Positions 1 to 64,000 of a stretch of DNA of 64,000 nucleotides are shown here, in pieces. Each line of letters opens with the position of its first letter. Within the stretch, counting starts at the first letter, position 1. The notes beneath the pieces were generated by a model. That model ran no database searches, had not been told where the DNA came from, and saw only the letters and a program-made list of their open reading frames with translations. Location of the stretch: the NCBI GenBank assembly GCA_041653795.1, contig JBAZER010000004.1, positions 8,493 to 72,492 on the forward strand, in the 5' to 3' direction. The position numbers were made by a program, and so were the translations under genes. This DNA is from Candidatus Omnitrophota bacterium (lineage in GTDB: Bacteria > Omnitrophota > Omnitrophia > Omnitrophales > Aquincolibacteriaceae).

Positions 1-424
1 TGCCGGCTCCCGAAAGACCGCACCATCCCGCTTGAGCAAACAGGAGATCCATACTGACGCTGATGACTGCCGCATTTGCCGGAAACTTGGGATGCATTGT
101 TCCGGTTTCCTGAGAGATATTCGCTCTATCCTCTCTTCCGTAGGGCACATTTAAATGTGCCCTACAGGAGGGAATAACTGGAGCAACGCATTTGGAGGCT
201 TCCTGATTGAACCGCTTTGTCTGAAGATCACAAACCGGTGTATCGATTGAGGGCCCAATGCTGACAAGCCGGGTCTTCCCCCTGGAATCGGCCAAGGTCA
301 CAGATTTCAAACCTGTATCGACAAGCTTGAAATCCGGAGCTTTGTCTCCCGCCTTAAGCTTCGGGCCGATCAATGTTAACGGGCTGCCTTTAAAGGTTAC
401 TGCGTTCTTTCGCTCTTGCACCAC
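1..424 (-). CDS. tpx: thiol peroxidase Tpx (atypical 2-Cys peroxiredoxin); 3' end lies beyond the window; carries an in-frame 105-nt MITE-derived insert
   Basis: Not in the ORF track (GTG start at 424, AAGGAG at 434-439, ORF runs off the window edge). Hand translation: VVQERKNAVTFKGSPLTLIGPKLKAGDKAPDFKLVDTGLKSVTLADSRGKTRLVSIGPSIDTPVCDLQTKRFNQEASK-[CVAPVIPSCRAHLNVPYGREDRANISQETGTMHPK]-FPANAAVISVSMDLLFAQAGWCGLSGAG. PSIDTPVC (peroxidatic Cys) and FAQxxWCG (resolving Cys) are Tpx hallmarks. Confidence 0.75.
   Translation of the reverse strand, partial: MVQERKNAVTFKGSPLTLIGPKLKAGDKAPDFKLVDTGLKSVTLADSRGKTRLVSIGPSIDTPVCDLQTKRFNQEASKCVAPVIPSCRAHLNVPYGREDRANISQETGTMHPKFPANAAVISVSMDLLFAQAGWCGLSGAG
92..191 (+). 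mobile_element. 100-bp MITE (family A), copy 1, inserted inside tpx
   Basis: Identical 100-nt sequence ATGCATTGTTCCGGTT...AACTGGAGCAACGCAT also at 34906-35005 and 40385-40484. Imperfect 16-nt terminal inverted repeats; internal palindrome GTAGGGCACATTTAAATGTGCCCTAC; flanked by TTGGG (87-91) and TTGGA (192-196). Confidence 0.8.
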
Positions 425-450
425 GGGAGTTTTCTCCTTGGAAAGTAATC

Positions 451-822
451 TTAGGAATTTTTTTTTCGAGCTTTGGAATAGTTGGCGGAGATAACCGTAT
501 GGATGCCGCCGCGCACGAAGAAGTCGGCTTCGATCGACATATGGCGAGGCCTCACGGCCTTTACGAGATCGTCCAGGATTTTGTTTGTAACCGCCTCATG
601 GAACGCACCCTCGTTCCGATAGCTCCAGAAGTAGAGTTTGAGGCTTTTCAGTTCCACGCAGAATTCGTCGGGTATGTACGAGATGCGGATTGTTGCGAAA
701 TCCGGCTGACCGGTCTTGGGACAGAGGCAGGTGAATTCCGGACAATCTATCTCGATATTATAATCCCGGCGAGGATACGGATTCTTAAAAATCTCGAGTT
801 TTTTGGAAGGTTGCGTTGCCAT
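451..822 (-). CDS. queF: NADPH-dependent 7-cyano-7-deazaguanine (preQ0) reductase QueF
   Basis: 123-aa ORF; [26 protein letters not shown] and YRNEGAFHE segments are typical of single-domain QueF. Confidence 0.9.
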
Positions 823-838
823 GAAGAGGGATTATACC

Positions 839-920
839 ATCCTTGTCTGAGATTTTCTTCAATAATGGTGACAAGGATGGCCCCAATTTCAGTTTTCCTG
901 AAATTGATAGGTATTGGGAC
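839..920 (-). repeat. family B composite repeat (CCTTGTC hairpin + GTCCCAAT...ATTGGGGC hairpin unit)
   Basis: About 82 nt, near-identical in reverse orientation to 21750-21832. Core CCCCAATTTCAG-ttttc-CTGAAATTGATAGGTATTGGGAC. Confidence 0.75.
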
Positions 921-931
921 CAAAAAGAAGG

Positions 932-1525
932 TTATTTCGTGACAACGAAAATAGCGTTTTGAGCGAAAAGGTTCGGAAGCACGCGGACTTGTCCCTGAGA
1001 GTCGAGGAAATACGAAGATAGGATCCTGTAACCCTTTGTTGCGCAAAAGGATTTGAAATCCTTGATAGAAAGAAAGCGCAGATTCGGCGTACTGTACCAT
1101 TCGTACGGAAGCGACGAGACGATGGGTGCCCGACCGCCAAAAAACATCAGAATGCGGGCCTCAAGATGTGCAAAGTTGGGAAATCCAATAATGACTTTTT
1201 TCCCGACCCGGAGGGCTTCGGAAATTACGGCCTCGACTTTTTTCGCTTCCTGCAAACTCTGGTTCAGGATCACATAATCAAAAGACTGGTCGGGATAATA
1301 CGGAAGTCCGCTGTCGATATCGCTGTGGAAAACGCTCAGCCCCTTTTCGACGCAGGCGTGAATAGCGTCATTGTTGAGTTCGACACCCTGGGCTTTCGCG
1401 CCACGCCGCTCAGCAAGCAAGCATAAAAGATCACCGTTCCCGCATCCGAGGTCGAGCACGCTGGAGCCCGGCTCGACAATTTCACAGATGATTTTATGAT
1501 CTAATTTATCTTTAATAGGTGACAT
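932..1525 (-). CDS. metW: methionine biosynthesis protein MetW (methyltransferase-like partner of MetX)
   Basis: ORF 932..1663; conserved part starts at MSPIKDKLDH (ATG 1525), 20 nt after the metX stop. VLDLGCGNGDLL SAM-fold motif; classical metX-metW adjacency. Confidence 0.85.
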   Translation of the reverse strand: MSPIKDKLDHKIICEIVEPGSSVLDLGCGNGDLLCLLAERRGAKAQGVELNNDAIHACVEKGLSVFHSDIDSGLPYYPDQSFDYVILNQSLQEAKKVEAVISEALRVGKKVIIGFPNFAHLEARILMFFGGRAPIVSSLPYEWYSTPNLRFLSIKDFKSFCATKGYRILSSYFLDSQGQVRVLPNLFAQNAIFVVTK

Positions 1526-1544
1526 GATATCCTCTGACCCTTTT

Positions 1545-2666
1545 TCACCACTTTTTCTTGGCAAGAAAGTGCTTGATGAGATGGGACTGTTTTTCGCCTT
1601 CGGCCTCGATAAGGAACGAATCATGGCCGTAGTCCGCATCAATCTCACAATAGGTCGCGTCAATATGCCGCATCTTAAGCTGGCGCACCATGTCCTGGGA
1701 CTGCGCGGACGGATACAACCAATCGGATTTGAACGCGATCAATAAAAACCGCGCATCGGGAAGGCCTTTCTCCGGGATCCATTTGCCGTCTGAAAGATCG
1801 AAATAATCCATGGCCTTCGTGATGTAAAGGTACGAGTTAGCATCAAAGCGCTTCACAAAGGCCTGTCCCCGGTATTGAAGATAGCCTTCAACCTCAAAAT
1901 CAGCGGAAAATTTGAATCCCGAGCTGTCATCTTTGAGCCGGCGGGAGAATTTTTTTTCCATGGAATCATTACTCATGTAGGTGATATGTCCCAACATGCG
2001 CGCCACAGCCAGGCCTTGTTCCGGAGAAGCCCCGTCATAGTAATTTCCATTATTCCAGGCGGGATCCGCCATAATGGCTTGCCGGCCGACTTCATTGAAC
2101 GCGATCTGCTGGGGGGAGTGTTTGAGCGTCGCGGCGATCGGAATGACACATTCCACGCTGTCGGGATAGGAGGCGATCCACTGAAGCGCGAGCATACCGC
2201 CCATGGAACCGCCGATCACGCCATGAAGCTTCCTAATACCAAGATGATCGATTAAGTGTTTCTGAGTTGCAACCATATCTCCGATCGTAATAAGCGGGAA
2301 ATCAAGCGCGTAGGGTTTCCCGGTTTTTGGATTAATCGAAGAAGGTCCGGTACTTCCCTTGCATCCGCCGAGCACGTTGATACAGACGACAAAATACTTT
2401 TCCGTATCCAGGGCTTTCCCCGGGCCGATCATGAAATCCCACCACGGCTGATCCTGATCCCCTTGGGAAATACCCGCGGCGTGCGCATTCCCGGAAAAAG
2501 CATGCATCACGAGAATTACGTTGCTTTTGTCCGCGTTCAGTTGGCCGTAAGTTTCATACGCGAGCGTGATAGGCCCTAAAGTGCGGCCAGACTCCAACCT
2601 GAATTCATGCGGAGACTCCGCAAACGTAAAATATTTCGTCTCAACGATCCCAACGCTTTTTTTCAT
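1545..2666 (-). CDS. metX: homoserine O-acetyltransferase MetX
   Basis: ORF 1545..2690. [13 protein letters not shown] start at 2666 gives an ATGA overlap with the cysK stop. Alpha/beta-hydrolase nucleophile elbow GGSMGG, and [10 protein letters not shown] typical of MetX. Confidence 0.9.
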
Positions 2667-3595
2667 CCTAAAAATTCCTGGAAAAGCCATGTTGAAAGGT
2701 ACCTCTCTCCCGTATCACAGATTACTGTCACGATCGTTTTGCCTTTGGATTCCGGCCTTTTGGCGATCTCTAAAGCGGCCCAAACATTGGCCCCCGAAGA
2801 AATACCGCCCAAAATTCCTTCCTGTCTGGCAAGTTGTTTTGCAATTGCTCCTGCGTCCTCATGACGCACTTTGATGATCTCATCATAAATCTTTGTGTTC
2901 AAGACGCCGGGGACAAAGCCTGCACCGATCCCCTGGATCTTATGCGGTCCCGGTTTCCCGCCTGAAAGCACGGGAGAATCGACTGGTTCCACGGCCACGA
3001 TTTTAACAGAAGGTTTCCTTTGTTTCAGCACTTCACCGACACCCGTCAGCGTCCCCCCGGTCCCGATCCCGGCCACAAAAACATCCACGCCGCCTTCGGT
3101 GTCTTTCCAGATTTCCTCTGCAGTCGTTCTGCGGTGAACTTCCGGATTCGCAGGATTGTAGAACTGCTGAGGAATAAAACTGTTCGGAGTTGCCTTTGCA
3201 ATTTCCTCCGCTTTCTCCACAGCCCCTTTCATTCCTTTGGACCCTTCGGTCAGTACGAGCTCGGCACCAAGGATCTTCAAAAGCTGCCGGCGTTCCACGC
3301 TCATGGTTTCCGGCATGGTCAGAATCAGCTTATACCCCCGTGCAGCCGCCACAAAGGCAAGAGCGATCCCTGTGTTCCCACTGGTGGGTTCCACGATCAC
3401 TGTCCCCGGCTTGAGTTTCCCGGCCTGCTCGGCGGCGTCGATCATTGCAACGCCGATCCTGTCCTTAACGCTGGAAAGCGGATTGGCGGATTCGAGTTTC
3501 ACGGCAATGCGTGCCCCCGAATCCCTCCCGATCCGATTCAGCCAAACCAAAGGAGTCTTTCCAACGGTCTGTGTAATGTCTTTGTAAGTACCCAT
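2663..3595 (-). CDS. cysK: cysteine synthase A (O-acetylserine sulfhydrylase)
   Basis: 310 aa; [18 protein letters not shown] (PLP lysine), [17 protein letters not shown] motifs. Confidence 0.9.
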
Positions 3596-3643
3596 ATCGT
3601 TCTCCCTTTTATATTTTTACTTACTTGAAATCAAGAACTTCTT

Positions 3644-4534
3644 TTAGAACGCGTAATGTAAACTGACCGTGAAACCATCTCCCAGCCCGACTTCCTTAGT
3701 GCTTTTGGCCTTTCCCGCATACACCCAAGCACCGACTAGGGTCAATTTGTCGGTAATGAACCAAGCGGCATGAATGTCCTGGTAATCCGCATCATGCCAG
3801 CCATGAAAATGGGCGCCTTGCTTGTATTCATACCCAACCGCCAGTTTCTTGAAAAGGATCACATCCGCGTTGCCGAACCATGTGAAACGGTAATTTTTAT
3901 CATATCCAAAAACACCGGTAGTCCGGCTGTTAGTAGCCAACAAACCACCCGACACAACCACCGGAAGCGGCAATTCCTTGATCAGCTTCGTCGCAACCAA
4001 ATACGTGTCAAACCCCACATGGTTTGTTTTAGCCGGTACATAGTTTGTATTTTTCAAAATACCGCCTATTGAAATCGCAGGGATAAAATTATGTCCTCCC
4101 GCATTTTCGGGGATCAGAAGCAATTTGGTTCCGACATTGTTCTTGTAAATCGTCTTGCTCCCATGCGGCGCCACAGCTTCCCAACCGTACGAAACTTCCA
4201 ACCTGTCAAAGGCCGAAGCCGCCATCCCTAACGCGGTCCAGTCCACGTGAGCCTCGGGTAAACGCACGTACCACGCGCCCACTTGAGGTTTACTGACCCT
4301 ACTTAACAACCCGAATCCGTCAAAAACTTTCTTGTCTTTCTCCGTCGTCGCCTTGTCCGCTTCAGGCTGATTTTTCTTCCACTTGCTTTCCGAATTGGCA
4401 AGATACGCCAACGGGTTGAACGCAATACCCCCGACGCCTTCCAGGTTGTTTAAAGGAACTCCGGCATACGAGATCCCGGCAAACTGCCAGCTGACGAAAG
4501 AGGCTAAAAGCTCCAACACAATGAACTTCTTCAT
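3644..4534 (-). CDS. putative outer-membrane beta-barrel protein (DUF3034-like), signal peptide
   Basis: 296 aa; N-terminal hydrophobic signal sequence MKKFIVLELLASFVSWQFAGISYA; alternating beta-strand pattern; C-terminal aromatic residue (YAF). Confidence 0.5.
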   Translation of the reverse strand: MKKFIVLELLASFVSWQFAGISYAGVPLNNLEGVGGIAFNPLAYLANSESKWKKNQPEADKATTEKDKKVFDGFGLLSRVSKPQVGAWYVRLPEAHVDWTALGMAASAFDRLEVSYGWEAVAPHGSKTIYKNNVGTKLLLIPENAGGHNFIPAISIGGILKNTNYVPAKTNHVGFDTYLVATKLIKELPLPVVVSGGLLATNSRTTGVFGYDKNYRFTWFGNADVILFKKLAVGYEYKQGAHFHGWHDADYQDIHAAWFITDKLTLVGAWVYAGKAKSTKEVGLGDGFTVSLHYAF

Positions 4535-4675
4535 TTTGAATTTCTCCTTTTCCGATTTTGGTTGCCCTCAACACCCGGTAGTCCGGTCGGAAAGGCGAAA
4601 TTTCGATTTTTATTTCATTGTGTCAGCCGGCGATCCGGTAGACGAAAAACTTACTCTATGAACCTCCGATCATTT

Positions 4676-4876
4676 TCAGATACCACCGCCCTGCTCCACA
4701 TAATGGTAGCTGTCATATCTCGTTTTCTCGGTCTTTTCGACCTGAATGATTTTCGAGCCGTGGATCTTGATGAGCACTTCCCCGAATTTCAAATTGCTGA
4801 CGATCTCCGCGATCTCCTTGATGATCGCGTCGTTGATGATGCTTCCCTTTTTATTCTGTTTAGATTCCGTTGCCAT
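4676..4876 (-). CDS. YezD-family small protein (DUF2292)
   Basis: 66 aa; FGEVLIKIHGSKIIQVEKTEKTRY resembles the YezD/DUF2292 core; sits next to sulfur assimilation genes, as is common for this family. Confidence 0.55.
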   Translation of the reverse strand: MATESKQNKKGSIINDAIIKEIAEIVSNLKFGEVLIKIHGSKIIQVEKTEKTRYDSYHYVEQGGGI

Positions 4877-4932
4877 CGCAAATACCCCATCATTCCTTCC
4901 TTTAGGCTCCTGAGACCGATCGTAAGCTCTTA

Positions 4933-6324
<1,392 letters not shown>

Positions 6325-6357
6325 TCAGGATAAGTGGGGCGGAAAAACACCGCCCCC

Positions 6358-6810
6358 TTAAATAAAATACATGGCTTCCTGGCTCGTATTTCGCATTCGA
6401 TCATGGACATCCTGGAACGATGTCACATTAAGGATGCTTGATGTCGTCTGGTAAACCTCCTGCATCACCATACGGATCCCGCAAACGCTGCCTTTTTTAC
6501 ATTCATCGCACCTTCGATTTGCCTTCCCGTCCAGACAGGGCAATGAGTCAAAAGGGTTCTCGAAGATCCCGATCACTTCCCCAAAACTGATCCGGCTCGG
6601 CGGACGGGCCAAAAGATATCCGCCGCCCTTCCCCTTCTTGCTCTGCAAAAACCCTTTGTTCTTGAGCTCCAGAAGGATCGCCTCGAGGAATTTCTTCGGA
6701 ATGGACTCTTTTTCCGCGATTTCCGCAATTAAAACAGGCTCTTTCGAAACGTATTTCCCCGTAAGCATCAGAACAGCTTTCAGAGCATATTTTGTCTTGT
6801 TAGATATCAT
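6358..6810 (-). CDS. Rrf2-family transcriptional regulator (CymR/IscR-like)
   Basis: 150 aa; N-terminal wHTH MISNKTKYALKAVLML...IAEKESIPKKFLEAILLELKNKGFLQSKKGKGGGY; Cys cluster CDECKKGSVC. Confidence 0.85.
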   Translation of the reverse strand: MISNKTKYALKAVLMLTGKYVSKEPVLIAEIAEKESIPKKFLEAILLELKNKGFLQSKKGKGGGYLLARPPSRISFGEVIGIFENPFDSLPCLDGKANRRCDECKKGSVCGIRMVMQEVYQTTSSILNVTSFQDVHDRMRNTSQEAMYFI

Positions 6811-7045
6811 AGTCTATTAACCCCATAGATTTATAGTTGTATAATAACCAACCATCGCCTCTTTGTCAAATTTATTTTAATAAAAAAAACCGAGACCTGA
6901 ATCCTCCCCGAGATATGTTTTATAATACCCTTTAACTCTACCAATAGTAGATTTCATAAAAAAGCTCCGGGTCTCTTCCCTGTCAAAACTCGCGAACATA
7001 CGTTAAGGTTAAAGCCAAAAAAAAACGACCAGGGGAGGTGCCGAG

Positions 7046-7291
7046 ATGAGCGTCATCACAAAACAAACATGGGAATATCTGGTGCGGGATTTTCTGGAAA
7101 TCAAATGCACATTAAAAGAACGAGAGCGGGAATTCCTCCTGGATTTTTTGAAGGGGAGAGGCGTCAAGGCCGAAGCCATCCGGATACATCCGGCTTTTTC
7201 AGTGGGTGATCATTTAGTGGTCATCATGGAGGATACGGATTCGAAGAAGCGTTTTTTCTACCACCCGCAAAAAAAGACGATCGAGGAATGA
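7046..7291 (+). CDS. hypothetical protein
   Basis: 81-aa ORF with a GGGGAGG Shine-Dalgarno 6 nt upstream; no recognisable motif. Confidence 0.35.
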   Translation: MSVITKQTWEYLVRDFLEIKCTLKEREREFLLDFLKGRGVKAEAIRIHPAFSVGDHLVVIMEDTDSKKRFFYHPQKKTIEE

Positions 7292-7300
7292 TCAAAAGCC

Positions 7301-7378
7301 TGGGGATCGTCACTCGCTCCTTGAGACTCGTTTTGGTTCCTCATTCCTGCGAGTCCCTGGTCCCGGGCTACGAGTTCC
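7301..7378. repeat. family E palindromic repeat (GGGACTCG/CGAGTCCC type), degenerate copy
   Basis: GTCACTCG..TTTTGGTTCCTC..GCGAGTCCC is shared with 50916-50997. Confidence 0.5.
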
Positions 7379-7380
7379 TT

Positions 7381-8136
7381 TTAAAGATCGACGGCCTTGC
7401 GAAGTCCGCGGACCTCGAAGGAGGTAAGAAAGCGGCCCTGACCCGGCGCAAGATGCCCGAGCTTTAAAGGCCCAAAGGAAAAGCGGTTGAGCATCACGAC
7501 ATTATAATCAAATCGCCGGAACACCCGGCGGATCTGGCGTTTCTTTCCTTCGCGAAGCTCCACCATGACAATCCTCGGTGAGATCGGCCGGATATCTTCC
7601 AGTTTAAGAAAACCATCGTACGAATGGAAACCTTCCAGCACTTTATCGCGGTCCCTCGCATCCCAGGCGCGATGAAGTTTTACCTGATACCATTTCTCCA
7701 CGTGAAATCGCGGATGGATCAGACGATTCGCGAGCTCGCCGTCGTTGGTCACGAGAAGAAGACCCGAAGAATCCTTGTCCAGCCGGCCGACCGGAAACAC
7801 ACGAACACGGTTTGTAGCGGATTGGCGTGTCGCATTCACAAGGTGCCGCGGCAAAAGATCAAAGACCGTTTTTTTGGCGTGCATGTCCTGCGCCGTTACG
7901 ACATAACCTTCGGGCTTGTTCAAAAGATAATAGACATGCGGCGCCATCTGGAGGACTTTGTGGCGATACATGATCGTGTCCTTCTGAAAGTCCACCTGCC
8001 TTCCAAGATCCTGCACGACCTCGCCGTTCACGGAAATAGCACCGTGGGTGACAAAAACCTCGCATTTCCTGCGGGACCCAAGTCCCGCGCTGGCCAGGGC
8101 GTGTGCGATTCTCATGTTTTCTGTACTGTTCTCCAT
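7381..8136 (-). CDS. pseudouridine synthase, RsuA/RluB family (S4 domain + catalytic domain)
   Basis: 251 aa; S4 segment MRIAHALASAGLGSRRKCE; catalytic VGRLDKDSSGLLLVTNDGELANRLIHP. The first ATG lies inside a family G repeat, so the true start may be 8115 (MRIAH). Confidence 0.85.
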   Translation of the reverse strand: MENSTENMRIAHALASAGLGSRRKCEVFVTHGAISVNGEVVQDLGRQVDFQKDTIMYRHKVLQMAPHVYYLLNKPEGYVVTAQDMHAKKTVFDLLPRHLVNATRQSATNRVRVFPVGRLDKDSSGLLLVTNDGELANRLIHPRFHVEKWYQVKLHRAWDARDRDKVLEGFHSYDGFLKLEDIRPISPRIVMVELREGKKRQIRRVFRRFDYNVVMLNRFSFGPLKLGHLAPGQGRFLTSFEVRGLRKAVDL

Positions 8137-8196
8137 TTAATTTTAAGGGTTAACAGTACTGTGCCGCATACCTTTAAATTTAAAAATGTCATGCGG
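8122..8196. repeat. family G repeat (GGTTAACAGT..CCGCATACC..TTAAATTT..ATGCGG)
   Basis: Shared with 29782-29855. Contains inverted repeats GTACTGTT/AACAGTAC and CCGCAT/ATGCGG. Confidence 0.6.
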
Positions 8197-8893
8197 CCCT
8201 GAGCTCCGCGTAAAAAAGAGGCCGGCCTTCAGCCGCCCATTTGAGTTCGTAATTAGTTTTATTCATCCCGTCCAAGATTCTCTCATTCACCATTTCGCGC
8301 ACATTCTCCCAGAGTTCCGCAGTAGCCGCTATGGTTTTCTTCATGGCCGAAAAATAGTCTTTATCGTCCGTGGCGATTTCTACCAGCCCTTCCGGTACAA
8401 GCCGCGTGTGAAGAAGCGTGAGAAGCTCGGAAGTGAAAACCCGGCGCATCTGATGCCGGCGTTTCGGCCAGGGATCCGGAAAATAGATGTGAAAAAGGCT
8501 CACGCTTCCGGGCGCAATTGCTTCGGTTAAAAATGCCCGTGCCTCGGCCCGGACGAACCGGATGTTGGCAAGCGCCCGCTTCTGGGCACGCGCCTTCCCG
8601 ATGTTCATAAACTTGCTTATACGATCGATCCCGAGAAAGTTGGTTCCCGGATTTTCGTTCGCGCGGGCGACAAGGAATTTTCCCTTCCCGCATCCGATCT
8701 CCATTTCGACCGGGTGAGAATTCCCGAAGAACTCGCTGAAAACGATGGGATCGTACTTTTCTTTTACAAATTCTCGCGTCTTCTTTTTTTTGTCATTCCC
8801 GCGTCCGCCACAAGGCGCTGAACGGATCCGTCCTCTGGCGGAAAAGCGGGAATCCAGTTCTGGATCCCCGATAGAAGCATTCGGGGATGACAT
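8189..8893 (-). CDS. trmB: tRNA (guanine-N7)-methyltransferase TrmB with a MITE-derived N-terminus
   Basis: ORF 8189..8983. VEMEIGCGKGKFL, FLGID and HIYFPDPWPKRRH motifs. ATG at 8893 lies 2 nt after the upstream gene's TAG. No start codon exists between the repeat and the conserved core. Confidence 0.85.
   Translation of the reverse strand: MSSPNASIGDPELDSRFSARGRIRSAPCGGRGNDKKKKTREFVKEKYDPIVFSEFFGNSHPVEMEIGCGKGKFLVARANENPGTNFLGIDRISKFMNIGKARAQKRALANIRFVRAEARAFLTEAIAPGSVSLFHIYFPDPWPKRRHQMRRVFTSELLTLLHTRLVPEGLVEIATDDKDYFSAMKKTIAATAELWENVREMVNERILDGMNKTNYELKWAAEGRPLFYAELRAA
8792..8891 (-). mobile_element. family C double-hairpin MITE (GTCATYCCCG...CGGGRATGAC) with a nested family F hairpin, inside the trmB 5' coding region
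   Basis: GTCATTCCCGC[GTCCGCCACAAGGCGCTGAACGGATCCGTCCTCTGGCGG]AAAAGCGGGAATCCAG..TGGATCCCCG..CGGGGATGAC. Translated in trmB as SSPNASIGDPELDSRFSARGRIRSAPCGGRGND. Confidence 0.7.
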
Positions 8894-8895
8894 GT

Positions 8896-9972
8896 CTAGC
8901 GGCAACGAATCAGCCATACTAAAGTCTCCAGATGCCGTGTCCGAGGGAAAAAATCGAAGGGCATGATCTTTTGAATCTGCCATGCTTCCGGCGTCAATTT
9001 TTTAAGATCACGCGCGAGTGATTCCGGAGAACAGGAAAGATAGAACAGTGTCTTGAGGCCCGTGGCCCGGTTCAAGGTCTCGATCACGGACGGGAAAAGT
9101 CCGGCACGCGGCGGATCGATTAGACCGACGCAGGATTTTCCGTGGAATCCCGGAAGCACCTCCGGCAAATGCGTCTCGACTTTTCCTTCCAGGATATTCA
9201 CATGGCCGAGCCGGTGATAGCGAACGTTGTACTGCGCAAGTCTCACAGAGTCACGACACGATTCGATCATCACCACCTCTTTCGCGCGATCAGCCAGGGC
9301 GATCCCGAAGAGGCCGACGCCAGAATAAAGATCAAGAAAAACCGTATCCTTTTCCCAGTCGATAAGGCCCTTGATCCTTGAAACGATTTTCTCAAGGATC
9401 GATAGATTCGCCTGAAAAAAAGTATCGAGCGCATAAAAGATCTTCCGCCCGTGCACGGTCGTCCAGAAATAATTTTCTTCCTTCATTCGTAGCGACCGCC
9501 GGCCGATACCGCCCCAGAGCACCCTGCCTTCATCCCCGACACGAACAACCAGGTTCGCAACCCGGTAATCCTCCGGGAGCTTGCGGACCGCCTCTTCTTT
9601 TAGCGCGGGCAGGAAATCATTGATCTCTTTGCGCGCGATCGGACAAGTCTTCACCTCCTGCAGCCGCTGGGTCCCCGGCAGCATAAAACCCATCTGCCGC
9701 TCACCGTTATTCCTTTTACGCAAGGTAAGATCAAGACGATTCCTGTAGTAGTAAGACTCGGGCGATGGCGCGATCGGTTCGAAAACATCTTCCGGAAGGT
9801 TCAACTCCTTCACAAGAAGCGCCTTCAAGACAGCCTCTTTACGGGAGAGTTCTTCTTCATACGGGATGTCCTGATATTGACATCCTCCGCAGGTCCCGAA
9901 AATCGGACATAAGGGTTTTACGCTTGTGGACACTGCCGTTGGGGTCAACATGATGCGATAGTTTACGAACAA
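8896..9972 (-). CDS. 23S rRNA (uracil-C5)-methyltransferase, RlmD/RumA family
   Basis: 358 aa; Fe-S Cys cluster CPIFGTCGGCQYQ; SAM fold LDLYSGVGLFG; catalytic C-terminal region LFYLSCSPESLARD. Start may be 9951 (MLTPT). Confidence 0.8.
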   Translation of the reverse strand: MFVNYRIMLTPTAVSTSVKPLCPIFGTCGGCQYQDIPYEEELSRKEAVLKALLVKELNLPEDVFEPIAPSPESYYYRNRLDLTLRKRNNGERQMGFMLPGTQRLQEVKTCPIARKEINDFLPALKEEAVRKLPEDYRVANLVVRVGDEGRVLWGGIGRRSLRMKEENYFWTTVHGRKIFYALDTFFQANLSILEKIVSRIKGLIDWEKDTVFLDLYSGVGLFGIALADRAKEVVMIESCRDSVRLAQYNVRYHRLGHVNILEGKVETHLPEVLPGFHGKSCVGLIDPPRAGLFPSVIETLNRATGLKTLFYLSCSPESLARDLKKLTPEAWQIQKIMPFDFFPRTRHLETLVWLIRCR

Positions 9973-10052
9973 GCTTCCGTCCCGTCGAGTGTTGTTTTGA
10001 GTCAGAAAGTGAACGATCCATGCCCCGTTCCCGCCTCCTTCTGCATCTTGGC

Positions 10053-10081
10053 TTGCAAAGAAATATGATTTGCCAGATAAT
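10053..10081 (+). promoter_or_regulatory. candidate sigma70-type promoter of the ATP synthase operon
   Basis: TTGCAA (10053-10058), 17-nt spacer, GATAAT (10076-10081). Confidence 0.35.
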
Positions 10082-10114
10082 ATCGTCCGTCAATTTTTGT
10101 AACTAGAAGCGGTA

Positions 10115-10393
10115 TTGCGAGTTGGGTGTGGACCCACCCCAAATCCCTTGGACACCATCAAGAAAGATCTTCGGAAGCTTTTTTGGATGCTCGGACTGGC
10201 GTTGACCCTGCCTATGGTCCTTCTAAGCGGCCCTTTCGCGGGTTATCTGGTCAGCCAATGGTTGATCGGAAAATGGGGCTGGGCTCCAGGCACCACCCTG
10301 GCATTAGTGCTTCTGGGACTCGCCGGTTCAGTCATTCAGACCGTGCGGATACTGAGGCTTCTATATAAAGGAAGCGAGAAAAAGGATTTATGA
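10115..10393 (+). CDS. atpZ: AtpZ/AtpI-family small membrane protein
   Basis: Two TM helices LGLALTLPMVLLSGPFAGYLV and TTLALVLLGLAGSVIQ; sits immediately before atpB. The ORF opens with TTG; ATG at 10187 is an alternative start. Confidence 0.6.
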   Translation: MRVGCGPTPNPLDTIKKDLRKLFWMLGLALTLPMVLLSGPFAGYLVSQWLIGKWGWAPGTTLALVLLGLAGSVIQTVRILRLLYKGSEKKDL

Positions 10394-11250
10394 GCGTAAC
10401 CGAACAGCATGTGACAGCCGCCGTACAAGCCGTTGCGCAGGTCCAGGAACAGGCTACCGAAGAACTCCCGAGTCTGATCACGGTTCTGGAGCATTTTTTC
10501 CCGAAATCCCATTTTATCCATTTTTTGTTTTCCTGGGAAAATCTCGTTTTTTCATTTTTGATTTTGGGTTTCATTGCCTTTCAATCGATCCGTGCTGCGC
10601 GAAAAAACGAATTTCTCCCTAAAGGTCTTCAGAACCGCTGGGAACTCGTCATGGAAGGCCTTGCCGAATTCGTCACCGGCATTCTCGGGCCCCGGGGCAT
10701 GGAACATGTCCCTTTCCTCGGAACGATGTTCATCTATATTCTTCTCCAGAATTGGCTCGGGCTTGTCCCCTTGATGAGATCGCCGACCAGTGCGTGGAGC
10801 ACCACGATCGCTTTGGCGCTCATTACCACGGTCTACATCCAGTGGGTCGGCATCAAAGAACACGGCTTCGTTAATTATGTGAAGCATCTCGCCGGGAACC
10901 CTGTCGGGATTCTGGGGTTTGCACTCGTCCCGCTCATGCTCGTCATCAATTTGAGCATCGAGTTCTTCGCCGTGCCCTTGAGCCTCTCGCTTCGTCTTTT
11001 TGCCAATGTCTCAAGCGAGGACAAACTGCTCTACAAATTCGCGGAATTGAACGCGATGTACTACTGGCTGCCGTTCTTTTTCCAGCTCTTCGCCAATGTC
11101 CTCGTCATTCTCTTCAGCTTCATTCAAGCTTTTGTTTTCCTTTTGCTCTCGACTGTGTATATTTCACTGATCATGCCGCATGAACACGACGAGGGCCATG
11201 ACGCGGCGCCTGAAAAACCATCAAGTCCTGTTCATCCACCCTCAACGTAA
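10390..11250 (+). CDS. atpB: F0F1 ATP synthase subunit a
   Basis: 286 aa polytopic protein; LSLSLRLFANV contains the conserved Arg of subunit a; operon position. Confidence 0.9.
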   Translation: MSVTEQHVTAAVQAVAQVQEQATEELPSLITVLEHFFPKSHFIHFLFSWENLVFSFLILGFIAFQSIRAARKNEFLPKGLQNRWELVMEGLAEFVTGILGPRGMEHVPFLGTMFIYILLQNWLGLVPLMRSPTSAWSTTIALALITTVYIQWVGIKEHGFVNYVKHLAGNPVGILGFALVPLMLVINLSIEFFAVPLSLSLRLFANVSSEDKLLYKFAELNAMYYWLPFFFQLFANVLVILFSFIQAFVFLLLSTVYISLIMPHEHDEGHDAAPEKPSSPVHPPST

Positions 11251-11261
11251 GGAGAATCACT

Positions 11262-11492
11262 ATGGATTCGCATATTGCATTAGGTTTCGCACTTCCGCTC
11301 GGACTTGCCATCACAGCGTTCGGGTCGGCAATCGCCCTCGGCAAAGCCGTCGCCGCGGCCATGGACGCCACGGGCCGCCAGCCTGAAGCTTCTCAAAAGA
11401 TCCTGGTCAATATGATGGCCGGCTGCGCGCTGATCGAGGCGTTGACGCTTTATGTGTTGATCTTCGGTTTCGTGTTGATGGGAAAGATCTAG
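11262..11492 (+). CDS. atpE: F0F1 ATP synthase subunit c
   Basis: 76 aa hairpin; GRQPEA loop and the carboxylate in ALIEALTLY. Confidence 0.9.
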   Translation: MDSHIALGFALPLGLAITAFGSAIALGKAVAAAMDATGRQPEASQKILVNMMAGCALIEALTLYVLIFGFVLMGKI

Positions 11493-11591
11493 CCTTGTCT
11501 TACATTCTGTTCTTAAAGGGCGACAAGGCTTGCCCCATCCCGCCTTTGTGGCGGCGGGATGATAAGAATTGGGACTAAACAAGAAACGCTT

Positions 11592-12092
11592 ATGGAATTC
11601 TTTCAAGAGAACATCCATCTCACAGAGGTCCTGGTCCAGCTCATCGCTTTCCTGATCGTGTTTTTCACGCTCAAGAGATTCGCGTGGAAACCGCTTCTCG
11701 CCATCATCAAATCCCGGCGCGAGCGGTTCGAAAGCGAATGGGGCGGGATCGAGAAGACCAAGCAAGAGGTTGCCGCACTTCAAAAGGATTACCTCGCGCA
11801 TCTTCAGAAAATCGAAGAAGAGGCCCGCGCCAAAATGCAGGAGGCCATCCAGGAAGGACGCCGCCTCGCGCGTGAGATCCAGGAAAAGGCGCGCCTGGAA
11901 TCCCAGACCTCGTTTGAAAAGGCAAAGGCCAATATCGAACTCGAAGTCCAGAAAGCGCGGCTCACGCTCCGCCAGGAGATCGCCGAGCTTTCGATCCGTG
12001 TCGCGGAAAAGATCCTGGCGGAAAAAATGAACACCGCCCAGCAAGAGAAAAAAGCCCTGGAAATCCTCGGGGAGCTTGAGAAAAAACTATGA
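11592..12092 (+). CDS. atpF: F0F1 ATP synthase subunit b
   Basis: ORF 11559..12092; N-terminal TM helix then a long charged coiled coil; start taken at MEFFQENI. Confidence 0.85.
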   Translation: MEFFQENIHLTEVLVQLIAFLIVFFTLKRFAWKPLLAIIKSRRERFESEWGGIEKTKQEVAALQKDYLAHLQKIEEEARAKMQEAIQEGRRLAREIQEKARLESQTSFEKAKANIELEVQKARLTLRQEIAELSIRVAEKILAEKMNTAQQEKKALEILGELEKKL

Positions 12093-12679
12093 GTGACGCC
12101 ATCGCAGCGGGCCGTTATACCCGCGCCTTATTCGAGCTCGCGGAAAAAGAAGGTCATCTCGCAGAAATAGACGCCGGACTCCATGCACTTGCCAAAATCC
12201 TGAAGGCTCAGCCGAAAGTCCTGCTCCTGATGGCGAATCCCACGCTCACAAATCAGGAAAAATACACCCTGGCGTTAAGCGCTCTCGCGGGAGAAAAGAC
12301 GGGGCTTTTGGAAAGATTCCTCCGGGTCCTGATCGATAAAAAACGTTTCGCGCTCCTGCCGGAGATCGAAAAGATTTTTCACGACCGTTTTGAGAAAAAA
12401 CAAGGTGTTCAGGAAGTCGAGATGCTTTCGGCCGTACCGCTTTCCTCCGAATTCCTTGGAAAACTCAAAGCCGTCCTCACAAAGAAGCTCCGAGCTTCCT
12501 CCCTTGCCGTGGGGCCCGGAGCCCGGACAGAGATCCGTCTGATCCCCAGAACCGACCGGGACCTTCTCGGAGGATTCATTCTGCGCTTTAACGGGAAAGA
12601 GATTGATTGTAGTTTTAAAAACCGTCTTTATGAGATCCAACAAAAACTTTTCAGCTCCGCCGAAGAAGGGATCGCCTGA
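12089..12679 (+). CDS. atpH: F0F1 ATP synthase subunit delta
   Basis: 196 aa; [16 protein letters not shown]/delta N-terminus; ATGA overlap with atpF. Confidence 0.85.
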
Positions 12680-14181
12680 TGCTCAAACCCGAGGAAGTCA
12701 CGCAAGCCATTCAAAAAGAGATCCAGAAATATCAAACGAAGCTCGAGATGCAGTCGGTAGGTTACGTCCTGCAGGTGGGCGACGGCATCGCCCGCGTGTA
12801 CGGCCTCGACGAGGTCATGGCCGGCGAGCTCGTCACATTTCGTGACGGGACGACGGGCCTGGTGCTCAATCTTGAACCGCATCATGTCGGTGTTGTCATC
12901 CTCGGCGAAGACCGTAACATCAAGGAAGGCGACCAGGTCAAACGCACGGGGAAGATCGCGCAGGTCCCGGTAGGTGACGCCTTGAAAGGCCGCGTCATCA
13001 ATCCGCTCGGAGAGCCGCTCGACGACAAGGGGCCGATCGTCACGCAAAGAACTCGCCCGATCGAATCCCTGCCGCCTTCCGTGGTCCAGCGCCAACCTGT
13101 CAAAGAACCTTTGCAGACCGGTATCAAGTCCATTGACGCCATGATTCCGATCGGCCGCGGCCAGCGAGAACTTATCATCGGCGATCGCCAGACGGGTAAG
13201 ACCGCCATCCTGATCGACACGATCCTCAATCAAAAGACCTCGGGGGTCCATTGCATCTATGTCGCGATCGGCCAGAAACTTTCCAGCGTTGTGGCGCTCA
13301 CCGAAACGCTCGAAAAACACGGCGCCATGGAATACACCACGATCGTGTCTGCCTCTTCCGACGATCCGGCCCCGCTTCAGTATCTCGCGCCTTATGCCGG
13401 CGCCGCGATCGGTGAGGAGTCCCTTTTTACGGGCAAACACGCTCTTGTTGTCTACGACGACCTCTCCAAACATGCCGTCGCCTACCGCCAGCTGTCGCTG
13501 CTTCTGCAACGGCCTCCGGGACGCGAAGCGTATCCGGGAGATGTTTTTTATCTTCATTCACGGTTGCTCGAACGCGCGGCCAAATTACGCGAGGACATGG
13601 GAGGCGGCTCGCTCACCGCGCTTCCTGTGATCGAAACGCAGCTCGGCGATATTTCGGCTTACATTCCGACGAACGTTATTTCCATCACAGACGGACAGAT
13701 CTATCTGGAAAGCGATCTTTTCTACGCGGGCGTGCGGCCGGCCATCAATGTCGGCCTTTCCGTTTCGCGCGTCGGCGGAAACGCCCAAACCAAAGCCATG
13801 AAACAGGTCGCCGGCACGTTGCGCCTCGCACTCGCTCAATACCGCGAACTCCAGGCCTTTGCCCAGCTCGCGACCGACCTCGACAAGACCACCAAAGACC
13901 AGCTCACACGCGGCGAACGCATGACCGAGATCCTGAAGCAGACTGACCTCCATCCGCTTCCCCTTGAGCGTCAAATCGTAAGCATTTTCGCGGGCAATGA
14001 AGGCTTCCTCGATGACATTCCCTCTTCCAAGGTGCGGGATTTTGAAAAAAATCTCTGGGATTTCATCGACAAGAATTATCAGGAGATCTTTATAGAGATC
14101 GCGGAGAAGAAAATCCTTTCCGACACGTTGAAAGAAGATCTGAAGCAGGCGATCATAAAGTTCAAAAACAATTTCAAATGA
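12679..14181 (+). CDS. atpA: F0F1 ATP synthase subunit alpha
   Basis: 500 aa; Walker A GDRQTGKT; [22 protein letters not shown]. Confidence 0.95.
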
Positions 14182-14183
14182 AA

Positions 14184-14260
14184 GGAACTCGTAGCTCGGG
14201 GCTAGGGACTCGTAAAAATAAGAAACAGAACGAGTCCCGAGGAACTAGTCCCGAGTCCCG
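14184..14260. repeat. family E palindromic repeat in the atpA-atpG spacer
   Basis: GGAACTCGTAGCTCGGGGCTAGGGACTCG...CGAGTCCCGAGGAACTAGTCCCGAGTCCCG. Confidence 0.65.
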
Positions 14261-14270
14261 TTTTTAAAAA

Positions 14271-15140
14271 ATGTCAGGTCAATTACGAGCACTAAAAAAC
14301 AGGATCCGGGGTGTTGAAAGCACCCAAAAGATCACCAGGGCCATGGAAATGGTGGCCGCGGCGAAGCTTAAGCGTTTTCAAAAATTGCGTGAGCAAACGA
14401 TTCCCTATGTCCAGGCACTGGAAGGGATTTTGAACCGTCTGCTCGCCACGGATATTCCGGTCCAGCATCCCCTGCTTGAAACGCGTGAAGAAAAAAAGAC
14501 TGCGCTTCTCGTGATCACGTCCGATACCGGCCTCTGCGGTTCCTACAATCAAAGTCTTATTGAGGAAGCTAAAAAATTCCTGCGGGATAGTTCCAAAGCA
14601 CCTCTTCTCATCGGTGTCGGCAAGAACGGCGTCAACGCCCTTTCGCGCACGGGGCACACGTGGCATCAGGTCTTCACGGACACCAAGACCGCGCAATTCG
14701 AGTCCGTGATCACACAAACAAGCTCTTTGGTTGAAACGCTTTTTACGGAAAGAAAGGTCGACGCCGTCTACGCGATCTATGCCCATTTCACGGGCAAATC
14801 TGTTCCTCGCGCCACGAACGAAAAACTCCTTCCGTTCCATCTGGAAAAAAACGGCCACGAACCGGGCGAGACGTCCAACCTGTATATCATGGAGCCCGGC
14901 CGCGAGGCCTTGTTCACACGGCTCGTTCCGCTCGTTTTCGCGGCCAAGATACGCATGATTTTCATGGAATCCATGATCGCGGAGCACACGGCACGCATGA
15001 ACGCCATGTACCAGGCCACCGAAAATGCAAAAGAACTGATCGACACACTTGTTCTCTTAAGGAACAAGGTCCGGCAAGCAGCTATTACAAACGAACTTAT
15101 CGAGATTGTTTCGGGCTCAAAAGCTCTTAAAAGCATGTAA
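14271..15140 (+). CDS. atpG: F0F1 ATP synthase subunit gamma
   Basis: 289 aa; LRALKNRIRGVESTQKITRAMEMVAAAKL N-terminus and ITNELIEIVSG C-terminus. Confidence 0.9.
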   Translation: MSGQLRALKNRIRGVESTQKITRAMEMVAAAKLKRFQKLREQTIPYVQALEGILNRLLATDIPVQHPLLETREEKKTALLVITSDTGLCGSYNQSLIEEAKKFLRDSSKAPLLIGVGKNGVNALSRTGHTWHQVFTDTKTAQFESVITQTSSLVETLFTERKVDAVYAIYAHFTGKSVPRATNEKLLPFHLEKNGHEPGETSNLYIMEPGREALFTRLVPLVFAAKIRMIFMESMIAEHTARMNAMYQATENAKELIDTLVLLRNKVRQAAITNELIEIVSGSKALKSM

Positions 15141-15142
15141 TA

Positions 15143-15220
15143 GGGACTCGTTCCTCGGGACTCGCCCCTCGTTTTTATTTTGAACCTTTACGAGGTATGA
15201 ATCCCGAGTCTTCAGTCCCG
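15143..15220. repeat. family E palindromic repeat in the atpG-atpD spacer
   Basis: GGGACTCGTTCCTCGGGACTCG...CCCGAGTCTTCAGTCCCG. Confidence 0.6.
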
Positions 15221-15243
15221 GTTTTTGATAAAAGTAATTTTAA

Positions 15244-16656
<1,413 letters not shown>

Positions 16657-16675
16657 AACGGATCTTTTTTCTTCT

Positions 16676-16862
16676 GTCATTGCGAGCCTGCGTCCGCCAG
16701 AGGCGGATCCGCCTTTGGCGGAAAGCAATCTCACTTTTACAAAAAGAGATTGCCACGTACTTGCCCTTGTTTTTTTGAATGATTGGGCAAGTACAGCACT
16801 GGCTTCCAATATAGAATTTAATGAAAGCCAGGCGTCGCCCTTTTGGGGCTCCTCGCAATGAC
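16676..16862. repeat. 187-bp composite repeat (family D termini GTCATTGCGAG...CTCGCAATGAC enclosing family F and other modules) between atpD and atpC
   Basis: Terminal inverted repeats GTCATTGCGAG / CTCGCAATGAC. The inner CCGCCAGAGGCGGATCCGCCTTTGGCGG and AGTACAGCACTGG..CCAGGCGTCGC modules recur at 19643-19700. Confidence 0.65.
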
Positions 16863-16896
16863 ACAACATTCGCAAAACTCAAAAAGATAACTGCCC

Positions 16897-17169
16897 ATGG
16901 CCGCATCCTACTCGCTGAAGATCATCACGCCGCAAGGAGTCGCCTATGAAGGAACAGTCCTGCATACGTTCCTCCCCACGGAGAACGGCTTTGTCGGCGT
17001 GCTGGCCCATCATGCGCCGTATCTGGTATCTTCCAAGGGCGGAAAAATGGTGGTCAAGGAAAGCGTCGGACTTGAGAAGGACTTTCAGGTAGGCCCCGGA
17101 TTCTTTGAAATCAATCACGACCAGGCCGTGTTTCTCAGCACGACTTTCATTGATGGAAACAAACAGTAA
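16897..17169 (+). CDS. atpC: F0F1 ATP synthase subunit epsilon, short form (beta-sandwich domain only)
   Basis: 90 aa; LKIITPQGVAYEGTV...GFVGVLAHHAPYL is typical of the epsilon N-domain. No C-terminal helical hairpin is encoded. Confidence 0.8.
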   Translation: MAASYSLKIITPQGVAYEGTVLHTFLPTENGFVGVLAHHAPYLVSSKGGKMVVKESVGLEKDFQVGPGFFEINHDQAVFLSTTFIDGNKQ

Positions 17170-17269
17170 AAAGTCGTGGTTGTCCTGACCTTCTTAGAAA
17201 AAAAATAAAAAAGTCAGGGTGCGCAGATCTGCAGTGCCAGAACTTAGAGACTCTAACAAAGTAAAGTTT

Positions 17270-17331
17270 GTCATCCCCGCGAAATCGGGGATCCAGAGAG
17301 TGGATTCCCGATTGAAGCACTCGGGAATGAC
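17270..17331. mobile_element. family C double-hairpin MITE (62 bp)
   Basis: GTCATCCCCGCGAAATCGGGGATCCAGAGAGTGGATTCCCGATTGAAGCACTCGGGAATGAC. Confidence 0.7.
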
Positions 17332-17347
17332 ATTTTGTCAGAAGTTC

Positions 17348-17824
17348 TTAGAAGACCAACCCCATCACGAGAAGCCCCAGCCCGATCGCGGCAGAGCTCA
17401 ACACCACCACACGGAACGCGAGCGGCTCCGCGAGAAGCGCCGTCAGGAACTCCCGGGACTTCTTGTAAAAGAAGACAAGCGGCACGACCTTGATCAGGCC
17501 GAGGCTGACCACCAGCGTCACCACAAAGTTTTCCATGCTCGCGGCCCTCGCCACGAGTTTTGTTTCTTGATGGTTGGCGAGGACCGCCCCAATTTCAGAT
17601 TCTCTGAAATTGATAAGTATTGGGACGGCCTTCGCCAATTCCATCCAGGTCCATAAAACAAGGGCTAACACCAGCGCCCCAGCGATCAGCAACCAGCGTG
17701 GTCGCTCTTCCGGATAAAGCTTCGCGATGAGCCGCTTCAGACCTTCCACAGAAAAAACGGCCCACACGCCTCCAAGGACCATCCCCGCGCCCAACACGAT
17801 ACTCAAAATTTTAAAGTAATTCAT
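17348..17824 (-). CDS. hypothetical membrane protein containing an in-frame family B repeat
   Basis: 158 aa with about 4 hydrophobic helices. The segment AVPILINFRESEIGAVL is encoded by the repeat at 17587-17626. ATGA overlap with the upstream small ORF. Confidence 0.5.
   Translation of the reverse strand: MNYFKILSIVLGAGMVLGGVWAVFSVEGLKRLIAKLYPEERPRWLLIAGALVLALVLWTWMELAKAVPILINFRESEIGAVLANHQETKLVARAASMENFVVTLVVSLGLIKVVPLVFFYKKSREFLTALLAEPLAFRVVVLSSAAIGLGLLVMGLVF
17587..17626. repeat. family B hairpin unit inside a CDS
   Basis: CCCCAATTTCAGATTCTCTGAAATTGATAAGTATTGGGAC. Confidence 0.7.
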
Positions 17825-18024
17825 CGATCCATCCTCTCATCAGTCTTCGGTTTCCTGTTTGCAGCCTGTTTTTTTCGCCCTTCAATGATCAGCGCTACGC
17901 CGGCCAGAAAAAACGAGAGGAACCCCAGAAATGAAAAGACGATGCTGGGCAGGGTCCCCACCCAGAACGCGCAGAGGATCAGCGTTAACCCGGGGAGAAA
18001 ATATTTCCAAAGATAATTTTTCAT
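17821..18024 (-). CDS. small two-TM membrane protein (copy 1)
   Basis: ORF 17821..18042; MKNYLWKYFLPGLTLILCAFWVGTLPSIVFSFLGFLSFFLAGVALIIEGRKK. A paralog lies at 21258-21440. Confidence 0.5.
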   Translation of the reverse strand: MKNYLWKYFLPGLTLILCAFWVGTLPSIVFSFLGFLSFFLAGVALIIEGRKKQAANRKPKTDERMDR

Positions 18025-18027
18025 AAT

Positions 18028-18100
18028 CTCAATACCTTTCAATTTTTACGAAGCGGTCCCAATTCCAATCAATCGAAGCGGAACAGAGATTGGGGCTGCC
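18028..18100. repeat. tandem family B units
   Basis: CTCAATACCTTTCAATTTTTACGAAGCG + GTCCCAATTCCAATCAATCGAAGCGGAACAGAGATTGGGGC; same two-unit arrangement as 37559-37646. Confidence 0.65.
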
Positions 18101-18170
18101 CTGATTACCATTCCGGAAACATTCTCGCAGAATCGATGAAGAGTGAAAAATAAAAAAGGGTCACACCTAT

Positions 18171-18248
18171 TTATTCCCTTACCCTTACCGCATATTCTTT
18201 CTCGAGTAAATGGTTGTTAAGGTAGACCTGTTTTCCGGATTTGTCGCT
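18171..18248 (-). pseudogene. 3' remnant of a SNase-type nuclease gene (last ~25 codons)
   Basis: Hand translation RSDKSGKQVYLNNHLLEKEYAVRVRE* versus the C-termini VDKTGKQIYLNNLLLEKGYAVRVRD* (19790 gene) and ECYLNNLLLEKGYAVKVRN* (22123 gene). It abuts the Fic stop codon. Confidence 0.55.
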
Positions 18249-19422
18249 ACGTGTTTGCTTCCGGGCCCGTGAACCGGTACCGGGTTGAGCGGCCGGAACC
18301 TTCGGCTGTAAGAAGCCCGAGCTTCATCAAATGAATGAAATCCTTGCGGGCGGTCTCGTCGGAGCAGTGGTTCAACTTGCAATATTTCCGGGTCGTGATC
18401 CATTCCCCGCTTTTCATCATCCACCGTAATGCCTTGATGTGTTTTTTGTCCAATCTTGCCCATGTATTCTGCCCGAGCACTTGTTTGATATCTTTGATCT
18501 TCCCCTCTTTTTCGAGCTGGGATTTGACCCGGACAAGCTGGTCTCTCAAGGCTTCCAGGTAGTAGAGGACAAAATAGGTCGCGTCATAGCCATGTTCTTC
18601 GGCCGCCTGGATGGACTTGTAGTAAGCGACCTTGTGATGCTCGAAATAGTCCGAGGGCGCGAGAAGGTTGATGAAACCATACCCCTGTTTTTCAAGATAG
18701 AGGTTGGAAAGGGCCCTGGCACTCCGTCCGTTCCCATCATCAAAGGGATGGACATGAACGAAGTAAAGATGCACAAGGGCGGCATTCACAAGCGGATGGA
18801 TCCCCGTCTCGCGATTCATCCATTCTATAAAGCGGTCCATCATGCCCGGGACTTCCAGCGCCGGGGGCCCTTCGTAAACAGCCCGGCCGTGTCCGTCCAC
18901 AACATAGATGGGGCCTTTGCGATACTGGCCGACCGTAATAGGACGATCCTTGTGGGTGTTGTAGACCAGGATCTTGTGCAGTCCATGGATTCTCTCATGA
19001 GTAAAAGGATCCGCTTTATGCTTGTGCATGAATTCCAGGGCAAGTTTGTTGTTGTAGATCATCTGCATGCTTTCATCCGCGAAATCTTTTTTCTTCCGGT
19101 CCATGTTGCGAAGCGCCGCTTCCAGAGAGGTGACAGCCCCCTCGATGCGGCTCGAATAATAGGCTTCCTGCTTGAGAGCGCTCCTGGAAAGCGCCGAGAC
19201 AGAAACGGGGGAAAGTTTGAGGGATGAGAGAAATCCCTTATCCTGAGAGATCGCGGAAATAAGGGAAAGGACCTCCGGGACCAGAACCATCCAAAAGGGT
19301 TTTCCATTCTTTGCGGGCAAGCCGACGGCTTGGGCTTTTTTAGCTCTTTCTTTTCCGAAAGCCATCCACGCCTTTTCGCCTAGAGCCCCTATAGCTTGTG
19401 ATCTTGTCAGATAAGCGTTCAT
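18247..19422 (-). CDS. Fic-family protein (class II, intramolecular inhibitory motif) with C-terminal wHTH
   Basis: 391 aa; Fic motif HPFDDGNGRSARAL (HxFx[DE]GNGRxxR); N-terminal SSRIEG matches the [ST]xxxE[GN] inhibitory helix. Confidence 0.85.
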   Translation of the reverse strand: MNAYLTRSQAIGALGEKAWMAFGKERAKKAQAVGLPAKNGKPFWMVLVPEVLSLISAISQDKGFLSSLKLSPVSVSALSRSALKQEAYYSSRIEGAVTSLEAALRNMDRKKKDFADESMQMIYNNKLALEFMHKHKADPFTHERIHGLHKILVYNTHKDRPITVGQYRKGPIYVVDGHGRAVYEGPPALEVPGMMDRFIEWMNRETGIHPLVNAALVHLYFVHVHPFDDGNGRSARALSNLYLEKQGYGFINLLAPSDYFEHHKVAYYKSIQAAEEHGYDATYFVLYYLEALRDQLVRVKSQLEKEGKIKDIKQVLGQNTWARLDKKHIKALRWMMKSGEWITTRKYCKLNHCSDETARKDFIHLMKLGLLTAEGSGRSTRYRFTGPEANT

Positions 19423-19789
19423 TTTGAGATCCCTATAATCGTACTTGCCTTAGAGGGCAAGCACGATAAAGTCGGAGCCCACGGTCAGCTCTGCACTTTA
19501 TCGCAAAGTTAATCGCCAACTATTCGCCAATTATTGTACCCGGCCTTTGGCGATTTGTCCAACCGGTATTATTCCCGTACTCTGACCGCACTTGCTCCCA
19601 GTGAGCAAGTACCATCGCGTACTGGCTATCATTAAAAGATCCATCGAAAGCCAGTACAGCACTGATTTCCAATAATTTTAGATGTGAATCAGGCGTCGCT
19701 CGTTAATGTCAGCCCTGGCTCTTTTTCAAACATTGAAGGTAGCCAGGACAGTCCAAACTACCTTTTAAAAAATGAAAAACAAAGTTTGG
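19423..19789. repeat. 367-bp intergenic stretch made of hairpin modules
   Basis: GTACTTGCCTTAGAGGGCAAGCAC, GCACTTGCTCCCAGTGAGCAAGTAC (cf. CACTTGCGCCAGTGCGCAAGTG at 22079-22100), and AGTACAGCACTGATTTCCAATAATTTTAGATGTGAATCAGGCGTCGC (cf. 16795-16850). Confidence 0.5.
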
Positions 19790-20509
19790 TCAGTCGCGTA
19801 CGCGAACGGCATATCCTTTTTCCAGCAACAGGTTGTTAAGGTAGATCTGTTTTCCGGTTTTATCTACATAAAAGACGTCGCCAAGATAGCGGCCCCATTT
19901 TTCTTTTCTTTGGGTGCGGGCGGATTTCAGAATAATGGACTCGCAATGGGCAAGTTCGCGCTCGACGAAACGCTTGGCAGCCCGGCCTTCTCCGCCCTGA
20001 ATCGTTCTTCGATTCAAGGACGGATCCGCCTTCTTTGTGGCGGAGTCCCCACTAAACTCGGGACAATCAATCCCCTTCAAACGGATGGTTTCATGCTTCT
20101 GGTCGTCAAAACCGGTGTCGATCTCGAAGTCACGCGAGGACCATTCCCCTTTCGCGGCCTTGTCCTCCAATGCGAGGCGCTTCTTCTCATCCGGCACCGT
20201 GATCAGTGCCCGGTAATGTGCCCAAGTCAACTTTGGCCGCGCGGCCAAAGTCGGGAATTTCTCGGCAAATCTCATGCAACGATAGAAGACCGTTTCTCCG
20301 AATCCAAGATCTTTCGCAAGATTGGCGACGATCTTTTTACCGTGTTCCTGATTCGGATTCTCAGACCTTTGGAGGTATTCATTAATAAGCCGGCCGGTCT
20401 CCCAGTAAGTACGGACTTTGGCTTCTTCTATTCTTTGTCGGCCGAGAAGAAGGGTTTCCTCAACCTTCTTGCGGAGCGCGGCATAGGTAGCGACGGAGAC
20501 GGTGTTCAT
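19790..20509 (-). CDS. DUF1016 N-terminal domain fused to a truncated staphylococcal-nuclease (SNase) domain
   Basis: ORF 19790..20671; ATG at 20509 gives an ATGA overlap with the methyltransferase stop. YWETGRLINEYL...LAKDLGFGETVFYRCMRFAEKFP (YhcG-like N-domain); IRLKGIDCPE and GRYLGDVFY..YLNNLLLEKGYAV (SNase motifs). Confidence 0.7.
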   Translation of the reverse strand: MNTVSVATYAALRKKVEETLLLGRQRIEEAKVRTYWETGRLINEYLQRSENPNQEHGKKIVANLAKDLGFGETVFYRCMRFAEKFPTLAARPKLTWAHYRALITVPDEKKRLALEDKAAKGEWSSRDFEIDTGFDDQKHETIRLKGIDCPEFSGDSATKKADPSLNRRTIQGGEGRAAKRFVERELAHCESIILKSARTQRKEKWGRYLGDVFYVDKTGKQIYLNNLLLEKGYAVRVRD

Positions 20510-21081
20510 TTTTCTCTTTTGCAGGTTAGGACAATCCCGTAATGGTACGGTTTTAGATCGTAAAGTTCCGGCGAAACGAATCCAGCGCTCTCGGCCCACC
20601 GGATGCAATCTTCGGGCTTGGGACGGATATCTATGGAAGGCCCTCGCGGTGTCGAAGGATCGTAGTTCCAATGAATAATGCCGAGTTTGCCATCCGGTTT
20701 TAATACCCGTTTCGCTTCTTTAAGCAGGACCAAAGGATCCTCGAGATGAAGGATATTAAAAAGCATGACATAATCGACGCGGGCATCGGGCAAACCCGAT
20801 CCTTCGGCCATGAAGTCCCGCAGCAGAACCCGAACGTTATGGATCCCCTGCTTTTTCGCCTCTTGATCCGTGATCCGGATCATTTCGGGCTCGATATCCA
20901 AAGCGTAGATCTGTCCGCGAATGATCTTGGCAGCGGCCAAGGTGAATGTTCCGTATCCGCACCCGAATTCGACCACATCACGGGTTTGTCCGTTGATCCC
21001 CAGGGTCATGATGACGCGATGCGGATCGAAAAAGTTCTCCCATGTCCCGCGATCCGGCATTCCGCTTTCTCTGGTTTTCAT
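20506..21081 (-). CDS. class I SAM-dependent methyltransferase
   Basis: 191 aa; VVEFGCGYGTFTL motif I; LKPDGKLGIIHW post-motif region. Looks like a small-molecule type, with no DNA-MTase motifs. Confidence 0.8.
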   Translation of the reverse strand: MKTRESGMPDRGTWENFFDPHRVIMTLGINGQTRDVVEFGCGYGTFTLAAAKIIRGQIYALDIEPEMIRITDQEAKKQGIHNVRVLLRDFMAEGSGLPDARVDYVMLFNILHLEDPLVLLKEAKRVLKPDGKLGIIHWNYDPSTPRGPSIDIRPKPEDCIRWAESAGFVSPELYDLKPYHYGIVLTCKREK

Positions 21082-21170
21082 AGGCCCTGACTTTTATTAC
21101 ATTTCACTAATAAGGAAGTCAAGGTTGTCCTTGTCTTAGATTTGATTCCCCTAAGGGTTGGCAAGGGCTG

Positions 21171-21210
21171 CCCCAATTTCAGATTCCCTGAAATTGATAA
21201 GAATTGGGAC
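21171..21210. repeat. family B hairpin unit (part of a degenerate duplicate of 17570-17630)
   Basis: GGTTGGCAAGGGCTGCCCCAATTTCAGATTCCCTGAAATTGATAAGAATTGGGAC, about 91% identical to 17575-17626 including flanks. Confidence 0.7.
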
Positions 21211-21257
21211 TGTCACGATTTCCGCTTCCCTGTAATCCATGATAATCATGATGCCCC

Positions 21258-21440
21258 TCATCCTTTTCCTCTATCCGGAAAGCATCGTTTCCTCCCCTCA
21301 ATAATAAGCGCTACGCCGGCCAAAAAGAACGAGAGAAACCCCAGGAATGAGAAAACCATGCTGGGCAAGGTCCCCACCCAGAACGCACAACCGATGAGCG
21401 CCAACCCGGGGAGAAAATATTTCCAAAGATAATTTTTCAT
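21258..21440 (-). CDS. small two-TM membrane protein (copy 2, divergent C-terminus; possibly a pseudogene)
   Basis: MKNYLWKYFLPGLALIGCAFWVGTLPSMVFSFLGFLSFFLAGVALIIEGRKRCFPDRGKG; DNA is about 87% identical to 17881-18024 (hand alignment, 18 mismatches in 144). Confidence 0.4.
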   Translation of the reverse strand: MKNYLWKYFLPGLALIGCAFWVGTLPSMVFSFLGFLSFFLAGVALIIEGRKRCFPDRGKG

Positions 21441-21604
21441 AACCAAGGTTATTCTCGCAGAATCAATCGGCAACCGCAAGTAAGAGCGCTCCGGCGGGAA
21501 GTGTGTTTCGCCAACGTTCGCCATGATTCTCCATAGTCAAAAAATAAACGGGTAATCATGACTGTCCAAGTCGCCATTAATGAAAAGAAAATAAAGACTT
21601 GGGC

Positions 21605-21645
21605 GCCATGCCCCACCGAGGCATGGCTGAACTCGCGAGCGTCGG
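21605..21645 (+). repeat. family H hairpin (variable stem, conserved CCAsCGA loop, CTCGCG tail)
   Basis: GCCATGCC-CCACCGA-GGCATGGC-TGAACTCGCGAGCGTCGG. Confidence 0.5.
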
Positions 21646-21749
21646 CCTCGATGAGAAACCCTGGCTCTCGGCCTCCTTAGCGTGGCTTAACACACTTCCC
21701 GCCGTCACTTTATATTAGAAAAGGCGAAGGGTTGAGACGAGGCACGCTA

Positions 21750-21832
21750 GTCCCAATACCTATCAATTTTCACGAAGTGGAAATTGGGGCAATCCTTGTC
21801 ACCATTATGGAAAAGAATGAAAGACAAGGATA
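21750..21832 (+). repeat. family B composite repeat
   Basis: GTCCCAATACCTATCAATTTTCACGAAGTGGAAATTGGGGC + AATCCTTGTCACCATTATGGAAAAGAATGAAAGACAAGGAT. Confidence 0.75.
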
Positions 21833-22122
21833 GAACGACGAGCGGGCAGGGACTTCTCGAAGAGAAGGAGCGAGGAGTGGAGGGCGAACGAGGGAATCCA
21901 CGCCGGGGATTCCCGAGTGGTGACGAGGCTCAAGCCCGAAGCCTTCGCGTGGATAAAAGCTCGATATTGAAGTGGGACGGCAGGGTCGAAACATTTGGTC
22001 AGTTTCGTACGTTGTCGTACACGGAGATCCTTTGAAAGTGACGACAACGCACTGACACAAGGGTGTCAGTGTCCGGACACACTTGCGCCAGTGCGCAAGT
22101 GCGTAAAAGTCGGAATGATCTG

Positions 22123-23319
22123 TCAATTCCGTACTTTTACGGCATATCCTTTTTCTAAAAGCAGGTTATTAAGGTAGCACTCGTGCCCTGTGGCACCAGT
22201 ACCTCCGGTCGAAGCTCCGAAGCTTCGTACCGGAAGGATCTCTTGGCCGTCTATGTCCGCCACACTGCTCGGCGGATTACTTCGGCTCGCTTTCTGTGGG
22301 ACCGGGTAAAACACGTCGGCTTCGTAACGGTCGTAGGTGGCGTTCTTACTGCTCAGGACGGTGAGGGACGGGACGCCTTTCAGGACCTTTTCCACGAACT
22401 GTTTCGCCTTTTTTCCCTCCCCGGTATCGATCTCGGGGCAATCGATCCCCCGGAGCCTCAGCTTCTGGCGGCTGGCCCCTCGCATACCGGTATCCAGCAT
22501 GACCCAGAGCGTGTCCCCGTCGACCACGCTCTCGAGATAGGCCCGGTAAGTGAAAAGGTCTTGGGCCGTGCGGCCGTCCTTCACAAGTTTCGTACCGGTC
22601 CATGCGACGATGTCCCCGGCCTTCAGCCCGCGGGCTTCCGCGGACGTCAGGGCGCGGTAGCCCTTGAACCCGTGGTCCAGAAGCAGAATGTTCTTGTCAG
22701 GCCAGGGGGTTTCGTTGGGGTCCTTGATCCGGCAAGTGTTTAAAAGCCCCAGCTTCGGGACTTTGAGCAGTTCGGTGGGATTTTTCTCCTGCGAAGACGG
22801 GGACATCAAGTCCCCGCGAGCGTGCCGAAAAGACAGCTTTTCGGCTACCTGCGCACGCACGGATTCATGGCGAACCAGGGCGCGAAGATCATTCCGGGTC
22901 AGACCTTCCCGGAGGGCGCGGCGTTCCAGGGCCTTGCGTTTTTGAACATCCTGGACCGTCAGAAGTTCGATGTGATGGGCCCAGGGCAATTCGCGCGCGG
23001 GCGCGCGTTTCCGGTTTTCCAGATAAAACTGGCGCATCCGCCGGAGGCTCGCAACGGAAAATCCCGATCCCAGGTTTTCGGTAAGTTCTGCGGAAAATTT
23101 GTGGATGCGGCCGGCGCCGTAAGCGGCGCGGGGTTCGCCGTCCTGTTCGATCTCCACGACGTATTGACCGGTCTTCCAGTAGGCCGTGGCGAGAGAGTGG
23201 CGGGCGGTATTGAAAAGCCGGATGACGTCGGCAACGATCTCTTTGTACCGGCTGGGCGTCAATTTGTTCGTCACGGCGAACCTCCCGTTCCTTCGCGGAT
23301 CCTTACAGGTGCGGGACAA
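22123..23319 (-). CDS. DUF1016 N-terminal domain fused to a full staphylococcal-nuclease (SNase) domain
   Basis: 398 aa; YWKTGQYVVEIEQ...FSVASLRRMRQFYLE (YhcG-like N-domain); VVDGDTLWV, LRLRGIDCPE, YDRYEADVFY, YLNNLLLEKGYAV (SNase OB-fold motifs). Confidence 0.7.
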   Translation of the reverse strand: MSRTCKDPRRNGRFAVTNKLTPSRYKEIVADVIRLFNTARHSLATAYWKTGQYVVEIEQDGEPRAAYGAGRIHKFSAELTENLGSGFSVASLRRMRQFYLENRKRAPARELPWAHHIELLTVQDVQKRKALERRALREGLTRNDLRALVRHESVRAQVAEKLSFRHARGDLMSPSSQEKNPTELLKVPKLGLLNTCRIKDPNETPWPDKNILLLDHGFKGYRALTSAEARGLKAGDIVAWTGTKLVKDGRTAQDLFTYRAYLESVVDGDTLWVMLDTGMRGASRQKLRLRGIDCPEIDTGEGKKAKQFVEKVLKGVPSLTVLSSKNATYDRYEADVFYPVPQKASRSNPPSSVADIDGQEILPVRSFGASTGGTGATGHECYLNNLLLEKGYAVKVRN

Positions 23320-23354
23320 AAATCAACCTCTCTCTGAGGACAATGTCCGGGTTA

Positions 23355-23756
23355 CTATTTTCTTTCTTCCGCCCGTTTAAGGACCTTCCGGACAAAAACG
23401 AGATATTCCCCGGATTCTTTTTCACTGATCAGCTCCCCCGCGCCGTAAAGGTCCTGATTGCGTTTCATTCTCATAGAATTTCCGAAAACCAGAATATCCG
23501 AATCCGCCAGGATCTCGCTCATCCGCTCGAGGATCTTCACGTGGTGCCCCGGGAGGCTGCGTACCTTCCGGCCTTCCTGCGCGCACAGAGCCATGCCGGT
23601 TTTGATCAGGGCTTGAAAGGCGTAGGTAAAACGAACCTCCGGAAAGGGATCTTTTTCCGCGATCTCAAGATCACGATGCGCGTTCCGGAAACGCTGGCGG
23701 ATCTCTTCTGCGGCGAACTTGAAAGGTTGGAAAAATTCCCTCTCCGCGGCCGTCAT
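23355..23756 (-). CDS. HEPN-domain protein (putative toxin partner of the upstream nucleotidyltransferase)
   Basis: 133 aa all-helical; RMKRNQDLY resembles the HEPN R-x4-6-H motif with Tyr in place of His; ATGA overlap with the MNT gene. Confidence 0.55.
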   Translation of the reverse strand: MTAAEREFFQPFKFAAEEIRQRFRNAHRDLEIAEKDPFPEVRFTYAFQALIKTGMALCAQEGRKVRSLPGHHVKILERMSEILADSDILVFGNSMRMKRNQDLYGAGELISEKESGEYLVFVRKVLKRAEERK

Positions 23757-24295
23757 ACCAACCGGACCTTTTTCTTTTTCGCGAGGGACTTGAAGAAGGG
23801 GTCTTTCTTGAGCTTTTCGTGATATTCCCGCGGGTCCGCGCTGATCACATTGATCTCGCGATCCGTCTCTTTTTGGAACGTCGCGACCGCTTTCTGAAGC
23901 GCGAGAGTGTCATGCCCGCCGATGACAAGAAGGTCGATATCGCTCGCGGCATCCATTTTTCCGCTGGCATAAGAACCGAAGATAAAGGCCTGCTCGATCC
24001 CGGGGATGCCCGAAAGCGCGTCCCGGAGCTTTTGCTCAAGACCGATCGTTTTGAGAACGATCCCCTTGTATTCTTTAAGGAGCGGGTAATCCCGGTTCAG
24101 GGAGTAATAAGAGGCGCCCCCGCGCTCGCAACATTTCAGGACCCCTTCCCGCTCAAGCTCTTTGAGCTTGCGGGAAAGGTTCCCGTCATCCAGCGAAAAT
24201 TTACGGGCCATTTCGCTGACGTAAAGCTCGGCATCCTCATGCAGGAACATATAACCCAGGATGGCTTTTGTGTGTTTGGAACGCATGCTGATCAT
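23753..24295 (-). CDS. wHTH + minimal nucleotidyltransferase (MNT) domain protein
   Basis: 180 aa; FIFGSYASGKMDAASDIDLLVIG (GSxxxG...DxD of the Pol-beta NTase fold); N-terminal wHTH ELYVSEMARKFSLDDGNLSRKLKELEREG. Confidence 0.75.
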   Translation of the reverse strand: MISMRSKHTKAILGYMFLHEDAELYVSEMARKFSLDDGNLSRKLKELEREGVLKCCERGGASYYSLNRDYPLLKEYKGIVLKTIGLEQKLRDALSGIPGIEQAFIFGSYASGKMDAASDIDLLVIGGHDTLALQKAVATFQKETDREINVISADPREYHEKLKKDPFFKSLAKKKKVRLV

Positions 24296-24307
24296 CGGAG
24301 CATCCTT

Positions 24308-24347
24308 CCCTGTAGTTAATTACAGGGAATACTGTAACTTAGTACAG
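24308..24347. promoter_or_regulatory. candidate operator: tandem inverted repeats upstream of the wHTH-MNT gene
   Basis: CCCTGTA-gttaat-TACAGGG (24308-24327) followed by ACTGTA-acttag-TACAGG (24331-24348), 13 nt upstream of the ATG at 24295. Confidence 0.35.
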
Positions 24348-24401
24348 GGGGCTTGTCAAGCCCGGCTCACAGAGCGAAGGCGGGGTACTGTTCTACAAAT
24401 C

Positions 24402-24671
24402 TCATAGGGCGGCAAGGCGCTTCTTCGCGGCGTCCCCGCTTGCGTAGACCGCGCCCTTTTCGCAGACCATTTTTTCGATTTTCCCCCACTCCTTGGGAGT
24501 ATAGGGAGACTGCACAGTCACTTGACACGGCAGGATCATAATCCCGTCCTTCGTCACGCCGAACGCGACGGCGGACCCCTTCTGCAAACCGAGGATCTTA
24601 CGAACGCTGTTGGGTATGGTCACCTGTCCTTTGGATGTCATCTTCGTCGTTTCAATGATCGTCATCGGCAC
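24402..24671 (-). CDS. AbrB/MazE/SpoVT-family DNA-binding protein (antitoxin-like)
   Basis: 89 aa; SKGQVTIPNSVRKILGLQKGSAVAF swapped-hairpin motif. Confidence 0.7.
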   Translation of the reverse strand: MPMTIIETTKMTSKGQVTIPNSVRKILGLQKGSAVAFGVTKDGIMILPCQVTVQSPYTPKEWGKIEKMVCEKGAVYASGDAAKKRLAAL

Positions 24672-24850
24672 GGCTCCTTGTCAGAATAGCGTTAGGTATT
24701 ACTTCCTTACTTCCCAACCAGGAGGATAACGGCTCAAGAAAGGAAAGTCAAGCGCGGGCCATCTGTTGGGCTATGGGCTTTGATCGGACGGGAGCCCCTC
24801 ACCCCCGCTTGTCCGCCAAAGCTTTGTGTTAAATGGTACCAGGAGCCTTT

Positions 24851-26449
24851 CTATGCATCAAAAGGCTTTAAACTAACTCTGGCCTTGATAGCATCACATT
24901 CTCGCATATAACAATCTTCAAAAATTTCTGATATCTTTTTCTCGTATTTCTCCTTGTCGTCTTTTGGCACTTGGTATAAAACAGCATCGTGCATGGGCAG
25001 TAAAAAATCCGCATCTCCCAGAGAAGAATCTACTGCCAGGATTGCCCTTTTCAAAATTAGAGATGCTGTACCCTGGATGCGTTGGCTTATAACCCATTTC
25101 TCCTCATTTGCCGAGAGCGTTTCCTTCGTCGAAGGCCGATAACGATAGTTGCCATTGCGCGTACCAATCCTGCCTTCTCTGAGAAGAGCATCACACAGCT
25201 TTTTTTTCCACTCGTTAATTTGTTTAAACTGATCAAAAAAATTATCAACAGCCGCTTGAACGGCAGCCTGATTTTGCCCTGTTGATTCAAATATCATCTT
25301 AACGAGATTTTCTTTTTTCATGCCAAATGAAAAAGAAAGAAATATTTTTTTTGCTATATCCCGATTGGCTTTTTCTCCCAGAATAGCCTTCCCTAAAGCT
25401 GTATACACATCTCCAGAATTATATAAATTGATTAACGCTTTATCTTTTGCATCGTCGGCAAGAATTCCGGGTTCGAATTGGCTAAAATCTGGATATATTA
25501 ATATTTTCTCTCTGTCTGAAGCTATGATGTCACGATTTTCTCGTTTTAGTTGCTGCAAGTGAGGATCGGTGACTGTGGCTCTTCCGGTTACTGTTCCTAG
25601 TGAATCGTAATATGGAAAAACCCTGTTTGACCCTATCGCTCCAAATCTCAAAAGAATGCCTTTATCCCTCTCGGCTTTTTTGACTCGTTGAAAATGGAAC
25701 AAAAGATCAATTTTCGCCTCATAGAGACTAGCTAAGTCATCAAAAATATCCGTAAAAACACATTTGGCAAGGTAATCGTAACCGTTATCTTTCAGAGATT
25801 TAGCCAACGTCTTTTTGTCAGAAACATCGATGATGCCCCATTGGTCTCTCAGCTGTTCATTGGATAAACGGGTCTGCTCATCAAGAATATCCAACCGCCT
25901 CAACAATCGCTTTGTGTTAATTCTAATTCCTCGATATTGGCTTCTAAGCATGATGCGCTGGACTGGGTTTTCTATGCTGTAAAATCTATCCTTCTCACCT
26001 TTTATCTCAAGCTGGTCGTTCATATGTTGCCATACGTTAATCAAAGATGAGGATAGCTGCCCCAATAATCTGCTTATCTCTAGTACGCCGATATTCGTTT
26101 CACCTTTAAGGCAAATCCGTTTCAACAGATCAAAATCTTTCTCGATCTTGAAGTATGGCTTGATCAATTGCCAAATACTCCATGGAGCCTCTCTCTTTTT
26201 GTCTTCATACGGTTGGCCAACGACGAGCCGAGCCGCCAGACAAACATCTATAATTTTTATCGGAAAATCTGTTTTTATATTTTTAAAATATGGAATAAGC
26301 CGATTTAATTCATATGAAATTATTTCGGTTTTAATTCTACTGAGGTCTTTCGCATCCACAATCTGCGGAGGATGGCCCTGCTTTCCTAGAAAAAGAATGG
26401 GAGGAACTTCTATGTTGAATGGGTCTAAAACATAACTTAAGAAGAACAT
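24851..26449 (-). CDS. family A (Pol I-like) DNA polymerase domain protein, no nuclease domains recognised
   Basis: 532 aa. TVTGRATVTDPHLQQL (cf. TxTGRLSSxxPNLQN). ILIYPDFSQFEPGILA (motif A, cf. DYSQIELR). RDIAKKIFLSFSFGM (motif B, cf. RRxAKxxNFGxxYG). QGTASLILK (cf. QGTAADIIK). LLPMHDAVLYQVPKDD (motif C, cf. QVHDELVFEVHKDD, Glu to Ala). The ATG lies 2 nt after the RT stop. Confidence 0.8.
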   Translation of the reverse strand: MFFLSYVLDPFNIEVPPILFLGKQGHPPQIVDAKDLSRIKTEIISYELNRLIPYFKNIKTDFPIKIIDVCLAARLVVGQPYEDKKREAPWSIWQLIKPYFKIEKDFDLLKRICLKGETNIGVLEISRLLGQLSSSLINVWQHMNDQLEIKGEKDRFYSIENPVQRIMLRSQYRGIRINTKRLLRRLDILDEQTRLSNEQLRDQWGIIDVSDKKTLAKSLKDNGYDYLAKCVFTDIFDDLASLYEAKIDLLFHFQRVKKAERDKGILLRFGAIGSNRVFPYYDSLGTVTGRATVTDPHLQQLKRENRDIIASDREKILIYPDFSQFEPGILADDAKDKALINLYNSGDVYTALGKAILGEKANRDIAKKIFLSFSFGMKKENLVKMIFESTGQNQAAVQAAVDNFFDQFKQINEWKKKLCDALLREGRIGTRNGNYRYRPSTKETLSANEEKWVISQRIQGTASLILKRAILAVDSSLGDADFLLPMHDAVLYQVPKDDKEKYEKKISEIFEDCYMRECDAIKARVSLKPFDA

Positions 26450-26451
26450 GA

Positions 26452-28095
26452 TTAATTGTCGTATTCTGGAAGATCTCGATACAATTCAGTAATATTAATT
26501 GGCTCTAATGGAATAAAGTAATTCCCCCTCAAAGAAGCATCTTGCAATGCCCTGTAAGTGCCCCTTATGTCCGCTCTTACAAATGGTTGAACTTTATCTC
26601 TAATGTGTGGCGCATAGGGGAGCTCGTGTATAGCAATCATGCCGTTTCTTTGGGTGATATAATGTTTTAATTTTTTAAATCGCTTTGCCAAATAAACTCT
26701 ATCCTCCGCACTACCACAAGCACCCAGATACAACAATGCTCCAGACAATAAGGGCACGGATTTCGTTCCCTTAACAATCTGCTTCGCGAGGTTTATTAAT
26801 TTAGTATTGGAATATTTGTGCGCCACGAACAACTGCCACAAGAGATAACTTTGCCAGCTATAAATGTTCTTTTCTCGGTCAAGCATAATCTTCACTAACT
26901 CTTTTAAATTTTTTGGGGTTAGATCCACAGACTTCAAATATCTTATAAAACTGTCACTAGAACATGGCTGTTCAGACAACTGACGGATTACAGATCGCGT
27001 GATTTTTTTAAAATCAAATCCTCGCTTTGCTTCTTTGCAAAGCGCAATCTTTTCGAGTCTGTGTATGCAAAATCTAAATTCTCTTGCTTGCGTTTTCTTC
27101 GCCCTAATTAATTCTAATGCATATGCTTTCAACAAAGGAAAACTCTGTTGCACGGTGCTCCGCCTATGCGACTTAAATAGTTGATCTATTTGTTCAACTT
27201 TTCTATTTGGTTTCCTTATATAGTTTTCGATTTCCTTTGTGTTTTGGTGAAGGATGAGAGTCTTTTGCGCATTTACATTCAAGCCTATTTTTCTAAGTTC
27301 AATTATTACTTCCTTAAGAATTTTTCGGGCGCTATATTTCGAATCGCACACTATGCGCATATCGTCTGCATACCGAACATACTTATAGCCTTTGCTTACC
27401 ATAGCCTTATCAACTCTGTGCATTAAAACATTTGCTAAAAAAGAAGATGCATCCCTGTTTTGAGGAATTCCATGCTTTTTGTATGGCGTCCAAGCTCTTA
27501 GTAGTCGGGAAATGATTTCGACTGTTTTCTGAATTCGTCGAACCTGCGTTTTTCCTAAGCAAAGGTTAGGCAATTCATCAATTAATGCTTTTTGAATATC
27601 GCTGATTCTAATATTCTCATAAAAATTTTGGATGTCGGAAACCAATAAAACATCCGTCTTTTTTCGAAGTTTTGTTTTCGCAGCATCCTCAAATTTAGTC
27701 CACTGACTAGGCGCGTTCAGAAACATATATTTATTTTTTGGCTTTTTTGTCCACCTGTGGCTAAAAACCGATGGTGAAAGCAATTTATCATAAAAGCGTA
27801 TCAGATAGTTCGCCGCCCCATGGTACAAGAGCCTGTCATGAATTGTCGTTTCCAAAGAGTATCGTAAGGTGAAACCCTTTTTGGGAATATTGTATTGCTC
27901 TGACTTTGCAGGGAAATACTTCAATTGCGGCTTCTTGTTATGTTTCATAAAATGGCCAAGAATTTTATCGGCCCGCAATGCATCTCCATAAATAAGCGTG
28001 TCCGGAAACCAATCATCTTTTAAATCGCACTTCATTTGCTTGACCAATACATCTATATTGAACGGAATGCCTTCTATTGTTATTGAGCGGTTCAT
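26452..28095 (-). CDS. reverse transcriptase (non-LTR prokaryotic type, Abi/UG-like) with a helical C-terminal domain
   Basis: 547 aa. IPKKGFTLRYSLETTIHDRLLY (RT1/2), LVSDIQNFYENI (RT3/A), GIPQNRDASSFLANVLM (RT4/B), YVRYADDMRIVC (RT5/C, YADD), LNVNAQKT (RT6/7). About 250 aa of helical repeats follow the palm. Confidence 0.85.
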   Translation of the reverse strand: MNRSITIEGIPFNIDVLVKQMKCDLKDDWFPDTLIYGDALRADKILGHFMKHNKKPQLKYFPAKSEQYNIPKKGFTLRYSLETTIHDRLLYHGAANYLIRFYDKLLSPSVFSHRWTKKPKNKYMFLNAPSQWTKFEDAAKTKLRKKTDVLLVSDIQNFYENIRISDIQKALIDELPNLCLGKTQVRRIQKTVEIISRLLRAWTPYKKHGIPQNRDASSFLANVLMHRVDKAMVSKGYKYVRYADDMRIVCDSKYSARKILKEVIIELRKIGLNVNAQKTLILHQNTKEIENYIRKPNRKVEQIDQLFKSHRRSTVQQSFPLLKAYALELIRAKKTQAREFRFCIHRLEKIALCKEAKRGFDFKKITRSVIRQLSEQPCSSDSFIRYLKSVDLTPKNLKELVKIMLDREKNIYSWQSYLLWQLFVAHKYSNTKLINLAKQIVKGTKSVPLLSGALLYLGACGSAEDRVYLAKRFKKLKHYITQRNGMIAIHELPYAPHIRDKVQPFVRADIRGTYRALQDASLRGNYFIPLEPINITELYRDLPEYDN

Positions 28096-28195
28096 GGTTA
28101 TCTATGGTTTCCTAAATTAACCTATTAGCTTAATTCGAAAAAACTCCAGAGATTTATTGCTTGATTCTATTCCCTCACCAGTAGAACCGGCATAT

Positions 28196-28345
28196 TTACC
28201 ACGGTATTTTGATCCCCGCCTCAATCGCGGTCTCCTTCATGGATTCACGGAAGCGGACAAAGGTCTTGGCGTTCCCTTCAAAGAGGTCCTTGGTGAGGAC
28301 GACTTCCACGCCCAACGGGTCCCCTTCCTTGCTCGTCAGGTTCAT
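28196..28345 (-). CDS. 49-aa hypothetical ORF between the promoter-like module and the RT gene
   Basis: Below the ORF-track cutoff. Hand translation MNLTSKEGDPLGVEVVLTKDLFEGNAKTFVRFRESMKETAIEAGIKIPW*. No Shine-Dalgarno seen. Confidence 0.25.
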   Translation of the reverse strand: MNLTSKEGDPLGVEVVLTKDLFEGNAKTFVRFRESMKETAIEAGIKIPW

Positions 28346-28382
28346 TCGAATGGTACACCGGGTACCGTTCTATGGCAGAGCC

Positions 28383-28420
28383 ATTCTCGCAGAATCGATC
28401 GCCCACCGCAAGCAGGACGG
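28383..28420 (-). promoter_or_regulatory. conserved promoter-like module TTGCGG-N17-GAGAAT with the ATTCTcgcAGAAT palindrome (copy 3)
   Basis: Minus strand: TTGCGG (28411-28406), 17 nt, GAGAAT (28388-28383). The same module is at 21451-21486; the palindrome alone is at 18121-18137. Confidence 0.35.
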
Positions 28421-28488
28421 AAATCTTGAGGGGATCCCACTTTAGGTTGTTATCTTGAAAGCAATTCCAATGCGTTTCGTCACCGCTC

Positions 28489-28526
28489 AGATCGCCCCAG
28501 CGAGGCGATCTTCGCTCGCGCGTTCG
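28489..28526 (+). repeat. family H hairpin
   Basis: AGATCGCC-CCAGCGA-GGCGATCT-TCGCTCGCGCGTTCG. Confidence 0.5.
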
Positions 28527-28535
28527 ACTGCACTC

Positions 28536-28686
28536 GGCGGACAGGAGTCGTCACGAGACAGCTCTCGGAGCTGATGGGAGCTTGGTTCCGTTCACTCGAG
28601 AACGGATCCCATCAGCGAGAGCGCAAGCTGGCACTCGTCGCAGGAGCGAGTGAACAGCCGGTGTCGAGAGACGATTCCTGTCCGCC
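28536..28686. other. 151-nt highly structured element (17-bp closing helix + two internal hairpins); ncRNA or MITE candidate
   Basis: GGCGGACAGGAGTCGTC (28536-28552) pairs with GACGATTCCTGTCCGCC (28670-28686), 16 Watson-Crick pairs plus 1 G-T. Internal hairpins at 28561-28622 and 28627-28658. Confidence 0.35.
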
Positions 28687-28878
28687 ACCCTGCCCGTTTT
28701 GTCTCACGAGCGTGCCTCCTCGCACTGGGATTGCTTCCCAAATACAGTCATGCACCTGTTCCGTTCAGCTTTCTTGATTTTAGTTGCGTTCCCGAGTACC
28801 ATCCTAGTCTTAGATTTTGTTTTATAGGTGGCGACAACACTGATTTTAATTAAGATTGGGACGAGGAGCGGGGAGAAA

Positions 28879-29757
28879 ATGATCGAGGTCTTGCTGGACG
28901 CTTTAAAAGATACGCTTGCGATGATGCCGTGGCTTTTGGGGATCTATATCGCGCTCGAGGTCCTTGAGAACAGGTCGGAATCTTTCATCGGAGAGAAGAT
29001 CAGTCACAAGATGGGGGCGGCGCCTTTTTTGGGCGCGCTTTTTGGCTGTATGCCCCAATGTGGTTTCTCGGTCATCGCCGCCACGCTTTATGCCCGCAGG
29101 TGTATCTCGATGGGAACGCTTCTCGCCGTTTTCGTTTCAACCTCGGATGAGGCGATCCCGGTCATCCTCGCCCAGCACGACAAAGCCTCGCTGGTTCTTT
29201 GGCTTTTGCTCGTGAAAGTGATCATCGCAACGATCGCCGGATATACAATCGATCTTATTTTTAAAAGAGACCCCTCCAGAGAACCGCATCCCCCGCACGC
29301 CCCCGTTGTTCCCGAGGGAGGGCACCGGTACTGCGACTGCCATGCTCACGGCCGGGGGATCCCCCGGTGGAAAGCTTTCTTTCTTTTTCCGTTAAAACAC
29401 ACGCTGAAAATTTCATTTTTTATTTTCGCGGTTTCGCTCGCAATCGGCCTTCTGGTTGCAAACTTCGGAGAAGAAAGCCTCGGACGCGTTTTTTTCGCCG
29501 GAACTTTTTTTCAGCCTCTAATCGCGGTTCTGGTGGGACTTATCCCGAATTGCGCGGCCTCGGTCGCGATCACCGAGGTCTATCTCAAAGGCGCCATCAC
29601 CTTCGGCTCGGCTATCGCGGGCCTTTCGGCGAGCGGCGGCCTTGGCACACTGGTCCTTTTAAAGGAGAACAAAGATCGTAAAGAAACCGTCCTGATCATC
29701 GGCTTGCTCGTCCTCGTGAGCCTCACCGCCGGGATTCTGTTGAATCTTTTTCTTTAA
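28879..29757 (+). CDS. putative 10-TM metal exporter (ArsP_2/DUF2899-like)
   Basis: ORF 28828..29757; start taken at MIEVLLDAL after GGAGCGGGGAG. MPQCGFSVIAATLY and FVSTSDEAIPVILA resemble this family. Confidence 0.55.
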   Translation: MIEVLLDALKDTLAMMPWLLGIYIALEVLENRSESFIGEKISHKMGAAPFLGALFGCMPQCGFSVIAATLYARRCISMGTLLAVFVSTSDEAIPVILAQHDKASLVLWLLLVKVIIATIAGYTIDLIFKRDPSREPHPPHAPVVPEGGHRYCDCHAHGRGIPRWKAFFLFPLKHTLKISFFIFAVSLAIGLLVANFGEESLGRVFFAGTFFQPLIAVLVGLIPNCAASVAITEVYLKGAITFGSAIAGLSASGGLGTLVLLKENKDRKETVLIIGLLVLVSLTAGILLNLFL

Positions 29758-29781
29758 TCCCTTTCCCGCTCATTCCATTTA

Positions 29782-29855
29782 GCACTGTTCTCCATTGAAT
29801 TTCAGGGGTTAACAGTGTTATACCGCATACCCTTAAATTTGAATATTATGCGGTA
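29782..29855. repeat. family G repeat
   Basis: CACTGTTCTCCATTGAATTTCAGGGGTTAACAGTGTTATACCGCATACCCTTAAATTTGAATATTATGCGGTA; cf. 8122-8196. Confidence 0.6.
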
Positions 29856-29900
29856 TTAAGTTACAATTCCTCTTATTCTTCACCTTCCAAGGAGGCTTTT

Positions 29901-30173
29901 ATGGACTGGAAAGTTTTTTTAGCAACATTAAGCGCCATCTTTTTCGCGGAACTGGCGGACAAAACGCAGCTTGTGGGGATCACCATGGCCGCCAAGACCG
30001 GGAAGCCTCTTTCCGTATTTCTGGGTTCGATCGCGGGTTATGCGCTTGTGACGCTGATCTCCGTCGTGATCGGGACTCTCCTGGCGAAATACGTCAAGCC
30101 GGAGCTCATACGCTACACCGGCGCGACGGCATTCGTTGTCATCGGGATGTTGATGTTCTTTAATAAACTGTAA
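29901..30173 (+). CDS. UPF0016/GDT1-family (TMEM165-like) half-size cation transporter
   Basis: 90 aa; the ELADKTQ signature motif and three TM helices. Confidence 0.8.
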   Translation: MDWKVFLATLSAIFFAELADKTQLVGITMAAKTGKPLSVFLGSIAGYALVTLISVVIGTLLAKYVKPELIRYTGATAFVVIGMLMFFNKL

Positions 30174-30186
30174 CGTCCGAAAGGAC

Positions 30187-30253
30187 GTCATCCCCGAATG
30201 TTTTAATCGGGGATCCATAAACAAACCTGGATTCCCGCCTTCGCGGGAATGAC
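30187..30253. mobile_element. family C double-hairpin MITE (67 bp)
   Basis: GTCATCCCCGAATGTTTTAATCGGGGATCC..CTGGATTCCCGCCTTCGCGGGAATGAC. Confidence 0.7.
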
Positions 30254-30274
30254 AGAACAACAAAGGAGTTCCCA

Positions 30275-30358
30275 ATGACCAAAAAAGCTAAAAAAGCAGC
30301 GAAAAAGAAGACCAAGAAAGCCTCAAAAAAATCAAGTTGCGGCTGTTGCTGCGGCTAA
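30275..30358 (+). CDS. 27-aa polybasic, C-terminally Cys-rich micropeptide (candidate)
   Basis: Hand-found ORF: AAGGAG (30263-30268), 6-nt spacer, ATG. MTKKAKKAAKKKTKKASKKSSCGCCCG*. Confidence 0.4.
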   Translation: MTKKAKKAAKKKTKKASKKSSCGCCCG

Positions 30359-30491
30359 TCCGCCAAACAGTGCGGCGGACCCGTCTGCTCACGCTGTCGG
30401 ACGGACCCGCCAGCGCTTTTGCGCCAAAGGACGCATCCGTCCTACGATTTGTGGCGGAGTGGCGGGCGCAGCTTAAAAGGCCCTTTCATCA

Positions 30492-31301
30492 ATGACAAAT
30501 TCCTCTTTCACGCAATGCCCGGTCCTCTTTGAAGATGCCGACCTGCTTGTCATCGACAAGCCGGAGGGGATTCTCTCGCATCCGAATTCTTCTGGTGTCA
30601 TTCCCGAACGTTTTAATCGGGAATCCATTTCTGGATCCCCGCTAAGAACACGCGGGGATGACAATCAAAAACGACGTCCCGCCGCTGCCTTTGAAGGTCC
30701 TTATGATCTTGGGGACCGGAGATTTGAAACACCGCAGGGCCCTCTGTGGCTTGTCCATCGCCTGGATCAGGACACCTCCGGGGTGCTTCTCGCCGCAAAG
30801 AACAAGAAAAGTCTCGCGGCCTGCCGGAACGCCTTCGAGAAAAGAGCGGTAAAGAAAAACTACCTTGCCCTTGTTTCAAGACGGCCGATGCCGGCCCATG
30901 GGATATGGCGCGACACGCTCATGGAAAAACGTTCCGGCGGCGGCGTTCGTTCCGCGATCAATTATTCCGGACGGCCCAATGCTTTTTTGAATTATAAAAT
31001 GAAAGAATATTTTCCGAAGTTTAATTTGTCGCTCCTGGAGATCGAACTTTTGACCGGGAAAACACACCAGATCCGCGTGCAATCAGCCTATCGCGGCCAC
31101 CCGGTGGCCGGCGACCGGATCTACGGGAATTTCACGATCAATAAGGAACTGCGCCAAGCCCTCGATCTTCGCCGGATGTTCCTTCACGCGTGGAGGCTTG
31201 TCCTCCCGCATCCCACAAGCGGCAAGCCTCTCACGATCGAATCCCCTCTCCCCGAGGACCTCGAGAACTGTCTCCTCAGGGCTTCTTCCCCGAAACGATG
31301 A
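30492..31301 (+). CDS. RluA-family pseudouridine synthase with an in-frame MITE insert
   Basis: 269 aa; LLVIDKPEGILSHP and VHRLDQDTSGVLLAAKN motifs, KTHQIRVQ. The spacing between the KPxG and HRLD motifs is about 30 aa longer than in E. coli RluA. Confidence 0.8.
   Translation: MTNSSFTQCPVLFEDADLLVIDKPEGILSHPNSSGVIPERFNRESISGSPLRTRGDDNQKRRPAAAFEGPYDLGDRRFETPQGPLWLVHRLDQDTSGVLLAAKNKKSLAACRNAFEKRAVKKNYLALVSRRPMPAHGIWRDTLMEKRSGGGVRSAINYSGRPNAFLNYKMKEYFPKFNLSLLEIELLTGKTHQIRVQSAYRGHPVAGDRIYGNFTINKELRQALDLRRMFLHAWRLVLPHPTSGKPLTIESPLPEDLENCLLRASSPKR
30597..30662. mobile_element. family C double-hairpin MITE (66 bp = 22 codons) inside the rluA-like CDS
   Basis: GTCATTCCCGAACGTTTTAATCGGGAATCCATTTCTGGATCCCCGCTAAGAACACGCGGGGATGAC; translated as VIPERFNRESISGSPLRTRGDD. 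Confidence 0.75.
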
Positions 31302-32956
31302 AGGTCCTGCTTCTACAGCCTCCGGTCGAGGATTTCTACAATACAGACATCCGTCTCCAGCCGATCGGTCTGGCTTATTTGAAAGCCGCCGCCAAAAAAT
31401 ATCTTCCCGAAGTGCAAATCACGATCAAGGATTATCATCACGGCTGGGGCCGGCGAACGATCCCGCTCCCGCGGGAACTCGCCTATTTAAGAGATTATTA
31501 TTCCAAAGACGACAAGAGTCCTTTCTCGACTTTTCACCATTATTATCATTTCGGCGCGGATTTTGACACGATCGCCGAGGAAGTCGCCAAAGAGAAGCCG
31601 GATCTTGTCGGCATCGCCTCTCTTTTTGCGCCCTATCACCGTGAGGCCCTGCGCTGCGCTGAAGCGATTAAAAAACGTTTTTCTGTTCCCATTCTGCTCG
31701 GAGGCGCTCAAGTATCCACGATGCCGGAAACCATGCTTGCGCATCCGGCGGTCGACTTCATCATTCAGGGGGAGGGTGAAAGGCCGTTTGTGGAGTTTTT
31801 AAAATCTTGGCGGCGCAGGGGGACAGGCACCTTTTTTTTGAAAAAAGGTGCCTGTCCCCTTATCCCGAATCTGGGATATAAAAAACACGGGCGATTGGTT
31901 TTCAATCCGCGAAAAGATAACTTCCCGGTCGAAACACTTCCTTTCCCGGATCTTTCCGATCTTCCCCAGGACCATTACCTTTTCGAGAAAAAACCGCTCT
32001 GTTTTATTATCACTTCCCGCGGCTGTCCTTACCACTGTGCCTTTTGTTCGGTCCATAAAACGTTCGGCCATAAATGCCGGCGACGCTCCGCGGAAAACAT
32101 TTTCACCGAGATCAAGCAACGTTACGGTGAAGGTTATCGCGTCTTTGACTTCGAAGACGACAACCTTACGTTCGACCGGAAGGAAATGATAGAGCTTTGT
32201 GAAAAACTGATCCGGACATTCCCCCCAAAAGACATCCAGTTACTTGCCATGAACGGGGTCTGTTACTGGACACTGGACCGCGACATCCTCAGGCTCATGC
32301 GACAGGCGGGATTCACGCATTTGAATCTTTCCCTTGTAAGTACCAATACGACCCTGCTCAAGACGGTCCGACGGCCCAACTCGCTTAAAAAATACCGTGA
32401 AGTTGTCGGGAAAGCGGCAGCACTCGGCTTCAAGGTTGTCGCCTATCAGATCCTGGGGCTTCCGGGTGATACTCTTTCTTCTATGATCAAAACGCTTCTT
32501 TTTAACGCCAGGCTCCCGGTACTCCTGGGAGCTTCCCCTTTTTATCTTATTCCTCATTCTCCCATCGCCCGGCATTTCAGCGACCCGTCTGAAACGGATA
32601 TCTTCAAAGCACGCCTCACAGCCATGGCCATCGAGACAAAGGATTTCAAACGCGAGGACCTTTACACGCTTCTTATCACAACCCGTATCCTGAACTTCCT
32701 GAAAGGCCTTCCGTTCCACGCAAAAAAAACCACTTTTGCCAGGGCGTTGGCGACCGCCGCGAAGCTGGACCGCCGGTCCGCCGCGGGTGTTGAAATCTTA
32801 CAAAAACTCCTGAAAGAAAAAGTTTTTTACGCTTCCACCTCAAAGGGCCTTGAGCCTCTCCCCCATTTTAAACCCGAACTATTCTTTCAATTATGGCGGA
32901 AAATTGATATCATCACGACCCAGTCCATGATTTCTATTCATTGTAAAAAACAATAA
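31298..32956 (+). CDS. B12-binding-domain radical SAM protein
   Basis: ORF 31190..32956; ATG at 31298 gives an ATGA overlap with the rluA-like stop. N-terminal B12-like domain (VGIASLF..), radical SAM cluster CPYHCAFC. Confidence 0.8.
   Translation: MKVLLLQPPVEDFYNTDIRLQPIGLAYLKAAAKKYLPEVQITIKDYHHGWGRRTIPLPRELAYLRDYYSKDDKSPFSTFHHYYHFGADFDTIAEEVAKEKPDLVGIASLFAPYHREALRCAEAIKKRFSVPILLGGAQVSTMPETMLAHPAVDFIIQGEGERPFVEFLKSWRRRGTGTFFLKKGACPLIPNLGYKKHGRLVFNPRKDNFPVETLPFPDLSDLPQDHYLFEKKPLCFIITSRGCPYHCAFCSVHKTFGHKCRRRSAENIFTEIKQRYGEGYRVFDFEDDNLTFDRKEMIELCEKLIRTFPPKDIQLLAMNGVCYWTLDRDILRLMRQAGFTHLNLSLVSTNTTLLKTVRRPNSLKKYREVVGKAAALGFKVVAYQILGLPGDTLSSMIKTLLFNARLPVLLGASPFYLIPHSPIARHFSDPSETDIFKARLTAMAIETKDFKREDLYTLLITTRILNFLKGLPFHAKKTTFARALATAAKLDRRSAAGVEILQKLLKEKVFYASTSKGLEPLPHFKPELFFQLWRKIDIITTQSMISIHCKKQ
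31819..31859. repeat. perfect 19-bp-stem palindrome inside the radical SAM CDS
   Basis: GGGGACAGGCACCTTTTTT-ttg-AAAAAAGGTGCCTGTCCCC; translated in frame as GTGTFFLKKGACP. Confidence 0.8.
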
Positions 32957-32969
32957 GGAAATCAGGACA

Positions 32970-33095
32970 GTCCCAATACTTATCAATTTCAGCTAAACTG
33001 AAATTGGGGCAGTCCTTGTCGCCTTTTAAGAAGGGAAATAAAAGACAAGGACAGTCCAAGTCACCATTAATTGAAAACAAAATAAAGACTTGGGC
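32970..33095 (+). repeat. family B composite repeat plus two further hairpin modules
   Basis: GTCCCAATACTTATCAATTTCAGCTAAACTGAAATTGGGGC + GTCCTTGTC..GACAAGGAC + GTCCAAGTCACCATTAATTGAAAACAAAATAAAGACTTGGGC (the latter also at 21550-21605). Confidence 0.7.
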
Positions 33096-33142
33096 AGGAA
33101 AACAAGATCATCGCAATAGAATAGATTAAGGAATGAAAATTT

Positions 33143-33772
33143 ATGGAATGGTTGCAGGAATTCTTCTCGAAGCTTTCTGATCTACCGGCCCTAATTCGAT
33201 GGGGCGGCTATTTGGCCATAACGATCATTGTTTTCGCGGAAACAGGTCTTTTGGCCGGTTTTTTCCTTCCGGGAGATTCCCTGCTCGTAACAGCCGGGCT
33301 CATAGCGGCCGTAGATCCATCGATGAACATCTGGGTCTTGAACCTCCTGTTGTGCGCAGCGGCCGTTGTCGGCGACACAACCGGCTACTGGATCGGTTAC
33401 CATTTGGGGCCCAGGATCTTCAGCAAAGAGGATTCTTTCTTTTTTCACAAAGATCACCTTGTCCGCACCCAGAAATTTTATGAAAAATACGGGCCTAAAA
33501 CCATTGTCCTGGCCCGTTTTGTCCCGATCGTCCGCACATTTGCTCCCACCGTCGCAGGTGCGGGACGTATGGATTACCGGAAATTTTTGACCTATAACAT
33601 CCTGGGCGGGATCGGATGGGTCATAAGCATGACGCTCCTGGGGTTTTCCCTCGGGCGTTCGATCCCGAACATCGAAAAGAAAGTCCATTGGGTCATCCTG
33701 GTCGTGATCGTCCTTTCGGTCCTTCCGATCCTGAAAGAATGGCTGCATTCTAGGAAAAAACCGTCGCCATGA
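33143..33772 (+). CDS. DedA-family (VTT domain) membrane protein
   Basis: 209 aa; FAETGLLAGFFLPGDSLL and GPKTIVLARFVPIVRTFAP motifs. Confidence 0.85.
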   Translation: MEWLQEFFSKLSDLPALIRWGGYLAITIIVFAETGLLAGFFLPGDSLLVTAGLIAAVDPSMNIWVLNLLLCAAAVVGDTTGYWIGYHLGPRIFSKEDSFFFHKDHLVRTQKFYEKYGPKTIVLARFVPIVRTFAPTVAGAGRMDYRKFLTYNILGGIGWVISMTLLGFSLGRSIPNIEKKVHWVILVVIVLSVLPILKEWLHSRKKPSP

Positions 33773-34098
33773 GAGCGATCGCCTTACTGATAACTTCCAA
33801 TATCTTCATGACTGCGGCCTGGTACGGCCATCTGAAATTCAGGTCTTCCGCCCTCTGGAAGGTGATTCTGATCAGCTGGCTGATCGCTTTCGTGGAATAC
33901 TGCTTCCAGGTCCCCGCGAACAGGATCGGGTCCTACCAGTTCTCGACAGCCCAGCTCAAGACGATCCAGGAAGTGATCACGCTTGTGGTCTTCTGCGGTT
34001 TTTCTGTTTTTTATCTTAAAGAAGAATTAAAATGGAATTATCTGGTTGGTTTTGGTTTCATGATTGTTGCCGTATTTTTTGTTTTTAAAAGGTGGTAA
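33769..34098 (+). CDS. DMT-superfamily small membrane protein (DUF486)
   Basis: 109 aa; LLITSNIFMTAAWYGHLKF N-terminus is typical of DUF486; ATGA overlap with dedA. Confidence 0.7.
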   Translation: MRAIALLITSNIFMTAAWYGHLKFRSSALWKVILISWLIAFVEYCFQVPANRIGSYQFSTAQLKTIQEVITLVVFCGFSVFYLKEELKWNYLVGFGFMIVAVFFVFKRW

Positions 34099-34151
34099 TC
34101 ACGACGTCTTTTGTTTTTCAATCAAAGTCAGGATAAACCTGAAAGGTCGTT

Positions 34152-34898
34152 ATGGCTCTTAAAGAAACTTATGAAAAGCAGGGAGCGTTCCTGTTCCGCG
34201 GCAGAAGTTTTCTTCCTCTCCTGGTGGGACCTCTTGTCGTGGTCGCGCTCCTGGACCCCCAATATACCCACCCGCTTTTCAGCGGCTTTTCCGGCACCCT
34301 GTGGAAAACGGTCTGCATCCTTATTTCTTTTACGGGATTTGTGGTTCGCTGTCTTGTGGCCGGTTATGTACCGCGCGGCACGTCGGGACGCAACACTCAA
34401 ACCCAGGTCGCGGAAAGTTTGAACACTAAAGGCTTGTACTCCGTGGTCCGGAACCCTCTTTATCTCGGGAATTTCCTTATCATTCTTGGGCTTTTGCTCT
34501 TCATCCAGGTTTGGTGGTTCACGCTCGCGGGGATCGCCATTTTCTGGATCTTCTATGAGCGCATCATTTTCACCGAAGAAGAATTCCTGCGCCAGAAATT
34601 TGGGCCTGTGTTCGTGGAATGGTCTTTGAAAACGCCCGTTTTCATCCCCAAGTTCTCGGGTTGGCAAAAACCGGAGCTCCCTTACGCGTGGAAGACCGTT
34701 CTGCGCCGTGAGCATTCGACCCAATTCGGCATGGTTTCCGCTCTGACGGTGCTCGGGATTGCCGCAGACCTTTTTACGAAACCGGACCACAAGATCGCCG
34801 CCTTTTGGTGGATCTTCTGGGGAATTTCTCTCGTTATCTATCTTGTGTTCCGTTTCCTGAAGAAAAAAACAAATGTTCTGAACATTGAAGGCAGGTGA
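34152..34898 (+). CDS. isoprenylcysteine carboxyl methyltransferase (ICMT)/PEMT-family membrane methyltransferase
   Basis: 248 aa polytopic; GLYSVVRNPLYLGNFL and EEEFLRQKFG motifs. Confidence 0.7.
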   Translation: MALKETYEKQGAFLFRGRSFLPLLVGPLVVVALLDPQYTHPLFSGFSGTLWKTVCILISFTGFVVRCLVAGYVPRGTSGRNTQTQVAESLNTKGLYSVVRNPLYLGNFLIILGLLLFIQVWWFTLAGIAIFWIFYERIIFTEEEFLRQKFGPVFVEWSLKTPVFIPKFSGWQKPELPYAWKTVLRREHSTQFGMVSALTVLGIAADLFTKPDHKIAAFWWIFWGISLVIYLVFRFLKKKTNVLNIEGR

Positions 34899-34905
34899 CT
34901 ATTAA

Positions 34906-35005
34906 TGCATTGTTCCGGTTTCCTGAGAGATATTCGCTCTATCCTCTCTTCCGTAGGGCACATTTAAATGTGCCCTACAGGAGGGAATAACTGGAGCAAC
35001 GCATT
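34906..35005 (+). mobile_element. 100-bp MITE (family A), copy 2
   Basis: 100/100 identical to 92-191; flanked by TATTA (34901-34905) and TATTA (35006-35010). Confidence 0.85.
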
Positions 35006-35018
35006 ATTAGGTTTTTCG

Positions 35019-35064
35019 TCATTGCGAGATTGCCACGTCAGCCTTCGGCCTCCTCGCAATGACA
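35019..35064. repeat. family D hairpin repeat
   Basis: GTCATTGCGAGATTGCCACGTCAGCCTTCGGCCTCCTCGCAATGAC. Confidence 0.65.
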
Positions 35065-35113
35065 GAATTTATTATTTGAGTAACCCCTAAGCCACTTTAA
35101 AAAGAGGTTCCTT

Positions 35114-35680
35114 ATGAAAAAATCGCTCGGCACCAAGACCCTTCTTTTTCCCACGCCTGTCCTGATCGTCTGTTCTTATGACGCGAAGGACACTCCGAAC
35201 GCCATGAACGTGGCCTGGGGCGGTATCGCCTGCTCGGAACCTCCGTGCGTAACGGTCTCCATCCGCGACCACCGGAAGACCTATGAGAACATCATGGCGA
35301 AAAAAGCCTTTACTGTGAATATTCCTTCCGAAAAATATATGAAAGAAGCGGATTATTTCGGGATCGTTTCCGGCAAGACTGAAGACAAATTCAAGGTCTC
35401 GGGACTTACGCCCGTTAAAAGCGACTTCGTAGACGCCCCCTACATCAAGGAATTTCCTTTCGTACTGGAATGCACCCTTAAGGAAACCCACAAACTTGGT
35501 GCCCACACGCAGTTCATCGGCGAGATTAAGGATATCAAGGTGGAGGAGTCGGCGCTCAACTCCAAAGGCTTCCCGGACCCTGAAAAAATGAAGGCCTTCA
35601 TGTTCGATCCCGGCACGAGCGCCTATTACGCGACCGGTAAGTTCCTCGGCCAGGCCTTCACGGTCGGCAAGAAAAAGTGA
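35114..35680 (+). CDS. flavin reductase-like (FMN-binding split-barrel) protein
   Basis: 188 aa; LLFPTPVLIVCSYD...NAMNVAWGG is typical of the flavin reductase-like domain. Confidence 0.75.
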   Translation: MKKSLGTKTLLFPTPVLIVCSYDAKDTPNAMNVAWGGIACSEPPCVTVSIRDHRKTYENIMAKKAFTVNIPSEKYMKEADYFGIVSGKTEDKFKVSGLTPVKSDFVDAPYIKEFPFVLECTLKETHKLGAHTQFIGEIKDIKVEESALNSKGFPDPEKMKAFMFDPGTSAYYATGKFLGQAFTVGKKK

Positions 35681-35778
35681 GCCCTTGCCATATGCTTCAA
35701 AACGTTCGGGGCGGAAAATCTTTTTACATTATTCCCCGAGGGCTCATCCTGAGCGAGCGAAGCGACCGAAGGATCTCT

Positions 35779-35861
35779 ATCCTGACTTTTATTTTCTTTT
35801 TAGAAATGGTAGTCAGGATTGCCCCAATTTCCGCTTCGCTTCAATTGATAGGGATTGGGAC
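35779..35861 (-). repeat. family B composite repeat (CCTGAC hairpin + core unit)
   Basis: ATCCTGACTTTTATTTTCTTTTTAGAAATGGTAGTCAGGAT + TGCCCCAATTTCCGCTTCGCTTCAATTGATAGGGATTGGGAC; close relative of 45632-45714. Confidence 0.7.
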
Positions 35862-35863
35862 TA

Positions 35864-36238
35864 ATGAGTAAATGGATCAGTTTGGCCGCAGGCGGCATCC
35901 TTGGGACTTTTGCCCGTTACTTTCTCTCGGGAACCATCCATCGTCTCTTCGGGGTCACATTTCCTTTGGGAACCCTGGTGGTCAATCTTGTCGGCTGCTT
36001 CGCGATCGGTTTTCTCGCCGTGCTCGCGGAAGAAAAATTCCTGCTGGGTCCCACCGCGAGGGTTTTTCTCATGATCGGCTTTTGCGGCGCGTTCACGACG
36101 TTTTCGAGTTTTATCCTTGAAACATCGAACCTCACCAAAGACGGCGAAAGCCTTTACGCCTTTATGAATATCGCCCTGAGCGTGGTCCTGGGCTTTCTGG
36201 TCTTTCGTCTGGGCGTGATGCTCGCGCGGGCGGTCTAA
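35864..36238 (+). CDS. crcB: fluoride ion channel CrcB/FluC
   Basis: ORF 35855..36238, ATG at 35864. GGILGTFARY, GTLVVNLVGCFAIG and GFCGAFTTFSSF motifs. Confidence 0.9.
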   Translation: MSKWISLAAGGILGTFARYFLSGTIHRLFGVTFPLGTLVVNLVGCFAIGFLAVLAEEKFLLGPTARVFLMIGFCGAFTTFSSFILETSNLTKDGESLYAFMNIALSVVLGFLVFRLGVMLARAV

Positions 36239-36248
36239 CTAGAAAAAC

Positions 36249-36292
36249 GTCATTGCGGGCGACCGAAGGAAGCGTGGCAGGCCCGCAATGAC
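36249..36292. repeat. family D hairpin repeat
   Basis: GTCATTGCGGGCGACCGAAGGAAGCGTGGCAGGCCCGCAATGAC. Confidence 0.65.
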
Positions 36293-36335
36293 AGAATAAA
36301 GCTAAAGATCGCAGTAAAATTTAATGGAGGAATTC

Positions 36336-36668
36336 ATGAAAATACCTGAGGACGGAAAACTTTTAAGGGTTTTTATCGGCGAAGCGGACAAATGGCAGGG
36401 CCGGCCGCTTTATGAGGCGATCGTGCTTTTGGCTAAAAAGGAAGGGATGGCCGGCGCCACAGCGATCAAAGGGTTCATGGGATTCGGCTGCAAAAGCCAC
36501 ATGCACACGACCAAGATCCTGCGGCTTTCCGAGGACCTGCCCATCGTGATCGAGATTGTGGACAGCGAGGAAAAGATCACTAAATTTCTTCCGCTCTTGG
36601 ATCCTATGGTGAAGGAAGGCCTTGTCACTCTCGAAAAAGCCAACGTGATCCTCTATCGGGCGGGCTGA
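36336..36668 (+). CDS. DUF190 (PII-like) protein, commonly linked to crcB
   Basis: LLRVFIGEADKWQGRPLYEAIV...GMAGATAIKGFMGFG is typical of DUF190. Confidence 0.8.
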   Translation: MKIPEDGKLLRVFIGEADKWQGRPLYEAIVLLAKKEGMAGATAIKGFMGFGCKSHMHTTKILRLSEDLPIVIEIVDSEEKITKFLPLLDPMVKEGLVTLEKANVILYRAG

Positions 36669-37276
36669 TCCTCAGGGCGACTGGAAAGCTTCCGTCGGAC
36701 AGATTTGTTGAGAGAATAGCGGCACCCGCAGTAGCGCTGACGGTAAAAGTTCTCTTCTTTGGAAATACGTTCCATTTGTTCCTGCCCGCCGTAAAGCCGC
36801 CAATTCTGGTCCCAATAAACAAGTCCCGGGAATAAAGAAGCGGCACGTTTTCCCGCACGGTTCACTTGATCAAAGTCCTTCCAGCGGGAAATGCCCAGGC
36901 TGGTCGTGAAAACCTTGAAACCATTCTGGGCCGCGTAAGCCGCGGTTTTCCCAAGACGCATCTCAAAACAGATCGTGCAGCGCTTCCCCCGTTCAACGTC
37001 CTCCTCATGGCCCTGTATGGCTTCAAGCCATCCGTCGATCTCGTAATCCGCGTCCACGAAAGGGGCTTTCATTTTCTGAATGTAGCGAAGGACTTCCTTC
37101 TTGCGATACTCGTATTCCTCTTTGGGATAGATGTTGGGATTGTAGAAATAAACCGTCGGTTCGATCCCGCTTTCAATCATGCGCCGGATGATGGAGCAGG
37201 AACAAGGGGCACAGCAGCAGTGGAGCAGAACTTTTTTTTCGTTGTTGGGGGCCTGCAGATTCAAGAGGTTTGTCAT
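36653..37276 (-). CDS. queH: epoxyqueuosine reductase QueH (DUF208)
   Basis: 207 aa; LLHCCCAPCS, CTICFEMRL and QRYCGCRYS Cys motifs. Confidence 0.85.
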   Translation of the reverse strand: MTNLLNLQAPNNEKKVLLHCCCAPCSCSIIRRMIESGIEPTVYFYNPNIYPKEEYEYRKKEVLRYIQKMKAPFVDADYEIDGWLEAIQGHEEDVERGKRCTICFEMRLGKTAAYAAQNGFKVFTTSLGISRWKDFDQVNRAGKRAASLFPGLVYWDQNWRLYGGQEQMERISKEENFYRQRYCGCRYSLNKSVRRKLSSRPEDQPAR

Positions 37277-37299
37277 AAGAGGCGCCTCGGAATAAAAAA

Positions 37300-37557
37300 T
37301 TACAGAAAGCCGGCGAGCGGAATGGCTTCGTCAATCAGCATGATGGGGATGTCCCCCCGGATCGCGTAGAGGTACCGCTTATCCGCACGAACGAGCCCGC
37401 CGTCGATCTTCTGATCGACCGCTTTTCCGTTTCGGGTTTTAAGCTCATGCTTTTCGATCTTATGATTGATCTTTTCGATCAAAGACGCGTCCGCAACCGT
37501 CAGGCCTTGTTTCGTCTCGGGACAACACAGAATGGAGAGTAATTCGCCGGATATCAT
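37300..37557 (-). CDS. Trm112/YcaR-family small zinc-ribbon-like protein
   Basis: ORF 37300..37575. LLSILCCPETKQGL ... IRGDIPIMLIDEAIPL. The upstream extension KGIGT is encoded by a family B repeat, so ATG 37557 is preferred. Confidence 0.7.
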   Translation of the reverse strand: MISGELLSILCCPETKQGLTVADASLIEKINHKIEKHELKTRNGKAVDQKIDGGLVRADKRYLYAIRGDIPIMLIDEAIPLAGFL

Positions 37558-37558
37558 A

Positions 37559-37646
37559 GTCCCAATACCTTTCAATTTTTACGAAGCGGTCCCAATACCA
37601 ATCAATCACAGCTTTGCTGTGATTGGGGCTGTCCCAACTACCATTT
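37559..37646 (+). repeat. tandem family B units
   Basis: GTCCCAATACCTTTCAATTTTTACGAAGCG + GTCCCAATACCAATCAATCACAGCTTTGCTGTGATTGGGGCTGTCCCAACTACCATT. Confidence 0.7.
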
Positions 37647-37801
37647 ATGTAAAGAAATTTAAAGTTGGGATAGCAGTATTATACAGAAAAATTACTTTTG
37701 GGGAATGGTAAACATGAAGCGGGTAACGGTTTGGCTTTGATGTTCAGCATTGTTCGTTGCCCGCCTGGTGCTTTGCCAGGCTCCGCGGGGGTATCCGGGT
37801 T

Positions 37802-40270
37802 CTAGACGTTATCTTCGTCGTTGGATTCGGAATCAACGGGGGCGGCTTCGGAATAGTCGCCGACGGGGTTCGGGAGGAGGATCTCGCGGGGCTTGGCGCC
37901 GTCCTGGGGGCCGATCACGCCCGCGGCTTCCAACTGGTCTACGACGCGCGCCGCACGCGAATACCCAAGCCTCAAGCGCCTCTGCAAATAGGAGGTCGAG
38001 GCCTGACGTGTGGTCAATACAATGCGCTTGGCCTCATCAAAGATCTCGTCTTTTTCGCCGGTGCCGCCCGGCATCGAGCTATTCTGCGCGGACTGAATCT
38101 CGGAATGATATTCCGGCTTCCCCTGTTGGGCTGTAAAGGCCACGATGCGGTTGATCTCATCGTCTTCAATGAGAGGCGCCTGTCCCCGGATCATATTGTC
38201 GCTGCCGGGTTGTATGAAAAGCATATCTCCGCGTCCCAGCAATTTATCGGCACCCTTGTTGTCCAGGATGGTCCTGGAGTCTACGACCGAGGCGACCTTG
38301 AACGCAACGCGGGCCGGAAAATTCGCCTTGATAACCCCGGTGATCACATCCACGGAGGGCCGCTGCGTCGCGAGGATCAAGTGAATGCCGACGGCGCGGG
38401 AAAGCTGGGCGAGGCGCGTGATGGCCGTCTCGACCTTGTCCTGGGCCACAAGCATGAGATCCGCAAGCTCGTCAATGATGACCACAATGTAGGGGATCGA
38501 GGCCGGGACCACATTCTCGGAATCCCCCGCCGCTTCGACCTGTTTCACGCCTTCTTCGGAAAGTTCGCGGGTGTTGAATCCCGCAATGTTCCTCACGCCG
38601 ACTGTGGCAAAAAGCCTGTATCTCTTTTCCATTTCCATCACGACCCAATTCAGCGTGTTCGCCGCCTTGCGCACATCCGTCACCACCGGGGAAAGCATGT
38701 GCGGGATCTTGTTGTAAACGGCAAGCTCGACCATTTTCGGGTCCACCATGACCAGCTTTAACTGAGAAGGCGTACAGTGATAAAGAAATCCGGCGATAAT
38801 GGAATTGATGCAAACGGTCTTGCCGCTTCCCGTGGTCCCGGCAATCAGAATGTGGGGCATGGCGGCCAGGTCCGCGATCATCGGCTTCCCGCCCGTGTCT
38901 TTCCCGAGGATCAGGGGCAACATGCATTTCTGCGAGCGGAAATCGGGGTTTTCGATCATCTCGCGCACAAGGATCGGCCTCGACACAGAATTCGGGACTT
39001 CGATCCCGATCGTCTGTTTCCCCGGGATCGGTATGATCATCCGGATGCTCGTCGCCCTGAGGGCCATTGAGATATCATCCTCGTAAGCCGCGATCGAATT
39101 GGCGCGGACACCGGGCGCCGGAAGGATTTCATAGAGCGTGATCTTCGGCCCCTGCTCCACTTCAACCACTTTCACTTCGATCTCGAATTCGGCGAGCGTC
39201 GCTTCAATGGCCTTGGAATTGGCCGCGAGATCGTCGCCTCCGCCGATCACATCCTCCTTCGGCCTTTTCAAGAGATCCACGGACGGAAATTGATAGTTCA
39301 CGTCCGCCTTGATCTGCGAGCCGATCACACCTTTAAAAGGAGCCTCACCGCCGGATTCTGTCCCGGCCTTATCAGAAGGCTCCGTTCTGATCGCTACAGG
39401 CTGGAACGCCAGCTTTTTAACAGGCTCTTTTGGTTCCTCTTTCGGCTTCTTTTCCACCTTCGTCTTGTCCTGGCATCTATTTTCTTCTGACTGAAGGTTG
39501 CCAGGACTAGTCCAATTAACCTTTAAATTTTTTGATTGAGAATTGGGCTTGTCATCAGCCATACCCGCCGTAGGTTGATAGGTTTTGATCTTGAGGGGAA
39601 TGTCCGGAATTCGCGGCGCCGGCCTTTCTTTTTCCTTCTCCTTTTGTTTGAGTTCTTTAACTTGCCGCTCCTGCTCCCTTTTAAAAACAGCAATATTTCC
39701 GTTCTTTTTGGATCCGCGGGGAAACCATCCGGCGACGCTTGAGAAAACCGCCTGGAATTTTTCAACGATTGCGCGGAACAAAGGATAAAGGAGAAAATCC
39801 GTGGCCAGAAGGAGCGAAAGCAAAAGCGCGGAACCGGCGAGGATGTAGCTTCCGAGACGTCCGAAATAGCGCAGAAGATGGTTACCGGCCACATACCCAA
39901 ACGCGCCGCCATAAACAAAGCGTTGCTGGGGACCTACGGTGATCGTGACGATCGTCGCTATCGAAAGAAGCGCAATAGCGAGCCCGACGAATTTGAAAAG
40001 TTTCCGTTCCGGAACCTTTTGGAGAAAAAAACATTCCGCCCAGAGCAGAAAGACGAACGGGATCACAAAAGCGCTGATGCCAAAAACGAGAAAAAGCCCG
40101 AAAGCAAGGTAAGCGCCGAAAACTCCGGTGTAATTCGCGACAGGGAACGTGGGACGGGACGAATAGAACGCAATATCTTCAGCGTGGTAGAAAAAGAGGC
40201 TCGCGAAAGTGAGAAGCCCCAGCAAGAGAAAAAAAACGCCCCAGATTTCGTTGATTCTTTCTTTTTTCAT
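37802..40270 (-). CDS. ftsK: DNA translocase FtsK
   Basis: 822 aa; N-terminal TM helices, Pro/Lys-rich linker, Walker A GTTGSGKT, C-terminal gamma wHTH (ASTSYLQRRLRLGYSRAARVVDQLE). Confidence 0.95.
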   Translation of the reverse strand: MKKERINEIWGVFFLLLGLLTFASLFFYHAEDIAFYSSRPTFPVANYTGVFGAYLAFGLFLVFGISAFVIPFVFLLWAECFFLQKVPERKLFKFVGLAIALLSIATIVTITVGPQQRFVYGGAFGYVAGNHLLRYFGRLGSYILAGSALLLSLLLATDFLLYPLFRAIVEKFQAVFSSVAGWFPRGSKKNGNIAVFKREQERQVKELKQKEKEKERPAPRIPDIPLKIKTYQPTAGMADDKPNSQSKNLKVNWTSPGNLQSEENRCQDKTKVEKKPKEEPKEPVKKLAFQPVAIRTEPSDKAGTESGGEAPFKGVIGSQIKADVNYQFPSVDLLKRPKEDVIGGGDDLAANSKAIEATLAEFEIEVKVVEVEQGPKITLYEILPAPGVRANSIAAYEDDISMALRATSIRMIIPIPGKQTIGIEVPNSVSRPILVREMIENPDFRSQKCMLPLILGKDTGGKPMIADLAAMPHILIAGTTGSGKTVCINSIIAGFLYHCTPSQLKLVMVDPKMVELAVYNKIPHMLSPVVTDVRKAANTLNWVVMEMEKRYRLFATVGVRNIAGFNTRELSEEGVKQVEAAGDSENVVPASIPYIVVIIDELADLMLVAQDKVETAITRLAQLSRAVGIHLILATQRPSVDVITGVIKANFPARVAFKVASVVDSRTILDNKGADKLLGRGDMLFIQPGSDNMIRGQAPLIEDDEINRIVAFTAQQGKPEYHSEIQSAQNSSMPGGTGEKDEIFDEAKRIVLTTRQASTSYLQRRLRLGYSRAARVVDQLEAAGVIGPQDGAKPREILLPNPVGDYSEAAPVDSESNDEDNV

Positions 40271-40384
40271 AGGGTATGAAACCGGATTATGAATTATTAC
40301 TGTTTCGTTTTGTCATTCCCGCGGAAGCGGCACTGGCTCTCGTCAAAAAATTTCATTGAAAGCAAGTGCCGCACTAAACTTCCT

Positions 40385-40484
40385 ATGCATTGTTCCGGTT
40401 TCCTGAGAGATATTCGCTCTATCCTCTCTTCCGTAGGGCACATTTAAATGTGCCCTACAGGAGGGAATAACTGGAGCAACGCAT
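40385..40484 (+). mobile_element. 100-bp MITE (family A), copy 3
   Basis: 100/100 identical to 92-191; flanked by TTCCT (40380-40384) and TTCCT (40485-40489). Confidence 0.85.
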
Positions 40485-40613
40485 TTCCTATAAAGTTTCA
40501 CAGGCCGTTCAGTGCGGAAATCCAGAAGCATGGATCCCCGTTTTCAGCTAGAGGACTGATCCGTCCTTCGGCGGAAAAACATGCGGGGATAACATTGTCA
40601 TAAGCGAAGTCGC

Positions 40614-41063
40614 TCAGTGGCCGGTATGGCCGAAACCACCGGCACCCCGGCGCGTTCCGTCGAGATTATCGACTATCTCAAGCTTCGCCTTTACTACCTC
40701 GGCAAGGACCATCTGGGCGATTCGCATGCCGCGCGTCACGATGAAAGGTTCTTTTGCATGATTGATCAAAATGACCAGGATCTCGCCGCGGTAATCGGAA
40801 TCGATCGTACCCGGGGTATTGAGGAGTGTAATGCCGTGTTTGATCGCAAGACCGCTCCGGGGACGGATCTGGGCTTCGAGATGCTTGGGAAGGGCGATGA
40901 TGATACCGGTGGGCACCAGGGCACGGTCTCCCGGCTGAAGCACCACAGGTTCCTGGCAGGCGGCCAAAAGATCGATGCCGCTTGCGCCTTCGGTCATATG
41001 CTGCGGAAGAGGCAGACCTTCGAAATGAGGTAAGGTTTTGACCTGAACTTTTATTTCTTTCAT
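40614..41063 (-). CDS. dut: dUTP diphosphatase
   Basis: ORF 40614..41072. [29 protein letters not shown] and [10 protein letters not shown] motifs. Confidence 0.9.
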
Positions 41064-41077
41064 AGGAATCAAATAAA

Positions 41078-41155
41078 GGGGTCAGTCACCATTTTCCTAT
41101 CCGCCAAAGGACGGATCCGTCCAACGCTCTGTGGCGGAAAAAAGTGACTGACCCC
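41078..41155 (-). terminator. nested hairpin (outer GGGGTCAGTCAC stem enclosing a family F hairpin) after pnp; terminator-like
   Basis: GGGGTCAGTCAC...[CCGCCAAAGGACGGATCCGTCCAACGCTCTGTGGCGG]...GTGACTGACCCC, followed on the minus strand by TTTATTTG. Confidence 0.35.
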
Positions 41156-41162
41156 TTAAATT

Positions 41163-43346
41163 TTACCGTCGAGGCCGGCCTCTTCCGCCGCGATCATCAC
41201 GATCGCGTCTGGGAGGCAGCGCTTCGACAACCGTTCTTTGATCTTCGGGAAGTATCGGAAGGGGTTCTGTCATCGCCTGCTTGATGCTCAAGCTCACTTT
41301 GCCCCGCTTGTCGACGCTGAGAACCTTCACTTTAATTTTATCACCTACGCGGAGATAATCCCCGGCGCTCTTTACGAATCCTTCGGTGATCTCGGAAACA
41401 TGGCAAAGCCCGTCCTTGCCCGGCAAAATTTCGCAGAACGCGCCAAACGGCATGAGCTTCTGGACTGTGCTCTCGTAGATTTTGCCGATCTCGGCATCCT
41501 CGGTCACAGCCTGAACGCGCGCGATGGCGGCTTGCGAGGATTCATTGCTCACCGCGGCGATAAAGACGTGGCCGTCATCCTCAATATCGATCTTGGCGCC
41601 GGTTTCTTCGACGATCTTCCGGATATTCTTGCCTCCGGGGCCGATCAACATACCGATCTTTTCAGGATCGATCTTGAGGGTCGTAATGCGAGGCGCGTAT
41701 TCGGAAAGTTCTTTCGGAGTTTTGATGCAAGCCGCGATCATATCCAGGATCTTGAAGCGCGCCTGTTTGGCATGATCGAACGCTTCCTTGAGCTGGGGCT
41801 CTGTAATGCCGTCGATCTTCATGTCCATTTGAAGCGCTGTAAGTCCCTCGCGAGTCCCCGCAGCCTTGAAATCCATATCACCCAAATGGTCTTCGATGCC
41901 GGCAATATCCGTCAGGACCTTCCAGCGGTTCTTGTCCGTCACAAGTCCGATCGCGATACCGGCAACCGGCGCCTTGATAGGCACCCCGGCATCCATCAAT
42001 GCGAGTGTTCCGCCGCAAACCGTGGCCATGGAACTCGAACCATTAGATTCCATGATCTCGGAAACGAGACGGATAGTATACGGAAAATCCTCCTGGGACG
42101 GGAGAATGGGTTCCAGCGCACGTGACGCGAGCGCGCCGTGGCCGATCTCACGACGCCCTGTCCCGCGATTCGGTCCGACCTCGCCGACGCTGTAATGCGG
42201 AAAATTATAATGGAGCATGAAACGCCTGGAATACTCTTTTTCCAAAGCATCGATGGTCTGTTCATCATCGCCCGTGCCGAGCGTGGTCACACTCAAGCTC
42301 TGGGTCTGGCCGCGGGTAAAAAGCGAAGACCCATGGGTTCTCGGCAGAACGCCGATCTCACAGGTAATCTGACGAATGTCACGCTCTCCGCGTCCGTCCG
42401 GACGTTTTCCGGTGGAAAGAACAAAATCACGGACCTTTTCGTGTTCGAGCCGCGCGAATGCGATCTTCACGAGGGCTTCGTCAAAACCTTCGGCCTTGGT
42501 GTCACATTCGGCGAGGGCCTTTTCATAAAGACCTTTCAGGAACGCTTCCTGCGCATCCTTGCCCGGCTGGGAAAACAATTTCTCGAATTCATTCCCGATC
42601 GCGGCTTTGATCTTCTGTTCCATACCTGCCGAAAATTCGATCGGTTTCACGGTCTTTTTGGTCTTACCGGCTTTTTTCACAAGGTCCAGCTGCAACTGCA
42701 CGGCTTTCTTGACCGCTTCATGTCCGACCTTGAGCGCCTCGAGCATTTGCTCTTCAGATATCTCTTTTGCTCCCGCTTCGATCATCACGATCTTTTCAAT
42801 CGTTCCGGCAACCACGAGGTCTAAAGCGCTTTTTTCAAGTTCCTGGTGCGTAGGGTTCACGATAAATTGCCCCTCCACGAGTCCGACACGCGCAGCCCCG
42901 AGGGCGACCGTATAAGGAATATCCGAAACCATGAGTGCCGCCGAAGCCGCGTTCATGGCGAAGATCTCGGTCATGTTCTCGCCGTCGACCGACAGCACGG
43001 TCACCGAGACCTGTACTTCGTTAAGATAATCTTCCGGGAAAAGCGGACGAATGGGCCGGTCGATCAGACGCGAAGTCAGGATCTCCTTCTCGGAAGGACG
43101 CCCCTCACGCTTGAAAAAACCGCCCGGGATCTTACCGGCAGCGTAAGTGCGTTCGCGGTAATCCACGGTAAGCGGAAAGAAATCACGGACTTCTTTCTTG
43201 TCAGCCGCGGCAACCACGGCCGCCAGGATCACGGTCCCGCCGCATTGAGCGAGCACGGCGCCATGGGCCTGTTTGGCCATGCGCCCGGTTTCCAGGGACA
43301 CTTCGCGGCCCCCGATCTGAGTAGAAACTTTTTCGATCTTTGTCAT
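41163..43346 (-). CDS. pnp: polyribonucleotide nucleotidyltransferase (PNPase)
   Basis: 727 aa; two RNase PH domains, a KH domain (GPGGKNIRKI) and an S1 domain (GAFCEILPGKDGLCHVSE). Confidence 0.95.
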   Translation of the reverse strand: MTKIEKVSTQIGGREVSLETGRMAKQAHGAVLAQCGGTVILAAVVAAADKKEVRDFFPLTVDYRERTYAAGKIPGGFFKREGRPSEKEILTSRLIDRPIRPLFPEDYLNEVQVSVTVLSVDGENMTEIFAMNAASAALMVSDIPYTVALGAARVGLVEGQFIVNPTHQELEKSALDLVVAGTIEKIVMIEAGAKEISEEQMLEALKVGHEAVKKAVQLQLDLVKKAGKTKKTVKPIEFSAGMEQKIKAAIGNEFEKLFSQPGKDAQEAFLKGLYEKALAECDTKAEGFDEALVKIAFARLEHEKVRDFVLSTGKRPDGRGERDIRQITCEIGVLPRTHGSSLFTRGQTQSLSVTTLGTGDDEQTIDALEKEYSRRFMLHYNFPHYSVGEVGPNRGTGRREIGHGALASRALEPILPSQEDFPYTIRLVSEIMESNGSSSMATVCGGTLALMDAGVPIKAPVAGIAIGLVTDKNRWKVLTDIAGIEDHLGDMDFKAAGTREGLTALQMDMKIDGITEPQLKEAFDHAKQARFKILDMIAACIKTPKELSEYAPRITTLKIDPEKIGMLIGPGGKNIRKIVEETGAKIDIEDDGHVFIAAVSNESSQAAIARVQAVTEDAEIGKIYESTVQKLMPFGAFCEILPGKDGLCHVSEITEGFVKSAGDYLRVGDKIKVKVLSVDKRGKVSLSIKQAMTEPLPILPEDQRTVVEALPPRRDRDDRGGRGRPRR

Positions 43347-43499
43347 GTGAGGTTACACCTTTCGATTGTGAGGTTGGGACTTATTCAAGATAAGGACAGG
43401 ACTAATTTTTTTCATATTTTTTATTAAGATGATCAGACCAGCCCTTGTCAACCTTTGTGGAAATTAAAACGGAGACAAGGACAGACTGAAACGAGGAAT

Positions 43500-43769
43500 T
43501 TATTTCCTCAGATCAAGGCGAGCGATGATCTGCTGGTATTTTTCAGGAGTCTCACTTTGAAGATGCTTCAGAAGCCTTTTACGGCGGCTGACCATCTTGA
43601 TAAGCCCGTAACGTGAGTGGTGATCCTTGGCATTTTTTTCAAAATGCCCGGAAAGACCGTTGATGCGCTCTGTGAGAAGAGCGATCTGCACCTCATCGGA
43701 CCCTGAATCGTTCTTACTGATCTTGTATTTTGAAATGATCTCTTTTTTCTTCGTCTTTGCCAATGCCAT
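43500..43769 (-). CDS. rpsO: 30S ribosomal protein S15
   Basis: 89 aa; GSDEVQIALLTERINGLSGHFEKNAKDHHSRYGL. Confidence 0.95.
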   Translation of the reverse strand: MALAKTKKKEIISKYKISKNDSGSDEVQIALLTERINGLSGHFEKNAKDHHSRYGLIKMVSRRKRLLKHLQSETPEKYQQIIARLDLRK

Positions 43770-43909
43770 TTTCTTTCCTAACTCCTCGTCTTTGTTGGAT
43801 TTACGTCTTTTTTTTAGTCTCTGAAAGTCTCGGGAGTATACCCTACCCCCCCTGCCTTGTCCAGATTTTATTGACTTCTCCTCATTCGCTCTCGTGAAAT
43901 TCCGAAGAT

Positions 43910-44899
43910 TTATCTTTGCTTATAATAAAGCCTTGCGGCCCGGACATCCTGTTGGATCTGGACTTTAAGGGCTTCTTCCGTGGGAAATTTCCGCTCAGGA
44001 CGAAGGAACCGGTGGAGAGCGATCTCTATTATTTTTCCGTAAACTTGCCCTTTAAAATCCAGCAGGTGGAGCTCAAGGATCGGACGTGGCGTTTCCCCTT
44101 TGGGGTAGGTCGGACGTTTCCCGAAATTTGCGACTCCGGGAAGCCACGCCGTTTTAAAAGCATGCCCCCCTGCTTTCTTGCAAAAGCAAGAAGGGGGGCA
44201 AGATAAAAACCTTGCCGAAACGACATAAACGCCAAGCGGCAACAGGATCTCAGAATGAACTTCGAGATTCGCAGTCGGGAATCCGAGATGAAGTCCGTGA
44301 CCTTTTCCATGGATCACTTTGCCGAACATGCTGAAAGGCCGGCCGAGACACGCCTGAGCTTTCTCGATCTCTCCTTTCGCAAGAAGTTCACGAATTCTGG
44401 AACTTGAAACGGGCTTTCTGTCAATCATCACGGCCTTCATCTTTCTAAAAAGAAACCCGTTCACCTTCGCCAGTTGTTCCATCAAACTTGTATCCCCTTT
44501 CCGGCCGAGGCCGAAATGGGCATCGTATCCCATGCAGATCTCGCGGATGTGAAGCTTCTTTACGAGGACCTTTTCCACAAAATCCTGCGGGGACATTTTC
44601 GAGAATGCTTGCGTAAAAGACTGCAGAAAACAAAGATCGACCCCGGCCTGCGCCAGATAAAAAAGTTTTTGTTCGATGCTCATAAGCATCATGGGTTTAC
44701 GCCCCGGATGAAGAATGCTGTGCGGATGCTGGGGAAACGTCAGGACTGCGGCAAGCGCATGTTCTTTTTTTGCCTGCCTGACTACATAACGCAGAAGTTT
44801 TTGATGGCCAAGATGAAACCCGTCGAAATTTCCAAGCGCAAGAACAATGGACCGGGACGGGCGGGTTTTATATTCTTGAAGATTCGGAATGATCTGCAT
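43910..44899 (-). CDS. ribF: bifunctional riboflavin kinase / FMN adenylyltransferase
   Basis: 329 aa; LGNFDGFHLGHQ, GFPTANL, GVYVV..PGVANFGKRPT, ELHLLDF motifs. Confidence 0.9.
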   Translation of the reverse strand: MQIIPNLQEYKTRPSRSIVLALGNFDGFHLGHQKLLRYVVRQAKKEHALAAVLTFPQHPHSILHPGRKPMMLMSIEQKLFYLAQAGVDLCFLQSFTQAFSKMSPQDFVEKVLVKKLHIREICMGYDAHFGLGRKGDTSLMEQLAKVNGFLFRKMKAVMIDRKPVSSSRIRELLAKGEIEKAQACLGRPFSMFGKVIHGKGHGLHLGFPTANLEVHSEILLPLGVYVVSARFLSCPPSCFCKKAGGHAFKTAWLPGVANFGKRPTYPKGETPRPILELHLLDFKGQVYGKIIEIALHRFLRPERKFPTEEALKVQIQQDVRAARLYYKQR

Positions 44900-45608
44900 G
44901 GAGTGATGTGGCGCTTAAGGGGATTACTTTTTCGCGAAGCTGGGCCGGGGTGAAGTTTTTCAGGCCCTCGATCGTGACACTCTGTTCCAGCTTGAATGAA
45001 CCGCTCCGGAGACGGCGCAAGCGGGCCAAAGTCGCGTAACAGCCCAGAGCTTCGCCAAGATCGTTGACCAGGGTGCGGACATAAGTGCCTTTGGAAACAT
45101 ACGCCAAAAATTCTACGAATTTTCCTTCCTTTTTCTCAAAACGGAATTCATGCACCGTGACCGGCCGGCCGTCGCGCAGCACGGTTTTGCCCTGACGCGC
45201 GAGCTTGTAAAGACGCGTTCCTTCGTGTTTGAGAGCCGAGACCATGGGCGGCACCTGGATGATGTCGCCGGTGAACTGTTGAGCGGCCTTGGCGCGGATC
45301 GCCTCCAGTGTGACATGCTCCCAAGGCGCCTCTGCGGTTATCTTTCCGTGACGATCATGAGAATCGGTCTGAACACCCAGTTCCAACGCTCCAAAATACT
45401 CCTTATCACAAGCGCTGAGCTGCATGGAGCTTTTGGTCGACTTGCCGAGGAGAAGCACCAGGAGCCCCGTGGCAAGAGGGTCGAGGGTCCCTGCATGCCC
45501 GACTTTTTTGATCCCGAAACGCCGGCGCACAAATGCGCACACGTCATGCGAAGTCCAGTTCTCGGGTTTGTCGACCAGCAGAACGCCGTCGATGAAATTC
45601 ACATCCAT
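44868..45608 (-). CDS. truB: tRNA pseudouridine(55) synthase TruB
   Basis: ORF 44868..45629. GVLLVDKPENWTSHDV and GHAGTLDPLATGLL (catalytic Asp). Start at MDVNF (45608) or 45629. Confidence 0.9.
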   Translation of the reverse strand: MDVNFIDGVLLVDKPENWTSHDVCAFVRRRFGIKKVGHAGTLDPLATGLLVLLLGKSTKSSMQLSACDKEYFGALELGVQTDSHDRHGKITAEAPWEHVTLEAIRAKAAQQFTGDIIQVPPMVSALKHEGTRLYKLARQGKTVLRDGRPVTVHEFRFEKKEGKFVEFLAYVSKGTYVRTLVNDLGEALGCYATLARLRRLRSGSFKLEQSVTIEGLKNFTPAQLREKVIPLSATSLHADHSESSRI

Positions 45609-46132
45609 CACACAGCCTTGTCCTGGCATCTATCCTGACTTTCATTTTCTTTTCCATTACGGCAGTCAGGATTGCCCCGATTTCCACTGCGTGGAAATCG
45701 AATAGTATTGGGACTATTTTTTTTTGATAGAAGGTCGCCAGGGCTAGTCCCATCAACCTTTAAATCTTCGGATGGAGGATGGGGCTTGTCCTTTTCTTCG
45801 ATCTTGCGAATAACCTGCCCTATTTCAAAATCTCTGTCGAGCGAATCGTCCAGTTCAAATTGAAGCTTCGGCGTGTAGCGCATTTTGATTGCCACACCGA
45901 CCTCATGTTGAAGGAACCCGGCCGCACGATCGAGGACCTTAAGTGTTTCTTCTTTTTTCTTTTTATCCCCCATGACGCTTATAAACACCACGGCGGACTT
46001 GAGATCCGGCGTGATCTTCGTGTGAGTGACGGTTACAAAACCCAGGCGCGGGTCCTTGATCCGTTCCAGGATAAGATTGCTAAGCTCCATTTGGAGGAGC
46101 GATGCCACACGTTCGGTTCGTTTTCCTTGCAT
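45608..46132 (-). CDS. rbfA: ribosome-binding factor A with a repeat-encoded C-terminal extension
   Basis: 174 aa. RVASLLQMELSNLI..DPRLGFVTVTHTKITPDLKSAVVF core ends near aa 115. The last ~35 aa (PNTIRFPRSGNRGNPDCRNGKENESQD..) are read from the family B repeat at 45632-45714. Confidence 0.8.
   Translation of the reverse strand: MQGKRTERVASLLQMELSNLILERIKDPRLGFVTVTHTKITPDLKSAVVFISVMGDKKKKEETLKVLDRAAGFLQHEVGVAIKMRYTPKLQFELDDSLDRDFEIGQVIRKIEEKDKPHPPSEDLKVDGTSPGDLLSKKNSPNTIRFPRSGNRGNPDCRNGKENESQDRCQDKAV
45632..45714 (-). repeat. family B composite repeat overlapping the rbfA 3' end
   Basis: ATCCTGACTTTCATTTTCTTTTCCATTACGGCAGTCAGGAT + TGCCCCGATTTCCACTGCGTGGAAATCGAATAGTATTGGGAC. Confidence 0.7.
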
Positions 46133-46348
46133 AATTCACCCCGTTAGAGATAGGAAGAGCTTTCAGCACTTCCGTCTGTTTTTATAAGAACATTCAAAAT
46201 CTTCACTGTCTTTCTTGCAGTCCCGCACGACAAGACATCTTCAAACCCATCTCTAACGGGTCGGGACCCTTTAATTAAAAAGGCGTTACTGAAAGCGCCA
46301 GAACCGGGGCCCGGCTTCCTCCATCAGTAACGCCTTCGTGATCGATGA

Positions 46349-48571
46349 TTATAATTTTGCGGCAAACTTATCAATGCGGTAGGATTCCAGCATATCCCCT
46401 TCGCGAAGATCGTTGAAACCTTCCAAAGCGACCCCACACTCATAACCCTCCGCGACTTCTTTGACGTCATCTTTGAAACGCTTGAGAGACGACAACCGTC
46501 CGTCAAAAATTACGACGTTGTCGCGTACAAGCCTCACGTGATGCTGTCGTGCGATGCGGCCTTTCATCACAATCGCACCGCCGATATTCCCGACCCTGGA
46601 GGACTTGAAGATCTGACGAACCTTGGTTTTGCCTTCAACCACTTCCTTGAGCTCCGGTTCCAGGATGCCTTCCATGGCCTTCCGGATCTTTTCGACCGCG
46701 TCATAAATGATGCTGTAAAAATGAATGTCCACGCCTTCCTTCTCGGCCAAGACCTGTGCCTTCGGATCGGCTTTCACGTGGAAACCGATGATGATCGCAT
46801 CGGAGGCCGCGGCAAGCATCACGTCCGATTCGTTGATTCCTCCGACAATGCCATGGATCACGTGGAGTCGGCATTTTTCAGAACTGATCTTATCGAGTGA
46901 CTGGGTGAGCGCCTCGATGGAACCTTGCATGTCCGCCTTAAGGATGATCTTAAGCTCCTTGAAATTCCCTTCCGAAAGTTTGGAGTAGAGGCTTTCAAGC
47001 GACATGTGTTTCGGGGTCCCGCGCATCTGCCGCTCGCGAACCTCGAGGATCTTCTGTTCGGTGATCGTTTTGGCGATCTTCTCATCCGCTACCGCATAAA
47101 CCGTTTCCCCGGCTTCGGGTACACCGTTCAAGCCGCTCAACTCCACCGCATAGGCGGGCCCGGCCTCGCGTACTGTTTTAGCCCGGTCATTTTTCATTGC
47201 GCGAACGCGACCCGTATATTGCCCGGCTACCACGATATCGCCAAGCCTCAGGGTCCCTTTTTTTACGATCACACTCGCCACGGGCCCGCTTCCCTTGGAG
47301 ATATGGCTTTCGATCACGACGCCCACGGCCAGACGGTCGGGGTTCGCTTTCAGCTCCAGGACCTCGGCCTCCAGAAGCAACATATCAAGGAGATCTTCGA
47401 CACCTTTGCCGGTCTTTGCAGAAACTTTCACAACAATTGTTTTGCCGCCCCATTCTTCGGGCACGAGCCCGATCTTCTGGAGCTCACCCATCACCTTTGC
47501 GGGATTGGCGACCGGAAGATCGATCTTGTTCATAGCCACAACGATCGGACAGCCTGCCTCACGTGCGTGGTCAATAGCTTCAATGGTTTGCGGCATCACA
47601 CCGTCATCAGCAGCCACCACGAGCACGACCACATCAGTCACGTTCGCACCCCGGGCACGCATGGCCGTGAACGCTTCATGGCCCGGCGTATCCAAAAATG
47701 TCACGTGTCCTTTGCCGGGGATGTCAACACCGTAAGCACCGATATGCTGGGTGATAAAACCTTTTTCCTTGGCCGCCACGTTCGTACTGCGAATCGCGTC
47801 CAAGAGCGACGTCTTGCCATGGTCAACATGACCCATCATGGTCACAACAGGAGGACGCGGCTTCAGTTTCGCGGGATCTTCTTCGACTCCGCTTTCGATG
47901 ATCTCCTTGGCCTCATCCGCCTTCTTATTGATCTCGATCCCGAGGGCTTCCCCGGCCGCATAAACGATCTCTTCATTCAAAAGCTGGTTCACGTTCGCAA
48001 AAATACCGATCCCCATGAGAGCCTTGATGACTTCCGGGATCCTCCGGTTCATTTTTTGCGCCAAATCCCCGACTGTGATCGGAAAACGGATCTCAACCAC
48101 CGGTTTCACGGGAGGGGGTGGCGGAACGACATCCTTGGGCGCCTGCACTACCGGAACTTCTGCCTTTATTTTAGATATTTCCACAACAGGCACTGCCTTA
48201 GACTTCGAAACTTCCGGGACTTTGCCCTCAGCGGGTTTTGGCTCCGGCTTTTTTTCAACGACAGGAGCGATCGGAGATTCCTCTTTCTTAACGGATGCGG
48301 CAGTGACAACTTTTTGAGTGACCGCTACTACTGGTTCCAAAGCCGGCGCTTTCACTTCCGGGACATGTTTTACTTCCGCGACGGATTGTTTAGCATGAGC
48401 TTTGCCTCCCGCGGAGGATTTTGTTTTAGTCGAAGCTTTAACGGCAGATTTTTTTTCTTTAACTGATTTCGTTTCGGCAGTTTTTGTGACGGCTTTTTTT
48501 TCGGCGGGAGCCTTTGGGGCTTTTTTGATTATTTCTTTTTTTTCTTTGGGTTTCTCTTTCTTTTCAGCCAT
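46349..48571 (-). CDS. infB: translation initiation factor IF-2
   Basis: ORF 46349..48679; ATG at 48571 (MAEKKEK) lies directly after the nusA stop. GTPase motifs GHVDHGKTSLLD, DTPGH, NKID. Confidence 0.95.
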   Translation of the reverse strand: MAEKKEKPKEKKEIIKKAPKAPAEKKAVTKTAETKSVKEKKSAVKASTKTKSSAGGKAHAKQSVAEVKHVPEVKAPALEPVVAVTQKVVTAASVKKEESPIAPVVEKKPEPKPAEGKVPEVSKSKAVPVVEISKIKAEVPVVQAPKDVVPPPPPVKPVVEIRFPITVGDLAQKMNRRIPEVIKALMGIGIFANVNQLLNEEIVYAAGEALGIEINKKADEAKEIIESGVEEDPAKLKPRPPVVTMMGHVDHGKTSLLDAIRSTNVAAKEKGFITQHIGAYGVDIPGKGHVTFLDTPGHEAFTAMRARGANVTDVVVLVVAADDGVMPQTIEAIDHAREAGCPIVVAMNKIDLPVANPAKVMGELQKIGLVPEEWGGKTIVVKVSAKTGKGVEDLLDMLLLEAEVLELKANPDRLAVGVVIESHISKGSGPVASVIVKKGTLRLGDIVVAGQYTGRVRAMKNDRAKTVREAGPAYAVELSGLNGVPEAGETVYAVADEKIAKTITEQKILEVRERQMRGTPKHMSLESLYSKLSEGNFKELKIILKADMQGSIEALTQSLDKISSEKCRLHVIHGIVGGINESDVMLAAASDAIIIGFHVKADPKAQVLAEKEGVDIHFYSIIYDAVEKIRKAMEGILEPELKEVVEGKTKVRQIFKSSRVGNIGGAIVMKGRIARQHHVRLVRDNVVIFDGRLSSLKRFKDDVKEVAEGYECGVALEGFNDLREGDMLESYRIDKFAAKL

Positions 48572-48572
48572 A

Positions 48573-49817
48573 TCACGTACCCGCCCCTTCCCGCTCCTCT
48601 TTAGCATCAGGAGCCGTCCCTTCCGTTTCTTCCTCCGCGGCTTTCGCCTCCGGCGTCTTCTCAGGAACCGTTTTTTCAATGGCTTTACTTACTGCGCTTT
48701 TTTTTGTCGCAGCTTCTTTGGCCGACGCGAGGATCTTTTCGGCTGTTTTGAGACCAATACCCGGGATATCGGAAAGCTCTTCAACCGTTTTTTTAAGAAG
48801 CTCCCTGAGCCCCTGAATCCCCGCCTCTTTGAGAATCTCTTCCGTTTTTTCTCCAACGCCGTCCAGCGAACTGAGGGGGATCTTTTGCGTAGCGCTGCGC
48901 ACGTCGAGTTCCCAACCGATCAATTTTGACGCAAGACGCACGTTCTGTCCTTTTTTCCCGATCGCAAGCGACAATTGATCGTCTTCAACCAGGATCTCGG
49001 CGCTTTGCCGCTCCGGATTGAGCGTGATCTTTTTAAGCTCGGCCGGCGCCATAGCATTCCTGATGTAGGTCTCGACGTCGTCACTGTAACGGATGATATC
49101 GATTTTTTCACCTCCGAGCTCGCGTACAATGCTTTTGACGCGTTGCCCGCGGACACCCACACAGGAGCCAACACAGTCGATCTTCTCGTCGGATGAAGTC
49201 ACGGCAATCTTGGTGCGAGACCCCGCCTCACGCGCCACGGCCTTAACTTTCACAAGCCCGTCGTGGATCTCCGGCACTTCCATTTTAAAGAATTGTGTCA
49301 CAAGATCCGGATGTGTTCTCGATAAAATGACTTCCGGTCCTTTGGACGTTTTTTTGACTTCCATCACGTACGCGCGGACCACATTCCCCTGGCGGAAACT
49401 GTCGAGCGGTGACTGTTCGCGCGCGGGCAAAATGCCTTCCGTTTTCCCAAAATCCACGATGATGGCCTTGGACTCGATGCGGTGAACACTGCCGGAAACG
49501 ATATCGCCCTGTTTATGGCTGTATTCCGTAAAAATGGATTCGCGCTCGGCTTCGCGGATCTTCTGAATGATGACCTGTTTGGCGGTTTGCGCAGCAATAC
49601 GGCCGAAACGGGGATCGTTGATCTCTTTGCCGTTCAGGAACATGGTAATGCGGAAAGTTTTGGGATCAATCTGGACGTCAAAGGCCTCTCCTTTTTCAGG
49701 CGAGCCTTTGCGGCATGCGGAGATCAGGGCGTGACGAAGTGCGTCCAAAAGGACCTCTTTGGTGATCCCTTTCTCCTTTTCGATATATTCCAGCGAAGCC
49801 AGCAAATCCTGTGACAT
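48573..49817 (-). CDS. nusA: transcription termination/antitermination factor NusA
   Basis: 414 aa; S1 domain, two KH domains (GVRGQRVKSI, GKKGQNVRLAS), C-terminal HhH region. Confidence 0.95.
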   Translation of the reverse strand: MSQDLLASLEYIEKEKGITKEVLLDALRHALISACRKGSPEKGEAFDVQIDPKTFRITMFLNGKEINDPRFGRIAAQTAKQVIIQKIREAERESIFTEYSHKQGDIVSGSVHRIESKAIIVDFGKTEGILPAREQSPLDSFRQGNVVRAYVMEVKKTSKGPEVILSRTHPDLVTQFFKMEVPEIHDGLVKVKAVAREAGSRTKIAVTSSDEKIDCVGSCVGVRGQRVKSIVRELGGEKIDIIRYSDDVETYIRNAMAPAELKKITLNPERQSAEILVEDDQLSLAIGKKGQNVRLASKLIGWELDVRSATQKIPLSSLDGVGEKTEEILKEAGIQGLRELLKKTVEELSDIPGIGLKTAEKILASAKEAATKKSAVSKAIEKTVPEKTPEAKAAEEETEGTAPDAKEEREGAGT

Positions 49818-49844
49818 TTTGTCCCTAATCCCCTTAGTGTTCTG

Positions 49845-49880
49845 AGAAAAAAAAGAAGTGGGTTTGTGCGCCCACTTCTC
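49845..49880 (-). terminator. intrinsic terminator in the nusA leader (attenuator candidate)
   Basis: Minus strand: AGAAGTGGG-cgcacaaa-CCCACTTCT followed by TTTTTTTT; ends 28 nt before the nusA ATG. Confidence 0.6.
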
Positions 49881-49903
49881 CGCATTCCCAAAATTGATGG
49901 ATG

Positions 49904-49931
49904 TATTATATGAAGAATCCCGTGAAAGTCA
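49904..49931 (-). promoter_or_regulatory. near-consensus sigma70 promoter for the nusA operon
   Basis: Minus strand: TTGACT (49931-49926), 16-nt spacer, TATAAT (49909-49904). Confidence 0.5.
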
Positions 49932-50063
49932 ACGAGAGTATCTTGGACATGCTGTAACGTATCTTGCTATAATCGCCCGTGGTTCTCATTACAAGAAATC
50001 ATAGGTGATCATGACAGTCTCTTTTGACCCTCAGAAAAATGAAAAATCAAGACAAGAGCCGCC

Positions 50064-50978
50064 ATGGCCTTGATCAGCGTTATCATCCCCACTTACAACC
50101 GTAAAACGGTCCTGCCGCGCGCAATCGACTCCGTTCTTGCACAAAAAGGCGCGGAATTCGAACTTATCATTATTGACGACGGCTCTACGGATGACACGAA
50201 ATGTGTCATCCGAGGGGCTTGTCCCTCGGGATTCGTCCCTCGTTCTGCTTTCTCGTCTTTACGAGTCCCGAGTCCCGAGTCCCGCTATTTTTACCAAAAA
50301 AACAAAGGTCCCGCCGCCGCTCGAAACCTCGGTATCAAAGAAGCGAAGGGTGAGTGGATCGCATTTCTGGATTCGGATGATGAGTGGAAACCGGGCAAAC
50401 TTAAGGCCCAATTGGAATTTTTCCGGGAGAATCCCGCTCATTTGATTTGCCAGACTGAGGAGATCTGGATTAGAAACAGCAAGCGCGTCAACCCGATGAA
50501 AAAACATCAAAAATTTGGCGGTTACATTTTCGAAAAATGCCTGCCACTTTGCATTGTGAGTCCGTCAGCCGTCATGATGCACAGGAAGCTCTTCGATGAA
50601 ATCGGGCTTTTCGACGAATCGCTCCCGGCTTGCGAGGATTATGACCTGTGGCTCAGGATCGCCTCAAAACATCCGATCGGTCTGATTGAAAAACCCTACA
50701 TCATCAAATACGGCGGCCACCCCGACCAGCGCTCCCGCGAATTTCCGGCCATGGACCGTTTCCGCATCCGGTCCCTCGCCAAGATCCTTTTGCAAGGCAC
50801 TCTCATGCCCGAGCAAGCCGCTGCCGCGCGAAAAACACTGGAAGAAAAAGCGAAGATCTATATCGAAGGGGCGTTGAAACGAGGGAAAGAGAAAGAGGCT
50901 AAAGAAATTCAAAAACTTGTTCCTCGGGACTCGTCACTCGGGACTTGTTTTGGTTCCTCGTTTTTTACGAGTCCCTAG
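50064..50978 (+). CDS. family 2 glycosyltransferase with in-frame family E repeats
   Basis: 304 aa; ISVIIPTYNR, IIIDDGSTDDT, FLDSDDEW (DxD). Repeat-encoded segments are GACPSGFVPRSAFSSLRVPSPES and the C-terminal LVPRDSSLGTCFGSSFFTSP. Confidence 0.8.
   Translation: MALISVIIPTYNRKTVLPRAIDSVLAQKGAEFELIIIDDGSTDDTKCVIRGACPSGFVPRSAFSSLRVPSPESRYFYQKNKGPAAARNLGIKEAKGEWIAFLDSDDEWKPGKLKAQLEFFRENPAHLICQTEEIWIRNSKRVNPMKKHQKFGGYIFEKCLPLCIVSPSAVMMHRKLFDEIGLFDESLPACEDYDLWLRIASKHPIGLIEKPYIIKYGGHPDQRSREFPAMDRFRIRSLAKILLQGTLMPEQAAAARKTLEEKAKIYIEGALKRGKEKEAKEIQKLVPRDSSLGTCFGSSFFTSP
50215..50284. repeat. family E palindromic repeat inside the GT2 CDS
   Basis: GGGCTTGTCCCTCGGGATTCGTCCCTCG...CGAGTCCCGAGTCCCGAGTCCCG. 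Confidence 0.7.
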
Positions 50979-50997
50979 ACGCGAATCCCGAGTCCCG
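50916..50997. repeat. family E palindromic repeat spanning the GT2 3' end
   Basis: CTTGTTCCTCGGGACTCGTCACTCGGGACTTGTTTTGGTTCCTCGTTTTTTACGAGTCCCTAGACGCGAATCCCGAGTCCCG. Confidence 0.7.
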
Positions 50998-51001
50998 ATT
51001 T

Positions 51002-52036
51002 TTAAATTTTATTAAATATCCACCCCAGCAAAATAACCTGCGGCAGGCTGATTGCGAGCATCCAGAGCGCAGTCCGGGGTCCCAGATTTTTCCACACAAG
51101 ACCGATCTCGGTTACGTCTGTCACTACGCCGCCCATCAGAAACGCGAACGCGTTGCCGAATGCGCCGGTCTGCTGATAGATCGTAAACGCAAGCGGCGAA
51201 GTCCCTTCCGAACAGACCTCCAGGAGCGTGGCCACCCCCATGGTCACCAGCAACCCCAAAAGCGTCGGCCCGAAATAGTGATGAAAACCATGCTCCGGCA
51301 CGAAGGTGGTGACCAGACCCCCCAGCACAATACCGACCAAGATCCACGGCAGCACCATTGCGGCAAGACTGACCGCGCCGCCGAACACCCCGTTGAACGC
51401 CTTCCAGAAGTTCTCATGACTGAACTCATGCTTCCGGAAACGCCGCAGAATATCCTGCCAGATCGAAAACCCTTCCTCCACCTCGACCGAGTGGCGGTTC
51501 TTCTCAATCCGCCCCGCGCGATCCAGGAACTGCATCAACAGTCCTGTGATCAAAGCGACTGCAATTGCCCCAAAAACGATCAAAAACGCCTTGATCCCAA
51601 AAAAACCAAAGAGAAGGATCGTGATAGGAAGGTTCGCCCAGGGGCTTGCGAGAAGAAAACTCACCACGGCAGGGCCTGAAGCGCCTTTTTTATGGATTTC
51701 CATCGAGATCGCGAGGATCCCGTGGCAGCAGGCGCTCATCAGGAATCCGAGTCCGACGGAATAAAAGATCGTCCTCTTTTTCGGGATCGACAGATGCTTG
51801 GAGATATATTCCTTCGGGACATAATGATCGATCAACCCGCCCACAAAAAATCCCGCCAGCACAGGCCAGAACATGATCCGGACATAATCCCAAAAGGTCC
51901 GGCGAAATTCTTCCATTGCGGGAAAAAGAAAGGACGCAGCAAGCAGCGCGAGTGTCAGTCCGCCGATAAGAAAAAACCCGGAAAAATACCACGGCTTTTT
52001 CTTATCTCCCTCCGCGCAGCAGGTCCCTTCGTTCAT
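51002..52036 (-). CDS. predicted permease (ArsP_1/DUF318 family)
   Basis: 344 aa polytopic; MSACCHGIL and EVCSEGTSPLA Cys motifs are typical of this family. Confidence 0.7.
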   Translation of the reverse strand: MNEGTCCAEGDKKKPWYFSGFFLIGGLTLALLAASFLFPAMEEFRRTFWDYVRIMFWPVLAGFFVGGLIDHYVPKEYISKHLSIPKKRTIFYSVGLGFLMSACCHGILAISMEIHKKGASGPAVVSFLLASPWANLPITILLFGFFGIKAFLIVFGAIAVALITGLLMQFLDRAGRIEKNRHSVEVEEGFSIWQDILRRFRKHEFSHENFWKAFNGVFGGAVSLAAMVLPWILVGIVLGGLVTTFVPEHGFHHYFGPTLLGLLVTMGVATLLEVCSEGTSPLAFTIYQQTGAFGNAFAFLMGGVVTDVTEIGLVWKNLGPRTALWMLAISLPQVILLGWIFNKI

Positions 52037-52383
52037 TAAAGATCCCCCTCCTCCATGTCCCTCTCCATTTCCTCAGACTCGGAAACGACTGGAGCCACCG
52101 CCGCTGGCGGGGCGGATGTTTTTTCCTTCGCTTCCATTTGAGCGATGTATTTCTCAGGCTCCTTCAGGAACGACGCCTTGCACATCGGGCAGCAAAGGCC
52201 GTAACGCTTGCCCTTGTAGATGACAAAATCATTTCCCGAGACAGGATCGCCCGAGACCGGACACAATTTGTTCCCGGCATCCATGATCCCCGTTTGAGTC
52301 GTTTCTTCTACGGCAAAAATTTTGGATGCTGTGACCGGCATCACGAACAGCAACAGCAACGTTAACACGATCAACCTTTTCAT
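52036..52383 (-). CDS. secreted YHS/TRASH-domain metal-binding protein
   Basis: ORF 52036..52410. Signal peptide MKRLIVLTLLLLFVMPVTA; CPVSGDPV...YKGKRYGLCCPMCKASF. Confidence 0.7.
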   Translation of the reverse strand: MKRLIVLTLLLLFVMPVTASKIFAVEETTQTGIMDAGNKLCPVSGDPVSGNDFVIYKGKRYGLCCPMCKASFLKEPEKYIAQMEAKEKTSAPPAAVAPVVSESEEMERDMEEGDL

Positions 52384-52677
52384 CTTAATCCTCCTCCTTT
52401 TTTTAAACATTCATTGCCTTGACCATCGACCGAAATCTCCAAGAGGATTTGAAAACATCAGGATCGCTGCGAGCATTTTCTTCATTGCATAGCCCTTTTT
52501 TGAAGCTTCATTCTAACCTCTCTAGTTATATATAAAAACTTTATTTTTCAGAACACGAAACTCGTAACCGGGTGCTCAAGATCTGCAAAGACCATAAACC
52601 AGATTGAGTTCCGAAAAACCAGCTCCCAGTTCTGTTTCTCTCTTGGCTTTTCCTTAAACCCGAATAGAATACAGCCC

Positions 52678-53358
52678 ATGAATCTGCTCGCCATTGAAAC
52701 ATCCAGCCCGGTCCTGAGCGTTGCCATCAAGAAAAGCGGGGCCAAGTTCCGCCACGCGACCGTCAAGGGCTACATGAAGCACGCCGAGAACCTTCTCCCC
52801 GTGATCGACCGGCTTCTCAAAAAAGAAAAACTGAAGATCCGGGAAATTGACGCTTTCCTGATCAGCCGCGGACCCGGGTCTTTCACGGGACTGCGCATCG
52901 GCTTCGCCACGCTCAAGGGCTTCCTCGCGATACGCCCCAAACCTTGTTACGGTGCTTTTTCTCTCGATGTGATCGCGGCCGGAATCAAGCCCGGGGGACA
53001 CACAAATCTCACAGTATGCTTGGACGCAAGACGTGGTAAATTTTATGTTCGTTCATATCGTTATTATGAAAAAAAATGGACTTCAAGCGGGCCGTCCCGT
53101 GTCATACCCGTCGACAAGATGGCTTCCGTGCTTCCCCGGGGGAGCTGGATCGCCGGTGACGGAGTCAACAAGTTCGAACCGAATGGTTGGGTGATAGCGC
53201 CTGAAAAGAGCTGGTACCCGCAGGCCTCCACTTTGATCACACTATTTGAAACAAAAGACCCGCTTCTTAAGAAACTGCTGTGCCCCAAGGAATTTTTACC
53301 GGTTTATTTGCGAAGTTCCGAAGCGGAAGAAAAACTGCAGGATAAAAGACATGCCTGA
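52678..53358 (+). CDS. tsaB: tRNA threonylcarbamoyladenosine biosynthesis protein TsaB
   Basis: 226 aa; LLAIETSSPVLSVAI and RGPGSFTGLRIGFATLKG. Confidence 0.85.
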   Translation: MNLLAIETSSPVLSVAIKKSGAKFRHATVKGYMKHAENLLPVIDRLLKKEKLKIREIDAFLISRGPGSFTGLRIGFATLKGFLAIRPKPCYGAFSLDVIAAGIKPGGHTNLTVCLDARRGKFYVRSYRYYEKKWTSSGPSRVIPVDKMASVLPRGSWIAGDGVNKFEPNGWVIAPEKSWYPQASTLITLFETKDPLLKKLLCPKEFLPVYLRSSEAEEKLQDKRHA

Positions 53359-54484
53359 GCTCACTCAAAACAGATCCGGGATCCAGCACAGCTCATGGAT
53401 CGAACTTCGCGCGGGATGTCTTCTCAAGAATCTCCAGACCCTTCGGAAACGATCCGGACAAACAGACGTTCTGGCGGTCGTCAAGGCGAATGCCTACGGC
53501 CACGGACTCGAAGAGATCGCGGGCATTCTTGCCGGGAAAGTCACCTATTTCGGCGTCGCCACTTTGCGGGAAGCACTGGAGCTGAAAGAGCATCATCCTC
53601 AAACCCCGGTTTTTCTCTTCGGCCATTTGTTTACGCATGAGCTCCCGGCGGCACTCTTGGGCGGCATTACTTTGAGCGTTTCAAGTCTTGAAAAAGCCTG
53701 GGAGATCTCGGACCTGTCGGAAAGCCTGGGCCGTAAAACTTCGGTCCATGTGAAGGTCGACACGGGCATGGGCCGCATGGGTATTCCGGTCCAAGAAGCT
53801 GCTGTTTCTATAAGAGAAATGACGAAACTCAAGGGGCTTATGCTTGACGGTGTTTATATGCATTTTCCGACCGCGGAAAAGGATGACGTGTTCCGGAAGA
53901 CGCAAGTTCTGAAGTTCAGGTCTTTGCTACAGACACTTGAAGAGAAAAACATCGTATTCCGGTTCCGCCATGCCAAAAACAGCGCCGCAACGCTGACCTT
54001 GAAGGATCCCCTTCTCAATATGATCCGGCCTGGCCTTACGCTTTATGGCATTTACCCCGACCCTAGCCTGAAAGGCGCGGCCTGCTTTGAACCGGTCCTT
54101 TCACTCAAAACTCGAATCGTTCTTGTCAAAAAACTCCGGGCCGGAGAATCTGTCGGATATGGCCGGGACTTTATTGCCAAACACGATACCACGATCGCGG
54201 TATTGCCTTTCGGTTACAGTCATGGTTATCCTTATGCGGCTTGGAAAAACGCTTCCGTACTTTTTAAAGGGAGGCGCTATTCCTTCGCAGGCAAGGTTTC
54301 CATGGATTATATCGCCGTGAACCTCGAAAATACCGAAGCCAAAGAGGGTGATATGGTCACACTCATAGGCGAGGACCAGGGTGAGCGCATTACAGTTGAG
54401 GATATCGCCGGATGGGCCGGGACTATTCCCTATGAGATTGTAACGCGCCTGAATGCCCATTTACCGAGAATTGTTATCCCTTGA
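53351..54484 (+). CDS. alr: alanine racemase
   Basis: ORF 53246..54484, start taken at MPELTQ. VVKANAYGHGL (PLP lysine), VDTGMGRMG, VSMDYI. Confidence 0.9.
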   Translation: MPELTQNRSGIQHSSWIELRAGCLLKNLQTLRKRSGQTDVLAVVKANAYGHGLEEIAGILAGKVTYFGVATLREALELKEHHPQTPVFLFGHLFTHELPAALLGGITLSVSSLEKAWEISDLSESLGRKTSVHVKVDTGMGRMGIPVQEAAVSIREMTKLKGLMLDGVYMHFPTAEKDDVFRKTQVLKFRSLLQTLEEKNIVFRFRHAKNSAATLTLKDPLLNMIRPGLTLYGIYPDPSLKGAACFEPVLSLKTRIVLVKKLRAGESVGYGRDFIAKHDTTIAVLPFGYSHGYPYAAWKNASVLFKGRRYSFAGKVSMDYIAVNLENTEAKEGDMVTLIGEDQGERITVEDIAGWAGTIPYEIVTRLNAHLPRIVIP

Positions 54485-54506
54485 CCCTTCCAACCTGCAC
54501 CCTGTA

Positions 54507-55082
54507 ATGGGAACTCAACCGTTGCCTATGTTTCAATTCATGATACGTCACATTTCCGAAGTTTCGTCGACCAATACCGTTGCACTGGAGGCAGCGAAAC
54601 AAGGCGCACGGGAAGGGCTTGTCATCACTGCGGATCATCAAACCGCAGGACGCGGCAAACCCGGGCGACAGTGGCTTTCTTCCGCGGGAAAGAACCTTCT
54701 TTGTTCGGTCCTTCTCAGGCCGCCACTCAGTCCGGCCCAATCCCCCATACTCACCCAGGTCGCCTGCCGGGCGGTTGCCAAGGTCTTAAAAGAGAAGTAT
54801 GATATTGCTTCAGAGTTCAAGCGGCCAAACGACGTCATGGTTGGGACACAAAAGATCTGCGGTATATTGGTCGAGGCTTTTTCCTCTTCATCGAAGCTGG
54901 AGGCCGTAGTCATCGGGATTGGGCTGAATGTGAATGCGGAGAGCACAGAGCTTCCCCCCGAGGGAATCTCTATGAGAGTTCTGAAGAAAACCGAGCATCC
55001 GATTGGTGAGGTCCTTGGTTACATTCTGGATGAATTGGGTCATAAATGTGATGAATTGTATAAAAATAGTGCACAAAAGTAA
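54507..55082 (+). CDS. birA: biotin--[acetyl-CoA-carboxylase] ligase (group I, no HTH)
   Basis: ORF 54453..55082. TADHQTAGRGKPGRQWLS (GRGRxGR-like) and KRPNDVMVGTQKICGILVE. Confidence 0.8.
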   Translation: MGTQPLPMFQFMIRHISEVSSTNTVALEAAKQGAREGLVITADHQTAGRGKPGRQWLSSAGKNLLCSVLLRPPLSPAQSPILTQVACRAVAKVLKEKYDIASEFKRPNDVMVGTQKICGILVEAFSSSSKLEAVVIGIGLNVNAESTELPPEGISMRVLKKTEHPIGEVLGYILDELGHKCDELYKNSAQK

Positions 55083-55164
55083 CCATCATCCCAAAATAGC
55101 CAATTTTTTAGACCTAAAGTGGTAAATCAATGTAGTTTGAGTCTGAGCTGTTTATAGACGGTGC

Positions 55165-55932
55165 ATGAAACGGAGAAACATGGTCAAGCGAATATTAGCG
55201 ATTGATATCGGGAACACGGCAGCTACGGTCGGATTCTATGAGGGCGGCCGTTTGCTGAAGTTTGGGTCGATGCATTATAACGATATCCCAAAATATGCTT
55301 CTAAATTGGCTCGTAGTGGTAAAAAAAGTCATTTGGATGTAATTATAAGCTCTGTATTCCCTAAAATTACTTCTTTTTTGAAATATAAATTAAAAGGCAT
55401 TAAAGAGTTAACGTTATGGGTAGTCGATGGCAATATTCCTATTAAAATACGACATAACTATAGTATTTACAATGAGTTAGGTGTTGACCGCAAGGTGAAT
55501 ATTTATGGAGCTGTCCGGATGTATCGTCTTCCCATGCTCGTGATTGACTATGGAACAGCCGTTACCTTCGACTATATTGACTCCAGAGGAGTTTTCCAAG
55601 GCGGAATGATCATCCCGGGACCTGAAACAGCCTATGGAGCACTTGGCCGGAAAGCTGCCCTGCTTCCAAAGAGACTTCCCATGCCGAAAAGGGCAAAATC
55701 CTTTCTCGGGAGGAGCACCCGCGAATGCATGGAATCCGGGATTCTCGAAGGCTATGGGGCTATGACCGATGAACTGATCCAGAGGTTCCGGAAGCGGTAC
55801 GGGAAGGGCGTGCGGGTCTTGGCCACGGGCGGTTTCGCCGAGGTGATCCACCCCTATACAAAACATATCGACACCATCGACCCCAGGCATTCCATCAAAT
55901 CTCTTCTCGCCCTTTGGCGGAATAGAAAATAG
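55165..55932 (+). CDS. coaX: type III pantothenate kinase
   Basis: 255 aa; ILAIDIGNTAATVG, VIDYGTAVTFD, GGMIIPG. Confidence 0.85.
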   Translation: MKRRNMVKRILAIDIGNTAATVGFYEGGRLLKFGSMHYNDIPKYASKLARSGKKSHLDVIISSVFPKITSFLKYKLKGIKELTLWVVDGNIPIKIRHNYSIYNELGVDRKVNIYGAVRMYRLPMLVIDYGTAVTFDYIDSRGVFQGGMIIPGPETAYGALGRKAALLPKRLPMPKRAKSFLGRSTRECMESGILEGYGAMTDELIQRFRKRYGKGVRVLATGGFAEVIHPYTKHIDTIDPRHSIKSLLALWRNRK

Positions 55933-56006
55933 TATGGCGTAACATATTACCGCTTTTGCGCCGCATACCGTACTTCTTACCACGTACAAATTTTTTAAAA
56001 TTCCTC

Positions 56007-56034
56007 TTGATTTTTTAGGCCCATTGACTACAAT
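56007..56034 (+). promoter_or_regulatory. candidate sigma70 promoter of groEL1
   Basis: TTGATT (56007-56012), 16-nt spacer, TACAAT (56029-56034). Confidence 0.4.
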
Positions 56035-56044
56035 AACGCCTCAC

Positions 56045-56071
56045 TTGGCACTCAGACTCGCCGAGTGCTAG
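56045..56071 (+). promoter_or_regulatory. CIRCE element (HrcA operator)
   Basis: TTGGCACTC-agactcgcc-GAGTGCTAG versus consensus TTAGCACTC-N9-GAGTGCTAA (16/18 arm positions, exact N9 spacing). Confidence 0.75.
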
Positions 56072-56105
56072 TCCGCATCGCATTTCATCTAACAACATCT
56101 ATTAA

Positions 56106-57782
<1,677 letters not shown>

Positions 57783-57792
57783 CGAATCCTTT

Positions 57793-57828
57793 TTAAGACC
57801 CGGTCTTACATTTAAGACCGGGTCTTAA
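57793..57828 (+). terminator. hairpin between groEL1 and groES (terminator/processing-site candidate)
   Basis: TTAAGACCCGGTCTTA-cat-TTAAGACCGGGTCTTAA; no clear T-run. Confidence 0.3.
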
Positions 57829-57877
57829 ATCGGTATGATTTAAAAAAACACATCATTAATTAAAAAGGAGATCCAAA

Positions 57878-58171
57878 ATGAAAGTCAGACCGTTGGCAGA
57901 CAGAGTACTGGTAGAAGTTCTTGAAGCGGAAGCGAAAACCAAGGGCGGCATCATTCTCCCTGACACCGCCAAAGAAGAAAAGACCGAAGGCAAGGTCGTC
58001 GCAGTCGGCGCGGGCAAAACGCTTGAATCCGGCAAAATCCAGGCCATCGAAGTAAAAAAAGGTGATCGTGTGCTTTTCGGAAAATATTCCGGCGACGATA
58101 TCGTGATCGATGGCACGAAACACAAGATTCTCAAAGAGAGCGAGATCCTCGCTGTTTACGAGAAAGAATAA
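57878..58171 (+). CDS. groES: co-chaperonin GroES
   Basis: 97 aa; MKVRPLADRVLV...GGIILPDTAKEK mobile loop. Confidence 0.95.
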   Translation: MKVRPLADRVLVEVLEAEAKTKGGIILPDTAKEEKTEGKVVAVGAGKTLESGKIQAIEVKKGDRVLFGKYSGDDIVIDGTKHKILKESEILAVYEKE

Positions 58172-58196
58172 TTCTGTTCGTCATCCTGAGTCTGAT

Positions 58197-58265
58197 GTCA
58201 TTCCCGCGAAAGCGGGAATCCAGTCTGGATTCCCGACCTGCCAGAAGCAGACGTCCGGGAACGAC
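58197..58265. mobile_element. family C double-hairpin MITE between groES and groEL2
   Basis: GTCATTCCCGCGAAAGCGGGAATCCAGTCTGGATTCCCGACCTGCCAGAAGCAGACGTCCGGGAACGAC. Confidence 0.7.
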
Positions 58266-58312
58266 GAAGCTCTCAGAACGACGATTTTTTTACAACCCTA
58301 AGGAGCACTAAA

Positions 58313-59941
58313 ATGGCAAAACTTATTTCGTACTCAGAAGAAGCGCGCCAGCGGATCAAACGCGGCGTCGACATCCTCGCAAGGGCTGTCAGCGTCACGC
58401 TTGGTCCCCGCGGCCGCAATGTTGTGATCGACAAGAAATTCGGCGCGCCGCTTGTCACCAAAGATGGTGTCACGGTCGCCAAAGAGATCGACCTGAAGGA
58501 CCCGTATGAGAATATGGGCGCCCAGATGGTCCGTGAAGTCGCCGAGAAGACTTCGGATAACGCCGGGGACGGCACCACGACCGCGACGGTCCTGGCCCAA
58601 TCCATTGTTTCCGAAGGCTTGAAAAATGTCACCGCCGGCGCCAATCCTATGGCCCTCAAGCGCGGCATCGACAAAGCCTCCGCGAAGGTTGTCGAAACGA
58701 TCAAGAAAATGTCCAAGGCCGTCAAAGGTAAGGAAGACATTACCGCCGTCGGCGCCATCAGTGCCAATAACGATCAGTCGATCGGTCAGCTTTTAGCGGA
58801 TGCTTTGGAAAAAGTCGGCAAAGAAGGTGTGATCACGGTCGAAGAGGCGAAGGGTCTCAAAACCGAGCTCGACGTGGTTGAAGGGATGCAGTTCGATCGC
58901 GGCTACCTGTCGCCCTATTTCGTGACTGATGCCGAGCGAATGGAAGTCGTCCTCAAGGAACCTTACATCCTTCTTTACGAGAAAAAAGTCAGCACCGTAA
59001 AAGATCTCGTGCCGGTGCTTGAAAAAGTGGCACGCCTCGGTAAGCCCCTTCTCATCATCTCGGAAGATATCGAGGGCGAAGCACTCGCAACCCTCGTGGT
59101 CAACAAGATCCGCGGCGTGCTTCAGATCGCGGCCGTAAAGGCCCCCGGATTCGGGGATCGCCGGAAGGCCCTGATGGAAGATATCGCGATCATCACCAAA
59201 GGTAAGTTCATTTCCGAAGATCTCGGCGTGAAGCTTGAGAACGTGGATCTTGAGATGCTCGGCACGGCCCAGCGCGTGGTGATCGATAAGGACAACACCA
59301 CGATCGTCGGAAGCGCGGGAACCCAGAAGGACATCAAGGGGCGCTGCGAGCAGATCAAGGCGGAGATCGAACGGTCCGATTCGGATTATGACAAAGAAAA
59401 GCTCCAGGAACGTCTCGCAAAACTTTCCGGCGGCGTCGCCGTCGTAAAGGTCGGCGCAGCGACGGAAGTGGAGATGAAGGAAATGAAGGCCCGCATTGAG
59501 GACGCGCTCCATGCAACTCGCGCGGCCATCGAAGAAGGCATCGTCCCGGGTGGCGGCGTGGCGCTTTTGCGCTCCATAGCCTCACTCGATGACGTGAAGG
59601 CCGGGGGCGACGAAGCCACCGGCATTCAGATCGTGCGCAGGGCGCTTCAGGAACCTGCCCGCAAGATCGCTCATAATGCCGGATTCGACGGCTCCGTCGT
59701 GGTGAAAAAGATTCTTGATAACAAAGGGGATTATGGGTTCAACGCGCTGACCTGCGAATTCGAGAACTTGGTCGAAGCCGAGGTCATCGACCCCGCCAAG
59801 GTCGTCCGCGTCGCGGTGGAAAACGCCTGCAGTATCGCAGGTCTTATCCTCACGACCGAATGTGTGATCGCAGACAAACCCAAAGAAAAAAAGGACGAGG
59901 ATAATAAAAAATCCTCCAACTATTCGGGCAGTATCGAGTAG
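58313..59941 (+). CDS. groEL: chaperonin GroEL (copy 2, non-GGM charged tail)
   Basis: 542 aa; [25 protein letters not shown]; C-terminus [21 protein letters not shown]. Confidence 0.95.
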
Positions 59942-59953
59942 TCAGAAAACTTA

Positions 59954-60031
59954 AAAGGGACGGCCCCTCCCATGGGGCTGTCCCTTTGCATTTTAGAAGC
60001 CGGTCTTCCTTTGGGGGGGCCGGCTTTTTTG
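59954..60031. terminator. two hairpins between the convergent groEL2 and histidine kinase genes
   Basis: AAGGGACGGCCCC-tcccat-GGGGCTGTCCCTT, and AAGCCGG...CCGGCTTTTTT. Confidence 0.5.
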
Positions 60032-60045
60032 CTATCCGTATAATT

Positions 60046-62538
60046 TCAGGATTTTTGGCCGTTTTGCTTCGGGAGAATCTCTCCGGGCTTTTCCTCGTAT
60101 TTCTGCTCTTTGGGCAGGACAAAGAAAAAGGTGGATCCTTTACCAAGCTCGCTTTCGACCCCCATCCGGCCACCGTGGGCTTCGACGATGCTTTTCGAAA
60201 TAGCAAGACCGAGCCCTGAGCCTTTTTCGGAGGAAGCCGTGGGCTTGCCAAATTGTTCAAACTTGTTGAAGAGTTTTGGAAAATTTTGGAGGGAAATACC
60301 GACACCGGTATCCTTCACCATGCAGCGGACTTCCCCGCCGAGGTCCTTTATCCCCACCGTGATCCTGCCAGTTTCTGTGAACTTGAGCGCATTGCTCAAT
60401 AAATTGGCCATCACTTGCGAGAGTTTGTCAAAATCACCCAGGATTTCGATTTTTTCAGTCGGAAAATCTTCCAGGACAGCGATCCCTTTTTTGTGTGCAC
60501 GAAGGGCAATCCCCTCGCAGGACTGCCTCACCAGAGATAGAAGATCGATCTTTTCATAATTCACCACGATTTTCCCGGACTCGATCTTCGCGAGATCCAG
60601 GAGGTCCGTCGTAATATGGATCATCCGATCCCCGGTTTGTTTAATAATCTCGATGTATTTTTTTTGTTCTCCCCCGACCGGACCTGCCAGGCCGTCCAGG
60701 ATGAGCGCCGCCGCTTCGCGAACTACCCCCAAAGGATTCCGGAGCTCATGTGCTACGATCGAAACAAAATCATCTTTGAGACGGTCCAGCCTCGCGAGAT
60801 CCAGGTTCTTCTTTTCCAGCTCCTGATAAAGAGCCTTGATCCCGTCATTCGCCTTCTGAAGCCCCCAGGACTGCATTTCCAATTCCTCTCGACGACCAAA
60901 AATCATCGCAGTCCAAAAAGCCAAGGAAGCCGTTAGTGTCAAACCCACCAACACCATGATCCACCCAGCGCGTATGGGATACAGATTTTTGAGTGCAGGG
61001 GACGGGCTGGCAATCAGTGAGAAAGTCTTGCCGAAAGCGAAGATCGGGTAGGCTATCGAAAATGACGCGGACTGCATTCCGCCGTCATCCATTTTCCGGG
61101 TTGATGCAAGTATCTCGCCGGGTTTGTCCGTGTGCAGTTGAAACAGATCCATGACGACAACGCCCGGTTCCGTTTTGCTTGTTGTGGCGATTTCCAACAA
61201 CGTCCCAAAACGCAATACGGCCACGGCAAAACCACGCAAGCGCTTTGCGGCGGCCCCTTCGGATACGGGCCAGTATACCAGCATTCCCTTCTGACCAGCT
61301 GTTTCCTGCACCAAGGTGATGGGGTCCGTGCTGGTTACGAGCCCTGTGAGTTTCGTCTTCTCGATCGCAGCGCGGCGGATCGCCTCCGAGCCAAGGTCGT
61401 AGCCGAGCGCACGCTCGTTGCCGATGCGAGGCGCCACATAGAGCACCGGATAGTAAACACGCCGGCCGTTAGCGGGAGCCCGGTTACCGGCCTCGTCCTT
61501 TTGCCATATTCCAAATTCAGACGGCCCCTCCTGGCGGACCTCCTGCTCAAAGCGGGATCTGGCCTCTTCAGGCACGGCGGGAATCCATTCCCAGGCTTGA
61601 ATCGCCGGGTTCTGGGTTAAAAAACCGGCAAATTTCTGAAATTCACTTCCGGAGATGTGCTGACTGCCTTCAAAAAATCGCGCCAGTGATTCCAGTTCGA
61701 TTCGAGACAAATTACGAAAGACTTCAGTAACACGGATAGCTTGAAATTGCGCGAATTTGAAGAATGCGTCGCGAAAGTGCCGACGTTCGCCTGTATGAGC
61801 CAGCCAGGCAGCGGCCAGAGTGAGCGTCACCCCGACCGCAACGGTCATCACAACTTCGGTATGCCGCCACCGCTTTTGGCGTGATTGTGCCAAACCGAAG
61901 ACGATGATGATTCCCATCAGGGTCAGGGTGAAGAGAAGGGGAAAGATTCCCGCGCGTGCCGCGGTCCATTTCCAGACACGCGCGTCGACATCCATGCCCA
62001 GTACAGCGACTACCGCGCCGGTTTTCGGGTCGGTCATCGGAACCAACCCCGAGACCCACACGCCCCACTGGTCGGAGACCGGGCCCTCGACGATCGAGGC
62101 CTTTGTGTCAAATATGCCAAGTAACTCTGCCGTGGCCTCATCAAAAACCTGTCCCGCCCAGGATTCATTCTCCGATCCGACTGGCTCGTTGTCCACAAAG
62201 AAGAACACTGTGCCGTCGGCCTTGCGGCCCAGGAGATAGACAAACCGGCATTGCGGGTTAGCCGAATGGATGGCAGCAAACTGTTCCTTGATCCGCAAAT
62301 AGTCGGGTGAACTGATATCCGCCTTCGTTCCCGAGAGGGCTTGGATCCGCTCGATCCCTATCGCACGCGCCACCAGTTGCGTCCGCTGAAGCAGGTCGGC
62401 GCGCATCTCGTGGTCGGCCCGCACGACCGCCCACCAGACAAACGGCACCCCGGCAGCGAAAACAGCCAGAAGGAGCAACCCTGCCGCCAGGTGTGGTTTT
62501 TTCTCCTTAGAAAAACGGGGTGTTTCTTTATCGTTCAC
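60046..62538 (-). CDS. sensor histidine kinase with periplasmic sensor and CHASE domains
   Basis: 830 aa; TM helices; CHASE-like segment (FAGFLTQNPAIQAWEWIPAV); H-box SIVAHELRNPL; HATPase N/G boxes LLSNALKF, DTGVGI, GSGLGLAISK. Confidence 0.85.
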   Translation of the reverse strand: MNDKETPRFSKEKKPHLAAGLLLLAVFAAGVPFVWWAVVRADHEMRADLLQRTQLVARAIGIERIQALSGTKADISSPDYLRIKEQFAAIHSANPQCRFVYLLGRKADGTVFFFVDNEPVGSENESWAGQVFDEATAELLGIFDTKASIVEGPVSDQWGVWVSGLVPMTDPKTGAVVAVLGMDVDARVWKWTAARAGIFPLLFTLTLMGIIIVFGLAQSRQKRWRHTEVVMTVAVGVTLTLAAAWLAHTGERRHFRDAFFKFAQFQAIRVTEVFRNLSRIELESLARFFEGSQHISGSEFQKFAGFLTQNPAIQAWEWIPAVPEEARSRFEQEVRQEGPSEFGIWQKDEAGNRAPANGRRVYYPVLYVAPRIGNERALGYDLGSEAIRRAAIEKTKLTGLVTSTDPITLVQETAGQKGMLVYWPVSEGAAAKRLRGFAVAVLRFGTLLEIATTSKTEPGVVVMDLFQLHTDKPGEILASTRKMDDGGMQSASFSIAYPIFAFGKTFSLIASPSPALKNLYPIRAGWIMVLVGLTLTASLAFWTAMIFGRREELEMQSWGLQKANDGIKALYQELEKKNLDLARLDRLKDDFVSIVAHELRNPLGVVREAAALILDGLAGPVGGEQKKYIEIIKQTGDRMIHITTDLLDLAKIESGKIVVNYEKIDLLSLVRQSCEGIALRAHKKGIAVLEDFPTEKIEILGDFDKLSQVMANLLSNALKFTETGRITVGIKDLGGEVRCMVKDTGVGISLQNFPKLFNKFEQFGKPTASSEKGSGLGLAISKSIVEAHGGRMGVESELGKGSTFFFVLPKEQKYEEKPGEILPKQNGQKS

Positions 62539-62840
62539 AGAAAACCACCTTTATTGTTTTGTCTCCACATTATCGCATATCCGCTGCACCCCGCGCCCAG
62601 GGACAACCTTTTCTCAGCCTCGCAGCACTTCCTGAAAAGAGGGCTAGAACACATAATTCTTCCCCAAAAAAAACCGAGGATTGCCTTGTACCGGTCAAGG
62701 ACCGGATGGGCGTTTTTGATATTCGTTGAACTTGGATCGAGGAATACGGGAAAAAACCCGAGAAGAGAGTGTCCATGAAGAAAAAAAGCGGCACCAAGCT
62801 TTTCGATCGGAAAAAACCCTGCCGTTTCAAAGAGATGCCC

Positions 62841-63209
62841 TCACACTGAAAGGATCTTTCGCACTGCTTGGGTCAAAACAGCCATATCCGAAGTCTTGAC
62901 CACGAAATCATCCGCTCCCATTTTGCGGGCCAGGACGGGATCGACCGCGTCAAGTTTCCCGGTCATCATGATCACCTGGGGTGGATGGGACCGGAACATC
63001 TTTTTGATCCTGCGGCAGGCATCAAATCCCGTAATGTCCGGCATCACCACATCGATCAAGACAAGGTCCGGAAGCGTCTGGCGGACTTTCTGAAGGGCAT
63101 CTTCAAAATTCAAGGACGCCACAACCGTGTATTCTTCTTCTTTCAGAGCCGCCGCGATCATTTCCTGGGCCAAGGGATCACTATCGATCACGAGAATATT
63201 TTTTCTCAT
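62841..63209 (-). CDS. single-domain response regulator (CheY-like receiver)
   Basis: 122 aa; ILVIDSD, DLVLIDVVMPDITG (phospho-acceptor Asp), KLDAV..K. Confidence 0.85.
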   Translation of the reverse strand: MRKNILVIDSDPLAQEMIAAALKEEEYTVVASLNFEDALQKVRQTLPDLVLIDVVMPDITGFDACRRIKKMFRSHPPQVIMMTGKLDAVDPVLARKMGADDFVVKTSDMAVLTQAVRKILSV

Positions 63210-63250
63210 CGGGTCCCCCTTGCTTTATCGAACGATTCCGGACAGCAAGA

Positions 63251-63577
63251 TCAAAAGAACGTATACACCACAAGCGTGATCGCCACAACCATCGTGGAAA
63301 TAGCGAGCAGAAAACAGCCGTCGCTTGTGTTCTCCAGGATTTTTTTAAACCGGGAGCGTCTTTTACTTTTGAGCGCGAGAAAGGAAACGACGCAGGCCGT
63401 CATAAAAACAATGGAATCAAAAGCCAGGATCTCATCCACGATTGTATTGGCCTTCTGGTTCGCGTTCATCTGGATCAGTTGAATGACCGTAAGACAAACA
63501 CCCACCATCGCCGCGGACACCGAGAACACATCCACCGAAATGCTCGCCTCGACTTCTTCTTTAACGGATGATTCCAT
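63251..63577 (-). CDS. hypothetical membrane protein upstream of the RR/HK genes
   Basis: ORF 63251..63655, start taken at MESSVKEE; three hydrophobic helices; no motif recognised. Confidence 0.35.
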   Translation of the reverse strand: MESSVKEEVEASISVDVFSVSAAMVGVCLTVIQLIQMNANQKANTIVDEILAFDSIVFMTACVVSFLALKSKRRSRFKKILENTSDGCFLLAISTMVVAITLVVYTFF

Positions 63578-63798
63578 CGCGCCAAATCCCCTCAGGTTCA
63601 CGAAAAGATTACTCCTTCCCCGTATGGGAATCAAACAAAAAAGCCTGACTGGCAATTCCCGGTATTTGTAGAGAGAACAAAGTAAAATTTCTCAAGATTT
63701 TGAGACGCGCTCGAAGAAAAAAATTGGGGTGTGACCCCGATTTTCGGTCTGCGGGACTCCGACAGCTGCCTCCGCCAAGGCCTCATGGGCGAGCAAAG

Positions 63799-63838
63799 CC
63801 GAACGCGCGAGTGAATCCCGCCTCGCTGGCGGCGGGAT
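63799..63838 (-). repeat. family H hairpin (reverse orientation)
   Basis: The reverse complement reads ATCCCGCCG-CCAGCGA-GGCGGGAT-TCACTCGCGCGTTCGG. Confidence 0.5.
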
Positions 63839-64000
63839 GAACGTCGGCGAGGAATCTCTGAGAAATTTTGCGGACTTTGCTATAGAAAAAATGGAAATTG
63901 CCAGAGAAAGCCTGAGGGCCTGAGAAAAGTAAGGACCAAAAGAACAGCTTGTAAAGAAGGTTAACGCGACTTGCGGAAGGCGGGAGCGATATAGCCGCGG

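Follow-up and report, generated by a model that had tools for sequence, protein, structure and literature searches.

A UG9-small reverse transcriptase and RT-associated PolA module in a variable defence island of an Omnitrophota bacterium

Double-stranded DNA is the product of two described reverse transcriptase (RT) systems. In DRT7/UG10, the RT makes protein-primed poly(dT) and a PriS primase makes poly(dA), yielding dsDNA, and in DRT3 (UG3 + UG8) a Class 1 and a Class 2 RT jointly make dsDNA, which leads to abortive infection. DRT4 (UG15), DRT6 (UG12), and AbiK are oligomeric, protein-primed, template-independent ssDNA synthases. The association of an RT with PolA has been recorded three times (Kojima & Kanehisa 2008, as family D; myRT 2021; Mestre 2022), with a 94% co-occurrence of UG9 RTs and PolA (myRT 2021), and UG9 has been published as enriched in defence islands. 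PADLOC-DB v2 holds dedicated HMMs for both partners (RT_UG9_small and RTasPolA). UG9 has none of the DRT numbers 1-11, and a search of the accessible literature turned up no experimental work on it.

We analyzed a 64-kb stretch of DNA (hereafter the window) from an Omnitrophota bacterium, in which two genes encode such a pair (Table 1). A first-pass annotation had presented the pair as a candidate undescribed two-polymerase system, possibly for defence, and had stated that no characterized RT system is paired with a Pol I-like enzyme. Neither statement holds: UG9 with RT-associated PolA is such a pair, the PADLOC HMMs and the published association already make it a catalogued, named system, an outcome that the annotation itself had listed as refuting its proposal, and the window therefore contains a UG9-small + RT-associated PolA module known since 2008, not a new system. 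The classification that the annotation had proposed as a check gave full-length matches for both proteins and assigned the RT to UG9-small. The nearest relatives of the pair are 53% (RT) and 45% (PolA) identical, making it, at the level of sequence, a divergent member of the UG9 + PolA family.

Table 1 Features of the RT-PolA locus and its surroundings (window coordinates).
Feature	Coordinates	Strand	Basis
Low-GC two-gene cassette plus 100-nt AT-rich leader upstream of the RT	24851..28195		Composition, GC 0.384
Strain-specific island of ~10.7 kb, from atpC-proximal small ORFs to the ArsP_2 permease gene	18054..28757		Comparison with relatives
Fic gene of the island	18247-19422		
UG9-small reverse transcriptase, 547 aa, Class 1 UG/Abi RT	26452..28095	-	Intact ORF
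RT catalytic motif YADD, residues 242-245	27361..27372	-	Translation checked
RT C-terminal all-helical (alphaRep-type) domain, ~residues 298-540	26476..27204	-	DSSP of AF2 model
RT stop-2 nt-PolA start junction, TAA tc ATG	26447..26454	-	Sequence read directly
RT-associated family A DNA polymerase (RTasPolA), 532 aa	24851..26449	-	ORF and PADLOC
Reduced PolA N-terminus (residues 1-125), probably an inactive exonuclease-like domain	26075..26449	-	Fold alignment to large fragments
PolA motif A, DFSQFE (D321 metal ligand)	25472..25489	-	Translation
PolA motif B / O-helix, RDIAKKIFLSFSFG	25322..25363	-	Translation
PolA motif C, HDA in place of canonical HDE	24983..24991	-	Translation

The RT matched the RT_UG9_small profile at 3.1e-171 (569 bits), with residues 5-546 of the protein aligned to positions 3-541 of 541. 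The next-ranked RT profiles were UG9_large (4e-100) and UG21 (3e-57), the top profiles all being UG types, and the Pfam domain RVT_1 was matched at 1.7e-15. The palm motifs are intact, i.e. D154 of motif A, Y242-A-D244-D245 of the YxDD motif, and K278 of motif 6; all 59 family members share D154, D244, D245, and K278, and 58 of them have Y242. Ala243 is seen only in the window member, the others having Met (29) or Val (29). In the AF2 model (pLDDT 91), DSSP assigned helices only from residue 298 to 539, a region where every aligned family member has W414 and Q415. The best full-length PDB fold matches were DRT6 (TMq 0.61), DRT4, UG15, AbiK, Abi-P2, and AbiA, and the weaker ones included G2L4-type RTs. 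On the modelled helix content and the full-length superposition on DRT6, DRT4, UG15, and AbiK, the C-terminal region fits the alphaRep-type domain that Class 1 RTs have in place of a thumb. Profile, alignment, and model thus agree with the earlier description of an Abi/UG-type RT with YADD, palm motifs, and a helical C-terminal domain. Protein priming by the UG9 RT is not assured, because no invariant candidate exists in UG9 to match the absolutely conserved priming Tyr125 of DRT4: among the 59 family members no Tyr, Ser, or Thr is invariant beyond the core RT motifs, and the best candidate, Y123 in the SHR...KY.F loop, is Tyr in just 50 of them.

Some related loci encode large RTs (~780-830 aa) preceded by an MBL gene. 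The window RT was rejected as a UG9-large enzyme, given its length of 547 aa, its start at the UG9 core, and a large-profile match that begins at 235; it also has no N-terminal protease, and no MBL gene was found among its neighbours. The last two features mean that the window pair has no separate nuclease effector.

PolA matched the RTasPolA profile at 1.9e-130 (positions 21-474 of 475) and Pfam DNA_pol_A at 2.9e-32. The 532-aa start is backed by the homologue alignment of the first 30 residues and by gene calls in three independent assemblies, and an alternative start at V31 gives 502 aa in one database call. The AF2 model (pLDDT 92.1) has thumb, fingers, and palm and superposes on Klenow, the Bst large fragment, Pol theta, and apPol with TMq of ~0.8, and the profile of the RT-associated PolA family matched Bst, Taq, and Klenow at 1e-41 to 1e-43. 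Motifs A, B, and C and the TGR...P.LQ segment were all found, as first annotated. In all 59 family members, D321 and E326 (the latter aligned with the Klenow steric gate E710) are invariant, as are R363, K367, and G376 of motif B and H487, D488, and A489 of motif C. Bst has HDE at the position aligned with the last three, and by this alignment HDA is the family-specific motif C of RT-associated PolA. As judged from Klenow mutants, a change from HDE to HDA could mean that catalysis is reduced or altered. The catalytic residues of both enzymes are intact (RT 59/59 and PolA 59/59 invariant).

PolA had been described as free of recognizable exonuclease and 5' nuclease domains. This stands for the 5' nuclease and for any exonuclease detectable by sequence; the AF2 fold, however, suggests a reduced exonuclease-like N-terminal domain. 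Residues 1-125 probably form this domain in an inactive state: no Pfam exonuclease domain was matched in PolA, residues 1-130 had no PDB sequence match, and D68 is the sole conserved acidic residue of the region, which has no DxE and is variable at position 9 (D/N/P/S). A housekeeping DNA polymerase I was rejected: PRK05755 covered only positions 454-869 of 889 and reached 104 bits (cut-off 720), TIGR00593 reached 92 (cut-off 600), and both the 5'-3' nuclease domain and the DEDD exonuclease residues are missing.

The two intact ORFs lie head-to-tail on the minus strand, as first annotated, and the junction reads GAC AAT TAA tc ATG, with the RT stop at 26452-26454, the PolA ATG at 26449-26447, and exactly 2 nt between them. 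Translational coupling of the two genes at this junction is likely. We kept 80 related genome loci, each from a different genome; linkage was testable at 78 loci. The RT was directly upstream of PolA on the same strand in all 78, and the distance from RT stop to PolA start was between -11 and +12 nt in 75 of them. The commonest junction was an 8-nt overlap (39 loci), and the +2 nt arrangement of the window occurred in 9. Pairwise distances of RT and PolA were closely correlated (r = 0.958, Mantel p <= 0.001, n = 59), with a mean identity of ~30% among the 59 PolA sequences. The claim of a tightly coupled pair is thereby borne out and extended to co-inheritance. No natural RT-PolA fusion was present among the 150 best cluster representatives, and no conserved third gene was found beside the pair across related loci. 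The cassette is present across many phyla, and a plasmid and 2 viral contigs have the same arrangement. Some copies lie on conjugative plasmids, adjoining relaxase and T4CP genes; the flanks of related loci contain integrases and type I R-M genes, and four loci have a DnaQ-like exonuclease gene 3' of PolA.

The cassette is the sole low-GC block in the 64-kb window (GC 0.386 for 24851-28095 vs 0.52 for the remainder). In four contigs from related Omnitrophota, whose AtpD is 94% identical, the position of the island is occupied by just ~0.1 kb. Island genes match the PADLOC candidate families PDC-S02 and PDC-M05A/B, and the neighbours of the pair include two DUF1016_N + SNase proteins, a HEPN-like/MNT pair, and a MazE/AbrB-type gene. 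All of the neighbours named in the first-pass annotation (Fic, HEPN/MNT, AbrB, and SNase fusions) are present around the low-GC block, and its defence-island setting is upheld by the candidate families, by the Fic gene, and by the absence of the island from close relatives. The island is the context of the cassette, not part of the system. We conclude that the cassette is almost certainly a UG9-small / RT-associated PolA module of two genes that arrived by horizontal transfer, belongs with the Class 1 UG/Abi (DRT-type) RTs, and resides in a variable defence island of an Omnitrophota bacterium.

We infer that the module is probably an anti-phage or anti-mobile-element system, the output of which is DNA synthesis. 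By analogy with DRT7/UG10 and DRT3, it is reasonable to suppose, as the first-pass annotation did, that in UG9 the first strand is made by the RT and the duplex by PolA. The RT, like DRT4, DRT6, AbiK, and DRT7, probably oligomerizes, and it probably synthesizes ssDNA with no nucleic acid as template, using a side chain of its own as primer. The co-translated PolA would be a primer- and template-dependent, Klenow-like enzyme, without proofreading or 5' nuclease, that copies the RT strand, so that the product would be duplex or partly duplex DNA. PolA would probably be primed by the 3' end of the RT product, which either snaps back or is handed over; this second-strand priming is pure conjecture, because family A polymerases are primer-dependent and no primase is encoded in the module. 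Duplex product accumulating during infection would halt phage replication or kill the cell, and the trigger could be a phage factor that blocks host nucleases. This scheme, in which PolA copies an untemplated RT strand into a duplex that stops the phage or kills the cell, is put forward tentatively on the basis of analogy and is open to considerable doubt. A more specific form, in which an untemplated, protein-primed RT hands its 3' end to a dedicated PolA with no proofreading and an HDA-altered active site for synthesis primed by snap-back or microhomology, is unlikely to be correct in every part. For the explanation as a whole (identity, function, and mechanism) our confidence falls just short of even, a low value that is set mainly by the mechanistic tier. 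If the more specific form is true, UG9 with PolA would be a third, mechanistically distinct way to make duplex DNA that acts as immune signal or effector. Its PolA would then be the first enzyme of family A with a demonstrated, dedicated part in prokaryotic immunity, and a Pol theta-like activity would operate in bacterial defence.

The same defence module could divide its labour differently, with the RT as a protein-primed primer maker and PolA copying the invader. The short untemplated DNA tail of the RT would pair through microhomology with single-stranded nucleic acid of phage or host, PolA, lacking an exonuclease, would extend it into copies of invader DNA or RNA, and the protein-capped products would jam replication. 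The PolA residues fit a templated, primer-dependent enzyme and no primase partner is encoded, which makes a 3'-OH supplied by the RT the simplest primer source, and the tight translational coupling suggests an RT-PolA complex. Pol theta, which extends minimally paired 3' ends, is among the top fold matches of PolA; however, it matches no better than ordinary Pol I fragments (the E-values do not separate them), and the products of DRT7 and DRT3 are self-complementary rather than copies of an invader. We regard this division of labour as rather improbable.

A non-immune module for DNA repair or damage tolerance, in which an RT and a gap-filling polymerase carry out end joining or translesion synthesis in a manner comparable to G2L4 RT or Pol theta, would account for two enzymes without proofreading and could draw on the G2L4-type RTs among the weaker structural matches and on the DnaQ-like exonuclease genes of four loci. 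It is nonetheless very unlikely, in view of the sporadic, horizontally transferred distribution of the cassette (low GC, missing in close relatives of the host, many phyla), the flanking R-M, integrase, and toxin-like genes together with the published defence-island enrichment, and the position of the RT in the Abi/UG clade and not in G2L. We give equally little credence to a PolA that is not a working polymerase and serves as a DNA-binding scaffold or sensor while the RT alone makes effector DNA, as in DRT4. Such a role would suit the Ala that replaces the auxiliary carboxylate of motif C in every member, and DRT4, DRT6, and AbiK act without a partner polymerase, but D321, D488, R363/K367, and E326 are invariant in 59/59 sequences that share a mean identity of only ~30%, and conservation of this strength would be hard to account for without catalysis.

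Other RT classes were considered and rejected. For a group II intron RT, TIGR04416 scored 78.8 bits vs a cut-off of 300 and no Rfam intron match with E <= 1 was obtained between 18 and 34 kb; for a retron, retron_St85_RT scored 49.6 bits vs 235, and there was neither an Rfam hit nor, across the family, a conserved or unusually structured upstream region. A diversity-generating retroelement was rejected as no Avd-like neighbour was present and the top RT profiles were UG types. The RT thus lies outside the group II intron, retron, and diversity-generating retroelement clades, placement within which the first-pass annotation had said would count against its proposal. Class 2 DRTs (DRT2, DRT9, and DRT10) were rejected for want of a structured ncRNA by the RT. 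In 57 loci, the 240 nt upstream of the RT had a median structure z of -0.45, vs -0.51 in downstream controls, and these regions were conserved only between close relatives. A strongly structured element at 28459-28738 is found elsewhere without an RT. Direct repeats in 23.5-29.5 kb were only at chance level (14-17 nt), with no template/variable repeat pair of a diversity-generating retroelement. A role of the pair as replication module for a mobile retro-element or a plasmid-like one, raised as an alternative in the first-pass annotation, is barely credible: an RNA/DNA element could in principle be replicated by two polymerases whose template classes are complementary, and the cassette is clearly mobile, sometimes on conjugative plasmids, but no integrase, endonuclease, terminal repeats, or conserved ncRNA travels with the pair across related loci, the 80 loci kept represent 80 different genomes, the pair is rare on plasmids (5/72,556) and in viral contigs (2/2.9 million) and was not found in the phage genomes searched, and the intron and retron profile scores are far under their cut-offs.

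Read as a UG9-small + RT-associated PolA defence module, the window pair can be set beside the characterized systems. Among solved folds, those of DRT4, DRT6, and AbiK come closest to the RT; unlike UG9, these are single-gene systems without a polymerase partner. DRT3 resembles UG9 in having two polymerases encoded side by side, but both of its partners are RTs, one with an ncRNA template, whereas in UG9 no ncRNA was detected and the RT is partnered by a DNA-dependent polymerase. DRT7/UG10 likewise joins a Class 1 RT to a second, unrelated DNA-synthesizing activity; in DRT7 this is an AEP primase fused in cis and able to start chains de novo, whereas in UG9 it is a separate family A polymerase, incapable of de novo starts. 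PolA shares with Klenow, Bst, Klentaq, and Pol theta its fold (TMq ~0.8), motifs A and B, and the TGR...P.LQ and QGTA segments. It differs from Pol I large fragments in that the exonuclease-like domain is cut to ~125 residues without DEDD, motif C is HDA and not HDE, and the gene is always encoded downstream of an RT. UG9-large shares the RT clade and the PolA partner with the window pair, and the window PolA satisfies the profile and motif definition of RT-associated PolA (PADLOC RTasPolA, Mestre cluster 58). UG9-small with RT-associated PolA agrees with the window in genes, order, strand, tight junction, full-length profile matches, the RT plus alphaRep Class 1 architecture, the defence-island context, and a gene content without protease or MBL genes; the window pair is set apart from other UG9 members by YADD in place of YMDD or YVDD and by a host of the phylum Omnitrophota.

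[quoted passage not shown] The RT stop and the PolA ATG are indeed only 2 nt apart (GAC AAT TAA tc ATG, by direct reading), and the junction contains no obvious Shine-Dalgarno sequence between the two. One public gene call starts PolA at Val31, giving a protein of 502 aa; we favour the 532-aa start because residues 1-30 align with homologues of 530-540 aa and because the gene is called at this length in three independent metagenome assemblies of the locus. Pfam identified RVT_1 in the RT (1.7e-15) and DNA_pol_A in PolA (2.9e-32), and the motifs YADD, DFSQFE, RDIAKKIFLSFSFG, and HDA, quoted earlier from the sequence, were all found in the translations.

Features of the window in and around the RT-PolA cassette
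Feature	Coordinates	Strand	Details
RT	26452-28095	minus	547 aa, intact
N-terminal acidic motif of RT	28003-28017		RT residues 27-31; runs on to D38
PolA	24851-26449	minus	532 aa, intact
Motif C of PolA	24983-24991		HDA
MazE/AbrB-type gene	24402-24671	minus	89 aa; directly downstream of PolA
HEPN-like + MNT/HTH pair	23355-24295	minus	PADLOC candidates PDC-M05B, PDC-M05A
DUF1016_N (YhcG-type) with SNase-like C-terminus, two paralogues	19790-20671; 22123-23319	minus	both match PDC-S02; SNase domain detected by Pfam in the first, same C-terminal motif seen by eye in the second
Small ORFs between RT and island edge	28196-28440
Structured element	28459-28738; core hairpin 28536-28686		~280 nt, GC-rich; 440-640 nt upstream of RT
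Strain-specific island	18054-28757		~10.7 kb
Duplicated host sequence	17869-18053; 21262-21441 (+21748-21794)		carries a small membrane-protein ORF
Dispersed ~80-nt repeat	837-921; 17565-17633; 21127-21212; 21749-21830; 32968-33052; 35815-35861; 37586-37669; 45639-45715		copies 75-90% identical to one another

Dedicated PADLOC-DB models match both proteins. The RT aligns with RT_UG9_small (3.1e-171) through residues 5-546 on profile positions 3-541 of 541, far ahead of all other UG, Abi, retron, and CRISPR-associated RT models, and PolA matches RTasPolA (1.9e-130). The RT scores far under the cut-offs of the NCBIfam equivalogs for group II introns, retrons, and Drt2-5, and the NCBIfam Pol I model aligns with the C-terminal half of PolA only. 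Membership of the RT among group II introns, retrons, or DGRs failed by PADLOC and NCBIfam profiles, by Rfam, and by a direct-repeat search. All testable defining features of UG9/RTasPolA, whether of sequence, structure, or context, were found here, and the window pair is almost certainly a UG9 module of the small variant with its RT-associated PolA.

This module has a published history. Family D of Kojima & Kanehisa (2008), whom Mestre et al. cite for UG9, corresponds to present-day UG9. Mestre et al. distinguish a majority "small" variant (60/79), to which the window copy belongs, from a minority "large" variant (19/79), whose RT carries a protease at its N-terminus and is preceded by an MBL hydrolase gene. 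According to Sharifi & Ye (2021), UG9 is accompanied by the PolA model PRK14975 in 94% of complete genomes. The first-pass annotation had proposed an undescribed system and saw no Pol I-like partner in any known RT system. The proposal fails and the statement is wrong, because the PADLOC models and the literature already describe and catalogue the UG9-PolA association, an outcome that the annotation had itself named as refuting its claim. Since the pairing has been known from 2008 onward and is automatically detectable by PADLOC, the locus has little value as a discovery. DRT numbering currently reaches 11, with UG9 not among the numbered systems, and our literature search found no published phenotype or biochemistry for any UG9. 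The nearest relatives of the window proteins share 53% (RT) and 45% (PolA) identity; the copy is thus a divergent member from an unusual phylum, otherwise typical of UG9.

The linkage of the two genes was analysed by scanning one genome per species for PolA relatives, which yielded 80 loci from many phyla. A UG9-like RT lies directly upstream on the same strand in 78 of them, and the other two carry less than 150 bp of upstream sequence, so that the expected neighbourhood recurs in all 78 testable loci. The distance from RT stop to PolA start ranges from -11 to +12 nt in 75 of the 78, with an 8-nt overlap as the commonest junction (39 loci); the +2 nt spacing of the window was seen again in nine. 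Among the 59 complete pairs, RT and PolA pairwise divergences are strongly correlated (r = 0.958, Mantel p <= 0.001), and one and the same locus is the nearest relative of both window proteins.

No further partner emerged. Clustering of 597 flanking ORFs from the 78 loci revealed no conserved third gene; the flanking genes that appeared (integrases, HsdM/HsdR of type I restriction-modification, MBL in the large variant, and DnaQ-like genes in four loci) are sporadic. A natural RT-PolA fusion, looked for as a sign of physical interaction, was absent from the best 150 representatives of 1.84 billion proteins, all of which are at most 554 aa long. In the four loci with a DnaQ-like gene, from sphingomonad-type genomes, a DEDD 3'-5' exonuclease is encoded ~200 nt downstream of PolA on the same strand (e.g. 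8443-9384 of locus L067); it may substitute in trans for the exonuclease that PolA lacks. A role as a phage or plasmid replication module was rejected: the pair had no match in phage genomes and occurs in 5 of 72,556 plasmid records and 2 of 2.9 million viral contigs, the RT again being upstream where it does occur. One conjugative plasmid, pDSHI01 of Dinoroseobacter shibae (NC_009955.1, 51856-55099), carries a UG9 RT and PolA directly after relaxase and type IV coupling protein genes; RefSeq names them only "RNA-directed DNA polymerase" and "DNA polymerase".

The AF2 model of the RT (pLDDT 91) consists of an RT core followed by an exclusively helical domain (~298-539), in agreement with the Abi/UG-like C-terminus suggested earlier. 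Its best full-length PDB matches are the Class 1 UG/Abi enzymes DRT6, DRT4/UG15, AbiK, Abi-P2, and AbiA; the PDB holds no solved UG9 structure. All 59 sequences share the catalytic residues D154, D244, D245, and K278, and the alanine of YADD is unusual, other members having Met or Val. An N-terminal acidic motif, K-DDW-xx-D...D, is nearly invariant in UG9 RTs (D27, D28, W29, D32, D38). The Class 1 enzymes studied so far carry out untemplated DNA synthesis primed by a tyrosine of the protein itself, which in DRT4 is the absolutely conserved Tyr125. UG9 RTs show no invariant hydroxyl residue (Tyr, Ser, or Thr) outside the core motifs in the 59 sequences. The best candidate, Y123 in a flexible loop (SHR...KY.F), recalls DRT4 Tyr125 in position but is a tyrosine in only 50/59, and we rejected it as a conserved priming residue.

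PolA (AF2 model, pLDDT 92.1) superimposes with TMq ~0.8 on Klenow, Bst large fragment, apicoplast Pol, and Pol theta, and the profile of its family aligns with Bst, Taq, and Klenow at ~1e-41 to 1e-43 from about residue 127 onward. The enzyme should be a templated, dNTP-specific polymerase, judging from the invariance (59/59) of the metal ligands D321 and D488, of E326, aligned with the steric gate of Klenow, and of the O-helix residues R363 and K367. Motif C reads HDA in all 59 RT-associated PolAs, with Ala where the canonical HDE, found at the aligned position of Bst, has its second carboxylate. To our knowledge, HDA has not been seen in characterised family A enzymes, and the literature searched contained no description of this family-wide substitution. 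As the first-pass annotation had noted, no exonuclease or 5' nuclease domain is recognisable: NCBIfam profile comparison detected no 5' nuclease, Pfam contains no sequence relative of the first ~125 residues, and the N-terminal 130 residues had no sequence match among solved structures in the PDB. The model nevertheless suggests an exonuclease-like N-terminal domain. If so, its residues mark it as catalytically dead; D68 is the only conserved acidic residue in this region.

An upstream non-coding RNA, as in Class 2 DRTs, was likewise rejected. Rfam gave no relevant match between 18 and 34 kb of the window even at E <= 1, and the 240-nt regions preceding the RT in 57 loci showed no excess structure (median z -0.45 vs -0.51 for the control downstream of PolA) and sequence conservation confined to close relatives. 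A separate structured element lies farther upstream of the window RT (MFE -95.8 kcal/mol; z = -6.6 on the + strand and -5.4 on the - strand). It is absent from Rfam and has two metagenome homologues (L095 and L103, 86-88% identity) whose inner hairpins carry compensatory changes. One homologue adjoins a tRNA synthetase gene and the other is flanked by deaminase and EAL genes; neither has an RT or PolA nearby, and we therefore excluded the element from the RT-PolA system and regard it as probably a dispersed structured repeat or small RNA of Omnitrophota. The stretch from the RT to the island edge contains small ORFs, for which no family match was obtained.

AtpD of the window shares 94-96% identity with proteins from Candidatus Omnitrophota MAGs. 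In four close-relative contigs, the atp operon is followed by a few small ORFs and then by ArsP_2 permease, GDT1, RluA, and radical-SAM genes; ~0.1 kb there corresponds to ~10.7 kb in the window, which forms a strain-specific island in a hotspot flanked by atpC and the ArsP_2 gene. Host sequence is duplicated within the island, suggesting at least two successive insertions at this hotspot. The low-GC block reported earlier is confirmed (GC 0.386 for the two genes vs 0.52 elsewhere in the window), every other 2-kb bin having GC >=0.458. Because the remaining island genes have a host-like GC of 0.527, the cassette is a separate acquisition, probably a more recent one. The neighbours initially named (Fic, two DUF1016_N+SNase proteins, a HEPN-like/MNT pair, and a MazE/AbrB-type gene) are all present on the island, together with a methyltransferase gene; the MazE/AbrB-type gene has no obvious toxin partner adjacent. 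Several copies of an ~80-nt repeat, which may be a REP/MITE-like recombination substrate, lie at variable-island junctions; in L095 and L103, too, the repeat lies beside the structured element. Three independent assemblies of the locus (L082, L083, and L084) end 200-320 bp upstream of the RT start (window ~28299-28411), suggesting strain heterogeneity or a repeat at the cassette edge.

UG9 is among the larger Class 1 UG/Abi groups without a published experimental phenotype or biochemistry. Synteny, coupling, co-divergence, and the lack of a third gene, ncRNA, or fusion sharpen the experimental questions, as do the apparently dead exonuclease-like domain, the HDA shared by every motif C of the family, and the fact that no priming tyrosine is invariant. 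The Omnitrophota copy widens the UG9 host range; its host is uncultured, so proteobacterial orthologues (Pseudomonas, Vibrio) offer a better experimental start.

Gene structure, family, fold class, intact active sites, coupling, co-inheritance, and the lack of other partners are directly established; beyond these we infer function, and a role in defence is probable. By analogy with other two-polymerase systems, our best model is a duplex-DNA mechanism, though it is slightly less likely than not. The RT, like its Class 1 relatives, would make protein-linked, untemplated single-stranded DNA, which the co-translated, proofreading-free PolA would turn into duplex DNA, and build-up of this product during infection would block the phage or kill the cell. 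Priming is the weak point of this model. Because family A polymerases are unable to initiate chains and the UG9 module lacks a primase, second-strand synthesis would need the 3' end to snap back or to be handed over to PolA. Alternatively, PolA might extend the RT product as a primer on a foreign template.

For duplex synthesis, DRT7/UG10, in which a poly(dT)-making RT is coupled to a PriS primase making poly(dA), and DRT3, in which a Class 1 and a Class 2 RT together produce a poly(GT/AC) duplex and the trigger is the RecBCD inhibitor Gam, are direct precedents. The second activity differs, being a primase in DRT7 and a family A polymerase in the primase-free UG9 module. With these recent DRT7 and DRT3 results, the idea that two polymerases make dsDNA becomes concrete and testable for UG9.

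Follow-up and report, generated by a model that had tools for sequence, protein, structure and literature searches.

What is a DNA polymerase gene of the Pol I type doing directly behind a reverse transcriptase (RT) gene in a Candidatus Omnitrophota bacterium, and does its product work together with the RT? The two genes lie on the minus strand of the window, the 64,000-nucleotide stretch of contig JBAZER010000004.1 that we analyzed, and they make up a 3.35-kb cassette (positions 24,851 to 28,195) with a GC content of 38.4% against 52 to 54% in the flanks. The polymerase gene (24,851 to 26,449, minus strand) encodes a protein of 532 amino acids (aa) from an ATG start, which we call PolA; the RT gene (26,452 to 28,095, minus strand) encodes 547 aa. 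Our analysis identifies PolA as the DNA polymerase subunit of a two-gene, horizontally acquired UG9 system. The RT-PolA pairing has been known since 2008, when Kojima and Kanehisa described it as retroelement “group D,” and UG9-small with PolA is “cluster 58” of Mestre et al. (2022). The pairing is therefore already described, under the names UG9 and RTasPolA, and the window copy is a new, divergent member of it; its nearest PolA relative is 45% identical and its nearest RT relative 53%. In the literature that we searched, we found no experimental study of UG9 or of its PolA. DRT11 was considered as a candidate for UG9 and rejected, as DRT11 is UG5.

PolA is a family A DNA polymerase. Pfam DNA_pol_A (PF00476) matched it at 2.9e-32 (112.5 bits against a gathering threshold of 34.3), and the PADLOC model RTasPolA (PDLC03816) matched it at 1.9e-130 (434 bits), with residues 25 to 530 aligned to profile positions 21 to 474 of 475. 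The start codon that gives 532 aa is backed by homologues spanning 99 to 100% of the query and by how the gene is called on other contigs, and both proteins have the size expected of their families (median lengths, 530 aa for PolA and 547 aa for the RT).

Could PolA be an ordinary polymerase of housekeeping, repair or phage replication that came to lie beside an RT gene by chance? Its fold and motifs are those of family A in general, but the scores, the linkage to the RT and the phylogeny all contradict this explanation, which we regard as scarcely credible. PolA reached 104 bits against the NCBIfam Pol I equivalog NF004397 (cutoff, 720) and 92 bits against TIGR00593 (cutoff, 600), no Pfam match to a 5' nuclease domain was obtained on the 532-aa protein, and conserved DEDD residues are missing. 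These are not the properties of a Pol I orthologue (PolA1), and the preliminary description, which had held that the gene is no housekeeping Pol I and has no 5' nuclease domain, was right on both counts. PolA does not resemble a phage replicative polymerase either. The best match among 50,697 phage records was only 25 to 28% identical and none spanned 80% of the query, while 2.9 million viral contigs yielded only three relatives, two of them with the same His-Asp-Ala (HDA) motif and an RT gene upstream and the third a different, HDS-type polymerase; in the window, PolA adjoins an RT, not replication genes. In a neighbor-joining tree built on Poisson distances with only five outgroups, which were drawn from Pol I and phage PolA, the RT-linked PolAs were monophyletic in 100 of 100 bootstraps.

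Is the linkage to the RT a property of this genome or of the family? At 74 of the 75 GTDB loci whose upstream sequence was long enough, an RT gene lay directly upstream of PolA on the same strand, and the pairing recurred on two plasmids and on two IMG/VR contigs. The RT stop codon of the window copy lies 2 nt ahead of the PolA ATG, a spacing found at 8 of 64 loci (the window included), and a spacing of -8 nt was found at 31 of them. PolA is translationally coupled to the RT. The two proteins co-evolve: pairwise distances among the RTs followed those among the PolAs (Mantel r, 0.885; reached by none of 999 permutations). Taken with the tree and with the lack of a close phage relative, this linkage bears out the distinct RT-linked clade that had been anticipated.

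What kind of RT is the partner? RVT_1 was its sole Pfam domain (1.7e-15), and PADLOC RT_UG9_small matched it at 3.1e-171, with residues 5 to 546 aligned to profile positions 3 to 541 of 541; the RT_UG9_large profile aligned only from its position 235 onward. Both window proteins match the UG9-small models (RT_UG9_small and RTasPolA) end to end, and the window is also like UG9-small in gene order, coupling, lengths and absence of MBL or protease partners (PMC9226505): it has neither an MBL-fold hydrolase gene upstream of the RT nor an N-terminal protease on the RT, as in the small variant. The AlphaFold2 model of the RT (pLDDT, 93.8) consists of helices only between about residues 298 and 500, and its best Foldseek matches were DRT6, DRT4/UG15, AbiK, Abi-P2 and AbiA. 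By this C-terminal alpha-helical repeat domain and its intact YxDD motif, the RT belongs to Class 1 of the UG/Abi RTs. The motif itself reads YADD (27,361 to 27,372, minus strand), whereas most UG9 members have YMDD or YVDD, and the residues D154, D244 and D245 are invariant.

The closest solved structures, those of DRT4 (UG15), DRT6 (UG12), AbiK, Abi-P2 and AbiA, belong to alpha-repeat Class 1 enzymes that make single-stranded DNA (ssDNA) by protein-primed, untemplated synthesis, as described for the Class 1 RTs DRT4 and DRT6 (PMC12783706). These enzymes differ from the UG9 RT in that they are single genes or have non-polymerase partners, and the core of the UG9 RT is nearer to templated RTs. 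Its RT-domain sequence matched Cas6-RT-Cas1 at 1.4e-22 and group II intron RTs at about 1e-20, compared with 6e-15 for DRT4 and 1.6e-8 for AbiK. Because of this closeness in sequence, the first strand may also be RNA templated. Conservation and the DRT4 alignment, which covers only RT residues 151 to 284 and so provides no counterpart of DRT4 Tyr125, gave no assignment of a priming tyrosine; Y412 is the only invariant noncatalytic tyrosine, and Y123 is 91% conserved.

Does PolA keep the residues that DNA synthesis requires? Alignments made with phmmer against Klenow and with hhalign against Salmonella Pol I reproduced exactly the motif alignment that had earlier been drawn by eye. In motif A (25,472 to 25,489, minus strand), ypDFSQFEpg aligns with aDYSQIELR of Klenow, so that the catalytic Asp321 corresponds to D705 and the steric-gate Glu326 to E710. 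Motif B, the O-helix (25,319 to 25,363, minus strand), pairs RDIAKKIFLSFSFGM with RRSAKAINFGLIYGM and thereby R363 with R754, K367 with K758 and F375 with Y766, and L371 stands at the position of F762. In motif C (24,983 to 24,991, minus strand; aligned to Klenow, Bst, Taq and Salmonella Pol I), MHDAVLYQVPKDD pairs with VHDELVFEVHKDD; His487 is followed by Asp488 at the position of Klenow D882 and by Ala489 at that of E883, which gives HDA for the canonical HDE. In a sample consisting of the query and 108 homologues, D321, E326 and K367 were invariant (109/109 each), as were H487 and D488 (108/108) and likewise the O-helix residue R363, and the residues at the Klenow R668 and Q849 positions were invariant or nearly so. 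Since the mean pairwise identity of the PolA family is only about 29%, the invariance of the catalytic residues points to selection for catalysis. Judged from these alignments, PolA retains all residues needed for templated dNTP polymerization on a base-paired 3' end. By the nucleotide pocket, the family carries several fixed changes (in Klenow positions, I709 to Phe, L711 to Pro, R712 to Gly and F762 to Leu). The replacement of Tyr by Phe in motif B, also pointed out beforehand, is correct for the window copy, but it does not describe the family, in which position 375 is Tyr in 99 members and Phe in 6; the window has the minority state.

Is the change from HDE to HDA a private mutation of the window copy? 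Position 489 was Ala in 107 family members, Gly in 1 and Glu in none. Over 80 GTDB loci, motif C read HDA in 71, HDG in 5 and HDE in none; the count over the 108 homologues is the less biased of the two, because one of the three patterns used in the locus search included PMHDA. Klenow, Bst, Taq, the Salmonella and Fusobacterium Pol I enzymes and two phage PolAs keep HDE, in contrast to the window PolA, and motif C of the outgroup polymerases was HDE or HDS. HDA is no alignment artifact, since phmmer and hhalign both arrived at the alignment made by eye, and the substitution first noted in the window copy is real. By these counts, HDA is a family signature and no private mutation, and Ala489 is held by purifying selection rather than reached by drift. 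HDA is a deviation within the family A superfamily, and it gives no reason to exclude PolA from it. We take Klenow E883, the counterpart of A489, to be one of the three active-site carboxylates, among which it is usually counted, and the wording “altered active-site second shell” in the preliminary description is therefore not apt. Loss of this carboxylate strongly lowers kcat in Klenow. The activity of PolA may consequently be slow or need a different metal.

What precedes the polymerase domain? The part of PolA that aligns by sequence with Klenow, Bst and Pol I begins at residue 125 to 145, so that about 125 to 140 aa lie ahead of the polymerase domain, rather than the ~250 aa first estimated. 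The AlphaFold2 model of PolA (pLDDT, 95.5) had its best Foldseek matches in Pol theta, Klenow and the Bst large fragment (E, ~1e-22; TMq, 0.8), and it aligned end to end with the Klenow and Bst large fragments (TMq, 0.81 to 0.83; 577 to 604 columns). On the strength of this end-to-end structural alignment, the N-terminal ~125 aa (26,075 to 26,449, minus strand), which are folded in the model as beta-beta-beta-alpha-beta-alpha-beta-alpha, appear to be a vestigial exonuclease-like domain, reduced and catalytically dead, and the original term “polymerase core only” does not fit the model. The assignment draws on the predicted fold because detection by sequence failed in three ways: Pfam gave no exonuclease match on the whole PolA, the N-terminal 144 aa taken from 10 members gave none even at E ≤ 10, and when the family profile was compared by hhalign with full-length Salmonella Pol I, only residues 138 to 520 aligned. 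The only near-invariant acidic residue within positions 1 to 150 is D68. Without DEDD residues, PolA is predicted to be proofreading deficient, in line with the earlier remark that exonuclease motifs are absent. In sum, palm, fingers and thumb are complete, the N-terminal domain is exonuclease-like and dead, and the 5' nuclease is absent. The large fragments of Bst and Taq, Pol theta and PolA2/APEX, an exonuclease-dead family A polymerase of actinobacteria (PMC12926913), likewise combine this fold with a retained, inactive exonuclease-like domain. None of them is RT linked, and the N-terminal domain of the UG9 PolA is smaller than theirs and undetectable by sequence. We found no mention of the HDA signature or of the vestigial exonuclease fold in the accessible UG9 literature. 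The preliminary description had named three outcomes that would speak against it (an intact exonuclease, an artifactual HDA and a grouping with phage replicative polymerases), and we observed none of them.

In what surroundings does the cassette occur, and how does it move? Its upstream low-GC edge is an AT-rich 5' flank of about 100 nt (28,096 to 28,195, minus strand), presumed to hold the promoter and 5' untranslated region; at about 28,180 to 28,200, the GC fraction falls from values of 0.50–0.58 outside to values of 0.28–0.38 inside. In other genomes, cassettes of 3.3 to 3.4 kb, a size that the window cassette matches, are 88 to 97% identical between Bacteroidota and Gammaproteobacteria and have sharp edges, and the near-identical copies have only ~70 to 95 nt in common upstream of the RT. 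Two copies within a single Pedobacter genome (L067 and L069) are 100% identical. The duplicated region there measures at least 7.3 kb and runs far past the cassette, which indicates that a larger element was copied. Rfam at gathering thresholds had no match to a noncoding RNA (ncRNA) in the whole window. In a set of 65 loci, the 150 nt that precede the RT held no common k-mer beyond A/T-rich words, and the nearest 100 nt showed no uniform sign of folding (mean z, -0.33; z of the window copy, -1.1). Scans for promoter and terminator consensus sequences did no better than shuffles, terminal repeats and target-site duplications were sought around the window cassette with only short, chance-level repeats as a result, and Pfam and PADLOC detected no integrase or endonuclease domain in the RT or PolA. 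The cassette has TA/defense genes as its neighborhood, namely, SoFic, two DUF1016/PDC-S02 genes, an MNT/HEPN-like PDC-M05A/B pair and a MazE-like antitoxin. On the basis of such TA/defense-type neighbors, UG9 is a predicted, candidate anti-phage defense system; UG9 has been found enriched in defense islands (PMC9226505).

What, then, would PolA do for the RT? The preliminary description had put forward a cDNA second strand, untemplated extension or low-fidelity synthesis as possible tasks. The best explanation overall, to which we give somewhat better than even chances on the analogy with other defense RTs, is that PolA is the UG9 polymerase subunit that copies RT-made DNA into a second strand. 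The RT would make the first DNA strand, probably protein primed and possibly untemplated if it behaves as its closest structural relatives do. PolA would then use this strand as the template for the complementary strand, without proofreading, as DRT7 and DRT3 suggest by analogy, and the product, DNA that is wholly or partly double-stranded, would act in anti-phage defense. A primase fused to the RT of DRT7/UG10 makes the second strand on the RT product as template (10.64898/2026.02.16.706125), and the complementary strands of DRT3 come from two polymerases (PMC13174585). UG9 is like DRT7, which yields double-stranded DNA (dsDNA), in that an alpha-repeat RT of Class 1 is accompanied by a second nucleotide polymerase, and it is like DRT3 (UG3 plus UG8) in encoding two polymerases side by side; the likeness is one of architecture only. 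The second polymerase of DRT7 is an archaeo-eukaryotic primase that is fused and starts de novo, whereas the UG9 PolA is separate, belongs to family A and needs a primer. Both DRT3 enzymes are RTs and use an ncRNA template, whereas no ncRNA was detected in the window. A family A polymerase needs a 3'-OH primer and cannot start de novo. The DRT7 analogy hence leaves priming unexplained, since the DRT7 primase can start de novo, and we infer, purely from this requirement, that the primer for PolA would have to be supplied either by the first strand folding back on itself or by another nucleic acid that anneals to it.

Going further, and only tentatively, UG9 might represent a third, independent route to a second strand for a defense RT, next to the primase of DRT7 and the second RT of DRT3, with an active site retuned throughout the clade and PolA as a new subclass of family A. 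The retuned positions would be the equivalents of E883 (to Ala), I709 (to Phe) and F762 (to Leu), the fixed HDA being an adaptation, and the retuning would permit copying of a protein-linked, possibly untemplated strand, for example, by fold-back self-priming of the kind used by Pol theta.

Other roles for PolA can be weighed against second-strand synthesis. PolA might be an effector that acts on phage or host DNA and not on the RT product, for example, by extending RT-made DNA that has annealed to intermediates of phage replication or by aberrant synthesis, of low fidelity or with strand displacement, that would poison replication or use up dNTPs. An intact polymerase site next to a dead exonuclease and altered nucleotide-pocket residues would suit such an enzyme, and effector genes adjoin the RT in other UG/Abi systems (PMC9226505). 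Coupling to the RT and co-evolution, however, fit a physical complex with one product at least equally well, and the precedents of DRT7 and DRT3 favor second-strand synthesis on the RT product; we consider the effector role unlikely. If PolA were a scaffold or sensor subunit that the change from Glu to Ala had inactivated and that was kept only for binding DNA or the RT, the absence of the third active-site carboxylate in every member would be explained. Such a protein would hardly be expected to preserve in (nearly) invariant form the two Asp residues that bind metal, the Glu of the steric gate, Arg and Lys of the O-helix and the R668 and Q849 equivalents, or to have Ala489 itself under purifying selection, and we judge this explanation highly improbable.

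The original framing as retroelement “group D” corresponds to yet another reading, in which the 3.3-kb unit is a selfish, mobile retroelement whose RT copies RNA (for example, the cassette transcript) and whose PolA makes the second strand. The RT does keep the canonical motifs of fingers and palm, its best scores are against templated RTs, and the sharp-edged cassettes shared between phyla, the identical Pedobacter copies and the foreign composition of the window cassette all speak of mobility. Against selfish transposition stand the lack of terminal repeats or a target-site duplication at the window cassette and of an integrase or endonuclease domain in either protein. No Rfam family matched, the 100 nt ahead of the RT hold neither a conserved motif nor a conserved structure, the flank that travels with the genes is very short, the Pedobacter duplication extends beyond the cassette, and UG9 is enriched in defense islands (PMC9226505). 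A selfish retroelement is thus a distinctly unlikely explanation, and second-strand synthesis by PolA on the RT product is the one that we retain.

These results bear on how the gene is named and on where its biology can be approached. The window gene should be annotated as an RT-associated (UG9) DNA polymerase and not as polA; UG9 has been catalogued since 2008 and is present in defense-finder databases. Because the compact, ~3.3-kb cassette has no room for a large ncRNA, the possible templates are narrowed. The invariant Ala at the position of the third active-site carboxylate offers one experimental handle, and the retained, dead exonuclease-like domain, which may dock the RT, offers another. 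Some defense RT systems, such as DRT7 and DRT3, need two polymerases to make dsDNA. UG9 is the obvious next case, and it is the only one of these two-polymerase cases with a Pol I-type enzyme.

The polymerase gene lies at positions 24851..26449, as the preliminary description had placed it, with the strand now corrected to minus; it begins with ATG and encodes 532 aa. Pfam DNA_pol_A matches residues 248-513 (2.9e-32). A phmmer search of PDB sequences aligned residues 145-515 to the Klenow fragment and reproduced all three motif matches previously made by eye: DFSQFE versus DYSQIE in motif A, RDIAKKIFLSFSFGM versus RRSAKAINFGLIYGM in the second motif, and MHDAVLYQVPKDD versus VHDELVFEVHKDD in the third. 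The register was the same when hhalign compared the family profile with full-length Salmonella Pol I. Since the two methods agree, the change of motif C from HDE to HDA is real and not an alignment artefact.

How widespread is this substitution? A protein search returned at least 197 relatives, nearly all of 530-550 aa and none more than 45% identical to the window polymerase. When the query and 108 of these relatives were aligned, 109/109 sequences kept the Asp of motif A, the Glu of the steric gate, and the Lys of the O-helix, and 108/108 kept the His and Asp of motif C. The residue that follows this His-Asp was Ala in 107 sequences, Gly in one, and Glu in none. Among 80 loci from GTDB species genomes, we counted 71 HDA, 5 HDG, and no HDE; PMHDA stood in one of the three patterns that located these loci, which makes the protein search the less biased source of counts. 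Thus, the third active-site carboxylate (Klenow E883) is replaced clade-wide. HDE is present in Klenow, Bst, Taq, Salmonella Pol I, Fusobacterium Pol I, and two phage polymerases, which are all the ordinary family A enzymes compared. An 882-aa viral polymerase (L086 3462-6107, IMGVR_UViG_3300042923_001310) carries HDS; it is not related to the clade of RT-linked enzymes, and no RT lies close by. Further fixed differences by the nucleotide pocket are Phe at Klenow I709, Pro-Gly at L711-R712, and Leu at F762. The Phe noted earlier in place of Tyr at Klenow Y766 is present, but the window protein shares it with only a few relatives (Y 99, F 6).

We then asked about the N-terminal region. Alignments of the polymerase domain to Klenow, Bst, and Pol I begin at residue 125-145, leaving only ∼125 residues ahead of it and not the ∼250 that had been thought unexplained. 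The AlphaFold2 model, built from 106 family sequences (pLDDT 95.5, pTM 0.94), orders residues 1-120 as beta-beta-beta-alpha-beta-alpha-beta-alpha. Foldseek aligned the entire chain end to end with the Klenow and Bst large fragments (TMq 0.81-0.83; 577-604 columns against target lengths of 580-605 residues), so the N-terminal domain must overlay their exonuclease domain. No exonuclease signal was found there by sequence with Pfam, with N-terminal fragments of family members, or with hhalign against Salmonella Pol I, and D68 is the sole near-invariant acidic residue within positions 1-150. On the basis of the predicted fold, the absent sequence signal, and this lone acidic residue, the domain is modeled as a reduced, catalytically dead exonuclease-like fold, like the dead domains of Bst, Taq, and Pol theta. 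The enzyme is therefore not a polymerase core only, as first described, although the proposed lack of proofreading holds: no intact exonuclease was found.

PADLOC identified the polymerase as RTasPolA (1.9e-130) and its immediate, co-oriented upstream neighbor (26452..28095, 547 aa) as RT_UG9_small (3.1e-171), the latter end to end. Only 2 nt separate the RT stop codon from the polymerase ATG, and the 3.35-kb block has a GC content of 38.4% against 52-54% in the region. The gene is almost certainly the polymerase of a UG9 RT-PolA system. Of the 75 GTDB loci whose upstream sequence is long enough, 74 carry a relative of the window RT just ahead of the polymerase gene and in the same orientation. 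In the sole exception (L059 145-3653, Flavobacterium sp. DG1-102-2), the family member is a 494-aa open frame (DNA_pol_A 1.8e-26) with no RT upstream; the upstream ORF encodes a Rep_1-type rolling-circle replication protein (6.5e-12). In 31/64 loci the end of the RT gene overlaps the beginning of the polymerase gene by 8 nt, and in most of the rest the two are only a few nucleotides apart. We also found the pair on two IMG/VR contigs and on two plasmids, pDSHI01 of Dinoroseobacter shibae and one from Paraburkholderia, where the genes are annotated "RNA-directed DNA polymerase" and "DNA polymerase." RT distances and polymerase distances, taken pair by pair, are strongly correlated (Mantel r 0.885, reached by 0/999 permutations). 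In a neighbor-joining tree with a small outgroup sample (two bacterial Pol I and three phage polymerases), the 69 RT-linked polymerases formed a single clade in 100/100 bootstraps. Among 50,697 phage records there was no close relative; the best reached 25-28% identity, none covering 80% of the query. The clade is thus distinct from ordinary phage replicative polymerases. The NCBIfam Pol I equivalogs scored 104 bits (cutoff 720) and 92 bits (cutoff 600), and the explanation that this is an ordinary polymerase is effectively excluded.

In the window, the cassette adjoins a cluster of toxin-antitoxin and defense-type genes (17800-24700), all on the minus strand: a SoFic-like Fic protein (18247-19422), two DUF1016/PDC-S02 proteins, one with an SNase domain (19790-20671 and 22123-23319), a methyltransferase (20506-21081), an MNT/HEPN-like HTH-nucleotidyltransferase and small partner resembling PDC-M05A/B (23753-24295 and 23355-23756), and a MazE/AbrB-like antitoxin without an obvious toxin (24402-24671). 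Farther out are ordinary chromosomal genes, with ATP synthase on one side and a pseudouridine synthase and radical SAM enzyme on the other. A GC-rich open frame of ∼50 codons (28196-28345, minus strand; MNLTSKEGDPLGVEVV...IKIPW*) ends at the upstream low-GC edge and may be a host-gene remnant cut short by cassette insertion. Two independent metagenome contigs (Logan SRR18595300 and ENA ERZ27247363) are 100% identical to the window over both genes, and both stop at 28410-28411, ∼315 nt upstream of the RT, which suggests an assembly break from strain variation or a repeat.

Elsewhere, cassettes of ∼3.3-3.8 kb share 88-97% DNA identity between genomes that are assigned to different phyla (L065 777-4092 and L068 4098-7412; L078 and L081; L066 325-4097 and L077 3689-7460), pairing Pedobacter and Algoriphagus MAGs with Saccharospirillum, Marinospirillum, Vreelandella, and Pseudomonas. 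Either the bare cassette was transferred horizontally very recently or MAG contigs were mis-binned. Where near-identical cassettes sit in unrelated genomes, their common flanks are short, only ∼70-95 nt ahead of the RT gene and ∼70 nt past the end of the polymerase gene. In the Algoriphagus/Pseudomonas subfamily, ∼380 nt upstream are conserved between both genomes, compared to 70-95 nt in other subfamilies, and the RT ORF (L066 707-2548) has 613 aa with an N-terminal extension of ∼65 aa. Pedobacter sp. SYSU D00535 carries two copies (L067 and L069, scaffolds 2 and 1) that do not differ (100% identity) along a stretch of 7,353 nt or more; as this exceeds the cassette, a larger cassette-bearing element appears to have been duplicated.

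The RT has a YADD catalytic motif with D154, D244, and D245 invariant in the family, and in its model (pLDDT 93.8) the RT domain leads into a repeat domain that is all-helical. The nearest solved structures are DRT6, DRT4/UG15, AbiK, Abi-P2, and AbiA, which make untemplated, protein-primed ssDNA (DRT4, DRT6: PMC12783706). By sequence profile, the core (residues 38-286) is closest to Cas6-RT-Cas1 (1.4e-22) and group II intron RTs (∼1e-20), ahead of DRT4 (6e-15) and AbiK (1.6e-8); the order by predicted fold is the reverse because of the alpha-repeat domain. Given these core matches, a templated reaction is possible. An Rfam scan of the window matched no RNA partner, and the region upstream of the RT in 65 loci had no conserved motif or folding signal. 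The short flanks shared by near-identical cassettes pointed to no such RNA either.

Together, these data establish that this family A polymerase is obligately coupled to the RT and co-evolves with it, has a dead exonuclease domain, and retains an intact site for templated dNTP addition at a paired 3' end. The first proposal, of a specialized, RT-linked, non-proofreading enzyme, was correct in direction. What might it synthesize? The polymerase would make the strand complementary to the RT product. A family A polymerase requires a 3'-OH, so a first-strand fold-back or an annealed nucleic acid would be needed, and priming is the weak point of second-strand synthesis. This reading, to which we give somewhat less than an even chance, draws on two precedents: in DRT7/UG10, protein-primed poly(dT) made by a Class 1 RT is copied into dsDNA by a primase fused to that RT (10.64898/2026.02.16.706125), and in DRT3, a Class 1 RT and a Class 2 RT produce complementary strands (PMC13174585). 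Rival explanations are that the cassette is a selfish retroelement, that the polymerase is an effector acting on phage DNA, and that it is an inactivated scaffold subunit.

Simon and Zimmerly (PMC2602772) and Mestre et al. 2022 (PMC9226505) restate the link between this RT lineage and a family A polymerase, which Kojima and Kanehisa reported in 2008 ("group D"). Mestre et al. placed UG9 in Class 1 of the UG/Abi RTs, assigned 60 of 79 members to the small variant, the type of the window copy, and predicted a defense role from island enrichment (PMC9226505). DRT numbering goes up to 11, with DRT11 corresponding to UG5. We found no characterization of UG9 or its polymerase in papers or preprints. 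Nor did we see an earlier report of the HDA signature shared by the whole family or of the vestigial exonuclease fold; both are useful details and may be new. The window polymerase is a new, rather divergent member of the named but experimentally unexplored UG9 system.

Follow-up and report, generated by a model that had tools for sequence, protein, structure and literature searches.

A reverse transcriptase and a DNA polymerase encoded side by side

The window analyzed here is a 64,000-nucleotide stretch of contig JBAZER010000004.1 from a Candidatus Omnitrophota bacterium. Its minus strand carries a reverse transcriptase (RT) gene assigned to the UG9-small group of Class 1 UG/Abi RTs (positions 26452 to 28095; 547 amino acids, ATG start). 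It is preceded by an AT-rich leader of 95 nt (28096 to 28190, minus strand), which contains a Shine-Dalgarno-like AGGAAA and forms the upstream edge of a low-GC insert. A second gene, encoding an RT-associated family A DNA polymerase (PolA; 24851 to 26449, minus strand; 532 amino acids), begins just 2 nt beyond the RT stop codon. The original prediction stopped at the RT and overlooked PolA, the defining partner of UG9.

The RT open reading frame matched Pfam RVT_1 at residues 97 to 285 (E = 1.7e-15), and all of the palm motifs that the original prediction had quoted as intact were found. They lie in a fingers and palm core of approximately residues 57 to 297 (27205 to 27927, minus strand), which contains motif A (SDIQNFYENI, including D154), GIPQNRDASSF with its QNRDASSF stretch, and YADD (Y242 to D245; 27361 to 27372), where the family has YMDD. 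Residues D154, Q212, N213, Y242, D244, and D245 were invariant in the RT alignment and in 73 sequences. Five positions after D154, the window RT has Y159; this residue is F or Y in 73 of 73 sequences and occupies what we take to be the steric-gate position known in other RTs. The search returned 366 RT homologues at E ≤ 1e-10, about 547 amino acids long, the nearest being 53% identical. The window RT keeps 58 of 61 near-invariant positions, and its three deviations are all conservative.

The C-terminal half had been described as a run of helical repeats. The strings quoted for it are present, and in the AlphaFold2 model (pLDDT 91.6, pTM 0.89) residues 298 to 517 form a stack of helices (H298 to H517) with high pLDDT. 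This predicted alpha-helical repeat (alphaRep-like) domain spans residues 298 to 547 (26455 to 27204, minus strand), is unlike the maturase X and endonuclease layout of group II intron RTs, and includes the conserved positions Y412, Q415, Q482, and R483. In Foldseek searches, the RT model gave full-length matches to DRT6, UG15/DRT4, AbiK, AbiA, and Abi-P2, and the alignments to DRT6, UG15/DRT4, and AbiK ran over 500 to 566 columns, taking in the alphaRep-like domain. Intron, retron, and DGR RTs matched the model at the core only.

These full-length structural matches support the earlier proposal of a likeness to Class 1 UG/Abi RTs such as AbiK and AbiA, as do the UG/Abi profiles, which also name the group. 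The PADLOC profile RT_UG9_small aligned end to end with the RT (residues 5 to 546 against profile positions 3 to 541 of 541; E = 3.1e-171, 568.9 bits). The runners-up were UG9_large (334 bits) and UG21 (193 bits), with other Class 1 groups also following the best match. As in the small variant, no trypsin-like protease is fused to the N terminus of the RT, and an upstream gene for an MBL-fold hydrolase is absent. Judged by these sequence comparisons, the RT is a member of UG9, small variant, in Class 1 of the UG/Abi RTs.

The other RT classes dismissed in the original prediction fared no better here. The group II intron model TIGR04416 scored 78.8 bits (cut-off, 300), its match being confined to the RT core, and Rfam detected no intron RNA at E ≤ 1. 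The retron model St85 scored 49.6 bits (cut-off, 235); no Rfam retron ncRNA and no conserved upstream region were found. There was no long direct repeat resembling a TR/VR pair, and the DGR RT matched only the core, with a TM of 0.35. No CRISPR array was present between 14 and 40 kb, and no Cas family was the best match for any open reading frame between 22.1 and 29.8 kb. Weak Csa3/CasR-type HTH matches occurred only on the MNT-like protein, and a PADLOC Cas1_IIIb match (56 bits) covered the RT core alone. The two findings listed in advance as counting against the prediction, placement in another RT clade and intron RNA domains flanking the gene, were both looked for and neither was found.

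PolA matched Pfam DNA_pol_A (E = 2.9e-32) and PADLOC RTasPolA (E = 1.9e-130, 434 bits), the UG9 partner family listed as cluster 58 by Mestre et al. Its AlphaFold2 model (pLDDT 92.2) matched Klenow, the Bst large fragment, and Pol theta in Foldseek with TM values of 0.79 to 0.84, Pol theta being as close as Klenow. The window PolA is full length, keeps 30 of 31 near-invariant positions, and has F375 where the family has Tyr; its nearest relative is 45% identical. It scored 104 bits against the NCBIfam PolI model (cut-off, 720), below what that model demands of a housekeeping DNA polymerase I. Housekeeping PolA has a 5' nuclease, motifs Exo I to III, and HDE, whereas the 532-amino-acid window PolA has none of the three.

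The N-terminal part of PolA, residues 1 to 144 (26018 to 26449, minus strand), is an exonuclease-like domain predicted to be catalytically dead. It is poorly conserved, lacks a DxE or YxxxD motif, and has D68 as its only invariant residue. It did not align to Klenow by sequence and gave no Pfam match at E ≤ 1, yet the structural superposition on large-fragment polymerases, being full length, includes it. The polymerase domain, residues 145 to 532 (24854 to 26017, minus strand), was aligned to Klenow residue by residue. Among 58 members, the invariant residues were D321 (Klenow D705), E326 (E710), R290 (R668), R363 (R754), K367 (K758), Q459 (Q849), H487, and D488 (D882). At the position of Klenow E883, the same members have Ala (54), Gly (3), or a gap (1), giving a family-specific motif C of HDA, not HDE; the position of Klenow F762 is L in most of the family. 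Sequence and model together predict a polymerase with intact catalytic residues that is active but non-proofreading. Since the glutamate of motif C is missing throughout the family, PolA catalysis could be altered or reduced.

Boundaries and surroundings of the cassette

RT and PolA make up a low-GC insert of 3.3 kb. The low-GC block reported earlier is real: the GC content is 0.38 for RT and 0.39 for PolA, against an overall value of 0.51 in the window. GC3 is 0.38 to 0.39 in the cassette versus 0.64 to 0.71 in neighboring genes. On a fine scale, GC content rises from 0.34 to 0.54 across the interval 28100 to 28200, and at 24850 it changes from 0.32 to values of 0.46 to 0.59. On the basis of the GC3 contrast, the locus is most likely a two-gene cassette that was acquired horizontally. 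A search for insertion scars found no tRNA between 15 and 36 kb, no flanking direct repeats, and no empty site, and the conserved unit itself has no integrase, endonuclease, or terminal repeats. The direct repeats that were detected are dispersed host elements, and none of 35 nt or longer involves the cassette. Repeats of about 80 nt were considered as integron cassettes and rejected, since copies also flank ordinary housekeeping genes and do so in both orientations.

In the interval that separates RT from a divergent permease gene at 28828, the RT strand has no open reading frame of at least 50 amino acids; the interval holds only a 49-amino-acid remnant and a repeat element. Pfam gave nothing at E ≤ 1 for the 49-amino-acid frame, which is just upstream of RT; as this frame is also located beyond the low-GC cassette, it was treated as a remnant.

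The neighbors in the window are candidate defense and toxin-antitoxin genes and include the MNT/HEPN-like PDC-M05 (PDC-M05A/B), DUF1016-SNase/PDC-S02, MazE, and Fic, the PDC entries being candidate families. At other UG9 loci, the neighborhood contains type III R-M and AlbA_2 (L083), type ISP R-M and HNH (L109), an integrase island with BglII, PDDEXK, and DUF3800 (L110), or an integrase and Phage_GPA (L108). In this small sample, which has no statistical control, UG9 cassettes sit in neighborhoods of the defense or mobile-element type. A published value puts the defense-island enrichment of UG9 at 0.15 or above (PMC9226505).

A covariance-model scan for an associated ncRNA, as proposed in the original prediction, gave no Rfam match at E ≤ 1 between 21 and 31 kb and none at the gathering score in the whole window. 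Between loci with 64 to 83% DNA identity, homology sets in somewhere from 77 nt upstream of the RT start to about 60 nt within the gene and runs at most 19 nt beyond the PolA stop. The gap upstream of RT varies among UG9 loci from 11 to 760 nt. All-against-all blastn of the 500-nt upstream and 400-nt downstream flanks (60 and 47 loci, respectively) revealed no conserved flank, the only matches being coding extensions or near-identical genomes, and a survey of upstream fold stability across loci revealed no shared element. Adjacent conserved structured ncRNA serving as template, a trait of Class 2 UG/Abi RTs such as those of DRT2, DRT9, and DRT10, was not found at UG9 loci. Because homology ends at the open reading frame boundaries, the gaps vary, and Rfam is empty, these sequence comparisons argue against a conserved neighboring ncRNA; an unlinked RNA could still be used.

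A structured 280-nt element upstream of the window RT (z of about -5.5) was considered as the ncRNA of the system and rejected. It has host-like GC content and is absent from every other UG9 locus, and its two true metagenome relatives sit in unrelated contexts with neither RT nor PolA.

The RT-PolA pair across UG9 loci and related systems

UG9 with PolA has been cataloged since 2008, as group D (Kojima & Kanehisa 2008) and as UG9 (Simon & Zimmerly 2008). Mestre et al. 2022 assigned UG9 to Class 1; of its 79 members, 60 are of the small form paired with PolA (PMC9226505). Predictions of UG9 as a defense system date from 2020 to 2022 and include one in that same study (PMC9226505). Our literature search returned no functional study of UG9 and no report of phage protection, of a DNA product, or of a structure.

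Scanning a genome collection with the single RT sequence gave zero matches. The nearest relatives share only about 50% identity with it, and an alignment-based scan was required to recover relatives. Their distribution across phyla is sporadic. Frameshifts, interruptions, or truncations affect several loci elsewhere (L036, L046, L059, L064, L067, and L068), and a protein identical to the window copy is present in three further assemblies. A scan of viral contigs yielded no true UG9, only distant RTs at 24 to 28% identity.

Of the 63 UG9 loci that could be assessed, which come from many phyla, every one has PolA immediately downstream of RT and in the same orientation, and PolA is retained in both the small and the large variants. 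In most intact loci, the two open reading frames overlap or abut (-14 to +12 nt, most commonly -8), and pairwise RT and PolA identities correlate across 44 loci (r = 0.89), indicating codivergence. The RT-PolA pairing is obligate, and PolA is translationally coupled to RT. This tight coupling, taken with the codivergence, suggests that RT and PolA form a physical complex acting on one substrate.

The window locus shares with other UG9-small systems an RT of about 547 amino acids, an alphaRep-like domain, a PolA of about 530 amino acids immediately downstream on the same strand, the lack of both a fused protease and an MBL gene, and a neighborhood of the defense or mobile-element type. It differs from them at the sequence level only (RT, 53%, and PolA, 45%, to the nearest). 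UG9-large shares the RT clade and the PolA partner with the window (334 bits to RT_UG9_large) but has an N-terminal protease of about 270 amino acids and an upstream MBL gene, and homology among large-variant loci reaches about 1.8 kb further upstream. Since the window RT has neither addition, the protease-activated nuclease effector logic (bioRxiv 2025.07.28.667249) does not apply to it.

Among characterized systems, the closest functional analogy is DRT7 (UG10), which also joins a Class 1 RT to a second DNA-synthesizing enzyme. In DRT7, poly-dT made by the RT in a protein-primed reaction is copied by a primase-polymerase into duplex-like DNA (bioRxiv 2026.02.16.706125, 2026.04.18.719102). 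Its AEP primase-polymerase is fused to the RT and accompanied by a large accessory element, whereas the window has a separate family A polymerase, and the window RT matches RT_UG10 weakly (67 bits). DRT3 (UG3, UG8, and an ncRNA) likewise has two polymerases in one operon that make complementary strands; the product is double-stranded DNA, and DRT3b/UG8 is a Class 1 protein-primed enzyme (bioRxiv 2026.05.04.722794). DRT3 has as its partner enzyme a second RT, for which a conserved ncRNA serves as template, whereas UG9 has a family A polymerase and no conserved ncRNA.

The closest solved whole-chain structures to the window RT are DRT4 (UG15) and DRT6 (UG12), with TM values of 0.58 to 0.60 at 12 to 14% identity. 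Both are single-gene systems, in which RT and alphaRep form one chain, and neither has a polymerase partner. DRT4 makes random single-stranded DNA (ssDNA), protein primed on Tyr125 (PMC12783706); the window RT scored 57 bits against NCBIfam Drt4 (cut-off, 450). AbiK, AbiA, and Abi-P2 share the Class 1 architecture and match the window RT structurally over its full length (TM, 0.40 to 0.47), but they stand alone (AbiA with a HEPN domain) and lack PolA, and the AbiP2 profile scored 53 bits. The Class 1 RTs studied so far (AbiK, AbiA, Abi-P2, DRT4, DRT7, and DRT3b) are tyrosine primed and use no nucleic acid template.

Possible roles of the two enzymes

The locus is an intact, divergent member of the known UG9 family and not a new kind of element. 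We are close to certain that it encodes a UG9-small system in which a Class 1 RT is paired with a dedicated family A polymerase, and this two-gene cassette is most likely an antiphage defense module. The account that combines these assignments with DNA synthesis by both enzymes is, taken whole, on balance the probable one.

In that account, the RT would start DNA on one of its own tyrosines and make ssDNA with no nucleic acid template, as other Class 1 enzymes do. PolA would then copy this strand into duplex or fold-back DNA, as is suggested by its retention of the residues that grip the primer-template duplex in Klenow, and would thereby take the part played by the primase-polymerase domain in DRT7 and by the second RT in DRT3. 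Accumulation of the product DNA upon infection would lead to cell arrest or to titration of phage DNA-binding proteins. The steps of protein-primed, untemplated synthesis by the RT and second-strand synthesis by PolA, drawn from analogy, have a nearly even chance of being right. A fuller version, put forward a shade more tentatively, is that of a two-enzyme DNA-writing machine, in which the untemplated protein-primed strand of the RT is copied by PolA from a fold-back primer and the resulting duplex serves as an immune signal or toxin. The sequence of the RT strand may possibly be dictated by protein, as in DRT3b and DRT7.

A priming tyrosine was sought by conservation among 73 sequences, and no hydroxyl residue outside the catalytic motifs was strictly invariant. 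Outside YxDD, the best-conserved tyrosines were Y239 (71 of 73), Y91 (70 of 73), Y412 (69 of 73), and Y123 (61 of 73), and by these alignments Y123, Y412, and Y91 are candidate priming residues. With no tyrosine strictly invariant outside YxDD, protein priming in UG9 is proposed by analogy. As to the PolA step, there is no evident source of a primer for PolA on protein-linked ssDNA, and to our knowledge family A polymerases, by the precedent of the family, cannot prime de novo.

The RT could instead copy an RNA encoded elsewhere, such as its own mRNA or a host or phage transcript, with PolA making the second strand. Double-stranded cDNA is classically made by such a split of tasks between an RT and a DNA-dependent DNA polymerase. 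In sequence profiles, the RT core is similar to the cores of RTs from group II introns and of Cas6-RT-Cas1 RTs, and among systems that contain a Class 1 enzyme, some rely on an ncRNA by way of a partner (DRT3). Sequence conservation is low among UG2 ncRNAs, so that nonconservation alone is weak evidence. We nevertheless consider RNA templating unlikely: UG9 belongs to Class 1, in which all studied RTs are independent of a nucleic acid template, and the homology that stops at the open reading frame boundaries and the empty Rfam search speak against it. Upstream gaps as short as 11 to 36 nt and the overlap of RT with PolA leave no slot for a conserved ncRNA, and the sole structured element near the window RT is found elsewhere without UG9.

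Another possibility concerns PolA, which might not be a second-strand synthase but an effector on phage or host DNA, for instance by obstructing replication intermediates or through aberrant synthesis without proofreading, or a sensor of phage DNA ends, the ssDNA of the RT being a regulator or the sole product. The dead exonuclease-like domain, the HDA motif, and the change of F762 to L suggest a specialized enzyme that may be of low fidelity; no other effector is obvious in UG9-small, and the fold is as near to Pol theta as to Klenow. This role is nonetheless improbable, because the coupling and codivergence suggest an RT-PolA complex on one substrate and the precedents of DRT7 and DRT3 favor strand complementation. 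UG9-large, moreover, adds a protease/MBL nuclease effector and yet keeps PolA, which suggests a place for PolA in the core synthesis machinery rather than an effector role. That the cassette is a selfish or nondefense retroelement, or a decaying functionless relic, would fit its sporadic distribution, its composition of recent transfer, the broken loci elsewhere, and the lack of a reported phenotype, but is very improbable given two full-length window genes with their near-invariant positions kept, the identical protein in three further assemblies, a unit with no mobility genes or terminal repeats and no true copy on viral contigs, and the published defense-island enrichment.

Comparison of the loci indicates a functional unit of exactly two genes for UG9-small, free of any conserved flanking ncRNA. 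In DRT3 and DRT7, a Class 1 RT and a second polymerase give unusual duplex DNA, and UG9 naturally follows as the next case to consider; no other such pairing uses a family A polymerase. For bench work, it offers a PolA clade with intact catalytic residues, no proofreading motifs, and a fixed HDA motif C. If synthesis by RT followed by PolA is what UG9 performs, it would represent a third way, evolved independently, of arriving at double-stranded DNA among defense RTs and the first with a family A polymerase.

The reverse transcriptase and its polymerase partner

The reverse transcriptase (RT) gene at 26452-28095 on the minus strand encodes a protein of 547 amino acids with an ATG start, and the motifs named in the original prediction (SDIQNFYENI, GIPQNRDASSF, and YADD) were all found in its open reading frame (ORF). 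RVT_1 was placed on residues 97-285 by Pfam (E=1.7e-15). The best PADLOC profile was RT_UG9_small (568.9 bits, E=3.1e-171), followed by UG9_large (334 bits), UG21 (193 bits), and UG32 (169 bits). Since the RT_UG9_small match ran end to end (residues 5-546 against profile positions 3-541 of 541) and was the best of the PADLOC profiles, the UG group of the RT has a clear answer, UG9-small. UG9 is group D of Kojima and Kanehisa, in which a neighboring DNA polymerase A gene was noted in 2008 (PMC2602772), and it has been assigned to the Class 1 UG/Abi RTs, the class with a C-terminal helical-repeat (alphaRep) domain (Mestre et al. 2022, PMC9226505). The predicted Class 1-like character therefore agrees with both the UG9_small profile and the published placement, and the comparison drawn with AbiK and AbiA was apt.

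An AlphaFold2 model of the RT, with an input alignment of 25 sequences, was confident (pLDDT 91.6, pTM 0.89) and consists of the RT core followed by an all-helical domain that spans residues 298 to about 517, as had been proposed from the helical repeats. In Foldseek comparisons with the PDB, the model matched the DRT6 hexamer and UG15/DRT4 over full length (500-566 aligned columns, TM 0.58-0.60) and AbiK, AbiA, and Abi-P2 over full length as well (TM 0.40-0.47), whereas group II intron, retron, and DGR RTs gave core-only matches (roughly 285-340 columns, TM about 0.34). No solved UG9 structure was found. The catalytic residues D154, Y242, D244, and D245 were invariant across 73 RT sequences, as were Q212, S217, R241, N275, and K278; N213 was present in 72 of them. 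The window RT differs from the family at 3 of 61 near-invariant positions, each time conservatively, and one of these departures, M243A, yields the YADD form, which is frequent in active RTs. An acidic motif near the RT N terminus (D24-x2-D27-D28-W29-x2-D32 plus D38; residues 24-38, 27982-28026 on the minus strand) was kept in 68-73 of the 73 UG9 RTs, on par with the catalytic residues, and might serve in metal binding, DNA mimicry, or contact with the partner polymerase.

The priming tyrosine of Class 1 RTs varies by group, lying in the fingers loop of AbiK, at Tyr125 of DRT4 (PMC12783706), in the first alphaRep helix of DRT7, and at Tyr666 of DRT3b (bioRxiv 2026.05.04.722794). No tyrosine outside YxDD was strictly invariant in the 73 UG9 RTs. 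The best candidates for the UG9 priming site are Y91 (70/73), Y412 in the IYxWQ motif of alphaRep (69/73), and Y123 (61/73), which lies in a loop of lower model confidence and is numbered close to DRT4 Tyr125.

The original prediction was right as an observation and essentially right as an interpretation, but it described one half of a two-gene system. The ORF that it missed, at 24851-26449 on the minus strand, lies 2 nt past the RT stop and encodes a 532-amino-acid family A DNA polymerase (PolA) that matched DNA_pol_A in Pfam (E=2.9e-32) and RTasPolA in PADLOC (E=1.9e-130). PolA residues 145-515 could be aligned by sequence to the Klenow polymerase domain. The equivalents of the metal-binding D705 and D882, the steric gate E710, the minor-groove readers of the primer-template duplex R668 and Q849, the dNTP-binding R754 and K758, and H881 of Klenow were invariant in 58 RT-associated PolA sequences. 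E883, the glutamate after the catalytic aspartate, is present in nearly all family A polymerases; at this position, the 58 sequences contain Ala (54), Gly (3), or a gap (1). An HDA motif C, which replaces the near-universal HDE (residues 487-489, 24983-24991 on the minus strand), is therefore a fixed trait of the RT-associated PolA clade. The F762 equivalent is Leu in 49 of the 58, and, as read from the alignment, the HDA motif and the F762-to-Leu change are a signature of this clade.

Pfam matched nothing to the first 144 residues of PolA even at E<=1, and conserved DxE or YxxxD motifs are absent there. The PolA model was nevertheless confident (pLDDT 92.2) and could be superposed end to end on Klenow, the large fragment of Bst polymerase, and the polymerase domain of Pol theta (TM 0.79-0.84). 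PolA is therefore of the large-fragment type, and its exonuclease domain is vestigial. A 5' nuclease domain is absent, and the score against the housekeeping Pol I model was 104 bits, with a cut-off of 720. PolA is probably active, template dependent, and non-proofreading.

Conservation of the pair and its flanks

A protein search returned 366 RT homologues at E<=1e-10 from many phyla, nearly all about 547 aa long and the nearest at 53% identity. An exhaustive profile search gave 538 matches at E<=1e-30 among 1.84 billion cluster representatives, indicating that the UG9 RT family is real but rare. An alignment-based genome scan yielded 79 loci, of which L001-L068 are UG9-like. In 63 of these, a PolA homologue lies directly downstream on the same strand; in the remaining 5, the sequence stops about 350 nt or less from the RT, and pairing is therefore 63 of 63 where assessable. 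PolA was also kept in 6 loci with RTs of ~820 aa, the large variant. The RT and PolA ORFs mostly overlap or abut (-14 to +12 nt, most commonly -8), which suggests translational coupling. Pairwise identities of the two proteins were correlated across 44 loci with both genes intact (r=0.89), demonstrating that RT and PolA are inherited and diverge as one unit.

Some UG9 loci elsewhere are decaying. PolA is split by a ~4.2-kb insertion in L064 (6887-7420 and 11612-12157), frameshifts or truncations affect PolA of L046 and the RTs of L036 and L059, and truncated fragments occur at L067 and L068.

In UG2 and UG28, the template RNA is encoded in a constant upstream region, whereas UG9 loci have no such region. 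The ORF-free gap upstream of the RT varied from 11 to 760 nt among loci, and only 36 nt separate the preceding gene from the RT in a Syntrophales relative. Shared flank sequence was found neither upstream (60 loci) nor downstream (47 loci), except for coding N-terminal extensions and near-identical genomes. Between UG9-small loci at 64-83% DNA identity, similarity starts from 77 nt upstream of the RT start to ~60 nt inside it and is lost at most 19 nt beyond the PolA stop. Rfam gave no match at E<=1 in 21-31 kb and none at the gathering score across the window. By these several independent tests, no RNA component is encoded adjacent to the UG9 genes.

The GC-rich gap upstream of the RT contains a strongly structured element at ~28,459-28,738 (~280 nt). 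It has a three-way junction as well as a long stem, with core arms at 28536-28560 and 28662-28686, and its fold z-score is -5.6 for one strand and -5.1 for the opposite one. It had no Rfam match. The element was rejected as part of the UG9 system, as it has host-like composition and a counterpart in no other UG9 locus. A metagenome scan with the basal stem identified two true relatives (86-88% identity), one upstream of a tryptophanyl-tRNA synthetase gene (L099) and one between deaminase and EAL-domain genes (L091); both lack the RT, PolA, and the window's neighbor genes, which likewise argues against a role in UG9. The three copies have 94 predicted pairs in common, and double substitutions maintain 7 of these. 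In the host lineage, the element therefore looks like a true dispersed structured repeat or a small RNA that is so far unclassified. Three other, independent assemblies with an identical RT and the same downstream gene order (ERZ27247363, SRR18595300, and SRR8542065) all stop just short of this repeat, at 204-316 nt upstream of the RT start, and the repeat is probably the cause of these breaks. Comparably stable folds upstream of other UG9 RTs were found only in L016 and L044 and are unrelated structures: a tandem array with a ~21-nt unit (GTGCAGTCTGCAATTGACCGA) at L016 3650-3889 and a near-perfect ~100-nt palindrome at L044 5314-5553.

A low-GC cassette in a candidate-defense island

The low-GC block described in the original prediction was recovered, with GC of 0.38 for the RT and 0.39 for PolA versus 0.51 for the window. 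GC3 was 0.38-0.39 in these genes versus 0.64-0.71 in their neighbors, and GC changes sharply near 24,850 and 28,190. The island genes downstream of the cassette (18247-24671), all on the minus strand, are host-like in GC. They encode an apparently orphan MazE/AbrB-type antitoxin (24402-24671), an HTH-nucleotidyltransferase (23753-24295) and its partner (23355-23756; PADLOC PDC-M05A/B), DUF1016-family paralogues with similar 3' ends (22123-23319 and 19790-20671, the latter with an SNase domain; PADLOC PDC-S02), a methyltransferase (20506-21081), and a Fic protein (about 18247-19422). Given these host-like neighbors, RT-PolA appears to have been inserted recently into a toxin-antitoxin/candidate-defense island that was already there. 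A 49-aa ORF of host-like GC just outside the cassette (28196-28345, minus strand; MNLTSKEGDPLGVEVVLTKDLFEGNAKTFVRFRESMKETAIEAGIKIPW) had no Pfam match at E<=1 and may be what is left of the C-terminal end of a gene that the incoming cassette interrupted.

Repeats are also present in the region. Imperfectly palindromic intergenic repeats of ~55-90 nt, with a core like CCCAATTTCAG...CTGAAATTGAT..ATTGGGAC, occur at 837-921, 17565-17633, 18021-18112, 21127-21212, 21749-21830, 32968-33052, 35807-35861, 37554-37669, and 45639-45715. They lie in both orientations, flank island and housekeeping genes alike, and are REP/MITE-like; copies are present in L091, where one is inserted within the structured element, and L099. 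A 155-nt direct repeat (17872-18026 and 21288-21442, 87% identity) overlaps small island ORFs, and a 35-nt segment of the same module recurs at 18121-18155, 21451-21485, and 28383-28417, the last 290 nt upstream of the RT. The island may have been shaped by recombination or by recurring module boundaries, as these copies suggest.

In relatives, RT-PolA neighbors a type III restriction-modification system and an AlbA_2 protein, or a type ISP restriction enzyme and an HNH protein, or lies within an integrase/excisionase island with BglII, PD-(D/E)XK, and DUF3800 genes. In Nitrosospira sp. NpAV (L108, JXQM01000014.1, 9001-15376), it adjoins genes for a tyrosine integrase and an Arm-type DNA-binding protein, and a homologue of P2-type replication protein A is encoded there too. 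These neighbors point to an integrative element, satellite-like or P2-like, as the carrier of the pair. A viral contig scan found no true UG9. In the published survey, UG9 is strongly enriched in defense islands and a defense role is predicted; 60 of its 79 members are the small variant with PolA, and in the large variant the RT begins with a protease and an MBL hydrolase is encoded upstream (PMC9226505). No functional characterization was found in the searched literature on UG9 with reverse transcriptase, and UG9 is absent from a 2026 overview of DRT1-9.

Proposed activity of the two polymerases

The family assignment, the obligate two-gene unit, the intact active sites, the lack of proofreading motifs, and the lack of an adjacent noncoding RNA are established here. 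Every Class 1 RT studied so far makes protein-primed DNA with no nucleic acid template. RNA-templated cDNA synthesis by the UG9 RT, for which the template would be an unlinked RNA, is accordingly a minority reading that we consider unlikely. In two systems that combine a Class 1 RT with a second polymerase, the second enzyme makes the complementary strand: the poly-dT of the DRT7 RT is copied by a primase-polymerase (bioRxiv 2026.02.16.706125, 2026.04.18.719102), and the poly(GT) and poly(AC) products of two DRT3 RTs pair into double-stranded DNA (bioRxiv 2026.05.04.722794). These are precedents for a second-strand role of PolA in UG9. By analogy, the UG9 RT would synthesize a tethered single strand, protein primed and without a nucleic acid template, PolA would turn it into duplex or fold-back DNA, and this DNA would build up on infection as a toxic or decoy species. 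We give this sequence of steps, taken whole, a little under an even chance. Templated copying by PolA is proposed because its duplex-reading residues are invariant.

The substrate of PolA might instead be DNA of the phage or the host and not what the RT makes, but this is improbable, since UG9-large, which adds a protease-activated nuclease (bioRxiv 2025.07.28.667249), still keeps PolA. The same retention argues for PolA as part of the core machinery for synthesis, with the effector function lying elsewhere. That RT-PolA is a selfish or decayed element is very doubtful.

Two polymerases making a tethered strand and its complement remain the reading that we favor, tentatively, for UG9. The locus is a new, divergent UG9-small and PolA member of a system already catalogued. 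The Nitrosospira host is a cultured isolate and a possible experimental source, and the UG9 family as a whole merits bench work.
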